NCBI GenBank assembly: GCA_003153935.1
Contig: PMCA01000004.1
Location: 19,933 to 83,932, forward strand
DNA length: 64,000 bases
DNA from: Elusimicrobiota bacterium
GTDB lineage: Bacteria; CAYTYR01; UBA6262
Direction: 5' to 3'
In this document: one piece after another, positions 1 through 64,000 of the stretch
Numbering within the stretch: the first letter of the stretch is position 1
Layout: each line of letters starts with the position of its first letter
Notes under the pieces: generated by a model
Databases searched by the model: none
Seen by the model: only the letters and a program-made list of their open reading frames with translations
Told to the model about the DNA's origin: nothing
Position numbers and translations under genes: made by a program

Positions 1-349
1 CCGCGCCTTTGACCGATTCATTGACCAAGGCGGAAATGCTGGAGTCGGTTTCCATCGCCTGCGAAACCTTCACGCCGCCCTCGATCTGTAAGCCCTTGAT
101 GATGCCGACCATCTCGTATTGCGCCATAACTATGGCGGCGTTACGGCTGGTGGCCATCCGCTGGGTCTTATTATCCATCTTCTTGTCAGCTGCGCCGATA
201 CCTACGGTCTGGATATAGTCGTTGGCCTGGGTTTCCCCGTCCAGTGTTTTCTTCAGTTCCCCGCCCTTAGTATGGGATTGCGTCCCGGCGCAGGCGGTTA
301 GCCCGGCGATCAGGCCTAAACTTAGCAGCATTACCAATAATTTCTTCAT
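1..349 (-). CDS. Lipoprotein, LPP20-like (5' part only; runs off the left edge)
   Basis: Not in the ORF track. Manual translation from ATG 349: MKKLLVMLLSLGLIAGLTACAGTQ... (lipobox LTAC), then YIQTVGIGAA...RMATSRNAAIVMAQYEMVGIIKGLQIEGG. AGGGGG SD upstream. Confidence 0.7.
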   Translation of the reverse strand, partial: MKKLLVMLLSLGLIAGLTACAGTQSHTKGGELKKTLDGETQANDYIQTVGIGAADKKMDNKTQRMATSRNAAIVMAQYEMVGIIKGLQIEGGVKVSQAMETDSSISALVNESVKGA

Positions 350-389
350 TGGTGCCCCCTCATTAGAGATTTAGACTGTACAATTATGC

Positions 390-418
390 AGTTTACTGCA
401 AAAAAAGCCCTTTGTCAA
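390..418 (-). promoter_or_regulatory. Sigma70-type promoter for the lipoprotein gene
   Basis: Minus strand TTGACA-N17-TAAACT. Confidence 0.65.
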
Positions 419-1599
419 GGTGTTTTCAGAAGTGCCAGGCGCTCCAGTTTGACCTGCTCGAAAGCGCCGGCAGACGACTTGGGAATAGATGAGGCCTCAG
501 GCAGTTTTAAAGCGAGGAAATTGATGGGAGTGCCGTCTTTAATAATACGGAAGTCAAGATGGGGTCCGGTAGCCAGGCCGCTGGCGCCGCAATAACCGAT
601 CACCTGCCCGCGGTTAACTTTGGCGCCCACCCTGACGCCTTTGGCGTAGCCGCTGAGATGACCGTAGGTGGTGATGTACCCGTTAGGATGATGTATCTTT
701 ATGAATCGACCAAACCCACCTCCCCAACCGGCAAAAATTACGGTACCATCACCGATACTGGAGATAGGGGTTCCGCTGGGAGCCGCGTAATCTATGCCGA
801 GGTGCGGCCGGTAGATCTTCAAGATAGGGTGCCAGCGTTTCAATGTGAAATAAGAGCTGATGCGACGGTAGTTCAACGGTGACCGCAGGAAGGCTTTGCG
901 CAGGGACTTGCCATCCGGGGAATAATAATCCTTGTGCCCGGCCGGATCCTCAAAATACACGGCCTCATGCAGCTTGCCGCTATTATTATATGAAGCAGCC
1001 AGGATCTGGCCGTTCTTGACGAACTTATTATTGGTATAGTATTTCTCATAAACCACCGCGAAAGTATCATCCACCCGCGGATCGGTCAGGAAATCGATCT
1101 CGTAACCGAAAATATCAGCGAAGCTCATTACCAGCTCCGGCGATTCGCCCGAAGAAGTCATGGCTTCATATAAATTGGACTTGATGGCTCCTTTGAAGGT
1201 GGCCACTCTTTTTTCCAGGACAGCTTCGTTCTTTACCGCCAGGAAATTGTTCTGGGCGTCCGGGGCAACGGTATAAGTGACGACCGGGCCGGCGTTATAA
1301 ATGAATTTCAGCAGTGTCCCGTCTTTTTTCACGGTAATGATCTCGTAAGTGTCGCCGACGCGGCATTTGCGCAGGTCAAAAACCGCGGCCAGCGCCTTGA
1401 CGATAGCCCCGGCTTCTTTCTCGGTCAGGGAGGTATTACGCACGGAAGTGCTGAGTATATCGCCTTCGCCGATGGTATAGGTTTCGGTATGCAGTTCGGG
1501 ATGTTTGAGCCGGTAATCCAGCACTTTCCAGTAGGTGAACAGGCCCGCTAAGCCGAGCAGGGCCACGATCATAAGGAACAGCAGGATTTTCTTTAACAT
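415..1599 (-). CDS. M23 family peptidoglycan DD-metalloendopeptidase (MepM/Csd3-like)
   Basis: N-terminal TM anchor; Zn motifs HLGID (HxxxD), YGHL and TGPHL (second His of HxH is Asp: HLD). Confidence 0.9.
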   Translation of the reverse strand: MLKKILLFLMIVALLGLAGLFTYWKVLDYRLKHPELHTETYTIGEGDILSTSVRNTSLTEKEAGAIVKALAAVFDLRKCRVGDTYEIITVKKDGTLLKFIYNAGPVVTYTVAPDAQNNFLAVKNEAVLEKRVATFKGAIKSNLYEAMTSSGESPELVMSFADIFGYEIDFLTDPRVDDTFAVVYEKYYTNNKFVKNGQILAASYNNSGKLHEAVYFEDPAGHKDYYSPDGKSLRKAFLRSPLNYRRISSYFTLKRWHPILKIYRPHLGIDYAAPSGTPISSIGDGTVIFAGWGGGFGRFIKIHHPNGYITTYGHLSGYAKGVRVGAKVNRGQVIGYCGASGLATGPHLDFRIIKDGTPINFLALKLPEASSIPKSSAGAFEQVKLERLALLKTP

Positions 1600-1666
1600 G
1601 CCATATATCTATATCTTCCGCTGATTTTTGTCAAGGAACTTAGTATCCTGTGTCTAAAAAAATCTA

Positions 1667-1695
1667 TGGACAAATCAATTTAATGTTGATATAAT
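1667..1695 (+). promoter_or_regulatory. Sigma70-type promoter for the 1748-6342 operon
   Basis: TGGACA-N17-TATAAT with extended TG. Confidence 0.7.
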
Positions 1696-1747
1696 TTTAC
1701 CAGTAAAGCCGTAAAACAATATAATATAATTTAGCAGGGGGGATCCC

Positions 1748-2929
1748 GTGAGGAAAATTCTTTGTTCAGGTATGATGATTCTGATCATGTCGGCGGGTGT
1801 GGTACTGGCCGCGGATTGGCCGATGTTCCGGCAAAATCCCGCGCACACCGGCACTTATGCGCAACCGGCAGCCTTAGCGTGGAGCTTCCCGACCCTGAAA
1901 GAAATAGTTTCCAGCCCGACTGTAAATGAGGGGCTGGTTTTTTTTGGCGCTTACGATAAGCGCGTTTACGCTCTGGACGCCAAGACCGGAGAGAAAAAAT
2001 GGGAATTCGTAACCGGTGATAAGGTCAAGTCCTCCCCGGCGGTCAGCGGCGAGCTGGTATTCGTCGGCAGCCAGGATAAAAAATTATACGCGCTGAACGC
2101 CAAGACCGGGGAAAAGGTCTGGGATTTCGTCACCGGCAAGAAGATCGAGTCCAGCCCCATAGTGGGGGAGATAGAATTCGCGGCGGAGACCAAGAGCGCG
2201 GAAGCCGGCGGCGAGGCTAAACCGGCCGCAGAAAAAGTTAAGATCCCCGTCATTATTATTGGTTCCTGTGACGGTAAATTGTATTGTCTTAGGGCCGAGA
2301 CGGGCGAGAAGATATGGGAATTCAAAGCTAATGACGAGATCTATTCCACCCCGGCGCTCAGCGACGGGATTATCTACGTGGCCTCCAACGGCGGCCGTGT
2401 CTTCGCGTTGGAAGGAGCGACCGGCAAGGTTATTTGGGAGAACCGCAAGCTGAGCGGAAATTTCATGGAATCTTCCCCGGCGGTCACCAGCGGTATGCTG
2501 TTCATCGGCTCCACGGGTTCACGGTTGTACGCGCTGAATATCAAGACCGGCGACCAGATCTGGGAGTTCAAGACTGAAGGCGGTTATGTTTGTTCTTCCC
2601 CGGCGGTGGTCGAGGACCGGGTGTATTTCGGCGGCAGTGACAGCAAGATCTATTGTTTGTCCGCTTCCAGCGGCGAGAAGCTCTGGGAATATAAAGCAGG
2701 CGACATTATTTACAGCGCCTCCCCGGTGGTGCTCAACGGGGTGATGTACATCGGCTGTGCCGATAAACACTTATACGCCCTGGACGCGAAGACCGGACTT
2801 AAAATCTGGCAGTTCACCTGCGGCAAGGCGGTCAACGGCGCTCCGGCTATCCAGGACGACATCATCTATTTCGGCAGTGACGACGGTTCCTTTTACGCGG
2901 TCAATCTAAAGAACGGAATTAAATATTAA
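1748..2929 (+). CDS. Secreted PQQ-like beta-propeller repeat protein (BamB-like fold)
   Basis: Signal peptide, DWPMFR start, ~8 repeats of SSPAV...YALDAKTGEKxW. GTG start with GGGG SD. Confidence 0.88.
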   Translation: MRKILCSGMMILIMSAGVVLAADWPMFRQNPAHTGTYAQPAALAWSFPTLKEIVSSPTVNEGLVFFGAYDKRVYALDAKTGEKKWEFVTGDKVKSSPAVSGELVFVGSQDKKLYALNAKTGEKVWDFVTGKKIESSPIVGEIEFAAETKSAEAGGEAKPAAEKVKIPVIIIGSCDGKLYCLRAETGEKIWEFKANDEIYSTPALSDGIIYVASNGGRVFALEGATGKVIWENRKLSGNFMESSPAVTSGMLFIGSTGSRLYALNIKTGDQIWEFKTEGGYVCSSPAVVEDRVYFGGSDSKIYCLSASSGEKLWEYKAGDIIYSASPVVLNGVMYIGCADKHLYALDAKTGLKIWQFTCGKAVNGAPAIQDDIIYFGSDDGSFYAVNLKNGIKY

Positions 2930-2942
2930 GTAAGAAAAGAGT

Positions 2943-4703
2943 TTGACCTTGAAAGTAACAGCCATAAAAGCCATACTAAATTATCTGGAACAGGAAAAGG
3001 TCAAGTATATTTTCGGCATTCCTGGGGGGCCTTTAATGCCCCTTTATGACGCTCTTTACGATACCCCTAATATGGTACCCATCCTGGCCAAGCATGAAGA
3101 AGGGGCCGCTTTTATGGCCAATGGCTATGCCCGGGTCAGCGGCGAACTTGGCGTCTGCTGCGCGACTACCGGGCCGGGAACGACCAATCTCTTCACAGGT
3201 GCGGCAGTAGCTTATACTGATTCCGTGCCTGTTCTGTTTATAACGGCCCAGGTGGCAACCGCCGCTTTCGGCAAAGGCGCGTTCCAGGAAACGACCGGGC
3301 ATACCATAAACGTAGTGGAAATGATGCGCCATCTTACCAAATTCAGCGTCATGCCTCCGACCGAGTATAAGATACCGGAAATGATGCAAAGCGCCATCCG
3401 CTCCGCCACGTCCGGCAACTGCGGCCCGGTACACCTGAACATCCCCACTGATTTCATGACCAAAGAGATCGATTGCGTCATACCGCCGTCTGAATCATAT
3501 CACGTCCGTAACCAGAGTTTCGACCGCATCGGCATTAAAGAAGCAGCCCGCTACCTACTGCAGGCCCAGCGGCCGGCGATGCTGATCGGCAACGGCGTCA
3601 ATACGGCACGGGCCAATCAGGAAGTGCGGGACCTGGCGGAAAAGCTGATCATCCCAGTGGCGACCACGCCCAAGGGCAAGAGCGCTTTCCCGGAAAATCA
3701 TTTATTATCGCTGGGCGTTTTCGGTTTTGCCGGCACGCCCCTGGCCGATAAATACCTGTTGAGCGAGGACGTCGACGTCCTATTATGCGTCGGCACCAGC
3801 CTGAGCGAGGTTTCCACCCATGCCTGGGACCAGCGCCTTAATCCGCGTTTGGCCATGATTCATATAGATATCGATCCGGAGCAGATCGGTCGTAACTACC
3901 CGGTAACGATAGGCCTGGCGGGGGACGCCAAGGCCAGCCTGACCGAGATCCTGTACCAGATAAACCGCGACCTGAAATGGCTCACCTATACCCCGCGCCT
4001 GAACGCCAAGGATATATATTTCTTCAAAAAGCAGTACCAGACTTTTATTAATGAAGAGAAAATGTACGCGGAGGATATTCCGCTGAAGCCGCAGAGATTG
4101 ATCAAAGACCTGCGCGACAGCCTGCCGATCGACGCTATCGTCTTCTGCGATATCGGCAACCACCTGGCCTGGGCGCTCCATTATTTTCAGACCTACCTAC
4201 CGCAGACATTTTTCCATAATTTTGATTTCGGCGCCATGGGTTACGCCACCGCCGGGGCCATCGGTGGCAAGCTGGCGGCGCCTACCCGGCCGGTTATTTC
4301 CATAGTCGGCGACGGCTGTTTCACCATGAACGGGATGGAAGTGGCCACTGCCGTTAACTATAATATCCCGGTGATCTGGGTGATATTCAATGACGCCCGT
4401 TTAGGTATGGTCTATCACGGCCAGCAGCTGCAATTCAAGGAAAGATACGTGGCTTCCTCGTTCCAGCGGGTGGACTTCGTTAAAGTGGCGGAAGGTCTGG
4501 GGGCGCAGGGAGTACGGGTGGAAAGGCCGGGAGAACTGAAACAGATCATGCCCCAGATAATCGCCAGTAAGAAACCGACCGTCATTGATTGCCTGATAGA
4601 CGCTGAGGAAATACCGCCGATCCAGTCCAGAATACACGCGCTGAACCGTTTTTTCGGGCGCAACTCTTTAGGAGAGAAGCTAAATGCCAAAAAGGATATT
4701 TAA
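2943..4703 (+). CDS. ThDP-binding enzyme, acetolactate synthase large-subunit superfamily
   Basis: FGIPGG, HEEGAAFMA (catalytic Glu), TTGPG.TN, and the ThDP motif GDGCF...FND. TTG start. Confidence 0.9.
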   Translation: MTLKVTAIKAILNYLEQEKVKYIFGIPGGPLMPLYDALYDTPNMVPILAKHEEGAAFMANGYARVSGELGVCCATTGPGTTNLFTGAAVAYTDSVPVLFITAQVATAAFGKGAFQETTGHTINVVEMMRHLTKFSVMPPTEYKIPEMMQSAIRSATSGNCGPVHLNIPTDFMTKEIDCVIPPSESYHVRNQSFDRIGIKEAARYLLQAQRPAMLIGNGVNTARANQEVRDLAEKLIIPVATTPKGKSAFPENHLLSLGVFGFAGTPLADKYLLSEDVDVLLCVGTSLSEVSTHAWDQRLNPRLAMIHIDIDPEQIGRNYPVTIGLAGDAKASLTEILYQINRDLKWLTYTPRLNAKDIYFFKKQYQTFINEEKMYAEDIPLKPQRLIKDLRDSLPIDAIVFCDIGNHLAWALHYFQTYLPQTFFHNFDFGAMGYATAGAIGGKLAAPTRPVISIVGDGCFTMNGMEVATAVNYNIPVIWVIFNDARLGMVYHGQQLQFKERYVASSFQRVDFVKVAEGLGAQGVRVERPGELKQIMPQIIASKKPTVIDCLIDAEEIPPIQSRIHALNRFFGRNSLGEKLNAKKDI

Positions 4704-6342
4704 CGGCAAATCGTTACTGGAGAAAATCGTACTGGCGCTGAGCCCGGTCATGATCGCAGGCCTGGTGGTTCTGGGGTTGCTGACTTACGAGGTGGCCAAA
4801 AAGATATTGCTGCTGGCCTCCGGCAGCCTGTACCCGGCCGTGCCGCTTAAATTGCTGATAACCGCCCTGGTACTGGCGGGCTCGGGCGTGAGCATACTGG
4901 CCATATTCGCGGTAACCAACTTGCTGTTGAAACCGATCAAAGACCTGGTGCATAACCTGCAATTAATGCGGCAGGGGGAGTGGGAGCGCCGGCTGGAGAT
5001 AACTTCACAGGACGAGATAGGTAAAGTAGCCGGCGTGCTTAATGAAATGTCGGCGGACCTTAAACGCTACCTGGAGGGCCTGAAGCAGAAAATAGACCAT
5101 ATTGCGGCCCTGCATGAACTGAGCGAGGCCAGCTCGAAACGACTGGATGAAGAGAAAATATTGCGCATCGCCTTATCGGCGGGGATCAAGGGGTTGGGCT
5201 TTGAACGGGGCGTGCTGTACCTGATCAATGAAGAAGAGAAAATAATCGAGGGAAAATTCAGCGTCGGCATGACCGATTTCGTGAGTGAACGGGAGATTCA
5301 AAAACGCCTGGTGCCCCTGAACGGCGACGATATCCTGAACGCGGTGATCAGGAATAACCAATCCTACAATATTACCGATCCCGAGCATGACCGGCGCTGT
5401 AACCGGCAATTCATGTCCGAGACCAAGACCAAGGCTTTCTGCGTGGTGCCGATCCGCACCAGTGAAAAGGTCATCGGCGTTTTCTCAGTGGACAATTATT
5501 TCAGCCAGAAGTTGATCACCTATGAGCAGGTCGCTAACCTGGCTACTTTCGCCAATACGGCCGGCCTGGCCGTGGAAAACGTGCGGTTGTACAATGAACT
5601 GCAGGCCCGCTACGAAGAACTCACGATCCTGGATAAATTAAAAGCTAATTTCATCGCTAATATCACCCATGAATTACGCACGCCGCTGACCCCGGTCAAG
5701 GGATATGTGGACGCTCTGGCGGAAAATACCATGGGACCTATGAGCGAGGATCAGCACAAAGCGTTGATAGTAGTGCAAAATAATGTGAACAAGATCATCA
5801 GCCGGGTCAACGCGCTGGTGGATTTCGCGCAACTGGAGCAAAGGGAGCTGAAAAGCGAGCTGCAGCCTTTTGACCTGGTGAGCATATTAAAAGGATGCGC
5901 CGATAAAGTTGAGGCCCAGGCCCGGGAAAAAGGATTGAAATTCTACCGCTTCCTGCCGGAAAACCTGGCGCCGGTAAACGGCGATCCGGAACAGATCGCC
6001 AAGGTGGTGGACAGCCTGCTGCATAACGCGGTGAAATTCACTTTGGAGGGCTATATCGCTCTGAAAATAAACCAGAAAGAAGACAAGGCTTTGATCGAAA
6101 TAACCGATACCGGCATCGGCATAGCGGGCGAGGAGATCGATAAGATATTCGAGAAGTTCTACCAGGTGGACGGGAGTACGGCACGCAAGCACGGCGGTAT
6201 CGGGATCGGGCTGTCGCTGGTCAAGGGCATACTGGACGAGCACCGCGCCAATGTCGAGGTGCGTTCCAAGGTAGGAGAGGGCTCCACTTTTTCCTTCACT
6301 TTGCCACTGGCTCTGCCGCCCCGGGAAGAATCTGTGCAATAG
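4684..6342 (+). CDS. Sensor histidine kinase (2 TM-HAMP-GAF-HisKA-HATPase)
   Basis: HAMP (DEIGKVA..LNEM), GAF (CVVPI...IGVFSVDN), H-box ITHELRTPL, NAVKFT, DTGIGI, GIGIGLS. Confidence 0.92.
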   Translation: MPKRIFNGKSLLEKIVLALSPVMIAGLVVLGLLTYEVAKKILLLASGSLYPAVPLKLLITALVLAGSGVSILAIFAVTNLLLKPIKDLVHNLQLMRQGEWERRLEITSQDEIGKVAGVLNEMSADLKRYLEGLKQKIDHIAALHELSEASSKRLDEEKILRIALSAGIKGLGFERGVLYLINEEEKIIEGKFSVGMTDFVSEREIQKRLVPLNGDDILNAVIRNNQSYNITDPEHDRRCNRQFMSETKTKAFCVVPIRTSEKVIGVFSVDNYFSQKLITYEQVANLATFANTAGLAVENVRLYNELQARYEELTILDKLKANFIANITHELRTPLTPVKGYVDALAENTMGPMSEDQHKALIVVQNNVNKIISRVNALVDFAQLEQRELKSELQPFDLVSILKGCADKVEAQAREKGLKFYRFLPENLAPVNGDPEQIAKVVDSLLHNAVKFTLEGYIALKINQKEDKALIEITDTGIGIAGEEIDKIFEKFYQVDGSTARKHGGIGIGLSLVKGILDEHRANVEVRSKVGEGSTFSFTLPLALPPREESVQ

Positions 6343-6385
6343 ATCACGAGTGTCTCGGATTGATTTCTTGGACTTAAAAAATCGC

Positions 6386-6414
6386 TTGACAAAACACGGG
6401 TTTAATGTTATTCT
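6386..6414 (+). promoter_or_regulatory. Sigma70 promoter upstream of the candidate sRNA
   Basis: TTGACA-N17-TATTCT with extended TG. Confidence 0.65.
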
Positions 6415-6420
6415 TTGTTT

Positions 6421-6500
6421 GTGAAAATTTAATACGACATTTTATCTGCTCCCGGGAGGTCTCTCCGTGGCTTTCCTCCCAAAGGGAGCAGATTTTTTTT
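6421..6500 (+). ncRNA. Candidate ~80-nt small RNA ending in a long terminator-like hairpin
   Basis: Own promoter; ATCTGCTCCC (6444-6453) pairs with GGGAGCAGAT (6484-6493); inner GGGAGG/CCTCCC pair; T-run follows; the next gene has a separate promoter. Confidence 0.45.
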
Positions 6501-6523
6501 GTCCTGAAAAGAACGTAAAAACC

Positions 6524-6552
6524 TTGCAAAATTTTAGCTAACGATGTAAAAT
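6524..6552 (+). promoter_or_regulatory. Sigma70 promoter for the GH57-like gene
   Basis: TTGCAA-N17-TAAAAT. Confidence 0.6.
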
Positions 6553-6579
6553 AGATAGACTAAAATCTGGTGAGGTAAA

Positions 6580-8397
6580 ATGAAGACTGTTAACGTCATC
6601 CTGGGCTTTCATGCCCATGAGCCCAACCGGGAACTGGGTAACCAGATCCTGCAGGAAGCCAGCGACCCGGATATTAAAAGAGGCTTGCCTTTCGATAATC
6701 CCCTGGCCAAGAACGCGCCTTCAGTCCGGGATACGTTCCTGGCTCTGATCCAGTTGGCCAAGAATTTTAACGTGCCCATCTGCCTGGCCGCTTCCAATGA
6801 GATCCTCCTGCAATTGCGTAATATCGCGCCGGAAACTTTTACCAAATTGCGCGAAGCCTACCAGGAACGTTCACTTTACCCCATCTTAAACTTTGCTTAC
6901 GAAGCTCATGTGCTTTTCACCAGCCCGGAAGAAGTGCAGGATGAACTGCGGCTGAACACTGAGTTTCTGGAGGACGTGTGCGAGGTTTCCCTGGCCAAGT
7001 ACGTCAAGCATAAAGGTGCTTTCCCGCCGGAGTGCTCCATAGATGGCAAGAAGATCAACTCCTTTACCCAGGCCGGGATCGAATTCATCATCGCGCCCCA
7101 CCTGAAAGACCAATTCATCAATTACACCTTAACGCCTCCTGTAGATGTGGACTTTTCCCCGTTGCAACTGGAAAACGGGGTGGTCGTATTCCCGCGCCAC
7201 CATACTGTCTCGGAAGGTTTATGGCAGGTCCTGACCCGGCTTAAGCCCAAATGGGCGATGCAGCAGGGCTACCTGCTCGGGGAGTATCCGGTATTTTCCC
7301 AGGAATACAGTAGCGGGCAATATCTTAAATTTCCCATAAGCCTGCAGGAAGCCATAGACGAGTACACCGCTATCCTGAAACAAGTGGTGACGGATGCCCC
7401 GGACAACGGGGTGATACTGTCCATGCAAAAACTGGATATGATGGATTTCGGGGAATGGGCGCTGGGTATTATCGGCGCCGCCTGGCAGAATATCATCGCG
7501 GAGAATATCGCCCAGGTGCGGTTCGTGACTCCGGATACCATAATCGACGAACGGAGCAAAGCCAGTTTCTCCCGGTTGAAATTTGATGAGGTCTGCTGGT
7601 ACCCTGAGAACCGAGTGATCATTAATATCGACGGGCAGTACCCGCCCCTGGGGGTGGCTGAGTATAACGGTTACAAAGTGGGCGATAAGCTGTGGAAAAA
7701 ATGGCCGTTCATTTTTTGGGAGCCGGGCCGGCAGCTGACCACCATTTTACAGTCGCTGCTAAACTCTTTTGGTCACCGGACCACTTTGCGGATCAAGGTC
7801 CGGGAAATGATGCAGCAAAACCTGATGAACATCGATGTCGGCGAGCAGTGCGCCCTGAACCTGCGCCAGATCAAGCGGGCCAGCAATTGGGTGGCTAATA
7901 TCGATGAGGAACCGTTGCGAGAGACTTTTCTGCATGCTTATTTTATAGTCAAGAGATTATCCCAGTTCAATCTACTGCCCGAGCGTTTCCAGAAGATATC
8001 CGAAGAAACCCTGGTCAGCATGGACAGCACCCTGGAGATCATCCTGGGCCAGCGCATTAATGTTCTGCTTACTAATATTAAGAAGATGGAACAAGCCAAA
8101 ATGGTCGGCTATCCGTTGGCTTATACCTACCTCAATGGCGCCAACGTCTGGAAAGATAAAGCTTCCTTCTCTTTGCGCAGCGTCCAGAACCTGAATCGGG
8201 CGGGAAAGAATACCAAGGACCTTTTAATCGCCTTAGCCGAATGCCTGAAGTTCATTTTCCTCAGTCTGGACGGTATCCGGCACGCCACCAAGGACCTGCC
8301 GGAAAAAGAGTATGTCTACGCGGAAATATATAAGCAGCTGTATAAAACCTTTCCTCCCAAGATGCTGACATCGCTGGAGATGATGTTGTTCAAGTAG
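6580..8397 (+). CDS. Glycoside hydrolase family 57-like protein
   Basis: FHAHEP (GH57 HxHQP-like), AFPPEC (nucleophile WxPE-like), FPRHH.VS, FVTP. GAGGT SD. Confidence 0.65.
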   Translation: MKTVNVILGFHAHEPNRELGNQILQEASDPDIKRGLPFDNPLAKNAPSVRDTFLALIQLAKNFNVPICLAASNEILLQLRNIAPETFTKLREAYQERSLYPILNFAYEAHVLFTSPEEVQDELRLNTEFLEDVCEVSLAKYVKHKGAFPPECSIDGKKINSFTQAGIEFIIAPHLKDQFINYTLTPPVDVDFSPLQLENGVVVFPRHHTVSEGLWQVLTRLKPKWAMQQGYLLGEYPVFSQEYSSGQYLKFPISLQEAIDEYTAILKQVVTDAPDNGVILSMQKLDMMDFGEWALGIIGAAWQNIIAENIAQVRFVTPDTIIDERSKASFSRLKFDEVCWYPENRVIINIDGQYPPLGVAEYNGYKVGDKLWKKWPFIFWEPGRQLTTILQSLLNSFGHRTTLRIKVREMMQQNLMNIDVGEQCALNLRQIKRASNWVANIDEEPLRETFLHAYFIVKRLSQFNLLPERFQKISEETLVSMDSTLEIILGQRINVLLTNIKKMEQAKMVGYPLAYTYLNGANVWKDKASFSLRSVQNLNRAGKNTKDLLIALAECLKFIFLSLDGIRHATKDLPEKEYVYAEIYKQLYKTFPPKMLTSLEMMLFK

Positions 8398-8421
8398 TTA
8401 CATCTGACAGCTTGATTTTAG

Positions 8422-10608
8422 ATGAGGACACCACGTATGAATCCAGATAAGGCCCCGTCTTTTTCTCTGGGAGCGGTTAGTGATCTTTTAATAAGTCTGC
8501 AAGCCACCCTAAAGTTCAGCCGTCTTTATCCGCTGCAACATCCACTACTGACCGGAGCCGTGAACCGGCTAAAAGATAACATCAACAAATTCTTTTCCGC
8601 TAATTCCATCCTGCGCCTGCGCCTGAAACGTCAGCAAATCTATACCAGCGGGAAACTGCTCAACCGCGGTGATGAATTGCTGGAGACCCTGGCCCTGGCC
8701 ATCTACCGGCTGGGTATCCGCGAACTGAGTTTTTACCAGGGGGTGAGCGAAGAGGATCTGCTGAAATTCATCGTGGTAGTCAATATGGACGCCAACCTGC
8801 TGGTGGAAAAGGGCGGGATCGAGAATATTTGGGAAGGCAATAAATTTGATTATATAAAGATAAACGAGACGCTACACCAGGAAGTTTTCCGGATCGGGGC
8901 GTGGGGCCAGGTCCAGAGAGAGGCCCAGCCTGCGAATTCCAAACTGGGAGAAGTGGTCTTGCTGGCCGACTTCCTGGGCGGACAGGAAAAAAATCTGGCC
9001 CGGGATGGCTATAAGTTGTTAGGGGAATTACTGGCCAACCCGGAGAACATGGCCGGCATGCTGCAGGCCCTGGCTCGCAGCGAGCTGAACGATAAGGGCG
9101 GCCAGGAGGCCGTACCGGAGGAACTGGTACAGGAATACGTGATCAGGGCTTTTGGCAAGCTGGTTAACCTGATCCAGCAGCAACCCGCGGAACAGAAGAA
9201 GAATTTCTATCACCAGTTGGCGGCCAGCACGCAGCATTTCGCGCCCGGATTGAAAAATAAATTATTAAAAGAAATAGGTAATGAAGCACTGAAAAACGAG
9301 GCCAGTGGAGAGCTGCTGGCGGAGTTACCATCCCGCGAATTAAATACTATATTACAGGAAAAGCAGGCCTCCGGCTCCAAGGAAGAAGACATGCTGGCCA
9401 TTATTTCCCGGTTGCCGGTGTCTAATAAGGCCAAGAATGAACTATTGAGCCAGTTGAACATCGGCACACAATTCGTAATTCCTGAACAAGTTAAACCGGA
9501 GGAGCCGGAAAAAACGGAGCAAGTGGCGCTCAGCCCGTTGGAATTGGCGGAGATCCATTATCAGCTGCCTCCGAATATCAGCAATATCCTGGCCGAGCTA
9601 AGTTCTTACAACGAAGGGGAACTGAAAGAAATTGAGAAACTCATCCGTTCTACGGAAAAAAATGAGGTGGAAGAGACCGTTTTCGCGGTACTGAGCGAAT
9701 TAATGAACCAGGAAACCGAAGAAAACAAATTCCAGCGGTTGGCTGGAGGCATCGAGAGAAGGGTGCGGCGGTACCTGGATGCCGATGTTTATGACTGGCC
9801 CGTGGCTTACCTGCAAAAGATCAGGGACCGCAGCCAGGATACCACCGGTCCCGCCGCGGTACGTAATTGCCTGCAGGAAATGATGGTGCACCTGGGTGAA
9901 AAAGAGATCATCCAAAAACTGCTGGACAGCATCAGGAAACTGGATAAAGACGAAGCCGGCTACGCCATGATCACCAATTATTTATTTATTTTGCCGGGAG
10001 AAAGCGTGCCTCATCTAGTGGACGCGTTGGCGGTAGAAGAATTACTGGCCATTCGCCGTCTGCTCTGCCAGATCCTCAGTGAAGTAGGTAAGCAGGGCCT
10101 GGGTTACTTATGGGAAAAACTGGAAGATCCTGACTGGCACCTGGTGCGCAATATAACTATGATACTGGGCATGATCAACGACGAAAGAAGTTTCACGCCC
10201 CTGGTTAATCTGCTTAAACATGATAATATGCGGGTCAGGATGGAAGTGATCAAAAGCCTGGGATCCAGCGGCAACCCCCGGGTCCTGGAATGGCTGCTGC
10301 TGGGCCTGAAAGACAAAAATATGCAGGTACGGCAACATACCGTGGAATGGCTGGGTAACCTGCAGGACAAGAGAGCCATACCTACTTTAGTCAGACTGGT
10401 AAAAGAACGCGATCTGTTCGGCGTGCACACCGCCCTGAAAAAGGAAGCGATCATGGCGTTGGGGGTATTGCGGGCGCAGGAAGCCAAACCTCTCCTGGAA
10501 AAAATGACGAAAAAGAGCTGGCTGGATTTCATCCGTTCCCGCCAGTCGTTGCGTGACGAAGCCAAAAAATCCCTGGAATTGATCCTGGGGGCAAAAAAAC
10601 ATGACTGA
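8422..10608 (+). CDS. HEAT-repeat protein with N-terminal LYPxxHP domain
   Basis: C-terminal HEAT/PBS repeats (DPDWHLVRN, DNMRVRMEVIKSLG, DKNMQVRQHTVEWLG). Confidence 0.82.
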   Translation: MRTPRMNPDKAPSFSLGAVSDLLISLQATLKFSRLYPLQHPLLTGAVNRLKDNINKFFSANSILRLRLKRQQIYTSGKLLNRGDELLETLALAIYRLGIRELSFYQGVSEEDLLKFIVVVNMDANLLVEKGGIENIWEGNKFDYIKINETLHQEVFRIGAWGQVQREAQPANSKLGEVVLLADFLGGQEKNLARDGYKLLGELLANPENMAGMLQALARSELNDKGGQEAVPEELVQEYVIRAFGKLVNLIQQQPAEQKKNFYHQLAASTQHFAPGLKNKLLKEIGNEALKNEASGELLAELPSRELNTILQEKQASGSKEEDMLAIISRLPVSNKAKNELLSQLNIGTQFVIPEQVKPEEPEKTEQVALSPLELAEIHYQLPPNISNILAELSSYNEGELKEIEKLIRSTEKNEVEETVFAVLSELMNQETEENKFQRLAGGIERRVRRYLDADVYDWPVAYLQKIRDRSQDTTGPAAVRNCLQEMMVHLGEKEIIQKLLDSIRKLDKDEAGYAMITNYLFILPGESVPHLVDALAVEELLAIRRLLCQILSEVGKQGLGYLWEKLEDPDWHLVRNITMILGMINDERSFTPLVNLLKHDNMRVRMEVIKSLGSSGNPRVLEWLLLGLKDKNMQVRQHTVEWLGNLQDKRAIPTLVRLVKERDLFGVHTALKKEAIMALGVLRAQEAKPLLEKMTKKSWLDFIRSRQSLRDEAKKSLELILGAKKHD

Positions 10609-12070
10609 AAAGAACCTGTCATTTTTTATTAACCAAAATATCTATTCCCTGGCCCATCGCCTGATTAAACAGCTGCCGGCGGCTCTCAAGAGCGCCCAGC
10701 TCTACCCGCTGGACCATCCATATTTTACTCATTCCCTGCAGCTAGTGCAGGGCAGCCTGGAGAGCCTGTTCAAATACCGGCCGGAGGTTACCTTCAGCCT
10801 GGTGGAAAACGAGCTTTATTTCGGCGATATGGCCCTCGTCGAAGACGGCCTGAACCAGCGGCAGTTCATCAGCGAGTTCGAATCACGTAAGATCAACAAC
10901 CTGACGTTCATGGCCGGCGTGACCCGCGAAGAGCTGATGGGTTTTTTCCAGCTCATGAGCAAGGAGGTCGACATCCCCCTTACCGGCGCGGAACTGGCCG
11001 ATAAATTCAAGGAGTTGCATATTACCCACATCCTAGTGGGGGAGGTGGTGCTGTCCACGGTCAGTACCGACCAGGCAAATAGCAGCGGATTTAGTATGGG
11101 CGGGGCCAAGCCGCAATTCAGCAGCATTGAACAGAACAAGGCCAAGGGGGTTTTCTTCGGCAGCATTAACGTCATCAAGAAGATCATGGATGAGACGGAG
11201 AATGACCGTGAATTCACCCTGGGTCAGGTCAAAGACATAGTCGGTGAGATGGTCGGCACAGTGGTTAAGGAAGAAAAATACCTGCTGGGCCTGACCACCA
11301 TCAAAAATTATGACGAATATACATATAATCATTCGGTAAACGTTGCGATCCTGGCCCTTTATCTCGGTAAACTGCTGGGGCTGTCAGGTGGCCAGCTGCA
11401 GGTGCTCGGCGAAGCCGCTATGCTGCATGACGTGGGCAAAGTTAAAATACCCAAAGCCATACTGAACAAGATCGGTGTCCTGACGCCGGAGGAATGGCAG
11501 GTAATGGAACGGCATACAGTAGAGGGCGCGGAAATTCTCAGCCAGATCAGCGGCATTAACGACCTGAGCATCAGCGTGGCCCTGGAGCATCACCTGCATT
11601 TTGACTTGAGCGGCTACCCCAAAGTAACGGAACTCACGGCGGCCAGCGCTTTCAGCCGCCTGGTAACCATCTGTGATGTTTATGACGCGGCCACCAGCCT
11701 GCGGGTTTATCACGCCCCAGTCTTGGGGGCTAAGATCATTGCCTTGATCATCGGTAAAAAAGGGAGTTTTTTCGATCCGGTGCTGGCCAAGGCGTTCGTC
11801 CAGATGATGGGAGTTTACCCGGTGGGCAGCCTGGTCAGGCTGGATAGCGGGGGATTGGCGGTGGTGCAATCCAATAATCTCAAAAATATTCTGCGGCCCC
11901 GGGTGGTATTAGTGGAAGAAACCGAGAAGGCGGGCACGCTGCAAATGGCCGATCTGGACGAGATCGATAAAAAATCCATGACTTTCAAGTATTCCGTGAA
12001 GGAAGTGTTATCACCGGAAGCTTTCAATTTCGACGTTACCAAATATTTTAACAAAGAGAGCGGGGCGTAA
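10601..12070 (+). CDS. HD-GYP cyclic-dinucleotide phosphodiesterase
   Basis: DEYTYNHSVNV, LHDVGK, HHLHFDLSGYP, CDVYDA..SLRVY, FDP. Confidence 0.9.
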   Translation: MTEKNLSFFINQNIYSLAHRLIKQLPAALKSAQLYPLDHPYFTHSLQLVQGSLESLFKYRPEVTFSLVENELYFGDMALVEDGLNQRQFISEFESRKINNLTFMAGVTREELMGFFQLMSKEVDIPLTGAELADKFKELHITHILVGEVVLSTVSTDQANSSGFSMGGAKPQFSSIEQNKAKGVFFGSINVIKKIMDETENDREFTLGQVKDIVGEMVGTVVKEEKYLLGLTTIKNYDEYTYNHSVNVAILALYLGKLLGLSGGQLQVLGEAAMLHDVGKVKIPKAILNKIGVLTPEEWQVMERHTVEGAEILSQISGINDLSISVALEHHLHFDLSGYPKVTELTAASAFSRLVTICDVYDAATSLRVYHAPVLGAKIIALIIGKKGSFFDPVLAKAFVQMMGVYPVGSLVRLDSGGLAVVQSNNLKNILRPRVVLVEETEKAGTLQMADLDEIDKKSMTFKYSVKEVLSPEAFNFDVTKYFNKESGA

Positions 12071-13284
12071 TGAAGAGAAAAATAGAGACCATAATTTTGA
12101 TCATGCTCAGTTTGGTTTGGCTGGTGGCCTTGAAAGAGATACCGCGCGGTAATGAATACCTGAAACTATCGATCGCCGTTGAAAAAAAGATCTACCAGGC
12201 AGGGGAACCGATTACTATCCGATTCCAGTTCAAGAACATAGCCAAGCAACCGGTGGACCTGAATAATTTACAATGGGAAAACGGCGGGGAGATTTTATAC
12301 TCCATAATCGCTCATAATGAACAGGGAGAGGTCCTCGCGCCCCTGGCTAAGTGTTGTCTCCGGCAAGCACCCGGCCCGGATGAAATCCAGGAGATCGGGC
12401 CAGATGATACTTTCACCCGGGAAATTGAACTGAGTAAGGTATTTTCGGAACTGGGTCCGGGCAACTATGAATTGAACGGCATCTATCGCAATTACAAATA
12501 TAACCGGCCTCTGGATAACAAGATCTGGGTGGGGGAAATATACAGTAATTCGCTCAAGATCACGATCAAACGCCTGGGTCAGGACGAACTGGATATAGCG
12601 CTGTCTAACCTGGCGCCTGGCCGGAACACAGATGATCAATTAAAAGCTATGCGGATACTGGCCCTGCACCAGGACGGTCGTGCTATACCCATGTTGAAAA
12701 GGATAGCCATGCAGGATGCCAATCCCAATGCCGGAGAAGCCATCCGGTCGCTGGGATTGACGGGGGAAGAAGCGATCGGCGCCTTGTATTTCCTGATGTC
12801 TAACCTGGACAAAAGTCACTGGCCGGAAATAATTTATGCGCTGGGACTGACCCATAGCCCCAAAGCGCTGGACTACCTGGTGCCGCTGTTACCGACCAAG
12901 CAGGAAGAAAATATCAGCGCCTGGGCCTTAAAAGCGCTGGCAAATATTAAGGACCCGCAAGTGCCGGGACTGCTCATCAGCAAATTAAAGGATCCGCGTG
13001 AGACTATCCGCCAGATCGCGGTGGAATGCCTGGGTAAGAGCCGGGATCCGCAAGCCGTGCCCGTATTACAGGCTATGCTCGAACAGGAATTCCGGGCGAA
13101 TGTGCGCCGCCAGGTAGCTAAAGCCCTCTATTTCCTGACGGGAGAGATCTACGCTTACAAGGATTTCCAGGATAAGATCGCCGCCTTTGACCCGGAGAAA
13201 GATCTCACCACAGAGGAGAAAGACGCAGCCAATGACTATCTTGTCCGATCTCGTCGGCCAGTCAAGTCTGATACGGAAGAATAA
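12070..13284 (+). CDS. Exported or membrane-anchored protein: beta-sandwich-like domain plus HEAT repeats
   Basis: Hydrophobic N-terminus; YQAGEPITIRF...PGNYEL...SNSLKITI; HEAT repeats (LKDPRETIRQIAVECLG). Confidence 0.75.
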   Translation: MKRKIETIILIMLSLVWLVALKEIPRGNEYLKLSIAVEKKIYQAGEPITIRFQFKNIAKQPVDLNNLQWENGGEILYSIIAHNEQGEVLAPLAKCCLRQAPGPDEIQEIGPDDTFTREIELSKVFSELGPGNYELNGIYRNYKYNRPLDNKIWVGEIYSNSLKITIKRLGQDELDIALSNLAPGRNTDDQLKAMRILALHQDGRAIPMLKRIAMQDANPNAGEAIRSLGLTGEEAIGALYFLMSNLDKSHWPEIIYALGLTHSPKALDYLVPLLPTKQEENISAWALKALANIKDPQVPGLLISKLKDPRETIRQIAVECLGKSRDPQAVPVLQAMLEQEFRANVRRQVAKALYFLTGEIYAYKDFQDKIAAFDPEKDLTTEEKDAANDYLVRSRRPVKSDTEE

Positions 13285-14749
13285 GCTCGCCGTCACTTAT
13301 AAGAAGCAAAAACTGTCTTATGCCGAATTGCAACAGCGGATAGACCACCTGGCCGCCGGCTTGGCCGGTTCGTTGGGGCTGGTCCGGGGGGAGCGGGTCG
13401 GAATCCTGCTGAAAAACGGCCCGGAATACCTGATCAGCTATTTTGCCATCCTGCGGGCCGGCGGGATAGTGGTACCGCTGAATACGTTCCTGACCGCGGA
13501 CGAGCTCTTGTATATATTCAATGATTGCCAGCTCAAGGTTCTGATCACCGGTGACGGCTTTATGTCCACGGTAAAGACTATGGCCGCCGCTTACCGGCAG
13601 CCTTTAAAAAAAATAATTGTCGACAAAAAATATGAGGACAGCTTTTACTGGCCGGAACTGATGAACACGACTGCCGCCAGCCCCAGTACCGATGGGATCA
13701 GCGCGGAAGACCTCGCGGTTATCCTTTACACCTCAGGCACGACCGGCTATCCCAAAGGGGCCATGCTTAGCCACCGGAATCTGCTGGCCAATATAGAAAG
13801 CTGCGCCCGGGCCGTTCCACTCAGGGAAAAGGACGTTTTCATCCTCTTTTTGCCCATGTTCCACGCTTTCACATTTACCGTTTGCGTGCTGCTGCCGTTC
13901 TACCTGGGCGCGCGGGTAGTTATATTGGACTCGGTCATGCCGTTCCACCGCGTGATCAAAAGCCTGGTCGTTGATCGCATATCGGTTTTTGTTTCGATCC
14001 CCCTGGTCTATAAACTAATGCTTAAAGCCAGGATACCGTCAGTATTTTTCTGGCTACTGCCCTTGCGCTTGTGCGTTTCCGGCGGGTCGCCGCTGGGCGC
14101 GGAGGTTCAGTCCGCTTTTGAACGAAAATTCAATATCCCTTTACTGGAAGGCTATGGCTTGTCGGAAGCGGCCCCGGTAGTGACTATCAATCCCCTGGAA
14201 GACGTGCGCCGTCCCGGGTCTATCGGCCGTCCGCTACCCGGTGTAGAAATACAGGTAGTGGATGATAACGGGAAACAACTGGGACCCAATGAAGTAGGCG
14301 AGATCGTTGTGCGCGGGCCCAATGTGATGCAGGGTTATTACCGGTCGGAGGAGTTGACCAGCCAGGCCCTGAAAAACAGCTGGCTCTATACGGGTGACGT
14401 GGGCCGGATCAACCAGGATGGCTATGCTTATATAGTGGATCGCAAAAAAGAAATGATCCTAGTGCATGGCATGAACGTTTATCCGCGCGAGGTGGAGGAG
14501 ATATTGCTGGCCCATCCACGGATCGCCGAAGCCGCGGTAGTAGGCAAGAAGGATGAGCATCATGGTGAGATACCGATCGCTTTTATCGTCCCGAAAAGAA
14601 AAGAGAATTTGGCCGTCAAAGAGATCAGCCAATATTGCCGCACGCATTTAGCCGGTTATAAAGTTCCCCGTCAGTTCCGCGTGGTCGAAGCCCTGCCCAA
14701 AACCGCTACGGGAAAAATTTCCAAGAAAGAACTCAGAGAAAAGGCTTAA
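13232..14749 (+). CDS. Long-chain fatty acid--CoA ligase (AMP-binding family)
   Basis: YTSGTTGYPKG, EGYGLSE, YTGD, DRKKE, LPKTATGK. ATG 13232 preferred over TTG 13187. Confidence 0.9.
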   Translation: MTILSDLVGQSSLIRKNKLAVTYKKQKLSYAELQQRIDHLAAGLAGSLGLVRGERVGILLKNGPEYLISYFAILRAGGIVVPLNTFLTADELLYIFNDCQLKVLITGDGFMSTVKTMAAAYRQPLKKIIVDKKYEDSFYWPELMNTTAASPSTDGISAEDLAVILYTSGTTGYPKGAMLSHRNLLANIESCARAVPLREKDVFILFLPMFHAFTFTVCVLLPFYLGARVVILDSVMPFHRVIKSLVVDRISVFVSIPLVYKLMLKARIPSVFFWLLPLRLCVSGGSPLGAEVQSAFERKFNIPLLEGYGLSEAAPVVTINPLEDVRRPGSIGRPLPGVEIQVVDDNGKQLGPNEVGEIVVRGPNVMQGYYRSEELTSQALKNSWLYTGDVGRINQDGYAYIVDRKKEMILVHGMNVYPREVEEILLAHPRIAEAAVVGKKDEHHGEIPIAFIVPKRKENLAVKEISQYCRTHLAGYKVPRQFRVVEALPKTATGKISKKELREKA

Positions 14750-14756
14750 GCAAATT

Positions 14757-17700
14757 ATGTTTGAACAATTAATAAATAAATTTTGCCAAGAGCCCGGGTT
14801 TATCGCTTTAATGACCGCGATCAACGCCGGCGCCAAACCAGCCGTAGCCGGGCTACCGGGAGCCAGCAAGGCCTGGCTGTTGCAGGCCCTGGCCGAGGCC
14901 GGGGGGGAAGCCATTTTGGTCGTCAGCTCTGAAGAAGAGAGCCTGAAAATATACGAAGACCTGTTATTCTTCACGGACTCTCCCGGTCGAGTGGTTTACC
15001 TGGAGGAACGCTTCGCTCACCTGAAAGCGTTGCAACAGATGCCGAAAGACATACCGGGTTTCTTCATCGGCACCAGGGAAACATTCTCCCAAAAAGTGAT
15101 CAGCTCGGAAAAATTCGAAGAACTTTATCTTAACCTTAACCTGGGGAAAAATTACCCCCTGGAAAGATTGTTGCAGACCCTGGCCGCGGGAGGTTACGAA
15201 CGCTCCGCCTTTGTCGAAAAAGAAGGGGATTTCTCCGTGCGCGGCGGGATCGTCGATATTTACGTGCCGTTAGCCGGGAATCCCTACCGGCTGGAGTTCA
15301 ACGGCGATACCCTGGAAAGCCTGAGGGAATTCGAGAGTTTTACCCAGCGCTCCCTGCATGACCTGTCCACGGCGGCCATCCTGCCTTTCCGGGATGAAGC
15401 CGCGACCGCCACCATCTGGGACTATTTTGGCGCAGGCAGCCTGCTGGTCAATAATGAATTACTGCCGGCGGTCGTTACGGGACAACCGGCCCAGGCGTTC
15501 CGGGAACTGAACCTGACCCTGGAACGGACCCCCCGAACCTATATATTTGATTTCCAACCGGTGGAATCCTTTCACGGTTCAGTGGATAATCTCAAAACCA
15601 GGCTGGGCCAGTGGGTGGCGGAAAAAGTGGAAACCTACCTGGTCACGGACAATACCGGCCAGCAGCAGCGGCTACAGGAACTTTTGGGGAGCCAGGCGGG
15701 TCTATATCATATGGCCGTAGGATTGTTATCCGGCGGTTTTGTCTCTCCAGGCTTGCGGCTGGCGCTGGTTACCGATGAGGAGATCTTCGGCCGCTACCTG
15801 GAGCGCAAGTACCTGAGCCGGATCAAAAAACCGAAAACCCTGGGGCTCACCCCGTTCGCTGACCTGAAGGAAAATGATTTCGTCGTGCATGAAAATTACG
15901 GTATCGGCATTTTCAACGGGATAGAACGCTTGACCATCGGCGATAAGGAAGAAGATTTTCTGGTCCTGAAATACGCCGCCGGCGACCGGCTTTACGTGCC
16001 GGTAGAGCAGATGAACCTGGTGCAAAAATATATCTCCTCGGCCGGCCGCCCGGAAGTAAAGAGCTTAAAAATATACCGCCTGGGCAGTAACAACTGGCAG
16101 CGCATCAAGGCCCAGGTAAAGGAATCCACTCTTAAGCTGGCCGAGGAGTTGTTAGCGTTGTACAGCGCGCGCGAAACCGCCAGCGGCGTGGCCCTGGCTG
16201 CCGACGCCCACTGGCAACGGGAATTCGAGGCGGCCTTTATTTATGAAGAGACCCCGGACCAGTTGCAGGCCATTGAAGCTGTCAAGAAGGACCTGGCTAA
16301 GGACCGGCCCATGGACCGGCTGGTGTGCGGTGACGTGGGCTACGGCAAAACCGAAGTCGCCATGCGGGCCGCCTTCGCGGCGGTGAATAATAATAAGCAG
16401 GTGGCTGTGCTGGTGCCTACGACTATTCTGGCCGAACAGCATTTAAACACTTTCCGGGAGCGTTTCGCCGATTACCCGGTTAAGGTGGAAATGCTGTCGC
16501 GCTTCCGCAGCCGGGCGGAACAGCAAAAAACCATCAAAGAGCTGCAAAAGGGTTTGGTCGATATCATCATCGGCACGCACCGCCTGCTGCAGCCGGATGT
16601 TAAATTCAAGGAACTGGGACTGCTGGTCGTGGACGAGGAACAGCGTTTCGGGGTGCGTCATAAGGAAAAGATCAAGCAACTTTATAAGAACGTGCACGTC
16701 CTGACCCTAAGCGCGACGCCGATCCCGCGCACCCTGGAGATGTCCCTGACGGGTATCCGGGACGTCAGCATTATCAATAATCCGCCGGAGGGCCGTCTGC
16801 CGGTCACGACTTATGTCATGGCCTATGACGAACAGGTGGTCAGTGAGGCCATACGCCAGGAATTGAAAAGGAATGGTCAGGTCTTCTTTGTCCATAACCG
16901 CGTGCGGACGATAGATAAATTCACTGAACGCTTGAAAACCCTGTTGCCCGAGGTCAGGATCAAGGCCGCTCATGGCCAAATGGACACGCGGACGCTCGAG
17001 AAGATCATGCTGGACTTCGTGGCCAGGAAGTTCGATGTCATTGTCGCTACCACTATTATCGAATCAGGGCTGGACTTGCCTAATGTCAATACCTTAATAG
17101 TGGATGACGCCACCAGGTTCGGCCTGGCGGACCTTTACCAGCTGCGTGGCCGGGTGGGGCGATCGGCCCGCAAAGCCTACAGTTATTTCCTGTATCCGCC
17201 CAATTACGCCTTCACTCAGGATGCGGCGGAACGTCTCAAGGCGATCCAGGAATTCGCCCAGCTGGGTTCCGGTTTCAAGATCGCCATGCGGGACCTGGAG
17301 CTGCGCGGGGCGGGCAATTTGCTGGGCAAGGAGCAGAGCGGCTATATTTCCCGGGTAGGATTTGACCTGTACTGTAAACTGCTGGCGGAGAATATCCAGC
17401 AGCTGAAGGGAGAGGAACGGCCGCTGGAGATCACGCCCAGCATTAATCTGCAGATAAAGGCTTATGTGCCGGTAAATTATGTGGCGGATGACCTGGCGCG
17501 CATCGAGGTTTATAAGAAATTATCCCAGGTTAGCGGGGAAGAAGAGCTGGCCGACATCGGGACCGAGCTGAAGGACCGCTATGGCCCCGTTCCCGAGGAG
17601 GTGCAAAACCTGATCGAGATCATTGGCCTGCGTTTATTGGCACAACGGCTGCTGATCGAAGAGATCAATGAACGGGAAGGGGAATGGGAACTGCTCTTCC

Positions 17701-17849
17701 ATTCCCGGACCAGGGTCAGCGGAGACACGCTGGTGCGGCTGGCAGCCGACTACCGGGGGCAGGTCCGTTTTGAACCAGGTCCGCCTTTTACCGTGATGAT
17801 AAGAAAGGGGCCCGGGTTGGCGTTAAAAAATGTCTTGCAGAAGCTCTAA
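14757..17849 (+). CDS. mfd: Transcription-repair coupling factor
   Basis: RGGIVDI, CarD-like [47 protein letters not shown]. Confidence 0.97.
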
Positions 17850-17920
17850 CTTTTATGATATAAGCAAAAGATAATACATAGCAAAAAACAGCTATAGTAA
17901 CCACAAAACAGGAGGTTTTA

Positions 17921-18793
17921 ATGAATAAGAACCAAAGGTTTTTGATCTTGGGGGCGGGTTTACTGCTGGCCATGGGCCTGGGGTGTTCGCGTCAGCAGGC
18001 GGTCCTGGCCAATATCGGTTCCAGGGTCATTACCAGTGAAGATTTTATCGGCCGACTGAAACAATTGCCGCCCCAGTACCAGGCCTACATAAAGACGGAT
18101 GACGACAAGAAAAACGTATTAGACGCCCTGGTCAAGGAGCAGTTAGTGGTGCAGGAAGCCAGGGAGAAAAATATAGACAAGGATAAAGCGGTGCAGGCTA
18201 AGATAAACAGCGTGGTCGACCAGATACTTTTGGAAGAAATGATCAAAAAGGTAAGGGAAACCCAGCTTAAGCCGACCGAGGCCGAAGATAAGACTTATTA
18301 TGACCAGCATAGCGCCGAATTTAGCGGGCCGGCCCGTATCAAGGTGGCCCATATACTGGTGAAAGATAAAGCGCTGGCGGATAAATTGCTGGCAGAGCTG
18401 CACCAGGGCGGGGATTTTGCCTCTTTAGCCAAAGAAAATTCCCTGGATCCGGGATCCGGCAAGAACGGCGGCGAGATGGACTTCTTTGCCAAAGGCGAAA
18501 TGGTGCCGGAATTCGAAAAAGCCGCTTTTGCGCTGGAAAATCCAGGCCAATTAAGCGGCGTGGTCAAAACCGCGTTCGGTTTCCATATCATCAAGCTGAT
18601 AGCTAAGCGGGAAGCGGGGCAGAAGACCCTGGATGAAGCTAAGGCCGATATTGAGCGCAAGGTGGAAAAAGAGAAGTTCGATAAATGGTTGGAAGGATTG
18701 AAAACCAAATGGCACGTGAAAGTCAATTACGATAAGTTGAAGCAGGTAAGCTTGCCAGTGGCAGCTGTCCCCAACAACGAAGGAGAAAAATAA
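17921..18793 (+). CDS. PpiC-type peptidyl-prolyl isomerase lipoprotein (PrsA-like)
   Basis: Lipobox GLGC; HILV, FASLAKENSLD, GGEM, MVPEFEKAAF, FGFHII. Confidence 0.9.
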   Translation: MNKNQRFLILGAGLLLAMGLGCSRQQAVLANIGSRVITSEDFIGRLKQLPPQYQAYIKTDDDKKNVLDALVKEQLVVQEAREKNIDKDKAVQAKINSVVDQILLEEMIKKVRETQLKPTEAEDKTYYDQHSAEFSGPARIKVAHILVKDKALADKLLAELHQGGDFASLAKENSLDPGSGKNGGEMDFFAKGEMVPEFEKAAFALENPGQLSGVVKTAFGFHIIKLIAKREAGQKTLDEAKADIERKVEKEKFDKWLEGLKTKWHVKVNYDKLKQVSLPVAAVPNNEGEK

Positions 18794-18794
18794 C

Positions 18795-19820
18795 ATGAAT
18801 AAGATACAGGTAAGAACGATCCTAGTGGCTAGCGCGGCACTGATACTGCTAACCGGCCAGGCCATGGCCAAAGTAGTCAACAAGACCGTAGCTTCGGTGA
18901 ATAATGAAGTGATCACCCTGGAAGACTTTAACAAAAAGACCGCACCCATGCTGGAGCAGTACCGCCGGGTGTACAAGGGCGCCGACATAGAGGATAAAAT
19001 AAAGGATATGAAGAAAGAACTGCTGCAGCAGATGGTGGAAGAAAAAGTGTTGCGGCAGGAAGCCAGAAACGCGAAAATCGTTATCTCCAAGCAGGATATC
19101 CAAAAGGGGGTAGACGAGGTTAAGAAGCGTTTCAATCCGGAAAACGATTTTAAAGAATATAAGGATGAATTAGCCAAACAAGGTTACACGGAAAAGGGTT
19201 TTGAGAACGATATCAAGGAACAACTTATGGTCATGAAATTGATCGAGAAGGAAGTCAAGGATAAGGTCCCTCCGCCGACCGAGGATGAGGTAAAAAAATA
19301 TTTCGAGGACCACAAGGCGGACATGAAGCAGGAGGAACAGGTGAAAGCCAGCCATATCCTGATCCGTTGCGACGAGAAAGCGGACTTGAAAACGCAATCA
19401 GAGGCACTGAAGAAAATTCAGGAGGTCCAGGCTAAGCTTAAAAAGGGCGACGATTTCGCCGCTTTAGCCAAGCAGTATTCGGAAGATCCCGGTTCCAAGG
19501 ATAATGGCGGCGACCTGGGGTTCTTTACCAAAGAGACGATGGTCCCCGAATTTTCCAAAGCCGCTTTCGCCATGAAACCCGGCCAGGTGAGCGATATTGT
19601 CAAAACACCTTTCGGCTATCATATTATCAAAGTGATGGATACTAAACCGGCTAAAATGCTGACCTTGGACGACGAGGTAGGCGTGGGCGGGGAGAAAAAG
19701 GTCAAGGTAAAGGATTACCTGCAGAATATAGTTTACCAAGATAAAATGGAAAAGAAATTTGAAGAGTGGATGAAGGGCCTGAGAGACAAATCTAAGATAA
19801 TTACCAACGAATTGGAGTAG
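18795..19820 (+). CDS. surA: SurA-like chaperone / PpiC isomerase
   Basis: Signal peptide; VVNKTVASVNNEVIT (SurA N-domain); one parvulin domain; surA-pdxA-rsmA synteny. Confidence 0.8.
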   Translation: MNKIQVRTILVASAALILLTGQAMAKVVNKTVASVNNEVITLEDFNKKTAPMLEQYRRVYKGADIEDKIKDMKKELLQQMVEEKVLRQEARNAKIVISKQDIQKGVDEVKKRFNPENDFKEYKDELAKQGYTEKGFENDIKEQLMVMKLIEKEVKDKVPPPTEDEVKKYFEDHKADMKQEEQVKASHILIRCDEKADLKTQSEALKKIQEVQAKLKKGDDFAALAKQYSEDPGSKDNGGDLGFFTKETMVPEFSKAAFAMKPGQVSDIVKTPFGYHIIKVMDTKPAKMLTLDDEVGVGGEKKVKVKDYLQNIVYQDKMEKKFEEWMKGLRDKSKIITNELE

Positions 19821-19830
19821 AATAATATAA

Positions 19831-20838
19831 ATGGCGGAAAAAGAGAAGCCCTTACTGGGCATAACCATCGGTGATGTGGCGGGAATCGGTCCGGAGATCA
19901 TTGCCAAGGCCTGCCTGGAGCCGGAGATATATCATATCTGCCGGCCGGTCCTGATCGGCGCGATCAAGATCTACCAGGATGCCAAGAGGTTCCCGGTCAA
20001 GAGTTTCACGGTCAAGGCCATTAAGAAGGCAAGTGAGGCGATATTTGAATATGGCCGGATCAACGTTATAGATATCGATAATATTGATATGGCGGAGCTT
20101 AAGATCGGCCAGGTGCAGAAGATGTGCGGCCAGGCCAGCGTGGAATATATAAAGGAAGCGGTGCGGCTGGTCCAGGACGGGGAGATCAAAGGCATCGTTA
20201 CCGCCCCGATCAGCAAAGAGGCCATGCACCTGAGCGGCTTCAAGTATAACGGGCACACCGAATTGCTAGCCGAACTTACCAAAACCCGCAAATTCGTGAT
20301 GCTGCTGACCGGCGGCACGCTGAAAGTCATATTGCTTACTCGGCATATGGCGCTAAAAGATGTCAGCAAGAATATTACCGCGGAGAAACTGCTGGAAGCC
20401 ATTGAATTAGGCGACGCGGGCCTCAAGTTCTTCGGCATAGAATCCCCCAAAATCGTAGTGTGCGCGCTAAATCCGCATATGGGTGAAAGCGGGATCCTGG
20501 GGAACGAGGAAATAGATATAATCATCCCGGCCGTAAACCAGGCCCGGAAAAAAGGTTTTCACGTGGAAGGCCCGATCTCCAGTGATTCGGCTTTCTATTA
20601 CGCGGCCGGCGGCCGTTACGACCTGGCTATCGCCATGTACCATGACCAGGGGATGATCCCGATCAAGTTACTAGCTTATAAACGCGGCGTCAATATGACT
20701 CTCGGCCTGCCTTTTGTCCGCACTTCACCCTGTCACGGGACGGCGTTTGACCTGGCCGGCAAATGGGTAGCGGACTCCGGCAGTATGCTGGAGGCGATCA
20801 AGATTGCCGCTAAAGCCTGCCGTTTCGGGGACAAATGA
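19831..20838 (+). CDS. pdxA: 4-hydroxythreonine-4-phosphate dehydrogenase
   Basis: GD.AGIGPEI, TAPISK, GHTE, LNPH.GE, MYHDQG, RTSP.HGTAFD. Confidence 0.95.
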   Translation: MAEKEKPLLGITIGDVAGIGPEIIAKACLEPEIYHICRPVLIGAIKIYQDAKRFPVKSFTVKAIKKASEAIFEYGRINVIDIDNIDMAELKIGQVQKMCGQASVEYIKEAVRLVQDGEIKGIVTAPISKEAMHLSGFKYNGHTELLAELTKTRKFVMLLTGGTLKVILLTRHMALKDVSKNITAEKLLEAIELGDAGLKFFGIESPKIVVCALNPHMGESGILGNEEIDIIIPAVNQARKKGFHVEGPISSDSAFYYAAGGRYDLAIAMYHDQGMIPIKLLAYKRGVNMTLGLPFVRTSPCHGTAFDLAGKWVADSGSMLEAIKIAAKACRFGDK

Positions 20839-21641
20839 AAAAATGGGGACAAAATTTCCTGCGCGATAGCAGTATCGCTCGGGAGATAGTTGATTTCGCT
20901 TCTTTGAAAAAAGATGATATAGTGGTGGAGATAGGTCCCGGACGCGGCGTGCTGACTAAATTGATCGCGCCCCGGGTGGATAAATTGATCGCCGTGGAGA
21001 TTGACCCGGTCCTGGTGCGGAAATTACAGGATGAATGGCGGTCACAACCACAGGTGGAGATAAGGCAAGAGGATATTTTGCGCTATGAATTGCCCGCGGA
21101 CCTGGCCTGTGAACCTTTCAAAGTGATAGCTAACATACCCTATTATATCACTGGCCCGATCATTTTCAAGCTGCTGGACTGGCACCTGTCTAACCCGGCC
21201 TTTACCACGGCCATTATCATGGTGCAGAAAGAAGTGGCCCAGCGGTTGGCGGCCAAGCCCGGCGGTAAGGAATACGGCGCCTTAACTGTAACATTGCAGT
21301 TCAACGCGGATGTGGAAATATTAAAAATTGTCAAGGCTGACCGGTTTTTCCCGGCACCTAAAGTAGATTCGGCATTGATATTGATTGATTTCCTGGCCCA
21401 GCCCAGGGTCAACGTAAAGAACGTCAAATTATTCAATAAAATAGTGAAAGCATCCTTCGCCCAGAGGCGCAAGACCATTTATAATAGCCTGAAGAACAAC
21501 CTGGGCCTGGATAAACAGGTCGTAGCCAGCGGGTTAGAAGCAGCGGGTATAGAAGGCCGGCGGCGGGCGGAGACGTTAAGCATCGCCGAATTTGCCAATC
21601 TAAGCGAGGTTATCTGTGATCAAAAAAACAGTATCAGTTGA
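20835..21641 (+). CDS. rsmA: 16S rRNA m6,2A1518/1519 dimethyltransferase
   Basis: GQNFL, EIGPG.G, NIPYYIT, QKEVA.R, PKVDS, RAETLS. Confidence 0.96.
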   Translation: MKKWGQNFLRDSSIAREIVDFASLKKDDIVVEIGPGRGVLTKLIAPRVDKLIAVEIDPVLVRKLQDEWRSQPQVEIRQEDILRYELPADLACEPFKVIANIPYYITGPIIFKLLDWHLSNPAFTTAIIMVQKEVAQRLAAKPGGKEYGALTVTLQFNADVEILKIVKADRFFPAPKVDSALILIDFLAQPRVNVKNVKLFNKIVKASFAQRRKTIYNSLKNNLGLDKQVVASGLEAAGIEGRRRAETLSIAEFANLSEVICDQKNSIS

Positions 21642-22731
21642 TTTTTTTGTCATGCTCATCTTTATCGCGGCGATAACACTTTGGCATTATCTTAGTCCCA
21701 ACGATAATATTTTCCTGCACGGGGTTTTCCGCAATCTTTATTTCCTGCCGATTATTTACGCGGCCTTCAGGCTGGGGCCGATAGGGGTGGTGGCGGCAAC
21801 CTTGATATGCGGAGTTTTTTACAGCATAAGGGTCTGGCCTCCGCCGCAGGAGCTGGGTGCGTCCTGGCTACTGGATAATGCCCTGGAAGTGATCATCTAT
21901 ACGGTGATCGGTTTAACCGTGAACATTCTGGTGCAGATCGAGAACCGCGGCCGGGCCGCCCTGGAAAAAGCCCATGAAGAATTGATAAAAAAAGAAAAGA
22001 TGAAAACTAAATTCATCTCCATCGCCTCGCATGAGTTCCGGACCCCGTTGACAGTTTTAAACGGCTATCTCAGCCTGTTTGAGCTGGGTATGTTCAAAGG
22101 CAAGGATGATGAGTTCAAGCAAAAATGCGCCAAGGCCAAGGATATCATCAACCGGTACCTGCAGACTATCGATAACGTACTGGACATGGTCAAAACCGAG
22201 CAAAAAGACAAGCTGGAAAAACGGGATGATATGGATCTGAACAATATAATCAAGGAAGTATATGGAGACCTGGAAATTTTTGTGCAGAAACGCAAGCAAA
22301 GCCTGGTTTTAGAGCTGGATCCCCAGCTGCCATTGGGCAAACTTAATAAACGTGAGATCAACCAGGTGCTGACCAACCTAATCATGAACGCTATCAAATT
22401 CACGCCGGATGAAGGCAAGATAACAGTACGCACCAGGGCGCTACCTGGCAAGATCCAGGTGGAAGTGGCGGACACGGGTATCGGCATCCCGGCCAATGAA
22501 TTCGAGAATATTTTTGAGAGTTTTTACGAGATAAAATCAGACGACCAGCACTCTTCCGGGACTTTTGAATTCAAGAGCGGTTCGCTTGGCTTGGGCCTTA
22601 CTTTAGTCAAAAAAACCGTGGAAAATTACAACGGTAAGGTCTGGGTGGAGAGTGAAGTCGGCAAGGGCAGCGCTTTTTATTTTACGCTGCCGCTGGTGAC
22701 GGAAAACGCGAATGATCCCGCTAAAGGATAA
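21616..22731 (+). CDS. Membrane sensor histidine kinase (4-TM intramembrane input)
   Basis: LYFLPIIYAA TM region; ASHEFRTPL, NAIKFT, DTGIGI, LGLGL. Confidence 0.9.
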   Translation: MIKKTVSVDFFVMLIFIAAITLWHYLSPNDNIFLHGVFRNLYFLPIIYAAFRLGPIGVVAATLICGVFYSIRVWPPPQELGASWLLDNALEVIIYTVIGLTVNILVQIENRGRAALEKAHEELIKKEKMKTKFISIASHEFRTPLTVLNGYLSLFELGMFKGKDDEFKQKCAKAKDIINRYLQTIDNVLDMVKTEQKDKLEKRDDMDLNNIIKEVYGDLEIFVQKRKQSLVLELDPQLPLGKLNKREINQVLTNLIMNAIKFTPDEGKITVRTRALPGKIQVEVADTGIGIPANEFENIFESFYEIKSDDQHSSGTFEFKSGSLGLGLTLVKKTVENYNGKVWVESEVGKGSAFYFTLPLVTENANDPAKG

Positions 22732-23371
22732 TATCCCGTCGCGGCGTTTCCCATTCGTAAATATCATCCTGATAGCAGTTAACTTCCTGGTCTTTTTCTA
22801 TGAGCTTAGCCTGGGCGATCATTTAGAAGCTTTTATCTATAGTTTTAGCGTTATACCCGAACATCTGCATAAAAATCCTTATGCTTTAACCAATATCGGC
22901 ACTTTGTTCTCGGCGCAGTTCCTGCATGGCGGCTGGATGCACGTTATCGGCAACATGCTTTTCCTGTATATTTTCGGCGATAATGTTGAGGATCGGTTGG
23001 GGCATACCAGGTATCTGCTCTTTTACCTGGCTTGCGGCGTGATTTCGTTCCTGGCGCAAGTGTTTTTCAGCCAGAATAGCCCGCTACCGCTTATAGGCGC
23101 CAGCGGCGCCATCGCCGGAGTGTTGGGAGCGTACATAGTTTTATATCCTTACGCCAAGATATTGACCCTGATCCCGCTGTTCATCTTTATCCAGTTCATT
23201 GAGGTTCCGGCGATAGTTTTCCTGGGGATCTGGTTCCTGTTGCAGTTCTGGATGGCCAATGCCAGCCTGGCAGCCGCGACTGTGGGCGGCGTGGCGTTCT
23301 GGGCACACGTAGGCGGCTTTATCGGCGGAGCATTATTTATCAGTATATATAAATCCATAAAAGGCAGGTAA
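22712..23371 (+). CDS. Rhomboid intramembrane serine protease
   Basis: MIPLKD start, FLHGGWMH..GNM, GASG, AHVGGF. Confidence 0.93.
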   Translation: MIPLKDNIPSRRFPFVNIILIAVNFLVFFYELSLGDHLEAFIYSFSVIPEHLHKNPYALTNIGTLFSAQFLHGGWMHVIGNMLFLYIFGDNVEDRLGHTRYLLFYLACGVISFLAQVFFSQNSPLPLIGASGAIAGVLGAYIVLYPYAKILTLIPLFIFIQFIEVPAIVFLGIWFLLQFWMANASLAAATVGGVAFWAHVGGFIGGALFISIYKSIKGR

Positions 23372-23376
23372 TAAAA

Positions 23377-23805
23377 ATGAGCCAATATAGCGACAAAGTA
23401 ATGGAGCATTTCCGTCATCCCCACAACGTGGGCGAGATGGATAAGCCGGATGGCACCGGCCACGTGGGGAACCCCGTGTGCGGTGATATTATGGAGCTGT
23501 ATATTAAAGTAAAGGATGAAATTATAACGGACGCCAAGTTCAAGACTTTTGGCTGCGGCGCCGCTATCGCCACCAGCTCCATGGTCACGGATATGGTCAA
23601 GGGAAAGAATATCAAGGAAGCCCTGGAAATCTCCAATAAAGCCGTAGCGGAAGCCCTGGGCGGACTGCCGGCGATCAAACTCCATTGTTCAGTGTTGGCG
23701 GAACAGGCGCTTAAATCGGCGATCGATGATTATTACAAAAAGCAAGGCAAGCCCTCACCGGTCAATCCGGAAGACCTCAAAGAAGACGAACACACCCACG
23801 AATAG
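23377..23805 (+). CDS. iscU: Fe-S cluster scaffold (IscU/NifU-N)
   Basis: YSDKVMEHF..P.NVG, NPVCGD, FGCGAAIA, KLHCS. Confidence 0.94.
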   Translation: MSQYSDKVMEHFRHPHNVGEMDKPDGTGHVGNPVCGDIMELYIKVKDEIITDAKFKTFGCGAAIATSSMVTDMVKGKNIKEALEISNKAVAEALGGLPAIKLHCSVLAEQALKSAIDDYYKKQGKPSPVNPEDLKEDEHTHE

Positions 23806-23844
23806 TGCTCACTAGTAACCTTCCAAGGTAACTTAAGAAACGAC

Positions 23845-23892
23845 TTGACAGAGTATATTTATTATGTTAATGTCTACTAAGTTGATAGAGAT
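23845..23892 (+). promoter_or_regulatory. Promoter with Rrf2-type operator (box A)
   Basis: TTGACA-N17-TAATGT; ATGTCTAC-N7-ATAGAGAT at 23870-23892 overlaps the -10 and start site. Confidence 0.7.
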
Positions 23893-23912
23893 TATCTAAA
23901 GGAGTAAGAAAT

Positions 23913-25142
23913 ATGGCGAAAACCTACGCGGAGATCAATGAGAAAATTAAAAAAGGCCAGGCGGTGATAGTTACCGCCGAGGAAATAATCGATATTGTCG
24001 AAGATAAGGGTATCAAGAAAGCGGCCCAGGAAGTAGATGTGGTCACTACCGGTACCTTCGGTCCGATGTGTTCCAGCGGCGCTTTTTTGAATTTCGGGCA
24101 TACCCAGCCGCGCATCAAGATCGGCGGCGGGCACGCTTACCTTAATAATGTCCCGGCGTACGCCGGTTTGGCGGCAGTGGACGTCTACATCGGCGCCACA
24201 GCCATACCGGACGATGACCCGCGCAACAAAGTATATCCGGGTGAATTTGAATATGGCGGCGGTCATGTGATCGAGGAGCTGGTCGCCGGCAAGGATGTCC
24301 GTTTGGAGGTATCTTCTTACGGCACGGATTGTTATCCGCGGCGCAAATTAGAAACCCTGGTCAATATAAAAGATATCAATGAAGCCGTGCTCTTCAGCCC
24401 GCGTAACGCCTATCAGAATTATAACTGCGCGGTGAACCTGGCTGAGCGGATCATTTATACTTATATGGGGGTATTGCAGCCCAACCTGGGCAACGCCACT
24501 TTTTGCAGCGCGGCCCAATTATCGCCATTGCTAAATGACCCGCTTTACCGGACCATCGGTATTGGCACTAAGATATTTTTGGGCGGTGGCACCGGTTTCG
24601 TGGCCTGGCACGGTACCCAGCATAATCCCGCGGTTAAAAGGAAAGATAATGAAACGCCGCAGGCTGGGGCCGGGACCCTGGCGGTGATCGGGGACCTTAA
24701 GCAGATGAAACCAGCCTGGCTGCGGGGCAGTTCCTTCCTGGGTTATGGCGCAACCCTGACCGTGGGTATCGGGGTGCCCATTCCTATACTGGACGAGGAA
24801 ATCTGCCGGAACACCGCAGTGAGAAATAGGGATATCTGGACCCAGGTGGTGGATTACGGTAAAAACTATCCTAACAATATCGCCGGCAGTCTGGGCGAAG
24901 TTAATTATGAGCAATTGTTTAACGGCGAGATAGAAGTTCAAGGTAAAAAATTGGCAGCGACGCCATTGTCCAGTTATGCCAAGGCCCGGGAAATAGCCGG
25001 TATCCTGAAAACCTGGATCAAGAAAGGCGAATTCACGCTAACCGAACCGGTGCAGACGCTGCCCGGCCTGGAATCCGGCGCCACCGTGAAGAGTTTGCGT
25101 GAACGTCCGATAAAACAAAGCAAGAGTGAGCGGAGGGATTAA
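23913..25142 (+). CDS. DUF39 homocysteine biosynthesis protein (aspartate-semialdehyde sulfurtransferase, MA1821-like, no CBS tail)
   Basis: KTYAEINEKI..G.AVIVTAEE, DVVTTGTFGPMCSSGA, YGTDCYPR, RNAYQNY. Confidence 0.92.
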   Translation: MAKTYAEINEKIKKGQAVIVTAEEIIDIVEDKGIKKAAQEVDVVTTGTFGPMCSSGAFLNFGHTQPRIKIGGGHAYLNNVPAYAGLAAVDVYIGATAIPDDDPRNKVYPGEFEYGGGHVIEELVAGKDVRLEVSSYGTDCYPRRKLETLVNIKDINEAVLFSPRNAYQNYNCAVNLAERIIYTYMGVLQPNLGNATFCSAAQLSPLLNDPLYRTIGIGTKIFLGGGTGFVAWHGTQHNPAVKRKDNETPQAGAGTLAVIGDLKQMKPAWLRGSSFLGYGATLTVGIGVPIPILDEEICRNTAVRNRDIWTQVVDYGKNYPNNIAGSLGEVNYEQLFNGEIEVQGKKLAATPLSSYAKAREIAGILKTWIKKGEFTLTEPVQTLPGLESGATVKSLRERPIKQSKSERRD

Positions 25143-25552
25143 TGATCGTTTCCCGAAAGATAATATTACATTTTCCCAAAGATATGGTAGAGCAACCTCT
25201 GGTCAGCCGGCTGGCCAAGGATTTTGACCTGGAATTCAACATCCTGAAAGCCTCGGTTACTCCTAATGAAGAAGGCATTATGCATTTGGCGATCAAAGGG
25301 GAAAAAGGTAATTACAGTAAAGGCGTTGAGTATTTAACCAAGGCGGGGGTGAAAGTACAGCAAATGGGGCAGGAGATAAAACGGAACGATGACCGCTGCA
25401 CTCATTGCGGTCTGTGCGTTTCGGTCTGTCCTACGCCGGCGCTGGTGATCGATAAGAAAACCAGGGAAGTCGTTTTTGATTCCGGGCATTGCGTGGCCTG
25501 CGAAATGTGCGTGCGGGTCTGTCCCGTCAAAGCCATGGAAATTCGTTTTTAG
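25142..25552 (+). CDS. NIL-domain 2[4Fe-4S] ferredoxin (MA1822-like partner)
   Basis: NIL motif FNILKA; two CxxCxxCxxxCP motifs. Confidence 0.92.
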
Positions 25553-25560
25553 GAGAATAT

Positions 25561-26478
25561 ATGTCAAAACCTGATATAGCTAAAAGTGTCTTGCATCTTA
25601 TAGGCCATACGCCTCTGGTCCAGCTTAATAAATTGCCGGACGCGGAAAGCGCCAAAGTGCTGGCCAAGGTGGAATTTTTTAATCCGGGGGGGAGTATCAA
25701 GGACCGGATCTGCCTGGCGATGGTGGAGGACGCGGAGAAAAGGGGCTTGCTTAAACCGGGCGGGACCATTGTCGAACCCACCAGCGGTAATACCGGTATC
25801 GGCCTGGCTTTCGTCGCGGCGGTAAAAGGCTACAAGCTGATCCTGACCATGCCGGAAACTATGAGCGTTGAGAGGCGGAAACTGCTGGCGGTTTACGGTG
25901 CGGAAGTGGTGCTGACGCCTGGCGCCGATGGTATGAAGGGCGCAATTAAAAAAGCCATGGAACTAAAAGAACAGAATAGTGGTTATTACATGCCGCAACA
26001 GTTTAACAATCCCGCCAATCCGGAAATACACAGGCAGACGACGGCGAGGGAAATAATAGAAGCCACCGGGAAAAATGTGGATGCTTTTGTCGCCGGGGTA
26101 GGCACAGGCGGCACGCTGACCGGAGTGGGAGAAGTGCTGAAAAAAGAAATTTCCGGCGTAAAGATCGTTGCCGTGGAACCGGCCGGCAGCCCTGTCCTGT
26201 CAGGCGGGAAGATGGGACATCATGAGATACAGGGTATAGGCGCGGGGTTTGTGCCGATGGTCCTTAATACAAAAATAATAGATGATATCATTACTATAAA
26301 AGATGACGAAGCCATGGATTGCGCGCGCAGGCTGGCTAAAGAGGAAGGATTATTCGTAGGCATATCCTCGGGCGCCAATGTTTTTGCGGCGTTAAGGGTA
26401 GCTAAGCAGCTTGGTAAGGGAAAAACAGTGGTGACCGTGTTACCAGATACTGGAGAAAGATATTTGAGTATTTGGTAA
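25561..26478 (+). CDS. cysK: Cysteine synthase A (copy 1)
   Basis: [39 protein letters not shown] 25561 with AGGAG SD. Confidence 0.95.
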
Positions 26479-26486
26479 AATAATAC

Positions 26487-26535
26487 TTGACAGGTTTTAG
26501 ATAGTATGATATATGTATATTAAGTAGATAGACAT
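26487..26535 (+). promoter_or_regulatory. Promoter with Rrf2-type operator (box B)
   Basis: TTGACA at 26487; ATGTATAT-N7-ATAGACAT at 26513-26535, 19/23 identical to box A. Confidence 0.7.
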
Positions 26536-26565
26536 TGTAGTGTTTATGGAGAGGGAAGAAAGCAA

Positions 26566-27015
26566 ATGAAGATATCGTTTCGCGGGGATTATGCCTTGAA
26601 AGCCATACTGGACCTGTCCCTTCATTATAATAAGGGACTGGTAAGGATCCAGGAGATCGCCAAGCGGCAGGACATCCCGATAAAATATTTGGAACAGATC
26701 TTGCTGGCATTAAAGGGCGCCGGTTTTGTGAAGAGCCAAAGAGGCGCCAAAGGGGGGTATTACCTGGCCAAGAAGCCCAAAGATATTAAGTTGGGCGAAA
26801 TTGTCAGGTTGATGGAAGGCCCAGTTTCCCCGATCACCTGCGTCAGCAAGAGCTGTTACCAAAAATGTAATGAGGAGAAAAAGTGCGTGTTCCGGCCAGT
26901 TTGGGAAAAAGTCAGAAAAATAACGGAAGGGGTGGTGGACGAAGTAAGTTTCGAGGACATGTGCAAGCAATATAACGAGAGAAACAAAAAAGAACTGCAG
27001 ATGTATTACATCTAA
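26566..27015 (+). CDS. Rrf2 family regulator (CymR/IscR-like) with Cys cluster
   Basis: YLEQIL..LK.AG.V.S.RGAKGGY.LA; CVSKSCYQKCNEEKKC; MYYI C-terminus. Confidence 0.92.
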   Translation: MKISFRGDYALKAILDLSLHYNKGLVRIQEIAKRQDIPIKYLEQILLALKGAGFVKSQRGAKGGYYLAKKPKDIKLGEIVRLMEGPVSPITCVSKSCYQKCNEEKKCVFRPVWEKVRKITEGVVDEVSFEDMCKQYNERNKKELQMYYI

Positions 27016-27057
27016 TTTTTTTAAACTATATCACTACTATATTAATAGAGTATATAG

Positions 27058-28377
<1,320 letters not shown>

Positions 28378-28396
28378 TAAAAATGAGGTGAATAAA

Positions 28397-29335
28397 ATGA
28401 CAAAGATCTATGAAGATATTACTAAAACCATAGGAAATACTCCTTTAGTGAAGATAAACCAGCCGGCCAGGAATACCAGTGCCACCGTGCTGGCTAAATT
28501 GGAGTCGTTTAACCCGCTATCCAGTGTCAAAGACCGTCTTGGTTTGGCCTTGATCGAGGCAGGGGAAAAAGCCGGATTACTGAAACACGATACGGTGATC
28601 ATAGAACCAACCAGCGGTAATACCGGTATCGCTTTGGCCTTTATCGCCGCCGCCAGGGGTTACAAACTCATCTTAACTATGCCTGAGACTATGAGCATTG
28701 AGCGCCGCCAACTGCTTAAGATATTCGGCGCGGAGCTAGTGCTGACCGAAGGCTCTAAAGGAATGAAAGGAGCGGTGGAGAAAGCCGAAGAGCTGGCTAA
28801 AAAGACACCGAATAGTTTCATTCCACAGCAATTCGTCAATCCGGCGAATCCGGAAATACACCGCCGCACAACGGCGGAAGAGATCTGGAGTGATACTGAT
28901 GGCAAAGTTGATTATTTTGTGTCCGGTATCGGCACCGGGGGTACGATCACCGGAGTAGGGGAAGTATTGAAGAAAAAAAATCCCCAAGTGAAAGTGATCG
29001 CCGTAGAGCCAAAGGATTCGCCAGTATTAAGCGGAGGCAAACCGGGGCCGCATAAGATACAGGGAATAGGGGCAGGATTTGTGCCGGCGGTCCTTAATAC
29101 CAAGATCTATGACGAGATAATTCAAGTAGCCAATGAAGATGCCGGTAAGACCGCTAGGCAATTGGCCAAAGAAGAAGGTATACTAGTAGGCATTTCCAGC
29201 GGGGCGGCTTTATGGGCGGCCTTACAGATTGCCCAGAGGCCGGAGGCGGCCGGCAAAACCATTGTAGTAATATTACCGGACACAGGAGAGAGATATCTTT
29301 CCACCTGGTTATTCGCCGAAGATACCGCAAAATAA
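28397..29335 (+). CDS. cysK: Cysteine synthase A (copy 2)
   Basis: [43 protein letters not shown]. Confidence 0.95.
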
Positions 29336-29349
29336 CGGAGTTGATCCTA

Positions 29350-30501
29350 ATGAGCAACAAAAATAGTGTTGGGAAAATCGATAAGAAATATTTTAATTTT
29401 GCCGAGCCGCCAAATGAGCTGCTTCTGGAGTCAGGAGAGAAGCTTGGACCGATCAAGGTGGCTTACGAAACCTATGGCACTCTGAATGATGACCAGAGCA
29501 ACGCTATCCTGGTGGAGCATGCTTTTTCCGGTGACGCCCACGCCGCCGGATGCTACGAGGGGGATGAAAAGCCCGGCTGGTGGGATGACCTGATCGGCCC
29601 GGGCAAGGCTTTGGATACGGATAAGTACTTTATTATATGCTCCAATGTCATCGGCGGTTGCAAGGGCAGTACCGGGCCGTCTTCCATTCATCCGGGGACT
29701 GACAAACCCTATGCTTTGACTTTTCCCGTAGTTACGATTGCTGATATGGTTAAAGTACAAAAACATTTAGTTAACCATTTGGGCATTAAGAAGCTTCTAA
29801 GCGTGATCGGCGGCTCCATGGGCGGGATGCAGGTGTTGCAATGGGTAGCTTCATATCCGGAAAGTATACTATCCGCTATTCCCATAGCCACTACGCTAAA
29901 ACATTCCCCTCAACAGATAGCTTTTAATGAGGTGGGTCGCCAAGCCGTAATGGCTGATCCTGCCTGGTTGAACGGCAATTACTATGATTACGGACAGCCG
30001 GAGCGGGGATTGGCCGTAGCCCGGATGATCGGTCACATTACCTATATGAGCGACCGGTCCATGGAAGAGAAATTCTCCCGCAAGTTGAAAGAAAAGAACA
30101 AGAACCTGAAATTCACGACGGACTTTGAAGTAGAGGGATACCTGAAATACCGCGGCGACACCTTTGTTAAACGATTCGACGCGAATTCTTATCTATACAT
30201 AACCAAGGCGATGGACTATTTCGACCTCTCCGGAGATAAACTGATCCCTAAAAATAAAAAACCAGAGGTCAGGTTTTTGGTCATCGCTTTCAAATCCGAT
30301 TGGCTGTATCCGGCCTACCAGGCCCAGGACATCGTCAAACTACTGAAGTCGCGCAATATTAACACCACCTATTGCGAGATAGATTCAACCTACGGCCATG
30401 ATGCTTTCCTGGTAGAGATCGAGAAAGAATCGCACCTGATCAGGCATTTCCTGCGCAGTGTTTCAGGGGAAAATGGAGAGAGTGATGGATATTCAATCTA
30501 A
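29350..30501 (+). CDS. metX: Homoserine O-acetyltransferase
   Basis: [40 protein letters not shown] 29350 with GGAG SD. Confidence 0.94.
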
Positions 30502-31114
30502 CCCGCCAAAAAAAGGCGAGGCAAGCATAAGCTTTGAGCACCGGCTGATCGCTGGCCTGGTCGACCCTAAAACTACGGTCTTGGACCTGGGTTGCGGGGA
30601 CGGGGAGTTGCTGGCGTATTTGAGCAAGACTAAACAAGTAAGCGGTCAGGGCATAGAAATAGATGAACAGGCCATTTATAAGTGTGTGGCGAAGGGCTTG
30701 AGCGTGTTTCATGGCGACCTTGATTCGGGGCTGAAAGATTGGGATGACCGGTCTTTTGATTATGTGGTCCTGGACCAAAGCTTACAGCAATTGATCCATC
30801 CGGATACCGTGCTGCAGGAAGCCCTGCGTTTGGGTAAAGAAGTGATCATTGGGTTCCCTAATTTTGTTCATTACCGGTCACGCTGGCAGCTGGCTTTCAA
30901 AGGGAAGGTGCCGGTAACCACATCCCTGCCTTACGAATGGTTCAACACGCCTAACCTGCATTTCCTGAGCCTGCTGGACTTCGAGGATTATTGCGCGAAA
31001 CGGGGGATAACCGTCGAGAAAAAGATTTTCCTAAGCGGCAACAAGATCATCAAGTTCCTGCCGAATCTGCGGGCGGAAACAGGAATATTCCTTATCTCTG
31101 CCCAGGGGAAATAA
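30485..31114 (+). CDS. metW: Methionine biosynthesis protein MetW
   Basis: [38 protein letters not shown]; follows metX. Start uncertain (30458/30473/30485). Confidence 0.92.
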
Positions 31115-31203
31115 GTCAATATTATGTGCCATTGCATTCTTAACAAGACCTTGGCGAAATGCTATAATTGTAAAAGCGATTTTTACCGGTAAAGGCGGCA
31201 AAT

Positions 31204-32466
31204 ATGCGGCTCTGCATAAAAAGAATAAGGTTCATACTTATTACAGCGGGCTTCTTGGCTGGCGCGGTGAGTTTTACTTATTGCGGCGAGGTAAAAACCA
31301 TATCTCTTGATGAAGTAGTGGCTATGGCTAAGCAGGATAACCCGCAAATCAAGGCGGCGCAGCAGAAATACCTGGCGGCGGAAAGCCGTGTGAAAAGCGC
31401 CTACAGCCTGCCTGATCCCTGGGTGGGATTTGAATACTGGGGATTTCCCCAGGGGTCTATGGATTCAGCGGGCATTGAGCAAAAAATGTACACTTTTACC
31501 CAGGAAATACCCTGGCCCGGCAAATTATCGCTGCGGGCCAAAATTGCCGCCAGTTCAGCGGATATAACCAACTCCGCCTATAATGACAAAGTGCGGGAAA
31601 TCATAAAACAGGTCAAGCAAGCTTATGCTGACATGTTTTTTGCTTATAAGGCTATAGAGGTGAACCAGAAGAATAGTGATATACTTTCCCAAATGATCAA
31701 GGTCAGTGAAGGGAAATACCAGACCGGGAAAGCCACCCTGGCCGAAGTGCTGAAGATTAAAGTTGAATCAGCCAAATTAAATAACGATTTGCTGGCCTCG
31801 CAGAATCAAAAACAAATTGCCCAGGCCAAACTGGATAGCCTGTTGAATAGGAAAACAGCGGATGAACTTGGGCAACCGGTTTACGCGGATGAGCCAAATT
31901 TCCCTTATCAGGAAGAATCATTGTTAAAGCTGGCACTGGAGCAGAGGCCGGAGTTAAACGCGGCCCGTTCCGGTATTCATCAGGGCGAGTTGAATCTATC
32001 CTTGACGAAACGTGAATATCTGCCCGATTTCATGGTGAGCTACAAACAAAGAGTGCAGGCTGGCAACTGGAAGGGTTGGGATGGCATGTTCAGCTTTACC
32101 ATTCCTTTATGGTTCTGGCAAAAACAGGGAAATATGGTCCAGGAAATGCAGGCCGAGAGAAAAATGGCCGCAGCGGATTACCAGGTTATGGAGAACGAAG
32201 TTATTTTTGAAGTAAAGCAGGCCTATTTAAAAGCGGAATCGTCCTGGTGGAAAGTGAATCTTTCCCGGGATACGATGGTGCCGCAGAGCGAGCAGGTTTT
32301 GCGCTTGACGCAAACCGGTTATGAAACTGACAAAGCGGAATTCCAGGATTTATTGGACAGCAGGAGAATGTACCAGGAAGCGGAGCTGGATTATTATAAG
32401 GACATAGCCGATTATCAAACAGCTAAGGCCGAACTGGAACAGATGGTCGGGACGGATTTACCTTAG
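31204..32466 (+). CDS. TolC-family outer membrane factor (CusC-like)
   Basis: Signal peptide; LPDP, QEIPWPGKL..R, YLPDF, IPLW; first gene of the RND operon. Confidence 0.88.
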   Translation: MRLCIKRIRFILITAGFLAGAVSFTYCGEVKTISLDEVVAMAKQDNPQIKAAQQKYLAAESRVKSAYSLPDPWVGFEYWGFPQGSMDSAGIEQKMYTFTQEIPWPGKLSLRAKIAASSADITNSAYNDKVREIIKQVKQAYADMFFAYKAIEVNQKNSDILSQMIKVSEGKYQTGKATLAEVLKIKVESAKLNNDLLASQNQKQIAQAKLDSLLNRKTADELGQPVYADEPNFPYQEESLLKLALEQRPELNAARSGIHQGELNLSLTKREYLPDFMVSYKQRVQAGNWKGWDGMFSFTIPLWFWQKQGNMVQEMQAERKMAAADYQVMENEVIFEVKQAYLKAESSWWKVNLSRDTMVPQSEQVLRLTQTGYETDKAEFQDLLDSRRMYQEAELDYYKDIADYQTAKAELEQMVGTDLP

Positions 32467-32475
32467 GGGGAAACA

Positions 32476-33507
32476 ATGAAAAAATGCGTTTGGATAATTA
32501 TAATATTAATACTGATAGCCGCGATATTCGTGGCCAGAAAGAAACAGCCTGCGCTTTCTGCGGCGCCGGAGAAGAAGATCATGTTTTATCGGAACCCCAT
32601 GAATCCGGAAGTTACATCGCCGGTGCCCATGAAAGATTCCATGGGTATGGATTATGTCCCTGTTTACTCCGAGGGAGAAAAAGAGCAGGCCACTGAACCG
32701 GGAGTGTATATTAATCCGGAAAAACAGCAGTTAATAGGCATAAAAAAGTCCCTAGTGGAGAAAAGAAGGTTGATCGACCAGATAAACACCGTGGGGACGG
32801 TAGCCTATGATACTGATCTTTATGTGGCCCAGCAGGAATACCTGGAAATATTGAAATTGAACCAGGCTGACAATAATCTGATCTCCGCCTCCGAACGCAA
32901 ACTTTACCTGATGGGCATGAGCCGGGACCAGATAAAACAGCTGGCCGAGCAGGGAAAGTCGGAAGAAAATCTTTACTTGCCTGAAAACGGGGAGAAGGTA
33001 TGGATCTACCTGAGCATTCATGAATATCAAATAGGCCTGGTACATCAGGACGAAGTTATAAATGTAAAAACAGCGGCGGCACCGGGAGAGACGTTCCAGG
33101 GAAAGATATCTTCGATCAGTCCGGTGCTTGACCAGAACACCCGTGCCATACAGGTCCGGGCTGAGGTAGCCAATCCCGGACACCGGTTGAAGCCGCAAAT
33201 GTTCGTCGATGTCAAGATCGATATCGACCTGGGGATCAAGCTGGCGGTGCCGGTTACTGCGGTTGTTTATACCGGTGAACGCAATGTGGTTTATGTGGCC
33301 GGCCAGGATGGTTATTTTGCCGCCAGGGAAATAAAAGTGGGAGCCAAGACCGAGGATTATTATGAGATCCTCTCCGGATTAAAAGAGGGTGAGGAAGTAG
33401 TAACAGCCGGTAATTTCTTTGTGGATTCGGAAAGCAATTTAAAAGCCGCTACTCCTTCGACAGGTTCAGGACAAGTACCCGCGACGGACTCGGGAGCGAA
33501 CCAATAA
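32476..33507 (+). CDS. cusB: CusB-like periplasmic adaptor with Met-rich heavy-metal-binding domain
   Basis: YRNPMNP...PMKDSMGMDYVP; LKPQMF; GLKEGEEVV..GNFFVDSES. Confidence 0.88.
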   Translation: MKKCVWIIIILILIAAIFVARKKQPALSAAPEKKIMFYRNPMNPEVTSPVPMKDSMGMDYVPVYSEGEKEQATEPGVYINPEKQQLIGIKKSLVEKRRLIDQINTVGTVAYDTDLYVAQQEYLEILKLNQADNNLISASERKLYLMGMSRDQIKQLAEQGKSEENLYLPENGEKVWIYLSIHEYQIGLVHQDEVINVKTAAAPGETFQGKISSISPVLDQNTRAIQVRAEVANPGHRLKPQMFVDVKIDIDLGIKLAVPVTAVVYTGERNVVYVAGQDGYFAAREIKVGAKTEDYYEILSGLKEGEEVVTAGNFFVDSESNLKAATPSTGSGQVPATDSGANQ

Positions 33508-33517
33508 TGGAGCGATA

Positions 33518-36500
33518 ATGGGTAATTTCATCGAAAACTTAATTGATTTTTGCGCCAGGAATAAAATGGTCGTCTTGATACTGGTTGCCATGGCGGTTGT
33601 TGGCGGTATTTTCGCCATGAAAAACGTGTCCCTGGACGCTATCCCTGATCTTTCGGATACACAGGTGATCGTTTTTTCCCGCTGGGACCGGCCGCCCCAG
33701 GTGATAGAGGACCAGGTTACCTATCCAATCGTGGCCGCTTTGCTGGGCGCGCCTAATGTTAAAGATGTCCGCGGGTTCTCCGATTATGGTTTTTCCTACG
33801 TTTATGTGATCTTTGAAGACGGCACCGATGTTTACTGGGCCCGTTCCCGGGTGTTGGAATACCTGTCCAAAGTAATGCCCCAGTTGCCTCAGGGAGTACA
33901 AACAGAACTGGGTCCGGACGCTACCGGGGTGGGTTGGGTTTATGAATACGCATTGGTAGACGAGACAGGAAAACATTCTTTAGACGAGTTAACCACTTTC
34001 CAGAATTGGCACTTGAAGTACGCTTTGCAGTCCGTCAAGGGAGTAGCGGAAGTGGCCAGTGTCGGTGGTTTTACCAAACAATACCAGGTAGTTATAGATC
34101 CGAACGCGTTACATTCCTATAATATTTCCTTGAACGATGTAATAATGGATATCCAGAGATCCAACCAGGAAGCAGGCGCTCGCTTGCTGGATATATCCGG
34201 CAAAGAATATATGGTTACCATCCGCGGCTACCTGCAATCCCTGCAGGATATACAGGAAATAGTGATCAAAACCGGGACGAACGGAGTCCCAGTAAAGATT
34301 AAGGATGTAGCTACTGTACAATTAGGGCCGGATATCCGCCGGGGCGTGGCCGAGCTTGACGGCAAAGGCGAAGTAGTTGGCGGCATTGTAGTTATGCGTT
34401 ATAAGGAAAACGCGCTGAAGGTTATCGAAAGGATAAAACAAAAGCTGGCGGAGATACAATTGCCCGAAGGCGTTAAGTTGGTGGCCACTTACGATCGCTC
34501 GGATCTGATACAGCGGGCGGTAGCGACTTTAAAGAGCAAGCTTTTTGAGGAAATGCTGGTGGTGAGTATAGTCATCCTCATATTCCTGGTACATTTCCCT
34601 TCAGCCATGATCCCTATTATTACCCTGCCGATAGCCGTTATCATAGCCTTTATCCCGATGTATTTTATGGGGTTGACTTCCAATGTTATGAGCCTGGGAG
34701 GAATTGCCATCGCGGTCGGGGCCATGGTTGACGCGGCGATCGTTCTTGTGGAAAACGCCCATAAGAAGCTGACCCTTTGGGACGAAACAGGCCAACAGGG
34801 GAATTACCAGGAGGTATTGATCTCCTCAGCTAAAGAAGTGGGCCGGGCTTCTTTTTTCTCCCTATTGGTCATTGCCGTTGCTTTTTTGCCCATATTTACT
34901 TTGGAAGGGATCGAGGGCCGTTTATTTAAACCCTTAGCCTTTACCAAAACTTTCGCCATGTCCTTCGCGGCGATCCTCTCGATTACCCTGGCTCCGGCCA
35001 TTATGCTCCTGGTCATCCGCAAGAATAAAATCATATTTAAACCCCGGTGGTTATCTGCCCTGTTCAACAAGATCTTTATCGGTACCATACATTCCGAGGA
35101 TAAGCACCCGGTCAGCAGGGTGCTGTTCCGGTTGTATGAGCCGGTCGTGCATTACGTACTGAAAAATCCGAAAAAAGTAATAGGCATCGCGGTTATAGTT
35201 TTTCTGGTAACTATGCCGTTTTTCTTCAAGTTGGGGCACGAATTCATGCCGCCATTGAATGAGGGAACGATCTTATACATGCCAACCACGCCTCCGGGGA
35301 TATCGGTCACTGAAGCGACCAAGCTGCTGCAGGTACAGGATAAGGTCCTCAAAACCTTTCCGGAAGTTATCAGCGTATTCGGCAAGGCGGGCCGCGCCAA
35401 TACTTCCACTGACCCGGCGCCTTTTTCTATGATGGAAACCGTGGTGATGCTGAAGCCGCAGAATGAATGGCGGGGAGTAGCCAGGTGGTATTCTAAGATA
35501 ATCCCCGGATTTATGCAAGGTCCGTTCAAGTTGGTCTGGCCGGACAGGATGTCCTGGGATGAGCTGATCAAGGAAATGGACCAAAAATTGCAGATCCCGG
35601 GGCAGGTCAATGCCTGGACCATGCCGATCAAGGCCCGGATAGACATGCTTACCACTGGCGTGCGTACTCCCATAGGCATTAAGATCTACGGTGACGATCT
35701 GAAAGAGATCGAGACGATCGGCGCGGAGATAGAAGGTCTCCTGAGGCCGCTAAAAGGCACCAGGAGTATTTACTCGGAAAGAACCGCCGGAGGCTATTTC
35801 GTGAACTTCAACCTGAAGCGTGACGCGATCGCGCGGTACGGGTTGACCATAGCCGACGTGCAAATGACGCTGATGTCGGCGATAGGCGGAGAGAATATTA
35901 CCCAGACTATCGAAGGACGCGAGCGCTTCCCGGTCAGCATCCGCTATCCGCGTGAACTGCGCGATGACGTAGAGAAGATCAAAAAAACTTATGTTACCAG
36001 TGCCGGAGGTATCAGCATCCCCATCGCCGAGCTGGCGGAGATCACTTTACAGACCGGACCGTCAATGATCAGAGATGAGAACGGCCGTTTGGCCGGTTAT
36101 GTTTATATTGACGAAGCTGGTCGTGATATCGGCAGTTATGTTGATGAAGCCAAGAGGGTCCTTAAAGACAAGTTGACGGTGCCGGCCGGTTATTCCCTGG
36201 TATTCAGCGGCCAGTATGAATTAATGGAGCGGGTCAAAGAGCGGATGAAAGTAGTATTGCCGCTAACTATATTTATCATCTTCTTCCTGATCTACATGAA
36301 TACGCGCAGTTATGTTAAGACTTTCATTATCCTGCTGGCTGTGCCGTTTTCCCTGATCGGCGTGGTTTGGATACTGTACCTGCTGGGATACAATATGAGT
36401 ATCGGCGTCTGGACCGGTATAATCGCTTTACTGGGGGTGGACGCGGAGACCGGTATATTCATGCTCCTATATTTGGACCTGTCCTATGATGAAATGAAGA

Positions 36501-36775
36501 AAAAAGGGTTGCTCAAGACCCTGGATGACCTGAAGGAAGCAGTGATACATGGCGCGGTCAAGAGAGTCAGGCCGAAGATGATGACCGCTGCGGTATTGTT
36601 TGTCGGTTTGCTGCCGATAATGTGGGCGCAGACCCACGAGATCGGCGCTGACGTGATGAAGAGGATCGCCGCGCCCATGGTCGGCGGGATTTTCACCTCC
36701 TTCGCTATGGAGTTGATCGTTTACCCGGCGATATATTTCCTCTGGAAAAAGAAGGAATTGCGGCAGATGAAATAA
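33518..36775 (+). CDS. cusA: CusA-type Cu(I)/Ag(I) RND permease
   Basis: DAIPDLSD.QVI, VYWARSRVLEYL, EFMPPLNEG.ILYMP, DPAPFSMMET, RIDMLTTG, RVRPKMMT. Confidence 0.95.
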   Translation: MGNFIENLIDFCARNKMVVLILVAMAVVGGIFAMKNVSLDAIPDLSDTQVIVFSRWDRPPQVIEDQVTYPIVAALLGAPNVKDVRGFSDYGFSYVYVIFEDGTDVYWARSRVLEYLSKVMPQLPQGVQTELGPDATGVGWVYEYALVDETGKHSLDELTTFQNWHLKYALQSVKGVAEVASVGGFTKQYQVVIDPNALHSYNISLNDVIMDIQRSNQEAGARLLDISGKEYMVTIRGYLQSLQDIQEIVIKTGTNGVPVKIKDVATVQLGPDIRRGVAELDGKGEVVGGIVVMRYKENALKVIERIKQKLAEIQLPEGVKLVATYDRSDLIQRAVATLKSKLFEEMLVVSIVILIFLVHFPSAMIPIITLPIAVIIAFIPMYFMGLTSNVMSLGGIAIAVGAMVDAAIVLVENAHKKLTLWDETGQQGNYQEVLISSAKEVGRASFFSLLVIAVAFLPIFTLEGIEGRLFKPLAFTKTFAMSFAAILSITLAPAIMLLVIRKNKIIFKPRWLSALFNKIFIGTIHSEDKHPVSRVLFRLYEPVVHYVLKNPKKVIGIAVIVFLVTMPFFFKLGHEFMPPLNEGTILYMPTTPPGISVTEATKLLQVQDKVLKTFPEVISVFGKAGRANTSTDPAPFSMMETVVMLKPQNEWRGVARWYSKIIPGFMQGPFKLVWPDRMSWDELIKEMDQKLQIPGQVNAWTMPIKARIDMLTTGVRTPIGIKIYGDDLKEIETIGAEIEGLLRPLKGTRSIYSERTAGGYFVNFNLKRDAIARYGLTIADVQMTLMSAIGGENITQTIEGRERFPVSIRYPRELRDDVEKIKKTYVTSAGGISIPIAELAEITLQTGPSMIRDENGRLAGYVYIDEAGRDIGSYVDEAKRVLKDKLTVPAGYSLVFSGQYELMERVKERMKVVLPLTIFIIFFLIYMNTRSYVKTFIILLAVPFSLIGVVWILYLLGYNMSIGVWTGIIALLGVDAETGIFMLLYLDLSYDEMKKKGLLKTLDDLKEAVIHGAVKRVRPKMMTAAVLFVGLLPIMWAQTHEIGADVMKRIAAPMVGGIFTSFAMELIVYPAIYFLWKKKELRQMK

Positions 36776-36859
36776 GTCAATAAAAAGGGGAAAGCGCTAA
36801 TTTACTTGCCGCTCACACAGCTATATAATAAAATTACCAAACATTTAAGGAGGTAAGCG

Positions 36860-37258
36860 ATGAAGAAGCTAATGGCCCTGTTTTTATCAGTATTTATAGC
36901 AACAACAGTAATGGCCGCGACTAAGCCGGCACCTGTTGCCCCGGTTTTATCGGGCACTATGGTAAATGGCGTAAGAGTGATAACCGTAGCGGCCAAAAAA
37001 TATGAGTTCATTCCTAACCCCATAGTGGTAAATGTAGGGGAGAAGGTTTTGCTGAAGATCACCGCTACTGATGTCGATCATGGTATTGGCATAAAAGAGT
37101 TCAAGATCGAACAGAAATTACCCAAAGGTTCGGAGCAAGCGATAGGGTTTACCCCTGATAAAACAGGTACTTTCACTATCAACTGCACCGAGTGGTGCGG
37201 GCTGGGCCATATGGCGATGAAAGGCAAATTTATCGTACTTCCGGTCATAAAGAAGTAA
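36860..37258 (+). CDS. Exported cupredoxin with CuA-type ligand set
   Basis: Signal peptide; DVDHG...CTEWCGLGHMAM. Confidence 0.85.
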   Translation: MKKLMALFLSVFIATTVMAATKPAPVAPVLSGTMVNGVRVITVAAKKYEFIPNPIVVNVGEKVLLKITATDVDHGIGIKEFKIEQKLPKGSEQAIGFTPDKTGTFTINCTEWCGLGHMAMKGKFIVLPVIKK

Positions 37259-37264
37259 ATTGAG

Positions 37265-37296
37265 AAAAAGAGGGTACTTACGGGTATCCTCTTTTT
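37265..37296 (+). terminator. Intrinsic terminator
   Basis: AAAAAGAGGGTAC / GTATCCTCTTTTT. Confidence 0.8.
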
Positions 37297-37305
37297 AAGA
37301 AAATT

Positions 37306-37338
37306 ATAGTTGACAATATTAGTCATATATAGTATAAT
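37306..37338 (+). promoter_or_regulatory. Consensus promoter overlapped by a type-1 IscR-like box
   Basis: TTGACA (37310)-N17-TATAAT (37333); ATAGTTGACAATATTAGTCATATAT (37306-37330) resembles the E. coli type-1 motif ATASYYGACTRWWWYAGTCRRSTAT. Confidence 0.8.
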
Positions 37339-37344
37339 ATTTTT

Positions 37345-37752
37345 ATGCTAAAGATATCTACAAGGTGCCGCTATGGCATGATGGCCATGGCGGAGCTGGC
37401 AAAAAATTATAAAGGTGAGCCGCTGTCGGCCGGGGAAATGGTTCGCCGGCACCGTATTCCCAGGTTCTACCTGGAGCAGTTACTGGTAAAGCTGAGGCGG
37501 CACGGCTTGATCGAAAGCATCCGCGGTCCGCAGGGTGGCTTCAACTTGAAAAAGGATCCGGCCAAAATAACGATCGGGGAGATAATAAGCTCACTGGAAG
37601 GGCCACTGGACCTAGTATCCTGTGCCGGCCTGAACAAAGGTAAATCCTGCTGGAAGATCAATAGCTGCTTGACCAGATCGATATGGCTAGACCTAAATGA
37701 AGCGGTAAATAAAGTTTTGCAGAAGAAAACTCTGGCTGACCTGATAAAATAG
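37345..37752 (+). CDS. iscR: IscR-like Rrf2 regulator
   Basis: YLEQL...S.RGPQGG; three Cys (C..C..C); precedes cysteine desulfurase. Confidence 0.8.
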   Translation: MLKISTRCRYGMMAMAELAKNYKGEPLSAGEMVRRHRIPRFYLEQLLVKLRRHGLIESIRGPQGGFNLKKDPAKITIGEIISSLEGPLDLVSCAGLNKGKSCWKINSCLTRSIWLDLNEAVNKVLQKKTLADLIK

Positions 37753-37765
37753 AAACGAGGAAATC

Positions 37766-38941
37766 ATGGACATCAAGAAAAGATATTTTGACTATGCAGC
37801 TACTACGCCGATGCATCCGGAAGTAACTAAGGCTATGCAGCCGTTTTTGGAAGAGAAATTCGGCAACCCATCCAGCATCCATTCTTTCGGCCAAGAAGCC
37901 AAAGCGGCAATAACGGAAGCTCGGGATGTGATCGCCGCAACCATCAAAGCTAAGAGCGAAGAGATCGTCTTTACCAGCGGAGGCACGGAAGCGGACAATT
38001 TCGTCCTGGCCGGGGTGCTGGAAGCCATGGCGAAAAAAGGCAACCATATCATAACTGATACCGTAGAACATCACGCTATCCTGGAAACCTGCCGGTTCAT
38101 GGAAAAACATCGCGGCGCCAAGGTTACTTATATACCGGTAGATAAAACCGGTCTGGTAGACCCGCAGGACATAAAAAAAGCTATTACCAAAGAGACCGTG
38201 CTTATTTCCGTAATGCATGCCAATAATGAGATCGGCACTATAGAACCTATAGCGGAGATCGGTAAAATAGCGCGGGAGGCGGGCGTGTATTTCCATACCG
38301 ACGCCGTGCAAACCTTCGGCAGCCTGGATATCGACGTGGAAAAACTGAATGTGGACTTTCTCTCCGCCAGCGCCCATAAACTTTATGGCCCGAAAGGTAT
38401 CGGCCTGCTGTATGTGCGTAAGGGAGCGCGTATTTTGCCGCTTTTACATGGCGGTGAGCAGGAGAGAAGGCGCCGGGCCTCAACGGAGAACGTTCCGGGT
38501 ATAGTCGGTTTCAGCAAAGCGGTGCAGTTAGCGGAGCAGGAGCGCCAGGAACGCAACGAGCACCTGATAAAAATGCGCGATAAGTTGATCAAAGGGATAC
38601 TGGACAGCATCGAGGAGACGCAACTGAACGGTCATCCGCAGTTACGACTGCCTAATAACGTAAATGTGACCCCTAAATACGTAGAAGGGGAATCGATGCT
38701 CCTTAATCTGGACCTGGAAGGCATCGCCGCTTCAACCGGCTCCGCCTGTTCCAGCGGTTCGCTGGAGCCGTCGCATGTCTTAAAGGCGATAGGCATCAAC
38801 CCAGAGATAGCCCATTCCAGTCTGCGGTTCAGCCTGGGCCGGCTGAATACGGATGAGGATGTAGATTATCTGCTGGAAGTTTTACCGCGGATAGTGAAAA
38901 CTTTGCGGGAAATGTCCCCGTTGTATAAGAAGAAAAAATAG
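37766..38941 (+). CDS. iscS: Cysteine desulfurase
   Basis: YFDYAATTP, FTSGGTE, HTDAVQ, SAHKLYGPKG, STGSACSS. Confidence 0.96.
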   Translation: MDIKKRYFDYAATTPMHPEVTKAMQPFLEEKFGNPSSIHSFGQEAKAAITEARDVIAATIKAKSEEIVFTSGGTEADNFVLAGVLEAMAKKGNHIITDTVEHHAILETCRFMEKHRGAKVTYIPVDKTGLVDPQDIKKAITKETVLISVMHANNEIGTIEPIAEIGKIAREAGVYFHTDAVQTFGSLDIDVEKLNVDFLSASAHKLYGPKGIGLLYVRKGARILPLLHGGEQERRRRASTENVPGIVGFSKAVQLAEQERQERNEHLIKMRDKLIKGILDSIEETQLNGHPQLRLPNNVNVTPKYVEGESMLLNLDLEGIAASTGSACSSGSLEPSHVLKAIGINPEIAHSSLRFSLGRLNTDEDVDYLLEVLPRIVKTLREMSPLYKKKK

Positions 38942-38965
38942 GTTTGCAATGACAAAGGAGGATTT

Positions 38966-39193
38966 ATGAAAGAAAAAGTGAAAAAAAGCCTGGAAAAGAT
39001 AGCCAAGATGCTGGGCTCAGATGGCGGTAGCGTGGAGCTGGTAGAAATTGACGAGGCCAAAGGCTTAGTTAAAGTAAGATTACTGGGTGCCTGCCAGGGC
39101 TGTCCCATGAGCGCCATGACCTTGAAGAATGGTATCGAAAGGATACTGAAGGAAGATGTTCCGGAAGTTAAGACAGTCGAGTCCGTAGATTAA
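38966..39193 (+). CDS. Nfu/NifU-C Fe-S carrier
   Basis: DGG.VEL, GACQGCPMS..TLKNGIE. Confidence 0.92.
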   Translation: MKEKVKKSLEKIAKMLGSDGGSVELVEIDEAKGLVKVRLLGACQGCPMSAMTLKNGIERILKEDVPEVKTVESVD

Positions 39194-39232
39194 CGAAGGT
39201 AAACAATTGTTGAAGATCAGGAGGTGATCGCT

Positions 39233-39304
39233 ATGACAGCCAGAGTTTCCAAAAAGTATTTCTTGCGCCCGACCGCTCACTGCTGCGGCGGGAAATGTAG
39301 TTAG
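39233..39304 (+). CDS. Putative 23-aa Cys-rich peptide MTARVSKKYFLRPTAHCCGGKCS
   Basis: Below the ORF-track cutoff; AGGAGGTG SD (39219-39226) 6 nt before ATG. Confidence 0.6.
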   Translation: MTARVSKKYFLRPTAHCCGGKCS

Positions 39305-39329
39305 CCCCGAGCAGGGCGTTAAAAGGCTT

Positions 39330-39358
39330 ACCCGCTCCGACTTAACATCGGAGCGGGT
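39330..39358 (+). terminator. GC-rich hairpin (terminator/attenuator-like) before nadA
   Basis: ACCCGCTCCGA / TCGGAGCGGGT, 11-bp perfect stem; weak U tail. Confidence 0.55.
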
Positions 39359-39381
39359 CTCTATTCTAAAAAGGGGATAGC

Positions 39382-40305
39382 ATGCCCATACCGCGCTTAA
39401 ACAAAGAAATAAGGGAGATTGCCGCCAGAAAAGGGGCGGTCATATTGGCTCATAACTATCAATTGCCGGAAGTACAGGACGTGGCTGATTTTGTCGGCGA
39501 TTCGCTGGAGCTGAGCATCAAGGCCGGGGAAACTAAGGCGGAGATCATTATCTTTTGCGGCGTGAACTTCATGGCGGAAACCGCGGCGATAATTTCGCCG
39601 CAGAAAAAGGTGCTGATACCGGATTATACCGCCGGTTGCCCGATGGCCAACATGATCAACGCCGAGAATGTCCGGGAACTGAAAAGACAACATCCCGGGG
39701 CCAAGGTGGTATGTTATGTTAATTCGACCGCGGCGGTTAAAGCCGAAAGCGATATTTGCTGCACCAGCGCCAACGCGGTGAAAGTGGTTAATTCGCTGAA
39801 GGACACGGAAGAGATTATATTCATTCCCGATAAAAACCTGGGTAGTTACGTGCAGAGCAAAGTACCTAAGAAGAAGTTCATTATCTGGGAAGGTTTTTGC
39901 CCGACCCACGCCCGTATATTAAAGGACGATATCTACCGCGCCAAAGATAAACATTCGCAAGCCAAGGTCATGGTACATCCGGAGTGCCGGCCGGAAGTCA
40001 TAGCGCTGGCCGACCTGGTCGCTTCCACCAGCGGCATGAGCAAGTTCGCCCGGGAAACGGAAGCTAAAGAGATCATCATTGGCACGGAAGTAGGGATGTT
40101 ATACCGCCTGCAAAAAGAAAATCCGGATAAAAATTTCTATCCGGCCTCCTCCCAAGCTATCTGCCCTAATATGAAATTGACTACGCTTGATAAAATATTC
40201 TGGTCACTTCAGGACCTGGTTTACCCGGTAGTGGTGGAAGAACCCATCCGCAGCCGGGCTAAAATGGCCATTGAACGAATGATCGCCCTCTCCAAACAGG
40301 ATTGA
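39382..40305 (+). CDS. nadA: Quinolinate synthase
   Basis: ILAHNYQ, GDSLEL, FCGVNFMAE, AGCPMA, YVNS, CTSAN, HPEC, CPNMK. Confidence 0.96.
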   Translation: MPIPRLNKEIREIAARKGAVILAHNYQLPEVQDVADFVGDSLELSIKAGETKAEIIIFCGVNFMAETAAIISPQKKVLIPDYTAGCPMANMINAENVRELKRQHPGAKVVCYVNSTAAVKAESDICCTSANAVKVVNSLKDTEEIIFIPDKNLGSYVQSKVPKKKFIIWEGFCPTHARILKDDIYRAKDKHSQAKVMVHPECRPEVIALADLVASTSGMSKFARETEAKEIIIGTEVGMLYRLQKENPDKNFYPASSQAICPNMKLTTLDKIFWSLQDLVYPVVVEEPIRSRAKMAIERMIALSKQD

Positions 40306-40316
40306 ACCCATGGCCC

Positions 40317-40748
40317 TTAAAGCGCCTTGTCTTTCTGGCTATCAGTTATCTTTTCATAGATCAAAACCACTGCGATACAAGCCAACGGCGTTGCTACCAA
40401 CCCGGTCATCAACCAGGACAGGATCAACTTAGTATCCACGCTGGTATTATAGGTGATCAGCAATGGCGGCACCGTTATCGCCCATAAAAGAACCCCCAGG
40501 AAAAACCCTTTCACCACGCCTTTACCCGGAATGCCATGCTGCAGAACCGTGAACATCAAAGCGTATATCAAGCCGCTGGAAAAATTACCCAGCAAAGTTT
40601 GCACCAACCAGACATTGCTCAAGGGTTTTAACAACTCAGGTGTCTGCGCGTAAAAGCTTTTAAACAGGATCGTGAACAGGGCGTTGATAAAATAAGAAAC
40701 TGTCGCTACGACTATGCCGGCCAGCAGCCATTTCGCTATGTTCTTCAT
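40317..40748 (-). CDS. Small 4-TM membrane protein of unknown function, last gene of the pst run
   Basis: Four hydrophobic segments, KGFFLG; 4-nt overlap with phoU. Confidence 0.7.
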   Translation of the reverse strand: MKNIAKWLLAGIVVATVSYFINALFTILFKSFYAQTPELLKPLSNVWLVQTLLGNFSSGLIYALMFTVLQHGIPGKGVVKGFFLGVLLWAITVPPLLITYNTSVDTKLILSWLMTGLVATPLACIAVVLIYEKITDSQKDKAL

Positions 40749-41437
40749 TTACTTCCTCCGTTCTGTTTTTCATGCAGGATTTCCAGGTGGTGTTTAACTA
40801 CCTTACCTTCTACCATAAAAATGACATCTTCGCAAATGTTTGTTGTATGATCGCAGATTCTTTCCAAATGCCGGGCCACCAGTAACAGGGCTACGGCCCG
40901 AGGAGCAGTGGAGGGATCTTTGGCGATATAGTCATTGATCAATTCCGATTGGACCAGGTTGCGTAAATTATCAGCCTCAGAATCGCGGAGAATTACTTTC
41001 CTGGCTAATTCCACGTCCTTGCGCACGAAAGCGTCGATAGCTTCCTTGACCATGGTTTGGGCCAGGGCTGCCAGCTTGGGGATATCGATCAGGGGTTTCA
41101 ACTGGGGTTTGTCTGCTAGCTGCAAAACCCTCTGGGCGATATCTACAGCCAGATCGGCGATTCGTTCCAGGTCGGTGGAGATCTTCATAGCCATGGTTAC
41201 GAAACGCAGATCTATAGCCATGGGCTGGTGCAGTGCCAGCAGGTCCAGGCACTTCTCATCAATAGCCAGTTCTAGCTCGTCGATCTTTTTGTCATCGGTG
41301 ATAACTTGTTCAGCCTGCTCGGCGCTGCGGGCTTTCAAGGCTTCTACCGATTTCAGGATCGACTCCTCGGTCAATCCGCCCATGCGCAGTATTTCCTTGT
41401 TCAGATCAGCCAGTTCTTCATCAAAATGTCTTTGCAT
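40745..41437 (-). CDS. phoU: Phosphate signalling protein PhoU
   Basis: QPMAIDLR, DLERIAD, LERICDH..NI.E. Confidence 0.95.
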   Translation of the reverse strand: MQRHFDEELADLNKEILRMGGLTEESILKSVEALKARSAEQAEQVITDDKKIDELELAIDEKCLDLLALHQPMAIDLRFVTMAMKISTDLERIADLAVDIAQRVLQLADKPQLKPLIDIPKLAALAQTMVKEAIDAFVRKDVELARKVILRDSEADNLRNLVQSELINDYIAKDPSTAPRAVALLLVARHLERICDHTTNICEDVIFMVEGKVVKHHLEILHEKQNGGSK

Positions 41438-41455
41438 TGTACCCTCCAGTTTTTA

Positions 41456-42208
41456 TTATCCGAATCGTCCGGTCAAATAGTCTTCCGTGCGCGAGTCCTT
41501 CGGGCTGGTGAATATCTGGTTGGTTTCGCCGAACTCCACCAGCTCACCCAGCAGAAAATAACCTGTATACTCCGATACCCGCGCGGCTTGCTGCATATTA
41601 TGCGTCACGATGATTATGGTATATTGTTTCTTGAGTTCGTACATCAGGTCTTCGATCTTGGCCGTGGACATAGGGTCCAGGGCGGAGCAGGGCTCATCCA
41701 TCAGCAGGACCTCGGGTTCAACGACCGCTAAGCGCGCGATACACAGCCGCTGCTGCTGCTCACCGGAAAGAGTCAGGGCGTTTTGATCCAGCTTATCCTT
41801 GACCTCGTCCCACAGATGCACCGATTCCAAACTCCACTGCAATTTCTGTTCCATAATTTTTTTATCCAGGATACCATGGACCCGTAAACCGTAAACAACA
41901 TTATCATAAATGCTTAAAGGAAAGGGATTGGGTCTCTGGAAGACCATGCCCACCTTTTTGCGCAGGGCCAGCAGGTCAACGTCACTACCATAGATATCGT
42001 TACCGCTTATCTTTACCGAACCGCTGATACGGACGTCATCGATCAGGTCGTTCATGCGGTTAAGCGTGCGCAAAAAAGTGGATTTGCCGCAGCCGGAAGG
42101 CCCGATCAGGGCAGTGATCTTCTGCTTCTCTATCCTCAGGGTAATTTCCTTCAAAGCCTGGAAATTACCGTAAAAGAGGTTTAGTTTGTTTACTTCAATA
42201 ATGCTCAT
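41456..42208 (-). CDS. pstB: Phosphate ABC ATPase with altered signature (LSGEQ)
   Basis: [47 protein letters not shown]. Confidence 0.93.
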
Positions 42209-42966
42209 CCAAACCGTCCTACTATATAATCATTGGTACGCTGGTCAACCGGCGCGGTGAAGATCTTTTCCGTCTGGCCTATCTCGATCATCTCCCCGCT
42301 TAAGAAAAAAGCGGTCCGGTCAGCTACGCGCGCGGCCTGTTTGGTGTTATTAGTCACCAGAATGATCGTATATTGTTTCTTTAATTCGCGTAAGGATTCT
42401 TCTATCTTCATGGTAGAAATTGGGTCCAAACCGGAACAAGGTTCGTCCAATAAAATATAATCAGGACGCAAAGCCAGGATCCGAGCCACGCATAATCTTT
42501 GCTGCTGGCCTCCGGATAACTTTAAGGCGCTGGAATCCAATCTGTCCTTTACCTCCTCCCATAAAGTGGTCTGTTTGAGGCAATCAGCCACGAGTTCATT
42601 GAGCTTTCTCCTGCTATGAACACCGGCCATCTTGGGACCAAAGGCCACGTTCTCATAGATGGAGCGGGGCAGGGGCACTGGCGTGGCGAAAACTATGCCA
42701 AGTTTACGTCGTAACTCTACGACGCTCATGTCCGGCGCGTAAATGTCTTTCCCGTCTATTTTCAGGGTGCCTTCCACCCGGGACCCGGGAACTAGGTCGT
42801 TAAGCCGGTTCAAGGAGCGCAGGAAAGTGGATTTGCCGCTGCCGGCTGGCCCAATGATACCCAGTATCTCGTTCCGGAAGACCTGCAGGTTTATTTTTTT
42901 TAGGGTCTGCAAAGGGCCGAAAAAATGGCTGAAATCCCTGGATTCAATAGCTATGTTTGAAGTCAT
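42205..42966 (-). CDS. pstB: Phosphate ABC ATPase with degenerate Q- and H-loops
   Basis: [46 protein letters not shown]. Confidence 0.9.
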
Positions 42967-42977
42967 TTAACCGTTCC

Positions 42978-43814
42978 TCAGGAATATTTCTTCATGAACT
43001 TGTGCATTAAACGGTAAGCGGTGATGTTTATTATCAGGATGGCGATTATCAATACCGCTGCCGTGCCGTAAGCGTTAGGCATGGAGATGCCTTCACGAGC
43101 CAAAATATAGAAGTGGACGGCCATGGTCCGGGAAGACGAAAAGATCGAAGTCGGTATGCGCAAAGCGCTGCCGGCCGTAAAGATCACCGCGGCGGTTTCA
43201 CTGATACTGCGGCCGACACTGAGAATTACCCCCGTAACGATACCCGGCAAGGCGCTGGGCAGAACCACTTTGGTTACGGTCTGCCATTTGGTTCCCCCGA
43301 GTGAAAAACTTACTTCCCGCAGGTTGTAGGGGACTGATTTAAGGGCCTCTTCACTAGTCCGGATGATCGTTGGCAATATCATAAAAGCCAGGGTTAAACT
43401 GCCGCTCAGTATGGACCAGCCGAATTTCAGTTTGGTGACGAACAGGATGAAACCGAACAAACCGAAAATTATTGAAGGAATTCCAGCCAGGCATTCCGAA
43501 CCGAAACGAATTACCCTGGTTATTTTGCTCTCCAAGGTATATTCGGTGAGGTAGATGGCCGTGCCCACTCCCAGTGGCGTGGCTATCAAAATGGCCCCGA
43601 TAGTTAAGGCGATCGTGCCGATAATAGTGGAATAAATACCGCCGCTTTTTCCCATATCGGTCGGGTTGGTGGTCAGGAACTGGTAGTTAAGCACCGGTAA
43701 GCCGTTTTTGAGGATGAAAAATATTATATAGAATAGGATAAATACGGTAATGGCGGTAAACAGCCACAGGATGGATTGTACTACTCTTTGTTCTAGACGC
43801 GGGTTAACGTACAT
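42978..43814 (-). CDS. pstA: Phosphate ABC permease PstA
   Basis: AIYLTEY, LAGIPSIIFGLFG, SEEAL..VP, GR.ISETA. Confidence 0.93.
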   Translation of the reverse strand: MYVNPRLEQRVVQSILWLFTAITVFILFYIIFFILKNGLPVLNYQFLTTNPTDMGKSGGIYSTIIGTIALTIGAILIATPLGVGTAIYLTEYTLESKITRVIRFGSECLAGIPSIIFGLFGFILFVTKLKFGWSILSGSLTLAFMILPTIIRTSEEALKSVPYNLREVSFSLGGTKWQTVTKVVLPSALPGIVTGVILSVGRSISETAAVIFTAGSALRIPTSIFSSSRTMAVHFYILAREGISMPNAYGTAAVLIIAILIINITAYRLMHKFMKKYS

Positions 43815-43816
43815 TA

Positions 43817-44677
43817 TTATTTAGTCCTCTGCTTGGCAGCGGTAGCATTGGCGATCGTGTTCAGGATCATAATGATAATGAATAAAATAACCCCGGTAGC
43901 AAAAAGCGCCTGGCGGTGCTCGCCGCTGGCGTAGCCCATTTCCAGGGCGATATTAGAAGTCAGGGTCCTGACCGGATCCAGTACGGAATGGGGGATACTG
44001 ACAGCGTTCCCGGCGATCATGATCACCGCCATGGTCTCGCCTATAGCCCGGCCCATACCCAGGATGATACTGGCGATTATCCCTGATTTAGCCGATGGCA
44101 GGGTGACCATTTTGGTGGTTTGCCATTTAGTAGCTCCCAAGGCGATAGATCCCTCCCGGTAACTGCGCGGTACTGCCTGCAAAGAGTCAATGGAAATGCT
44201 GATGATCGTGGGCAGGATCATAATACCAAGGATGATCGAAGCGGCCAGGACGGAAAGACCGGAACCGCCAAGGTGTTCCCGGATAAAAGGTACCAGGATA
44301 ATAACGCCCATGAAACCGTAGACCACGGAGGGGATACCGGCTAAGAGCTCGATGATGGGTTTGATGATCTGGCGCAGGCGTAAACTGGAGAATTCGGTCA
44401 GGAAGATCGCGCAAGCCAGGCCAAAAGGGATGCCGATTATCAAGGAACCGGCGGTTACCGCCAGCGAACCTATGATCATTGGCAATAAACCGAAACTTTG
44501 TTCGGTAGGATACCAGTCCAGGCCGAAAAGGAACTTATTAACGCCGTATTTGAACATGATCGGCATTCCCTCTTTAAAGATAAAAAGGGTGATGATAGCC
44601 AGGATGGAAATAGCGGAAAGGGCTATCATTAATAAGGCCAGCTGGATCAGTTTTTCGTTTCTCTCCAGAGTAGTCAT
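43817..44677 (-). CDS. pstC: Phosphate ABC permease PstC
   Basis: ELLAGIPSVVYG, GRAIGETMAV, RTLTSNIALEMGYA. Confidence 0.94.
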   Translation of the reverse strand: MTTLERNEKLIQLALLMIALSAISILAIITLFIFKEGMPIMFKYGVNKFLFGLDWYPTEQSFGLLPMIIGSLAVTAGSLIIGIPFGLACAIFLTEFSSLRLRQIIKPIIELLAGIPSVVYGFMGVIILVPFIREHLGGSGLSVLAASIILGIMILPTIISISIDSLQAVPRSYREGSIALGATKWQTTKMVTLPSAKSGIIASIILGMGRAIGETMAVIMIAGNAVSIPHSVLDPVRTLTSNIALEMGYASGEHRQALFATGVILFIIIMILNTIANATAAKQRTK

Positions 44678-45465
44678 TTGGCGGCGATCAAACCTTCTTT
44701 TCTTATTAATTCCTGCCCTTCAGCTGAAAGGACAAAATCAATAAATTCCTTAGTTTCACCGGCTGGTTCATCCTTGGTTACGAACAAGAAAGGCCGGACC
44801 AGTTTATATTTTTTAGTAATTATATTTTCATCGGTGGCCTTGACGCCGTCCAGGTTCATGGCTTTGACCTTTTCGCTGACCAGTCCCAGTGAGATATAGC
44901 CGATAGCATAAGGATCACCGGAAACGATCTCCCGGACCGTGCCGTTAGAATCTTCGACGATGCAACCCCTGAAGATCCGAACCTTTTTCATCACTAGTTC
45001 CTGGAAAGCGCCGCGGGTGCCCGAACCTTCTTCTCGTGTGACCACGTCGATATTTTTATTCTGGCCGCCCAGCTCTTCCCAGTTGCGTATTTTTCCGGCA
45101 AAAATCTGTTTAACCTGTTCGATGCTAAGATTATTGATTAAATTACTAGGGTGCACAATGATCGCTAAACCGTCACGGGCGACAACAATCTCATGTAGAA
45201 CTTTCTCTTCCGGTTTGAGTTCTCGGCTGGAGGTGCCGATGTCAGCCGCGCCGCTTAAGGCGGCCTGGATGCCGGCGCTGGAGCCGCCGCCCTGGACATT
45301 GACTACGCGCCCAGGATGTTCCTCCATATAGACTTCAGACCACTTATCGGCAAAGGGCTGGACGCTGGTGGACCCGGCTACGGTGATACCTTTCTGGCTG
45401 GCATTGCGCCCGCAGCCAACCAGGAAAAGCAGGCATAAAAAAAAGACAAGCAGTTTGCGTTTCAT
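44674..45465 (-). CDS. pstS: Phosphate-binding lipoprotein PstS
   Basis: Lipobox LVGC; GSTSV, GGGSSAG, SSR, REEGSGTR. Confidence 0.93.
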   Translation of the reverse strand: MKRKLLVFFLCLLFLVGCGRNASQKGITVAGSTSVQPFADKWSEVYMEEHPGRVVNVQGGGSSAGIQAALSGAADIGTSSRELKPEEKVLHEIVVARDGLAIIVHPSNLINNLSIEQVKQIFAGKIRNWEELGGQNKNIDVVTREEGSGTRGAFQELVMKKVRIFRGCIVEDSNGTVREIVSGDPYAIGYISLGLVSEKVKAMNLDGVKATDENIITKKYKLVRPFLFVTKDEPAGETKEFIDFVLSAEGQELIRKEGLIAAK

Positions 45466-45473
45466 ATGGGCGC

Positions 45474-45502
45474 ATTATAGCAGTTTTCAAGGTCGGGTTC
45501 AA
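45474..45502 (-). promoter_or_regulatory. Internal promoter for the second pst operon (near-leaderless)
   Basis: Minus strand TTGAAC-N17-TATAAT (extended TG), then 8 nt to ATG; no SD. Confidence 0.65.
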
Positions 45503-45505
45503 TGA

Positions 45506-45901
45506 TTATTTAATTTCTTTGATCAGAGTCAATACTTTTTGTTCAATTTCATCCCTGATCGGTCTTATTTTTTCCAAGGGCTGGCCCTTAGGGTCGGCCA
45601 GGGCCCAATTGATCATTTTGGCGCCGGGAATAAAGGGACAGGTATCACCGCAGCCCATGGTAATCGCATAATCGATCTTGAGATTTATGAACTTTGACAG
45701 TTCCTTGGGCCGGGTTTGGCCTAAATCGATGTTTTTTTCTTTCATAGCTTCAACCACTACCGGGTTTATCTGGGTGGCCGGTTTGGTCCCCGCGCTATAG
45801 GCAGTAAGCTTGTCTGCGCCGTGGAATTTGGCGAAGCCCTCTGCCATCTGGCTGCGGCCGGCGTTCTCGGTGCAAATGAAAAGAAGCGTTTTCTGGGTCA
45901 T
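45506..45901 (-). CDS. arsC: Arsenate reductase, LMW-PTP fold
   Basis: [26 protein letters not shown]...DP, IRDEI. Confidence 0.88.
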
Positions 45902-46659
45902 CCGAACCTCCCGGTTATGTAGTCTTCTGTCTGTTTTTTTGCCGGATTGGTGAATATCTTTTCCGTTTTATCAAATTCGATCAATTCTCCCAGCAGGAAG
46001 AAGCCGGTGTAATCGGAAATACGCGCGGCTTGCTGCATATTATGGGTGACTATGGCGATGGTATATTTTTCTTTAAGCTCATTGATTAATTCTTCGATCT
46101 TGGCGGTGGAGATGGGGTCCAGGGCTGAGCAGGGTTCATCGAACAGTATCACTTCGGGCTCTATAGCCAGGGCCCGGGCGATGCATAATCTTTGCTGTTG
46201 CCCACCTGACAATTCGGAAGCGTTAGCGTCCAGCCGGTCCTGTACTTCTTCCCACAGGGCGGAATTTTTCAGGCTGGTTTCCACCCGGTCAATGATCTCT
46301 CCTTTATTGTTAATACCATTGATGCGCAGGCCGTAGGCAATATTGTCAAATATCGATTTGGGAAAGGGATTGGATTTCTGGAAGACCATGCCGATCTTGC
46401 GGCGTATCTCCACCACGTCAACTTCCGGCGCGTAAATATCCTGCCCGTCCAGGAGGATCGCGCCTTCGACCCGACTGCCTATTATTATATCGTTCATCCG
46501 GTTCAAAATGCGAATAAAAGTGGATTTACCGCAACCGGAAGGGCCGATGACCGCCGTCACCTTATTGCTTTCAATGCCCATGTTAATGTCTTTCAGCGCC
46601 AGGTTCTGCCCATAATAGAAATTAAGGTTTTTTACTTCCATGCGGTTTGTGGTTACCAC
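45898..46659 (-). CDS. pstB: Phosphate ABC ATPase (canonical motifs)
   Basis: [33 protein letters not shown]. Confidence 0.95.
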
Positions 46660-47516
46660 TTCTTTTTCCTCCTGTAATAGTTGCGGATAACGATGGCTAT
46701 CATATTGATTCCCAGGACCAGGACTATCAAGACCAGGGAGGCGCCATAGGCGATGGCTTTTTGTTCTTTGGGATGACTGCCCTCGGTCATTAAAGCGTAT
46801 ATATGATAAGGAAGGGCCATAACTTCACTGAAAACCGAATTGGGCAGTTTCATGGTGTAAAAAGTCGCCGCGGTGAATAATATCGGAGCAGTTTCACCGG
46901 CCACCCGGCCAACCCCGAGGATGGCCCCGGTAATGATGCCGCCGATGGCGTTAGGCAGGACTATCTTGTAAATGGTCTGCCACTTGGTTGCGCCCAAAGC
47001 CAGTGACGCTTCGCGGAAACCGTTTGGCACTAACAGTAAGGCTTCTTCACTGGCGCGAATAATTACAGGCAGGATCATAATGCCAAGTGTTAAACTTCCG
47101 GAAAGTATGGAAACGCCGAATTTACAATAATTGACGAATAAAGCCAAGCCGAATAAACCAAAAACTATGGATGGTACGCTGGCCAGGTTACTGATGCCGA
47201 TGCGGATCAGGCGGATGACCTTGCCCTGGACGGCGTATTCGGTCATGTAGATAGCGGCCATGATACCTAACGGCAGAGCAAAAAGGATGGCCCCCATGGT
47301 TAAGTAGAAAGTGCCAAGGATGGCGGGAAAGATCCCGCCGGAAGTCATGCCATTCTCCGGCATTTTGGTCAGGAATCCCCAGTTGATAACCTTAATGCCC
47401 CGCACAAATAAAAAATAAAGCAGAATGCCCAATATTATAAAGATTATAAGCGCTGAAGTCCTTAGCGCCAGGAATCCCATTTGTTGTTTAATTTCCCGCC
47501 ATTTGCGGTTATCCAT
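46653..47516 (-). CDS. pstA: Phosphate ABC permease PstA
   Basis: [36 protein letters not shown]. Confidence 0.94.
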
Positions 47517-48400
47517 TACACGATCCTTTTCCTGAACCGCTGGGCGATCAGGTCAGCGATAATATTAAAAATAAGGGTCAGGATGAAAAGCACGATGGCG
47601 ATAGCGAAAAGAGAGTAATAGTGATCACTGCCGATAGCAGTCTCACCCATCTCCGCGGCGATGGTAGCGGTCATGGTCCTGACCGGCTGCAGGAAGCCGT
47701 GGGGAATGACGGCGGCACCACCGCCGACCATGAGCACGGTCATGGTTTCGCCGATGGCCCGGCCCATACCCAGTATCACCGCTGAACTTATCCCCGAGAA
47801 AGCGGCCGGGACGGTTACTTTGATGATAGTTTCCCATTTATTAGCGCCCAGGGCGTAGGAGGCTTCTTTGAAACCCCGCGGAACCGCGGAAATACAGTCT
47901 TCGGAAATGCTGGTGATAGTAGGAATAGCCATTATTCCAAGGAGAATGCTGGCATTTAAAGCGTTAAGACCGGTGGGTAATCCAAAAGCCGATTGCAGGA
48001 AAGGAGCGATCACCACCATGCCGAAGAAACCCAGTACTACGGACGGGAAACCGGCCAGGACCTCGACCGTAGGTTTCAGTATCTCCTTCATACGCGGGGA
48101 GGCGATCTCCGATATATAAATAGCGGCTCCGAGTCCTAACGGGACTGCCACAATGATTGAGCCGATAGTGACCCATAAAGATCCCATGATCAGCGGGAAA
48201 GCGCCGAACTCAGGCGGATCGAAGGTAGGGTACCAGTGCCGGCCGAATAAAAAATCCGCTACCTTGATATCCTTAAAGAGAGGCAGACCCTCTTTGAACA
48301 AAACAATGACGATTCCCAATAGGAAAATATTCGAGAGGAAGGCAAAGGCCAGGAAAAACCATTCTAATAATTTTTCTTTTGTCTTATTTAAGATCATCAT
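47516..48400 (-). CDS. pstC: Phosphate ABC permease PstC
   Basis: EVLAGFPSVVLG, GRAIGETM, RTMTATIAAEMGE. Confidence 0.94.
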   Translation of the reverse strand: MMILNKTKEKLLEWFFLAFAFLSNIFLLGIVIVLFKEGLPLFKDIKVADFLFGRHWYPTFDPPEFGAFPLIMGSLWVTIGSIIVAVPLGLGAAIYISEIASPRMKEILKPTVEVLAGFPSVVLGFFGMVVIAPFLQSAFGLPTGLNALNASILLGIMAIPTITSISEDCISAVPRGFKEASYALGANKWETIIKVTVPAAFSGISSAVILGMGRAIGETMTVLMVGGGAAVIPHGFLQPVRTMTATIAAEMGETAIGSDHYYSLFAIAIVLFILTLIFNIIADLIAQRFRKRIV

Positions 48401-48446
48401 CAGTTCCTTGACCGCTATTATAGCACTTCTATTAAAAAAAGCAATT

Positions 48447-48488
48447 GGCTAAAGGCGCTGGAATAGGGGATTCCAAGCACCTTTAGCC
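48447..48488 (-). terminator. Long hairpin between pstS and pstC (terminator or mRNA stabiliser)
   Basis: Minus strand GGCTAAAGGTGCT-TGGAAT / ATTCC-AGCGCCTTTAGCC, with a T7 run a few nt later. Confidence 0.7.
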
Positions 48489-48516
48489 TGGGTGTAAACA
48501 TATGGGATTACTATGT

Positions 48517-49332
48517 TTACTTTACCGCGACAAAACCCTGGTCTTCGACCATTTTCTGGCCTTCCGGGCTCATAATATAGTCGATAAATTGCTTAGCTAA
48601 GCCCTTAGGATCACCGTTGGTATACATATATAACGGCCGGCTGATAGGATACTTACCGCTGATGACAGTTTCTTTATTCGCGGTTATGCCGTTAACTACC
48701 AGAGCTTTTATCTCATCGGTCACGTAACCTAAACCAACATAACCGATCGCGCCGGGGGTGCTGGCTACAGTGGTCAATACAGCCTGGTTTGAGGCCAGCA
48801 TCAGGGCATCTTCCCGTACTTTTGACCCTTTCAGCACTTTTTCGTTGAAAACTTCAAAGGTGCCGCTGGAGGAATCTCGTGATACCACTACTAATGAACC
48901 GCCGGATCCACCCGCATCGCTCCATTTAAGTATCTCACCCGAGTATATTTTCTTCAGGGTGTCCAGGTTGATGCTGTTAATGTTATTAGCTTTATTCACG
49001 ATCACGCAAATACCGTCTTTGGCAATGATGTTAGCGAACATGGTCACGCCTTTGCCCCGGGCGGTAGCGATCTCTTTGGCTTTCGCCGCGCGGGAAGAAT
49101 CCCCGATATCCACGGTTCCATCAACGATCGCCTGGATGCCGACTCCCGAACCTCCGCCTCTGACGCTCACATCAACAGACGGATTCGCTTTCATGAAATC
49201 TTCCGCCCCTTTCTGGGCGATCGGTAGTACGGTGGTCGAGCCGCTTAAGGTCAGTTTCTGACCGGCTGTTAAATTGCCGGCCAGCAGGCCCACCAGGCCT
49301 AACAAACATATTGTTTTTATGATTTTCTTCAT
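48517..49332 (-). CDS. pstS: Periplasmic phosphate-binding protein PstS
   Basis: GSTTVLP, GGGSGVG, SSR, SRDSSSGT, YPISRPLY. Confidence 0.93.
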   Translation of the reverse strand: MKKIIKTICLLGLVGLLAGNLTAGQKLTLSGSTTVLPIAQKGAEDFMKANPSVDVSVRGGGSGVGIQAIVDGTVDIGDSSRAAKAKEIATARGKGVTMFANIIAKDGICVIVNKANNINSINLDTLKKIYSGEILKWSDAGGSGGSLVVVSRDSSSGTFEVFNEKVLKGSKVREDALMLASNQAVLTTVASTPGAIGYVGLGYVTDEIKALVVNGITANKETVISGKYPISRPLYMYTNGDPKGLAKQFIDYIMSPEGQKMVEDQGFVAVK

Positions 49333-49349
49333 CTTTTTCTCCTTTTATA

Positions 49350-50417
49350 TTATTGTGCGAATACGCGCGCGAAACTCCAGGCGATCTGTCCCAGGTATTG
49401 AGTGGTCGTGGCTACCGTGCTGTCCTCAGGCTTGTCCTGCTGGTAGTTCAACTGCAATAAAACGCCTTTAGTCAGAGCGTAGTTTACGCCTATTATAGTA
49501 GTAGCCACTTTGTCATTGGCTTTATCTTTATTAGGATCCCAGCTGTCATATCTGGCCAAAACGGTCCATTCAGGGGTGATCTGGTAAGAAGGCATGATAG
49601 AGTAACCGCTCTTCTTCACATTCGTGTAGGTATTCGTGGTAGTACTATAGGTATCGACATTCTGGCCTATATATTCCGCCCACATATCGAACGGACCATA
49701 GGCGGTGCGGAGCATGCCGACCGCCAAATGATTCTTATTATAAGCGGTATTGCCGATCGGGGTAACGGTACCCTGCAATTCACTCTTGTAGCTGCCGCCA
49801 ACCGTGATACCCGGCACAGGAATGACCCTGACATCAGCTACGAAAGCCGGCTCGGTATTGATATCCGGGCTCAGTTCCTTCTTGTAGCCTTCTCCATTAT
49901 ATATACCGGCTTCATAAGAACCATAACCCATGGGGAAATAGCCATTGAGGATGATCCCGTTATCCGCAGAAGCATCGATGCCGTTCTTATCGATGAATTC
50001 CTTTTCAATAATACGGTAATCATAGTCATAGATCAAACCTACGTAGTTCTTCTGCAAGCCGACCGTCAGTTTGCTTTCCGGCAGATAGAAGGGGAGATCC
50101 ACATAGCTTTCTTTCAACTTGATACCGGCTCCATTCACGTAATTGCTGGTTTTGTCGGAATAAAAATCCGCGGTCCATTGCCCTTTAATGGTATCAGTGA
50201 ACTGATAGGCGTAACGGACATAGCCACGGTCGACGGAAAAGCCGGCATCGGTTACAGTTTTGTCAGTTTTAGTTGGTCCTTGCAAGTCCTTGCTGACCAC
50301 TCTGGTTCTTAGCCAGTTCGTTCCGGAAAAGGTCCAGTCACCGGCTGCCGCAAAGGCTATTTGACTTAAACTTAGAGCTAAACACGAAATAAACAGTATT
50401 TTTACTAACTTACGCAT
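49350..50417 (-). CDS. Outer-membrane porin, putatively phosphate-selective
   Basis: Signal peptide, alternating beta-strands, DNG, GIYNGEG, ARYD.WDP; first gene of the pst run. Confidence 0.75.
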   Translation of the reverse strand: MRKLVKILFISCLALSLSQIAFAAAGDWTFSGTNWLRTRVVSKDLQGPTKTDKTVTDAGFSVDRGYVRYAYQFTDTIKGQWTADFYSDKTSNYVNGAGIKLKESYVDLPFYLPESKLTVGLQKNYVGLIYDYDYRIIEKEFIDKNGIDASADNGIILNGYFPMGYGSYEAGIYNGEGYKKELSPDINTEPAFVADVRVIPVPGITVGGSYKSELQGTVTPIGNTAYNKNHLAVGMLRTAYGPFDMWAEYIGQNVDTYSTTTNTYTNVKKSGYSIMPSYQITPEWTVLARYDSWDPNKDKANDKVATTIIGVNYALTKGVLLQLNYQQDKPEDSTVATTTQYLGQIAWSFARVFAQ

Positions 50418-50545
50418 TACATCCTCCTTGAATTAGATTCGATTTACTTGCTGTGAAGCCGAACTCGCACCTCCTTCCATTCAGGTAGTATGATAACTAA
50501 CTGTTACTTATGACTTAATTATATTAAATGCGCATTACCGGTAAA

Positions 50546-50950
50546 TTACCTGTAGGTTAAATCTAAGTTAAAGTAACTGACCGGGTTTTTCATCGTTTTA
50601 TTGATCAAACTGGTCAATTCGGCGATATCAAAAGGCTTGATCACATATTCGCTGGCCCCTAACTTAAAAGAGTTGGCGATCCGGTCTTTTTGTTTGAGGG
50701 CGCTGATGATTACCACCGGTATCTTGGATAACCTCATGTTGCGTTTTAACAAAAGCAGGATATCCAGCCCGCTCAACCCCGGCAGCATCAGGTCCAGCAG
50801 TATAACATCCGGCTTAACTGATTTAGCGGTCTCCAGGACATGATCCCCGTCATACAGGCCGACGCAGGTGAACCCGGCTTTTTCCAGGTTGTAAGTCAGA
50901 AGTTCAACGATGTCTTTATCGTCATCAATGATCATTATCTTTTTAGCCAT
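50546..50950 (-). CDS. Single-domain response regulator, PhoB-receiver-like
   Basis: IDDD, LLDLMLP, ISA, KPF; no DNA-binding domain. Confidence 0.88.
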   Translation of the reverse strand: MAKKIMIIDDDKDIVELLTYNLEKAGFTCVGLYDGDHVLETAKSVKPDVILLDLMLPGLSGLDILLLLKRNMRLSKIPVVIISALKQKDRIANSFKLGASEYVIKPFDIAELTSLINKTMKNPVSYFNLDLTYR

Positions 50951-51005
50951 GTTTTTTATCCCAGTCCTCTGGGATTCCTCCTCTATTTTTTAATTGTCTG
51001 GGATA

Positions 51006-51059
51006 ATTATAACGGAGCGATACTAAATAGGAATTAAGAGTAAGTTAAATCCGGGTAAA
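51006..51059 (-). promoter_or_regulatory. Pho-box-like array (4 hexamers, 11-nt period) plus -10
   Basis: Minus strand TTTACC-N5-TTAACT-N5-TTAATT-N5-TTAGTA-N9-TATAAT. Confidence 0.65.
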
Positions 51060-51064
51060 ACAAA

Positions 51065-51093
51065 ACCCCCTGTTTAAGAGCTAAACAGGGGGT
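51065..51093 (-). terminator. Intrinsic terminator after phoR
   Basis: ACCCCCTGTTTA / TAAACAGGGGGT, T-rich tail on the minus strand. Confidence 0.8.
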
Positions 51094-51141
51094 AGATTTT
51101 ATGAATTTGTGAAATAGTGAATGGTGAATAGGGAAAAGGGG

Positions 51142-52908
51142 TTAGAGGGGGAGAGTGAACCAGAAGGTAGAGCCTTTTTCTTCGACGCTTTCTACGCCGA
51201 TACGGCCCTGATGGGCTTCGATGATGTGTTTGACTATCGCTAAGCCCAGCCCGGTGCCGCCCAATTCGCGGGAGCGGGCTTTATCCACGCGGTAAAAACG
51301 TTCGAAAATACGGGGCAGGTCTTTGGCGGGGATGCCCTGGCCGGAGTCAGTCACCTGGATCTTTATTGAATCCGGCGCGGCGGTGGCGATAATAGTTACC
51401 GAGCCGTTCTCGCGGTTAAATTTAATGGCGTTATCCAACAGGTTGATCAGCACCTGCTTAAGCTGGTCGCGGTCAGCGTTTATGGTTGGTAGAGAGGCCG
51501 GCAGCTGCCGCCGTAACTGGATCTTGGCTTTTTGCAGCTGCGGGCTGAAGCTTTCCGCGGTCTCCAGGATCAATTCCCGCAGGTCAACCGGCTGCAAGTT
51601 CGGTTGTATCTCCCGGGATTCGATCTTGGAAAGCTCCAGTATGTCATCGATCAGTTTGCCCAGGCGCTGGGCATGGTCGTGAATGATATTAAGGAAGCGG
51701 CGATTATTATTCTTATCTTCCAGGGCGCCGTTCAGCAGGGTTTCCACGAAACCCCGGATAGAGGTGAGAGGCGTCCGCAGTTCGTGCGAAACATTGGAGA
51801 TGAATTCCTTCCTGATATTTTCCAGTCTCCTGATCTCGGTAATGTCATGCATTACCAGTACGGCGCCGAAAGGCGTTTCTTCGCTGGTGAGGGGGCTGGC
51901 ATAGATCAGGAATGTCTTCTGGACCGGCAGCAACAAGGTTAGTTCGCTCTGCTGCGGCTGGCCGGAGCGCAAAACGTCATTAAGGATCTTATCCAGGTCA
52001 TTGTTGCGGATAGCCTCCAGCAGCATCTTGCCCTGAACCTCGGTCCTGGTTACGGAGAAAATATTTTCTATGGTCTTGTTGACCAGCAGGATGTTACCGC
52101 TGAGGTCGCAGGCAACCACTCCTTCGGTCATGCTGGAAATAATGGCGGTGAGTTTATTCTGTTCCCGCTTGATTTCCGACATCGTTCCTTGCAATTGCTG
52201 GAAGAGCTGGTTTAAGGACCGGGCCAGATTGCCTATCTCATCTTTGGTGAAGACCGGTATCTTCTGATTCAGGTCCCCGCGTATGGCATTTTGCGTTATT
52301 TGATTAATTTGCCGGATGGGTTTGGTGACAAAATAAGCGGAAATATATCCCAATATAATGGTAAGGAACAGAGCTAATAGTAACCCGAACCACAAATTGG
52401 ACAGGGTATTAACTGTTAAATATTTTACTAGGGTAGTGGGCAGGGCGATCCGGATCACCCCGGTAATTTCACCGGTTCCGGTTTTAGCGGGAATAGCCGC
52501 GTAAAGCATGGGTTTAAGGACAGTGAAACTATAGCGGGTACTATATCCGATTTTACCGTTCAGGGCCTCGATAACTTCCGGCCGGGTGCCGTGGTTCTCC
52601 ATAGTTTCCGGATTGGACTCGGAATCCCCCAGCACGATCCCGTTTTTGGCGATAATAGTAATGCGGGAGTTGGTTTTCTGTTTTATTTTGAATATCAGGG
52701 GCTGGACTAGCTTAGGGTTTCCCTGGCTGATCAATTCCGCCGGGATGAATTCAGAGATCAACTGGGCGCGGGTGACCATTTCATCTTCCAATTGAAGCTT
52801 CGATTCCCGGCTCAATTTATGCAGGATAGTTATGGTAGTGAATGAGAATACCAATAATACCAGTAGCAGGTAGTTGAGGATCAATTTAGAGGTGAGGTTG
52901 ATTTTCAT
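51142..52908 (-). CDS. phoR: Phosphate-regulon sensor kinase (sCache-like-HAMP-PAS-HisKA-HATPase)
   Basis: MENH.TRPEV..A, NVSHELRTPL, RIFERFYRVDKARSR..GGTGLGL. Confidence 0.92.
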   Translation of the reverse strand: MKINLTSKLILNYLLLVLLVFSFTTITILHKLSRESKLQLEDEMVTRAQLISEFIPAELISQGNPKLVQPLIFKIKQKTNSRITIIAKNGIVLGDSESNPETMENHGTRPEVIEALNGKIGYSTRYSFTVLKPMLYAAIPAKTGTGEITGVIRIALPTTLVKYLTVNTLSNLWFGLLLALFLTIILGYISAYFVTKPIRQINQITQNAIRGDLNQKIPVFTKDEIGNLARSLNQLFQQLQGTMSEIKREQNKLTAIISSMTEGVVACDLSGNILLVNKTIENIFSVTRTEVQGKMLLEAIRNNDLDKILNDVLRSGQPQQSELTLLLPVQKTFLIYASPLTSEETPFGAVLVMHDITEIRRLENIRKEFISNVSHELRTPLTSIRGFVETLLNGALEDKNNNRRFLNIIHDHAQRLGKLIDDILELSKIESREIQPNLQPVDLRELILETAESFSPQLQKAKIQLRRQLPASLPTINADRDQLKQVLINLLDNAIKFNRENGSVTIIATAAPDSIKIQVTDSGQGIPAKDLPRIFERFYRVDKARSRELGGTGLGLAIVKHIIEAHQGRIGVESVEEKGSTFWFTLPL

Positions 52909-53612
52909 GCGCCGTCCAGACTTCCGGTTTCCAGCCGGTAGCCGACGTTTTTAATGGTAATAATGCGCGGGGCCAGGCTTTTTAATTTCTTGCGCAGATA
53001 GCGGATATGAACATCCACGGTGCGAGTGGTGATCTCCAGGGAATGTTCGTAACCCCAGACATTCTCCAGCAGACTATCCCGGGTAACAGCGCGGCTCTTG
53101 GCGGCCAGTAGCGTTTTGAGCAGTTCAAATTCTTTAGTGGTCAAGGCTATGGTTTTCCCTTTTTGGGTCACCAGGTATTTACTGAAATCAATGACCACCT
53201 CGCCGATCCTGGCTATTTCCGGCTGCTTAGCTTCGGGCCGGAGCCGGCGGAACAAAGCTCGGATGCGGGCTATGAGTTCTTTAGGACTGAAGGGCTTGGT
53301 GATATAATCATCCGCTCCCAATTCCAGGCCGATTATTTTGTCGCTCTCGCTGGACTTCGCCGTCAGCATAATAATAGGTATGTGGCTGGTTTTAGAATCC
53401 TTCTTTAGTATTTTGCATACTTCCAGGCCGTCGATTTCCGGCAGCATCAGGTCCAGCAGGATCAGATCAGGATGGTGGCGGCGGGCCTGGTCCAGGGCTT
53501 TCTGGCCATTAGTCGCCACTTGGATCTTGAAATTCTCTTTTTCCAGGTTATATTGGATCAATTCCACTATGTCCCGGTCATCTTCTACTATTAATATCTT
53601 TTCCTTGCTCAT
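52905..53612 (-). CDS. phoB: PhoB/PhoP OmpR-family response regulator
   Basis: LDLMLP, MLTAK, GADDYITKPFSP, TRTVDVHI. ATG 53612 with GGGAG SD. Confidence 0.92.
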   Translation of the reverse strand: MSKEKILIVEDDRDIVELIQYNLEKENFKIQVATNGQKALDQARRHHPDLILLDLMLPEIDGLEVCKILKKDSKTSHIPIIMLTAKSSESDKIIGLELGADDYITKPFSPKELIARIRALFRRLRPEAKQPEIARIGEVVIDFSKYLVTQKGKTIALTTKEFELLKTLLAAKSRAVTRDSLLENVWGYEHSLEITTRTVDVHIRYLRKKLKSLAPRIITIKNVGYRLETGSLDGA

Positions 53613-53706
53613 GGTTTCTCCCAGCTTACACCTATATCTTACCAAAATTACCCCTCCAGAGGCAACATGATTATTATAATTCCGCCTCTTTTCTTAATTT
53701 ATTTAG

Positions 53707-53738
53707 CGGGAGCATAAAAGAATACTTTTATGCTCCCG
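53707..53738 (-). terminator. Perfect 14-bp hairpin after the 53758-54228 gene
   Basis: CGGGAGCATAAAAG / CTTTTATGCTCCCG. Confidence 0.65.
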
Positions 53739-53757
53739 AGAGATTGACTAAGTTTTT

Positions 53758-54228
53758 TTACCAAGCGACGCTGAGAACTTTATAGCCGATATAGTATCCC
53801 AGATTATTTGCGGAGTGGGAATTGCTTCCCGCTACTACTACTTGCAAGTTGCTTTCCAAAGCGGAAGGGGCAGTCCTGATAATATTACTAAGCGTGCCAC
53901 CCACCCTGATAAAACTTGGATTCCTATCCGATTCACTGGCTTTCTTCCTGCCAATACCGTTCAAAAAGTTATCATTGGGAGTCGAGGTCCCCGGTTTAAA
54001 ACCAAATCCTGCCGGTAACGGGCCCTTCATGGTTCCGATTGCAGGCGATCCCGCTGTGGCGGTTGAAGTAAATGTAGGAGTGATCGGTTTGCCAACACTA
54101 TCCCTATAATGCTTGGTATTATTGGGGTTGTAACCAGCTGGGTATCCGCCTACTATATCCCCGACATTAACGGCGTAGCTGGCAGTTGCTAAAACCAGCA
54201 AACTTAAGACTACTAACAAGATCTTCAT
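53758..54228 (-). CDS. Secreted hypothetical protein
   Basis: Signal peptide ending ASYA; GGAGG SD; G/P/T-rich N-half; C-terminal YYIGYKVLSVAW. Confidence 0.7.
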   Translation of the reverse strand: MKILLVVLSLLVLATASYAVNVGDIVGGYPAGYNPNNTKHYRDSVGKPITPTFTSTATAGSPAIGTMKGPLPAGFGFKPGTSTPNDNFLNGIGRKKASESDRNPSFIRVGGTLSNIIRTAPSALESNLQVVVAGSNSHSANNLGYYIGYKVLSVAW

Positions 54229-54292
54229 TTTCCTTTCCTCCTTTTGCTTATTTTGTTACTTTGCTCTTATTTTAACTATTTTCACATAGGAT

Positions 54293-55003
54293 TTATAATT
54301 CCGCTCTTTTCCCTGAGCCCAGATAATACTTGGCCAGGTTCTGGATACCGGTATGGAGGTAACGATATAAGTCACTGAGTGACCAAAAGTGGTAGTGAGC
54401 GGTGCATTTTTTCATTTCTATGGCGAGACGCAAGTCCGCGGCGGTTCTGCCCGCGAAAAGAGTATAGCCGTGTCCCAGGAAGTGGGCGTCATGGGCGTCA
54501 CTAGAGCCGATAGCGGTATGCATGCTGGAGGCATTTTTCAGGGCAGCTTTCATATTGGCCCACCAACTGGCGGCGCTGGAGTTGCAGATGACTTCCAGGC
54601 CGTCTATAGGCAGCCGGTCCATTAATTTGCCAGCGGAAACATGGCCACGTTTCTTGCCTATGTAGAAATGGAAGGGGTGGGGCAGTATGGCCAACCCTTT
54701 TTGCTGGTGTATCTTTTCAATGGTTTCCTCCGCTGTTAATCCGGGTTTGATGCGCTCTTTCAGGAATAAACCCAGTATATGCCCGTTGACGGTGGTGATC
54801 TCTTCGCCGACAATAACCTCGACGCCTAAATAGGGGTGGGCCTGGGCGAATTCCTGGGCTTTTTGCGCACCCTTGATACGGTTATGATCACAAATGGCTA
54901 TCACCGCCAGCTCTTTGATAGAGGCGGTCTTGACGATCTGCTCCGGGCTGTCCAGCCCATCACTAAAGTAGGTATGAATGTGTAAGTCTGCTTTGCTTTT
55001 CAT
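54293..55003 (-). CDS. PHP-domain metal-dependent phosphoesterase
   Basis: DLHIHT..SDG, CDHN, GEEI...GH, PHPF, SSDAH. ATG 55003 with AAGGAG SD. Confidence 0.88.
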   Translation of the reverse strand: MKSKADLHIHTYFSDGLDSPEQIVKTASIKELAVIAICDHNRIKGAQKAQEFAQAHPYLGVEVIVGEEITTVNGHILGLFLKERIKPGLTAEETIEKIHQQKGLAILPHPFHFYIGKKRGHVSAGKLMDRLPIDGLEVICNSSAASWWANMKAALKNASSMHTAIGSSDAHDAHFLGHGYTLFAGRTAADLRLAIEMKKCTAHYHFWSLSDLYRYLHTGIQNLAKYYLGSGKRAEL

Positions 55004-55027
55004 AGTATTCTCCTTTTTGTTACTATA

Positions 55028-55152
55028 CATATAACAAAGCCATAATAAGTATAAATTAGTGTCAGGTTAAATCGGTGTTAAGATTCCAGGAGGATAAATT
55101 TACTCAATCTTAATTTAAACTTCATTTGTTGTTAATATGGGCGCTTTATAGT
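55028..55152. promoter_or_regulatory. Divergent pair of Pho-box-like arrays
   Basis: Minus: TTAACA-N5-TTAACC-N5-CTAATT-N5-TTATTA-N9-TATATG (55081 to 55028). Plus: TTTACT-N5-TTAATT-N5-TTCATT-N5-TTAATA-N9-TATAGT (55099-55152). Confidence 0.62.
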
Positions 55153-55194
55153 ATAAGAGTACTTAGCGCCTAATCAGCTTAGAAGGAGGTTGTT

Positions 55195-55356
55195 ATGCAA
55201 AACGAGAACGCACTTCCCGTGGCTACCGTGCAAAAGGACGAAATGGAACTTATACAGGTTTACCGGAAAGCCAAAGCTTTACGGTTTGCCGATATCAATG
55301 TGGCCATCCAGGAAGGCATAAGAGTCAAGCTATGGCTGACCGAGAAGAGGAAATAA
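55195..55356 (+). CDS. 53-aa small protein, YezD/DUF2292-like
   Basis: Not in the ORF track; AAGGAGGT SD; MQNENALPVATVQKDEMELIQVYRKAKALRFADINVAIQEGIRVKLWLTEKRK. Confidence 0.7.
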   Translation: MQNENALPVATVQKDEMELIQVYRKAKALRFADINVAIQEGIRVKLWLTEKRK

Positions 55357-55364
55357 GAGCGGAT

Positions 55365-56477
55365 ATGCACACGAAAAAAGTTGTCATTCTTTATGCTTCC
55401 TGCGGGGCCGGGCATTATACTGCGGCGCAGGCGATCGCTGAGCGTTTCGCGGCGCAAAGCATGGCCGTGGAGATAAAAGACATCCTGGATTTTGCTCCGT
55501 CCTGGTATAAGCGGATTTATCGGGATGGGTATTATTTTTTGATCAGGAAAATGCCCTGGTTGTGGGGTTTTCTTTATCGCAGTTCAGAAAGAAAGGGCCG
55601 GGTAACCATTTTGGACCAGTGGGTGAGATTATGGGAAACTAACCTTTTTCGCGACTTCTATCGTTTCTTGGATGAAGCCAAGCCCAACTTGGTGATCGCC
55701 ACTCATTTTTTACCGGGTTCACTGCTGGCCGGGACCAACAGGGGCTTCAAATTCATGGTCGTGGTTACTGATTATTACGCCCATAGCTTGTGGCTTTCCG
55801 AGCGGACCGACCAGTATTTTGTTGCCTCCGAAGAGGTAAAAGGTAATTTGGTGGACAGAGGGGTGAATTCTGAGATCATAGCGGTCACCGGTATCCCGAT
55901 CAAACCGGTCCCGGGTAGAAAAAGCCCCATGGCTGACAATAACGTATTAGGGATCGACCCTGCTGTTTTTAAAGTGTTGCTGTTAAGCGGCGCCGGCGGT
56001 TCCGGCCGGTTGGCGGCGATAATAAAAAGCTTGGAGAAATATGCCGGATCCTTGCAGTTAATAGTCAGCACTGGAATTGACCAGAAATTATTACAAGATC
56101 TGCGTAGTAAATTTGCCACCTCCAAACTGCACTTAAAACTGATCGATTTCAATACCCCTGTTTATCCGTATTTTCAGGCCGTGGATCTGGTTATCACCAA
56201 GCCGGGCGGCTTGACCATCACCGAATGCATGGCCTTCGGACTACCTTTGCTGATGGTTAATGTAATTCCCGGCCAGGAGGAAGGAAATGCCGAATATATG
56301 AGGGAGAAAAGGGCCGGGATCCTGGTTAAAGATTTGCGCCGGCTGCCTGTTATAGTCGGGGAGTTGATGAAGGACAGATTAGAATTAGCGGAAATGGGCG
56401 CCCGGGCTATGCAAGCAGCTCCCAAGAATTCTGCCCAGGCCATGTTTAAGATAGCCCAGGCCGTACTAAAGAATTAA
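55365..56477 (+). CDS. MGDG-synthase/UgtP-like diacylglycerol glycosyltransferase (GT28)
   Basis: S.GAGH..AA.A, IATHFLP, VVTDY..H..W, TGIPI, ITKPGGLT..E, PGQEEGN. Confidence 0.88.
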   Translation: MHTKKVVILYASCGAGHYTAAQAIAERFAAQSMAVEIKDILDFAPSWYKRIYRDGYYFLIRKMPWLWGFLYRSSERKGRVTILDQWVRLWETNLFRDFYRFLDEAKPNLVIATHFLPGSLLAGTNRGFKFMVVVTDYYAHSLWLSERTDQYFVASEEVKGNLVDRGVNSEIIAVTGIPIKPVPGRKSPMADNNVLGIDPAVFKVLLLSGAGGSGRLAAIIKSLEKYAGSLQLIVSTGIDQKLLQDLRSKFATSKLHLKLIDFNTPVYPYFQAVDLVITKPGGLTITECMAFGLPLLMVNVIPGQEEGNAEYMREKRAGILVKDLRRLPVIVGELMKDRLELAEMGARAMQAAPKNSAQAMFKIAQAVLKN

Positions 56478-56543
56478 TTGCTAATGACTCTGCCAGACTA
56501 GTTTTGGCTTGGAAAAAAGAGCTAGATGTGCTATAAATAACCC

Positions 56544-57779
56544 ATGCCAAAAACCAGCGTTAAAGTACTGCAAACCCAGCTAAAAGAGAAGAAAGAAGAG
56601 ATCGCGGTCCTGTACCGGATCAGCGAGACCATTTCCACCACTGTCAACCTGGAAGAATTACTGAACAAGATAGCCGAGATAGCCCTGCAGGTAACCAAAG
56701 GGGATGCCTGCCATCTCTTTTTATTCGACGAAGCCAGGGAGCACCTGGTCCTGCGGGCGGCCAAACCCCTGCATTCTAAAACTATCGGGCTAGTCCGTTT
56801 AAACATGGGACAGGGTATTGCCGGCCAAGCTGCCAAAACCAAAAAAGTGATTGCCATCAGTAAAAGCGCGCCTGCTGACCCCCGCTATAAACAATTCCCA
56901 GCCCTCCCGGAGGATAAGTTCCAGGCCATCCTGGCCGTTCCGATCATAGCCAAAAACGAGGTTATCGGGATCATTAACATCCGTCATCGCGTTTCGCATA
57001 AATATTCCGGGCGGGAAGAGAACCTGGTAAGCCTGATCGGTAATCAGGTCGGTTCCGCTATCGAAAAAGCGCGCCTGTATGAGGAGAGCAAAAAGAAATC
57101 TCGCCGGCTGGACACCATGTCGCGGATATCCAGCACGATCGTCTCCGGCCGTTATTTGAACGAAATTCTGCAATTGATCGTGACCATGACCGCGGAGATG
57201 ATGAACTCCAAGATCTGCTCGATCATGCTCCTGGATGAGAAACAGCAGGAGCTGCAGATCATGGCTACCCAGTCCCTGAGCCCGGAGTATATTAAGAAAC
57301 CAAACCTGAAGGTGGGGGAAAGCGTCAGCGGCAGGGCGGTCCAGGAAAAAAAGCCCATAACCGTGCTGGATGTTACCCGTGAATCAGGATACAAGTATCC
57401 CGAATTAGCCAGGCAGGAGGGCATAGTCAGCATGCTGTCGGTTCCGATGATGGTCAAGGATAAAGTAGTCGGGGTGATCAACAGTTATACTTCGCATGAG
57501 CATTCTTTCAGCGAGGAAGAAGTGAAGATACTCCAATCCGTAGCCAACCAGTCGGCTATCGCTATAGAAAACACTAAACTTTTCGACAAGACCATGGAGA
57601 TGGAAGAGGCCCTGGAGACCAGGAAACTGGTGGAGAAGGCCAAGGGCGTGCTGATGACAAAATATAATATGAACGAATCCGAGGCTTTTAAGATCATCCA
57701 GCAGCAGAGCATGAATACGCGCAAGAGCATGAAGCAGATCGCCGAGGCTATCCTGCTTACGGCGGAAATGAATAAATAA
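56544..57779 (+). CDS. GAF-GAF-ANTAR RNA-binding regulator
   Basis: Two GAF domains; ANTAR LETRKLVEKAKGVLM...SEAFK..QQQSM..RKSMKQIAEAI. Confidence 0.92.
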   Translation: MPKTSVKVLQTQLKEKKEEIAVLYRISETISTTVNLEELLNKIAEIALQVTKGDACHLFLFDEAREHLVLRAAKPLHSKTIGLVRLNMGQGIAGQAAKTKKVIAISKSAPADPRYKQFPALPEDKFQAILAVPIIAKNEVIGIINIRHRVSHKYSGREENLVSLIGNQVGSAIEKARLYEESKKKSRRLDTMSRISSTIVSGRYLNEILQLIVTMTAEMMNSKICSIMLLDEKQQELQIMATQSLSPEYIKKPNLKVGESVSGRAVQEKKPITVLDVTRESGYKYPELARQEGIVSMLSVPMMVKDKVVGVINSYTSHEHSFSEEEVKILQSVANQSAIAIENTKLFDKTMEMEEALETRKLVEKAKGVLMTKYNMNESEAFKIIQQQSMNTRKSMKQIAEAILLTAEMNK

Positions 57780-57789
57780 AAGAAGTTGG

Positions 57790-57860
57790 CGAGTTACGGG
57801 TTGCGTGTTCCGGGTTTTGGATAATTTACATAAACTCGTAACTCGGAACTGGGAACGCGT
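57790..57860. repeat. Degenerate heptamer tandem repeats in inverted arrangement
   Basis: GAGTTAC GGGTTGC GTGTTCC GGGTTTT ... AACTCGT AACTCGG AACTGGG AACGCGT. Confidence 0.6.
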
Positions 57861-57866
57861 TAACTT

Positions 57867-57892
57867 AACCCCAGAAATGGGGTTTTTATTTT
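57867..57892 (+). terminator. Intrinsic terminator just before the mnmG RBS
   Basis: AACCCCA-GAAA-TGGGGTT followed by TTTATTTT. Confidence 0.7.
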
Positions 57893-57901
57893 AGAGGATA
57901 T

Positions 57902-59764
57902 ATGCAACAGTATGATGTTATCGTTATAGGTGGTGGGCACGCAGGGATAGAAGCCGCCCTGGCGGCGAGCCGTATGGGTTGTAAAACCCTGATGCTCACC
58001 ATGGATATTGAAAAAATAGGGGCCATGAGCTGCAATCCGGCGGTAGGCGGCTTAGCTAAAGGCCAGCTGGTCAAGGAGATTGACGCTCTCGGCGGGGAAA
58101 TGGCTAAAGCCACCGACGCCTGCGGCATCCAGTTCCGCATTTTGAACCGTTCCAAAGGCCCGGCAGTCTGGTCCACCCGCGCGCAAGTAGACCGGCACCG
58201 CTATAATGACTATATGAAAGAAATAATATTGGCGCAAGACGGCCTGGATGTTAGAGCCGGAATGGCGACTGACCTGCTGGTGAAGAAGGACGCGGTTTAC
58301 GGAATAAAAACGGCGGATGATGAAGAGATACATGCTAAAGCAGTGGTCATTACTCCGGGTACTTTCTTGAACGGACTTATCCACATCGGCCTGGAACACT
58401 TTCCCGGGGGCCGGATTAACGAAGAGCCGGCTTTGGGTATCTCCGATACTCTGCGTAAACTGGGATTCAAGGTGGGCCGGCTTAAAACCGGTACCTGCGC
58501 CCGCCTGGATAAAAATACTATAGATTTTTCCCGCACCGCCATACATTTAGGCGACGAGCCGCCGGTGCCGTTCTCGCTTTCCACTACGGAAATAAAATTA
58601 CCGCAAAAACCATGCTACCTTACCCACACCAACAGCGAAACCCATAAGGTCATACTGACTAACCTCGACCGGTCGCCGTTATATACCGGTGTGATCAAGG
58701 GCACCGGAGTGCGCTATTGTCCATCGATCGAAGATAAATTGAAGCGTTTTCCCGACGCTGTCCGGCATCAGATCTTCCTGGAGCCGGAAGGGCTGGATAC
58801 CGATGATTACTACCCCAATGGGGTTTCTACCAGCTTGCCGGTGGATGTGCAGGAAAAATTCCTGCGCACGATTCCGGGTTTGGAAAACGTGAAGATCGTC
58901 AGGCCTGGCTATGGTATTGAATATGATTATGTTGATCCGACCCAGCTTAACTTGAGCCTGGAAACAAAAAAGCTTAAGGGGTTATATTTGGCGGGACAGA
59001 TAAACGCTACCACTGGTTATGAAGAAGCCGCCGCCCAGGGCCTGATGGCGGGAATAAACGCTGCGCTTAGGGTTAAGAACAAAGAGCAGTTCATCCTGGA
59101 CCGCAGCCAGGCCTATATCGGCGTGCTCATCGATGACCTGGTGACCAAGGGGACCAGCGAGCCATACCGGATGTTTACTTCCCGGGCGGAATACCGCCTG
59201 GTTTTAAGGGAAGATAACGCTGACCTGCGCTTGCGGGAATTCGGTTTCCAACTGGGCCTGGTAAAGAAAAGAGAACATGAAGAGCTGATACGCAAAAAAA
59301 ATAATGTGGCCGCGGAACTGAAGAGGTTGAAAAAAACCGCCGTGAAACCGGCGCAGGTCAATAATAAATTGAGCGCCTGGAAAAGCGCCAAAGTCAAAAG
59401 TCCCGCAAAATTATCTTTATTATTAAAGCGCCCTGAGTTAAAATATAGCCATATTGCCGAGCTCAGCCCGGCACCAGCGGGTCTGTCCCCGGCGGAAATG
59501 AACCAGGTGGAAATTGAAACCAAGTACGAGGGCTTTTTTGCCCGGCAGCTGCGGGAAATCGAGAAATTCAGGAAAATAGAAGAAATGAAGATCCCGGAAG
59601 GATTCAGTTATGAAGAGATCAAAGCCCTCTCCCGGGAAGTGCGGGAAAAATTGACCAGATTCCTTCCGCGCTCGGTGGGCCAGGCCTCGAGGATATCCGG
59701 GATAACACCCGCGGCTATCTCTATCCTGATGGTCCATTTACATCGGTACAGGCATGAAAAATAA
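57902..59764 (+). CDS. mnmG: tRNA U34 carboxymethylaminomethyl modification enzyme
   Basis: GGGHAG.EAA, MSCNPAVGG, RYCPSIEDK, AGQIN.TTGYEEAAAQG, YRMFTSRAEYRL. Confidence 0.97.
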   Translation: MQQYDVIVIGGGHAGIEAALAASRMGCKTLMLTMDIEKIGAMSCNPAVGGLAKGQLVKEIDALGGEMAKATDACGIQFRILNRSKGPAVWSTRAQVDRHRYNDYMKEIILAQDGLDVRAGMATDLLVKKDAVYGIKTADDEEIHAKAVVITPGTFLNGLIHIGLEHFPGGRINEEPALGISDTLRKLGFKVGRLKTGTCARLDKNTIDFSRTAIHLGDEPPVPFSLSTTEIKLPQKPCYLTHTNSETHKVILTNLDRSPLYTGVIKGTGVRYCPSIEDKLKRFPDAVRHQIFLEPEGLDTDDYYPNGVSTSLPVDVQEKFLRTIPGLENVKIVRPGYGIEYDYVDPTQLNLSLETKKLKGLYLAGQINATTGYEEAAAQGLMAGINAALRVKNKEQFILDRSQAYIGVLIDDLVTKGTSEPYRMFTSRAEYRLVLREDNADLRLREFGFQLGLVKKREHEELIRKKNNVAAELKRLKKTAVKPAQVNNKLSAWKSAKVKSPAKLSLLLKRPELKYSHIAELSPAPAGLSPAEMNQVEIETKYEGFFARQLREIEKFRKIEEMKIPEGFSYEEIKALSREVREKLTRFLPRSVGQASRISGITPAAISILMVHLHRYRHEK

Positions 59765-60188
59765 ATTCGCGATTATAATATTGCTATTTGTGTTGGCCGG
59801 GTGCGCCGGCCAGGAACTAAGCCGGGAGAACCCGGTTCCTGTACCGGCCGAGTACGTCACCGGCTTGGACGCCAACGCTACCTGGCGGGCATTGATGCGC
59901 TTCGCTAGCCGTAACGGCTACCATTTTGTAAAACTGGAAAGCGAAAAGGGGATAATGGAGATCAGCGCCGGCGATATATTTGACGGCGATTATTCCAGCT
60001 ATTATCTGCATTATAACCTGGTGGTGGTCGGTCTGGCCCAGGGTACCAAAGTGGTAGTGGATACCGGTTTCTTCGATAACAATGGCCGGGAAGTCGAGTT
60101 TCAGCGCCATATGGAAAAAATGAAAGAGAATAAGGACCGGCAGATATTACAGGAGATAAAGAAGTTTTTGGAGAACGGGCAAAAATAG
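59754..60188 (+). CDS. Lipoprotein of unknown function
   Basis: Lipobox LAGC; overlaps the mnmG stop. Confidence 0.75.
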   Translation: MKNKFAIIILLFVLAGCAGQELSRENPVPVPAEYVTGLDANATWRALMRFASRNGYHFVKLESEKGIMEISAGDIFDGDYSSYYLHYNLVVVGLAQGTKVVVDTGFFDNNGREVEFQRHMEKMKENKDRQILQEIKKFLENGQK

Positions 60189-60204
60189 CCGGAGGAGAGG
60201 GTTA

Positions 60205-61452
60205 ATGAAAAAACTATGCTTGCTGTTATTAATGTTCTTTAGCCTGTGCGGATTTAGATACAACGATGTGGAATATCCTATGCCTGATTACAGCCGAAAT
60301 TCGGCCGAGTGGCACGCGCGTAACGACGCCTATATCCCCGGGGAGGCGGAGCTGCAGGCGATCATGGGCCGGGCCAGCGAGAATAAATTTAAATTCGCCA
60401 TGAAAAGCGATGATTATGACGGCGATGGGATCCCCAACCAATATGATCCTTCGCCCTATGACTGGCGCGAGACTGGCTACAATCCCTTCGGAGCCCTAGC
60501 TTTCCTGAACTGGGATCACCAGTGGAATTATTTCGCTTATAAGGGCAAGAACCTGGACCAGGCGATAGCGTCTATCAAAAAAGCCGGTATTACTTTTGTG
60601 CGCGTCGATTTTTCCTGGGGCGACATAGAAATGGAACAGGGGAAGCTTAATTTTGAAAAATACGACCGCATGGTGAAACTGTTAAGTGACAATAATATCA
60701 GGATACTGGCCATCTTTTCCTATTGCGCCGGCTGGGCCTCGTCCAGCCCGGATTATCTCTGGTGCTTCCCTCCCAAAGAGAATAAATTCTTTACCGATTA
60801 CGTTACCGCGGTGGTCAAGCGTTATAAAAATAAGGTCAAATACTGGGAAGTGTGGAACGAGCCGGATTCACGCACCTATTGGCGGCCCCAGGACATGCTG
60901 GTGTCTTATGCTACTTTGTTGAAAGAGACCTACCTGGCGGCTAAAAAAGAGGACCCCAGTTGTAAAATACTGGTCGGCGGCCTGGCCGAAGGGTATAAGC
61001 TGGAATGGCTTTATAAAGCCGGCGGCCAGGACTATTTTGACATCGTCAATTTCCATGTTCTGATCTCACCTCTGCGGCCGTCTCCTTTTAAAGCGGCGCA
61101 AAGCGCTATCGTTCAGGTGCGGAAAATAATGGCCAGGTTCGGCGATGAAAAAAAACGCATGTGGATCACGGAGCTGGGCTGTCCAGGGGTTCCCAAGGAC
61201 CTGCCTATCCAGCAATGGTGGAACGGGCCTAACCCCGATGAGCAGCAGCAGGCGGATTGGGTGAAAGCGGTTTATACCGATCTGGTCAAAGAAGAGCGGG
61301 TAGATAAGATATTTTGGGCCTTTTTCCGGGATACCAAGAACCATTTTGGCAACGGAGTGGATTTCTTTGGGCTGGTGCGGGATGATTTTTCGGAGAAGCC
61401 AAGTTACCTGGCGTTGAAGGAAATAACCAAAAAATGGAAAGGACCCAGATGA
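60205..61452 (+). CDS. Exported clan GH-A glycoside hydrolase (GH5/GH39-like), copy 1
   Basis: VRVDFSW, WEVWNEPD (acid/base), WITELG (nucleophile), FGL; DxDxDG loop. Confidence 0.85.
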   Translation: MKKLCLLLLMFFSLCGFRYNDVEYPMPDYSRNSAEWHARNDAYIPGEAELQAIMGRASENKFKFAMKSDDYDGDGIPNQYDPSPYDWRETGYNPFGALAFLNWDHQWNYFAYKGKNLDQAIASIKKAGITFVRVDFSWGDIEMEQGKLNFEKYDRMVKLLSDNNIRILAIFSYCAGWASSSPDYLWCFPPKENKFFTDYVTAVVKRYKNKVKYWEVWNEPDSRTYWRPQDMLVSYATLLKETYLAAKKEDPSCKILVGGLAEGYKLEWLYKAGGQDYFDIVNFHVLISPLRPSPFKAAQSAIVQVRKIMARFGDEKKRMWITELGCPGVPKDLPIQQWWNGPNPDEQQQADWVKAVYTDLVKEERVDKIFWAFFRDTKNHFGNGVDFFGLVRDDFSEKPSYLALKEITKKWKGPR

Positions 61453-62705
61453 GTAAATTGAGAAACATCTTGTTAAGCGGTTTTATCATAGTCTTTTTAT
61501 GCGGGTTCAAGTTTAACGGGGTGGAATACCCATTACCCGATTATTCCCAAAATTCCGCGGCCTGGCACGCGCGCAATGATGCCCTGATCCCCGGGGAGGA
61601 AGAACAAAAAGCGATCATGGAGCTGGCGGCGGCTAACGGAGTCGTTTTTAACCTGCAGAGTGATGATTATGACGGCGATGGCGTGCCGAACCAGTATGAT
61701 CCCTCGCCTTATGACTGGCGCGAGACTGGGTATGACCCCTTTGCCGTGCTGGCCTTCCTTAATTGGAGCCATGACTGGAACAGTTACGCTTACCAGGGCG
61801 ATAAGTTGGACCAGGCGGTAGCGGTCATGGCCAAAAGCGGCATCCCTTTTGTGCGCATGGATTTTTCCTGGGAGGATATACAGCCCAGCGAAGGAGAATG
61901 GCAGTTCGATAAATACGATCGCATAGTCAAGCTGTTGACCGATAATAATATCCGGATCCTGGGCATAGTATCTTATTCCGCCACCTGGGCCTCCTCCAAC
62001 AAGGATCACCTTTGGAATTATCCTCCCAAAGATGATAAATATTTCACGGACTACGCGGTCGCAGTCATCAGCCGCTACAAAAACAAAGTTAAATACTGGG
62101 AAGTGTGGAACGAGCCGGATTCGCGTTCTTACTGGGTGCCGCAGGATATGCTGGTCGGCTATACCCAAATATTAAAGGAAACATACGCTGTCGCCAAAAG
62201 AACCGATCCCAGCTGTAAAATAGTACTGGGAGGCCTGGCCGACGCCTGGAAAATTGACTGGATATATAAGAATGGCGGCAAAGATTATTTTGATGTCGCC
62301 AATATCCATATCCTGATATCACCCCTGAACGACGCTCCCTTGTCTGTGGTCAAGAGCAGCATCAACCAGGTTAGAAAAACCATGGTCCGGTTTGGCGACG
62401 GTGAAAAAAGTATCTGGATCACCGAGTTGGGCTGTCCGGGAGTGCCGAAGAAAATGAAGTCCCTGCGCTGGTTTGCCGGGATGAGCCCCAATGAAAAGCA
62501 GCAAGCCGAGTGGCTGGGCCAGGTTTACCGGGAAATACCGAAGGAACCGCTGGTGGATAAAGTCTTCTGGGCTTTTTTCCGTGATTCAGGGGGTTATTTT
62601 AAAAATGGAGTGGATTATTTCGGGCTGATCAGGTGGGATTTTTCGGAAAAACCAAGTATGCTGGAATATGAAAAGGTAATAAAGAGTTGGCAAGGACTAA
62701 AATAA
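61449..62705 (+). CDS. Exported clan GH-A glycoside hydrolase, copy 2
   Basis: Same motifs; ATGA overlap with copy 1. Confidence 0.85.
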   Translation: MSKLRNILLSGFIIVFLCGFKFNGVEYPLPDYSQNSAAWHARNDALIPGEEEQKAIMELAAANGVVFNLQSDDYDGDGVPNQYDPSPYDWRETGYDPFAVLAFLNWSHDWNSYAYQGDKLDQAVAVMAKSGIPFVRMDFSWEDIQPSEGEWQFDKYDRIVKLLTDNNIRILGIVSYSATWASSNKDHLWNYPPKDDKYFTDYAVAVISRYKNKVKYWEVWNEPDSRSYWVPQDMLVGYTQILKETYAVAKRTDPSCKIVLGGLADAWKIDWIYKNGGKDYFDVANIHILISPLNDAPLSVVKSSINQVRKTMVRFGDGEKSIWITELGCPGVPKKMKSLRWFAGMSPNEKQQAEWLGQVYREIPKEPLVDKVFWAFFRDSGGYFKNGVDYFGLIRWDFSEKPSMLEYEKVIKSWQGLK

Positions 62706-62720
62706 AAAGGAGGCAGGATC

Positions 62721-63332
62721 ATGAAACGAATGTCAGTGTTGATCGGCGCTATTTTACTGGCCATTCCGGCGCTATTGCTGGCGGAACAACCCGCTATTAA
62801 GGGCGGGAATCCGCAGAACCAGAAGTTCAGGCAACAGCAGCTTACCGAAAGGCAGCAGCATAGGCAAAGCCAACAGGAGGAAAATAAGCAGCTCCGGGAA
62901 AGCCTGAAGGGTAAAACCCCGGCAGAGAAAAAGGCTGCCATGGAACAGAATCGCGAAACCCAATACACTGAAAATAAAGCTTTCAACCAGAAGCAGCACG
63001 ATGAGAATGTGGCTTATTTGCAGCAGCGCCTGGCCGGAAATACCAAGTTAACCGACGCCCAAAAGAACGAGCTGATCAGCTTTTATGAACAGCAATACGG
63101 TGAAAATGTCAGTTATCGCGACCAGCAGCATAAGGAGAACATGGATTTCTTCGAGTCAATAGCCGGGAACCAGAATATGACCATGGAGCAGAAAAAAGCG
63201 GCGATTCAGGCCCATCATCAGGAACAAAAGAGTGAAAACCAGGCTCATCACACAACCCAAGTAGCGGAAAGAAAAGCGGAACATCAGAAGGTAAAAGGAG
63301 AAGTGAAATCTGCAGCGCCAGTAACTAAATAA
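62721..63332 (+). CDS. Secreted Q/E/K/H-rich helical protein
   Basis: AGGAGG SD; signal peptide; internal repeat (..EN...ES...T.E.KKAA). Confidence 0.8.
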   Translation: MKRMSVLIGAILLAIPALLLAEQPAIKGGNPQNQKFRQQQLTERQQHRQSQQEENKQLRESLKGKTPAEKKAAMEQNRETQYTENKAFNQKQHDENVAYLQQRLAGNTKLTDAQKNELISFYEQQYGENVSYRDQQHKENMDFFESIAGNQNMTMEQKKAAIQAHHQEQKSENQAHHTTQVAERKAEHQKVKGEVKSAAPVTK

Positions 63333-64000
63333 TTAACCCAGGATTACTTCCAGAGTGTTTAAATCTTCCCGGGCGGCGGCCAGGAAAGCGGCCCGAGTTA
63401 CCAGGGCGGAAGAACTCTCCAGCGGTTTAAATCCCAGCAGGTTGCCGTTCAATTTAATTTCCTGAATGGCATAACGGCTGAATTCAAGTTTTTGCGGATT
63501 ATGATAGATCACTTTAATCTTGTGGTCGGCAAAAGCCGTAGTGAGAGAAATTTCGCCCAGTTCTTTTACCTGCCTGCCGGCGAACTTGGGAGCGATCTTA
63601 AGGTCGCCGTAATGACCCTTGACCCCGCAGACTTCCTCCAACATGGTAACTATCAGCCAACTCGCTGACCCGGTCAGGTAATGGTACAGACCGCGTCCGG
63701 CGGCGTTGAAATATTCGGGCACCCCCGGATATATCTTGCTGTGTTTGGTATCCAGAGCCATCCGATAGATGGAATTGAGCACTTCATAGCCTTCATTAAC
63801 AAACCCGCGTGTATATAAACCATAAGCTAGCATGACGCACATGTGATTGAAGAAAGCCCCATTCTCCTTATCTCCGTAAGAGAAAGAAAAGGCCCGTCCC
63901 AAATTCAGCTGCAATTCGTGGAAGTTAGTGTTAAGCCGGAACCCTCCCAGCTTCTTATCCTGCAAATATTTCTTGATAGTGCCGAAGGCCGCCGTGATCT
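63333..64000 (-). CDS. GH94-type glycoside phosphorylase C-terminus (laminaribiose-phosphorylase-like); 5' part is off-window
   Basis: GGFRLNTNF, YGDKENGAFFNHM, IYPGVPEYF, YLTGSASW. Confidence 0.8.
   Translation of the reverse strand, partial: ITAAFGTIKKYLQDKKLGGFRLNTNFHELQLNLGRAFSFSYGDKENGAFFNHMCVMLAYGLYTRGFVNEGYEVLNSIYRMALDTKHSKIYPGVPEYFNAAGRGLYHYLTGSASWLIVTMLEEVCGVKGHYGDLKIAPKFAGRQVKELGEISLTTAFADHKIKVIYHNPQKLEFSRYAIQEIKLNGNLLGFKPLESSSALVTRAAFLAAAREDLNTLEVILG

What the first reader, a model, noticed from the sequence alone, without database searches (positions are those of the whole stretch)
41456..42966. Asymmetric PstB heterodimer: all degenerate residues converge on one ATP site
Seen: PstB 42205-42966 has Q-loop Gln->Ala (FATP vs FQxP) and H-switch His->Asn (VTNN vs VTHN) but an intact LSGGQ. 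Its neighbour 41456-42208 has intact Walker, Q and H motifs but signature LSGEQ. The third PstB (45898) is canonical. Established: each ABC site combines Walker A/B, Q and H of one subunit with the signature of the other, and one-degenerate-site designs are known in exporters (TAP, CFTR, TM287/288). Inference: the three changes fall in one composite site, giving a phosphate importer with one catalytic and one non-hydrolytic site, possibly for energy saving or signalling with the adjacent PhoU.
Basis: partly seen in the sequence, partly recalled or inferred. Interest (0 to 1): 0.7.

Follow-up and report, generated by a model that had tools for sequence, protein, structure and literature searches.

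The report
Phosphate importer with one degenerate ATP site
Two adjacent, different ATPase genes of a phosphate-uptake operon carry conserved, matching changes that all fall in one of the pump's two ATP pockets, so the pump probably runs on a single fully equipped ATP site, a design known from drug exporters but not found described for phosphate importers.

Summary
PstB1 (42205-42966, minus strand) has Q-loop Gln->Ala, H-loop His->Asn, D-loop SGLD and an intact LSGGQ. PstB2 (41456-42208) has canonical Walker A, Q-loop and H-loop but signature LSGEQ. PstB3 (45898-46659) is canonical.

The changes are fixed, not sporadic. All 120 listed near homologues of each protein keep them.

I examined 54 tandem pstB pairs from genomes and metagenomes; 51 are of this type.
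- The upstream protein never keeps the Q-loop Gln (0 of 51). It has Asn for His in 50 of 51 and xSGGQ in 51 of 51.
- The downstream protein keeps Gln and His in 48 of 48 complete cases. Its signature is altered in 47 of 48, with Glu or Asp at position 4 in 44.

Only a PstB1-PstB2 heterodimer would have one all-consensus ATP site.

Not shown here: that the two proteins form a heterodimer, and that the degenerate site fails to hydrolyse ATP. PstB1 keeps the Walker B Glu, so weak hydrolysis is possible. PhoU adjacency is inconsistent across loci.

Six literature searches found no description of this for Pst. Degenerate sites are known in exporters and in the fused importer ATPases RbsA and NupO. 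Earlier reports of this scan noted the same design at least eight times in other genomes. I class it as a new variant of a known kind.

The parts
44674..45465 (-). pstS of operon B (phosphate-binding protein)
   Evidence: TIGR02136 at 250.6 bits, cut-off 206.6. It is the first gene of the pstS-C-A-B1-B2 order seen in the related loci.
43817..44677 (-). pstC of operon B (membrane subunit)
   Evidence: ORF. It is 49% identical to the PstC of the canonical operon A and keeps its position in the related loci.
42978..43814 (-). pstA of operon B (membrane subunit)
   Evidence: ORF. It is 50% identical to the PstA of operon A and keeps its position in the related loci.
42205..42966 (-). pstB1: ABC ATPase subunit that supplies the Walker A/B, Q-loop and H-loop side of the degenerate site and the intact LSGGQ of the consensus site
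   Evidence: Motifs. TIGR00972 at 343.1 bits against a cut-off of 343.2. E = 3.6e-77 to E. coli PstB, PDB 9k3x, aligned over residues 6-253. All 120 listed near homologues keep Ala at the Q-loop position, 119 of 120 have VTNN (1 VINN), and 120 of 120 have LSGGQQQR.
42685..42687 (-). PstB1 Ala94, in place of the Q-loop Gln
   Evidence: In 51 pairs the upstream protein has Ala 47 times, Asp 3 times, Ser once and Gln never.
42349..42351 (-). PstB1 Asn206, in place of the H-loop His
   Evidence: Asn is found in 50 of 51 upstream proteins.
42424..42435 (-). PstB1 D-loop SGLD (canonical SALD)
   Evidence: SGLD occurs in 49 of 51 upstream proteins and SSLD in 2. All 40 SGLD proteins in the tree form one clade with support 0.999.
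42505..42519 (-). PstB1 signature LSGGQ, intact; it completes the consensus site
   Evidence: xSGGQ is present in 51 of 51 upstream proteins.
41456..42208 (-). pstB2: ABC ATPase subunit with the full catalytic set (Walker A/B, Gln91, His203) and a degenerate signature
   Evidence: TIGR00972 at 396.7 bits. Motifs. All 120 listed near homologues have Glu at signature position 4 (LSGEQ in 112), with canonical Q-loop and H-loop.
41756..41770 (-). PstB2 signature LSGEQ (Glu150 at 41759-41761), facing the PstB1 Walker A site
   Evidence: Among 48 complete downstream partners, position 4 is Glu 38 times, Asp 6, Tyr 2 and Gly 2.
42205..42208 (-). ATGA overlap of the pstB1 stop codon and the pstB2 start codon
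   Evidence: The overlap fits translational coupling, which is an inference.
40745..41437 (-). phoU
   Evidence: TIGR02135 at 218.2 bits. It is the only PhoU match in this genome. PhoU follows the pair in 9 of 24 related genome loci.
40317..40748 (-). small membrane protein (143 aa) overlapping the end of phoU; whether it belongs to the system is uncertain
   Evidence: ORF. There is no family match above cut-off. A homologue follows phoU in L009 and L010 only.

Best explanation
The operon pstS-pstC-pstA-pstB1-pstB2-phoU encodes a Pst phosphate importer. Its two nucleotide-binding subunits are different proteins that work as an obligate PstB1-PstB2 heterodimer.

Site 2 (consensus) is built from the Walker A/B, Gln91 and His203 of PstB2 and the intact LSGGQ of PstB1. 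It carries every consensus residue and most likely does the ATP hydrolysis that drives transport.

Site 1 (degenerate) is built from the Walker A/B, Ala94 and Asn206 of PstB1 and the LSGEQ of PstB2. It keeps the residues needed to bind nucleotide: the Walker A Lys, Ser and Thr, an aromatic A-loop residue, and the Walker B Asp-Glu. It lacks three contacts to the gamma-phosphate or to catalysis. An acidic side chain sits where the second signature Gly would normally approach the gamma-phosphate.

Site 1 is therefore expected to hydrolyse slowly or not at all. It may act as a nucleotide-held hinge, as in exporters with a degenerate site.

Shown here: the residues, their conservation, their co-variation and co-inheritance, and the operon context.

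Inferred: heterodimer formation, loss of hydrolysis at site 1, and one ATP per transport cycle.
For: 1. The motifs are confirmed in the window.

2. The composite-site geometry is stated for ABC proteins (PMC7756269, passages read) and for E. coli PstB in PstSCAB (PMC12976172, section 9; PDB 9k3x is the best solved match to PstB1).

3. The changes are fixed. Of 120 listed near homologues of PstB1, all 120 have Ala at the Q-loop position, 119 have VTNN and 120 have LSGGQQQR. Of 120 listed near homologues of PstB2, all have Glu at signature position 4 with canonical Q-loop, H-loop and Walker A.

4. The two proteins co-vary. Of 54 tandem pairs, 51 are of this type. Every deviation falls in the same composite site. 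The reciprocal site is consensus in all 48 complete pairs. The downstream signature is altered in 47 of 48, in 19 different forms.

5. None of 122 canonical single PstBs has an altered signature.

6. Homodimers would be worse. A PstB2 homodimer would have two sites with LSGEQ. A PstB1 homodimer would have two sites without Gln and His. This follows from the sequences and is an inference.

7. The upstream proteins form one clade (support 0.999). Thirty of 32 downstream partners form one clade (support 0.945). Partner distances correlate at r = 0.918 over 46 pairs; the highest of 1000 shuffles was 0.275. Mean divergence is similar in both partners (0.387 and 0.351), so PstB1 is not a decaying gene.

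8. The pair is always embedded in pstS-C-A-B1-B2. In the window the pstB1 stop overlaps the pstB2 start (ATGA).

9. Some genomes hold only the pair as PstB: G333 and G181 (both 99% complete) and the genomes of L011 and L032.

10. PstB1 keeps the Walker A Lys, the Walker B Asp-Glu and an aromatic A-loop residue, as expected of a site that still binds nucleotide.

11. A degenerate signature with Glu at position 4 also occurs in yeast Pdr5 (LNVEQ; PMC7756269).
Against:
- PstB1 keeps the Walker B catalytic Glu in 51 of 51 pairs. Loss of that Glu is called a hallmark of degenerate sites in the abstract of PMC7544095 (search listing). Site 1 may therefore still hydrolyse ATP.
- PMC7756269 reports that Asn or Gln in place of the H-loop His in the active site of ABCC1 kept wild-type-like transport. 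His->Asn alone is therefore not proof of inactivity.
- One pair (L026) has the nearly canonical signature LTGGQ, and one (L133) keeps the upstream His.
- Co-inheritance of adjacent genes is expected anyway. It does not prove that the proteins touch.
- The tallies include related genomes and are not independent events.
- The genomes of L011 and L032 are of unknown completeness.
Confidence: 0.75

Rival explanations
1. PstB2 alone, as a homodimer, energises transport. PstB1 is an accessory or regulatory pseudo-ATPase, for example a partner of PhoU in phosphate signalling, and not a stoichiometric half of the motor.
For: In Enterococcus faecalis the downstream pstB2 is required for phosphate import. 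The upstream pstB1 is accessory and can be replaced by excess PstB2 (PMC12096839, abstract and passages read). In this genome the only PhoU lies next to the pair.
Against: A PstB2 homodimer would carry the altered signature in both ATP sites. This alteration is fixed in 120 of 120 near homologues and occurs only next to a PstB1-type gene: in 47 of 48 partners and in 0 of 122 canonical singles. The LSGGQ of PstB1 is invariant (51 of 51), which makes sense only if it completes an active site. Both E. faecalis proteins have canonical motifs. The one Firmicute tandem pair in my tree (L067) lies outside both clades. PhoU follows the pair in only 9 of 24 loci.
Confidence: 0.1
2. The pair is a heterodimer but both sites are catalytically competent. 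The substitutions tune kinetics or the coupling to PstC and PstA rather than inactivate a site.
For: The Walker A Lys and Walker B Asp-Glu of PstB1 are kept in 50 and 51 of 51 pairs. Asn at the H-loop position supported transport in ABCC1 (PMC7756269). The Q-loop also contacts the membrane subunits (same review).
Against: Three gamma-phosphate or catalytic contacts are changed together in one site, and none in the other, in 47 of 48 pairs. The signature of that site drifts through 19 forms, including LPPYQ, LPLDQ and LSEEM. That looks like release from the usual constraint, apart from a preference for an acidic residue at position 4.
Confidence: 0.13
3. The deviations are sequencing or assembly errors, or pstB1 is a decaying duplicate.
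For: The genome is a draft of 36 contigs. One relative (L035) has a garbled Walker A in the upstream gene.
Against: The same residues occur in 120 of 120 near homologues of each protein from many sources. Both frames are open and full length. The divergence of PstB1 equals that of PstB2. Exact-match contigs from four RNA libraries cover both genes (a weak hint only, because DNA can be present in such libraries).
Confidence: 0.02

Closest known systems
Canonical PstSCAB with a PstB homodimer (E. coli; PDB 9k3x, 9k3y, 9k3s; PMC12976172)
   Same: The operon has the same parts (PstS, PstC, PstA, PstB, PhoU). PstB1 aligns to E. coli PstB over residues 6-253 at E = 3.6e-77. In the E. coli structure ATP is bound between Walker A/B of one PstB and LSGGQ of the other (section 9 read).
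   Different: Here there are two different PstB proteins with complementary, fixed deviations. The two ATP sites therefore cannot be equivalent. PstB1 falls just under NCBIfam's PstB cut-off.
Heterodimeric ABC exporters and channels with one degenerate nucleotide-binding site (TM287/288, TAP1/2 = ABCB2/B3, CFTR = ABCC7, ABCC1, Pdr5; review PMC7756269)
   Same: One consensus and one degenerate composite site. The deviations sit in the H-loop and Walker side of one domain and in the signature of the other. Pdr5 also has Glu at signature position 4 (LNVEQ).
   Different: Those are exporters with another membrane fold, and they usually lack the Walker B catalytic Glu. Here the system is a binding-protein-dependent importer, the Walker B Glu is kept, and the Q-loop Gln is lost.
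Fused importer ATPases RbsA and NupO of Bacillus subtilis (PMC11466899)
   Same: These are importers for which one degenerate ATP site was inferred from sequence (passage read).
   Different: Their two domains are fused in one chain and they belong to a different importer class. They lack the second Walker A Lys, and NupO also lacks the Walker B acidic residues. They are unrelated to the Pst family.
Tandem pstB1-pstB2 of Firmicutes (Enterococcus faecalis, PMC12096839; B. subtilis PstBA/PstBB, PMC11466899)
   Same: Two adjacent pstB genes lie in one pst operon. In E. faecalis the two are not equivalent, and the downstream one is the essential one.
   Different: [quoted passage not shown] The Firmicute-type pair in my sample (L067) is canonical and lies outside the degenerate clades.

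Membership tests
PstB, phosphate ABC transporter ATP-binding protein (NCBIfam TIGR00972) | Score over the curated cut-off of 343.2 bits | tested here: met
   PstB2 scores 396.7 bits and PstB3 409.8 bits.
PstB, phosphate ABC transporter ATP-binding protein (NCBIfam TIGR00972) | The same cut-off, applied to PstB1 | tested here: inconclusive
   PstB1 scores 343.1 bits against the cut-off of 343.2. TIGR00972 is still by far its best family, it aligns full length to E. coli PstB, and it sits in a pstSCA-B operon.
PstB, phosphate ABC transporter ATP-binding protein (NCBIfam TIGR00972) | Encoded after pstS, pstC and pstA in one operon | tested here: met
   Shown in the window and in every one of the 24 related genome loci whose flank reaches far enough.
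ABC systems with one consensus and one degenerate nucleotide-binding site | Two non-identical nucleotide-binding domains | tested here: met
   PstB1 and PstB2 are 51% identical.
ABC systems with one consensus and one degenerate nucleotide-binding site | Deviations on the Walker, Q-loop and H-loop side of one domain and in the signature of the other map to one composite site, while the other site is all consensus | tested here: met
   Shown in the window and in 47 of 48 complete pairs.
ABC systems with one consensus and one degenerate nucleotide-binding site | Loss of the Walker B catalytic Glu in the degenerate site (called a hallmark in the abstract of PMC7544095) | tested here: not met
   PstB1 keeps Asp-Glu, as do 51 of 51 upstream proteins.
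ABC systems with one consensus and one degenerate nucleotide-binding site | The degenerate site binds ATP but does not hydrolyse it at a useful rate | not testable with these tools
   This needs ATPase and nucleotide-trapping assays with single-site mutants.
ABC systems with one consensus and one degenerate nucleotide-binding site | The two domains form a physical heterodimer | tested here: inconclusive
   The complex job gave no verdict. Only genetic evidence is available.
Firmicute-type tandem PstB1/PstB2 | Both paralogues have canonical motifs and share descent with the Firmicute pair | tested here: not met
   The window pair is degenerate. The single Firmicute-type pair sampled (L067) lies outside both clades. 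The E. faecalis and B. subtilis sequences themselves were not in my tree.

The most novel reading that the evidence does not exclude
The degenerate site is a purpose-built regulatory pocket, not a dead one. The acidic residue at signature position 4 (Glu or Asp in 44 of 48 partners) would take the place of, or repel, the ATP gamma-phosphate. Site 1 would then close on ADP, or stay half open, and report the cell's adenylate or phosphate state. That would gate the single catalytic site and the PhoU/PhoR signalling output of the importer. A related branch of the same clade supports the idea that this lineage explores non-motor roles. It consists of single PstB genes that lack the Walker A Lys and the catalytic Glu, in pstCA-pstB-phoU operons (L103, L129, L150). 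These would be Pst complexes that can sense but not pump.
Probability: 0.12. Interest if true: 0.85.

Novelty: new variant of a known kind. Interest (0 to 1): 0.6.

Why it matters
Pst is the textbook high-affinity phosphate importer and is taken to run on a symmetric PstB homodimer.

A conserved asymmetric form would show that the design with one active and one degenerate site is not special to exporters. I found it in this genome's own family (4 of 6 other genomes). I also found it in at least 21 of the other roughly 390 genomes of a broad bacterial sample, spread over 16 families.

It would give a natural system for asking how many ATP a binding-protein-dependent importer needs per substrate. 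It would also show what a non-catalytic site contributes.

It matters for annotation too. PstB1-type proteins fall at or under the curated PstB threshold, and both subunits are currently given the same name.

Tried and rejected
1. Complex prediction. I folded PstB1 with PstB2 plus 2 ATP and 2 Mg, using my own alignments A3 and A4. Scores were 0.59, 0.56 and 0.59. One control with an unrelated protein scored 0.41, so the tool gave no verdict. I do not use this result either way.

2. Metagenome scan. The patterns the tool chose (LW[ED][13 protein letters not shown]) are generic to PstB. The 80 loci are therefore a general PstB sample, not a targeted one. They were still useful: 8 further adjacent pairs came from them.

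3. Single PstB of the Asp/Glu type. I searched for the L129 protein in 401 genomes at E <= 1e-92 and found nothing. Its genomic partners therefore stay unknown.

4. RNA evidence. Short contigs from four wetland or peat metatranscriptome libraries match parts of pstS, pstC, pstA, pstB1, pstB2 and phoU without a mismatch. One of them (42169-42319) bridges the pstB1/pstB2 junction. Contigs cannot show strand or expression level, and DNA may be present in such libraries. This is a weak hint of expression only. Uncovered parts mean nothing.

5. Which membrane subunit (PstC or PstA) carries PstB1 could not be addressed. The full complex exceeds the size limit of the complex tool.

6. I rejected the idea that PhoU adjacency is a defining feature of the pair. 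It is seen in 9 of 24 loci, 3 of them on the opposite strand.

7. I rejected a common origin with the Firmicute tandem pstB genes. Only one Firmicute-type pair was sampled.

8. The supplements of PMC12976172 and PMC12096839 were not opened. They may hold alignments of PstB motifs, but these are unlikely to bear on the degenerate pairs.

Full report
**What is in the window**

The minus strand between 40317 and 50417 carries two phosphate-transport (pst) operons in series.

Operon A consists of:
- an ORF of 355 aa with no family match (49350-50417)
- pstS (48517-49332)
- pstC (47516-48400)
- pstA (46653-47516)
- a canonical pstB, here called PstB3 (45898-46659)
- a small arsenate-reductase / low-molecular-weight phosphatase-like gene (45506-45901)

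Operon B consists of:
- pstS (44674-45465)
- pstC (43817-44677)
- pstA (42978-43814)
- pstB1 (42205-42966)
- pstB2 (41456-42208)
- phoU (40745-41437)
- a 143-aa membrane protein (40317-40748)

The subunits of the two systems are 38-50% identical. This genome holds three PstB-family genes and one PhoU.

- PstB1 has VFATP (Ala94 for the Q-loop Gln), VTNN (Asn206 for the H-loop His) and an intact LSGGQ.
- PstB2 has canonical Walker A, Gln91 and His203, but signature LSGEQ.
- PstB3 is canonical throughout.

There are three additions.
- The PstB1 D-loop is SGLD instead of SALD.
- PstB1 keeps the Walker A Lys, the Walker B Asp-Glu and an aromatic A-loop residue.
- The pstB1 stop codon overlaps the pstB2 start codon (ATGA).

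PstB1 scores 343.1 bits against NCBIfam's PstB cut-off of 343.2. PstB2 scores 396.7 and PstB3 409.8.

**The changes are fixed**
- All 120 listed near homologues of PstB1 (74% identity or more) have Ala at the Q-loop position. VTNN is present in 119 of 120 (1 VINN) and LSGGQQQR in 120 of 120.
- All 120 listed near homologues of PstB2 (75% identity or more) have Glu at signature position 4, with LSGEQ in 112. Their Q-loop, H-loop and Walker A are canonical.
- A search of 1.84 billion cluster representatives found further, more distant proteins of both kinds among the best 150.

I collected PstB loci in three ways.
- 80 genome loci most similar to PstB1.
- 80 metagenome loci found with patterns generic to PstB.
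- The 40 best non-family matches in a 401-genome sample. After this genome's small lineage, that sample is spread over the bacterial domain.

With the window this gave 54 tandem pstB pairs, and 51 are of the degenerate type.

Upstream protein (51 pairs):
- Q-loop position: Ala 47, Asp 3, Ser 1, Gln 0
- Asn for the H-loop His: 50 of 51
- xSGGQ signature: 51 of 51
- Walker B Asp-Glu: 51 of 51

Downstream protein (48 complete partners):
- Gln kept: 48 of 48
- His kept: 48 of 48
- Canonical Walker A: 47 of 48
- Signature altered at position 3 or 4: 47 of 48, in 19 different forms. LSGEQ occurs 21 times; other forms include LSLEQ, LPLDQ, LTLEQ, LPTEQ, LSEEM and LPPYQ.
- Signature position 4: Glu 38, Asp 6, Tyr 2, Gly 2

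The exceptions are L026 (LTGGQ) and L133 (upstream His kept; partner LSLGQ).

Among 131 PstBs not in a tandem pair, 122 are fully canonical and none of these has an altered signature. Two upstream-type proteins stand alone only because their contig ends. In one genome (G093) the partner (LSLEQ) lies 1.77 kb downstream, behind an inserted methyltransferase gene and a second ORF.

These tallies include related genomes and are not independent events. The variety of signature forms nevertheless shows repeated change at the same site.

**Descent and context**
- All 40 proteins with the SGLD D-loop form one clade (support 0.999).
- Thirty of 32 partners with an altered signature form one clade (support 0.945), nested among canonical PstBs.
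- Partner distances correlate at r = 0.918 over 46 pairs. The highest of 1000 shuffles was 0.275. Mean divergence is alike in both partners (0.387 and 0.351), so PstB1 is under constraint like its partner.
- Every one of the 24 genome loci shows the order pstS-C-A-B1-B2 as far as its flank reaches. PhoU follows in 9, of which 3 are on the opposite strand.
- G333 and G181 (both 99% complete) have no PstB other than the pair. The same holds for the genomes of L011 and L032, whose completeness is not given.
- In this genome's own family, 4 of 6 other genomes carry a PstB1 orthologue at 79-84% identity.
- Record titles of the close loci name Elusimicrobia, Aminicenantes, Actinomycetota and Armatimonadota. 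These labels are the depositors' own.

**How it most likely works**

In ABC proteins each ATP site combines the Walker A/B, A-loop, Q-loop and H-loop of one domain with the signature of the other (PMC7756269, passages read). The E. coli PstSCAB structure shows this for PstB (PMC12976172, section 9). PDB 9k3x is also the best solved match to PstB1.

All deviations here therefore fall in one composite site. A PstB1 homodimer or a PstB2 homodimer would have two impaired sites. Only the heterodimer has one all-consensus site.

I therefore read the pair as an obligate heterodimer.
- ATP hydrolysis happens at the PstB2 Walker site, which is completed by the LSGGQ of PstB1.
- The other site binds nucleotide but is poorly hydrolytic or non-hydrolytic.

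This is inference. Three points caution against it.
- PstB1 keeps the catalytic Glu. Loss of that Glu is called a hallmark of degenerate sites in the abstract of PMC7544095 (search listing only).
- Asn in place of the H-loop His was tolerated in the active site of ABCC1 (PMC7756269).
- My recollection that an acidic residue at the second signature Gly is inactivating (CFTR G551D) comes from memory and from no call.

The preference for Glu or Asp at that position suggests a positive role rather than simple decay. Pdr5 has the same residue there (LNVEQ).

**What is known**

Degenerate sites are described as frequent in exporters (PMC3971661, passages read; PMC7756269). They were inferred from sequence for the fused importer ATPases RbsA and NupO (PMC11466899, passage read).

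The one genetic study of tandem pstB genes found that E. faecalis PstB1 and PstB2 are both canonical in their motifs. It states that no earlier study of tandem pstB paralogues existed (PMC12096839, abstract and passages read).

Six full-text searches found no paper on a degenerate site in PstB. Subscription journals are mostly outside that library.

Earlier reports of this scan describe the same design in at least eight other genomes and likewise found no publication. I took from them the lead to PMC12976172 and checked it myself.

**Verdict**

Heterodimer formation, loss of hydrolysis, energy saving and a link to PhoU remain untested. I class it as a new variant of a known kind, of moderate to high interest.

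Noticed in passing
L091, L098, L103, L129 and L150 (metagenome loci; for example L129:1666-2433): A sub-branch of the SGLD clade occurs as the only pstB in pstC-pstA-pstB-phoU operons. In L098 and L129 phoU follows directly. These proteins have Asp or Glu at the Q-loop position, keep the His (VPHN/APHN) and keep LSGGQ. Three of them (L103, L129, L150) also lack the Walker A Lys (GPANSGITT) and the catalytic Glu (Asp-Arg). As homodimers they would have no competent ATP site.
   Followed up: partly
L209 (G093:C78:32200-35100), ORFs 1197-1847 and 1844-2701: In one genome the degenerate pair is split by a 1.77-kb insertion. The insertion encodes a DNA methyltransferase-like protein (DPPF motif) and a second ORF, which looks like a restriction-modification module. 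The separated partner still has LSLEQ.
   Followed up: partly
L124 (metagenome locus): A PstB1-type gene (Gln->Ala, His kept) ends a pstSCA-B operon. A PstB with signature LSIGE and a canonical PstB lie on the opposite strand on either side. This may be an unlinked or rearranged version of the pair.
   Followed up: no
window 45506-50417: A second, canonical pst operon lies directly upstream. It is preceded by a 355-aa ORF with no family match (possibly an outer-membrane porin) and ends with an arsenate-reductase / low-molecular-weight phosphatase-like gene that overlaps pstB3. The same two-operon layout is seen in L009 and L010.
   Followed up: partly
L014, L016, L017, L019-L025, L027-L029 and L035 (downstream PstB): In the loci labelled Aminicenantes, the D-loop region of the PstB2 partner reads SALDL instead of SALDP. 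The upstream Walker A there reads GPARSGKST, with Arg at the fourth position. These are further asymmetric changes near the dimer centre.
   Followed up: no
window 33518-40305: The neighbouring genes look ordinary: an RND-type efflux pump (1085 aa), a small cupredoxin-like protein, an Rrf2-type regulator, a cysteine desulfurase-like gene and a quinolinate synthase-like gene. These names come from reading the translations, not from a family search.
   Followed up: no
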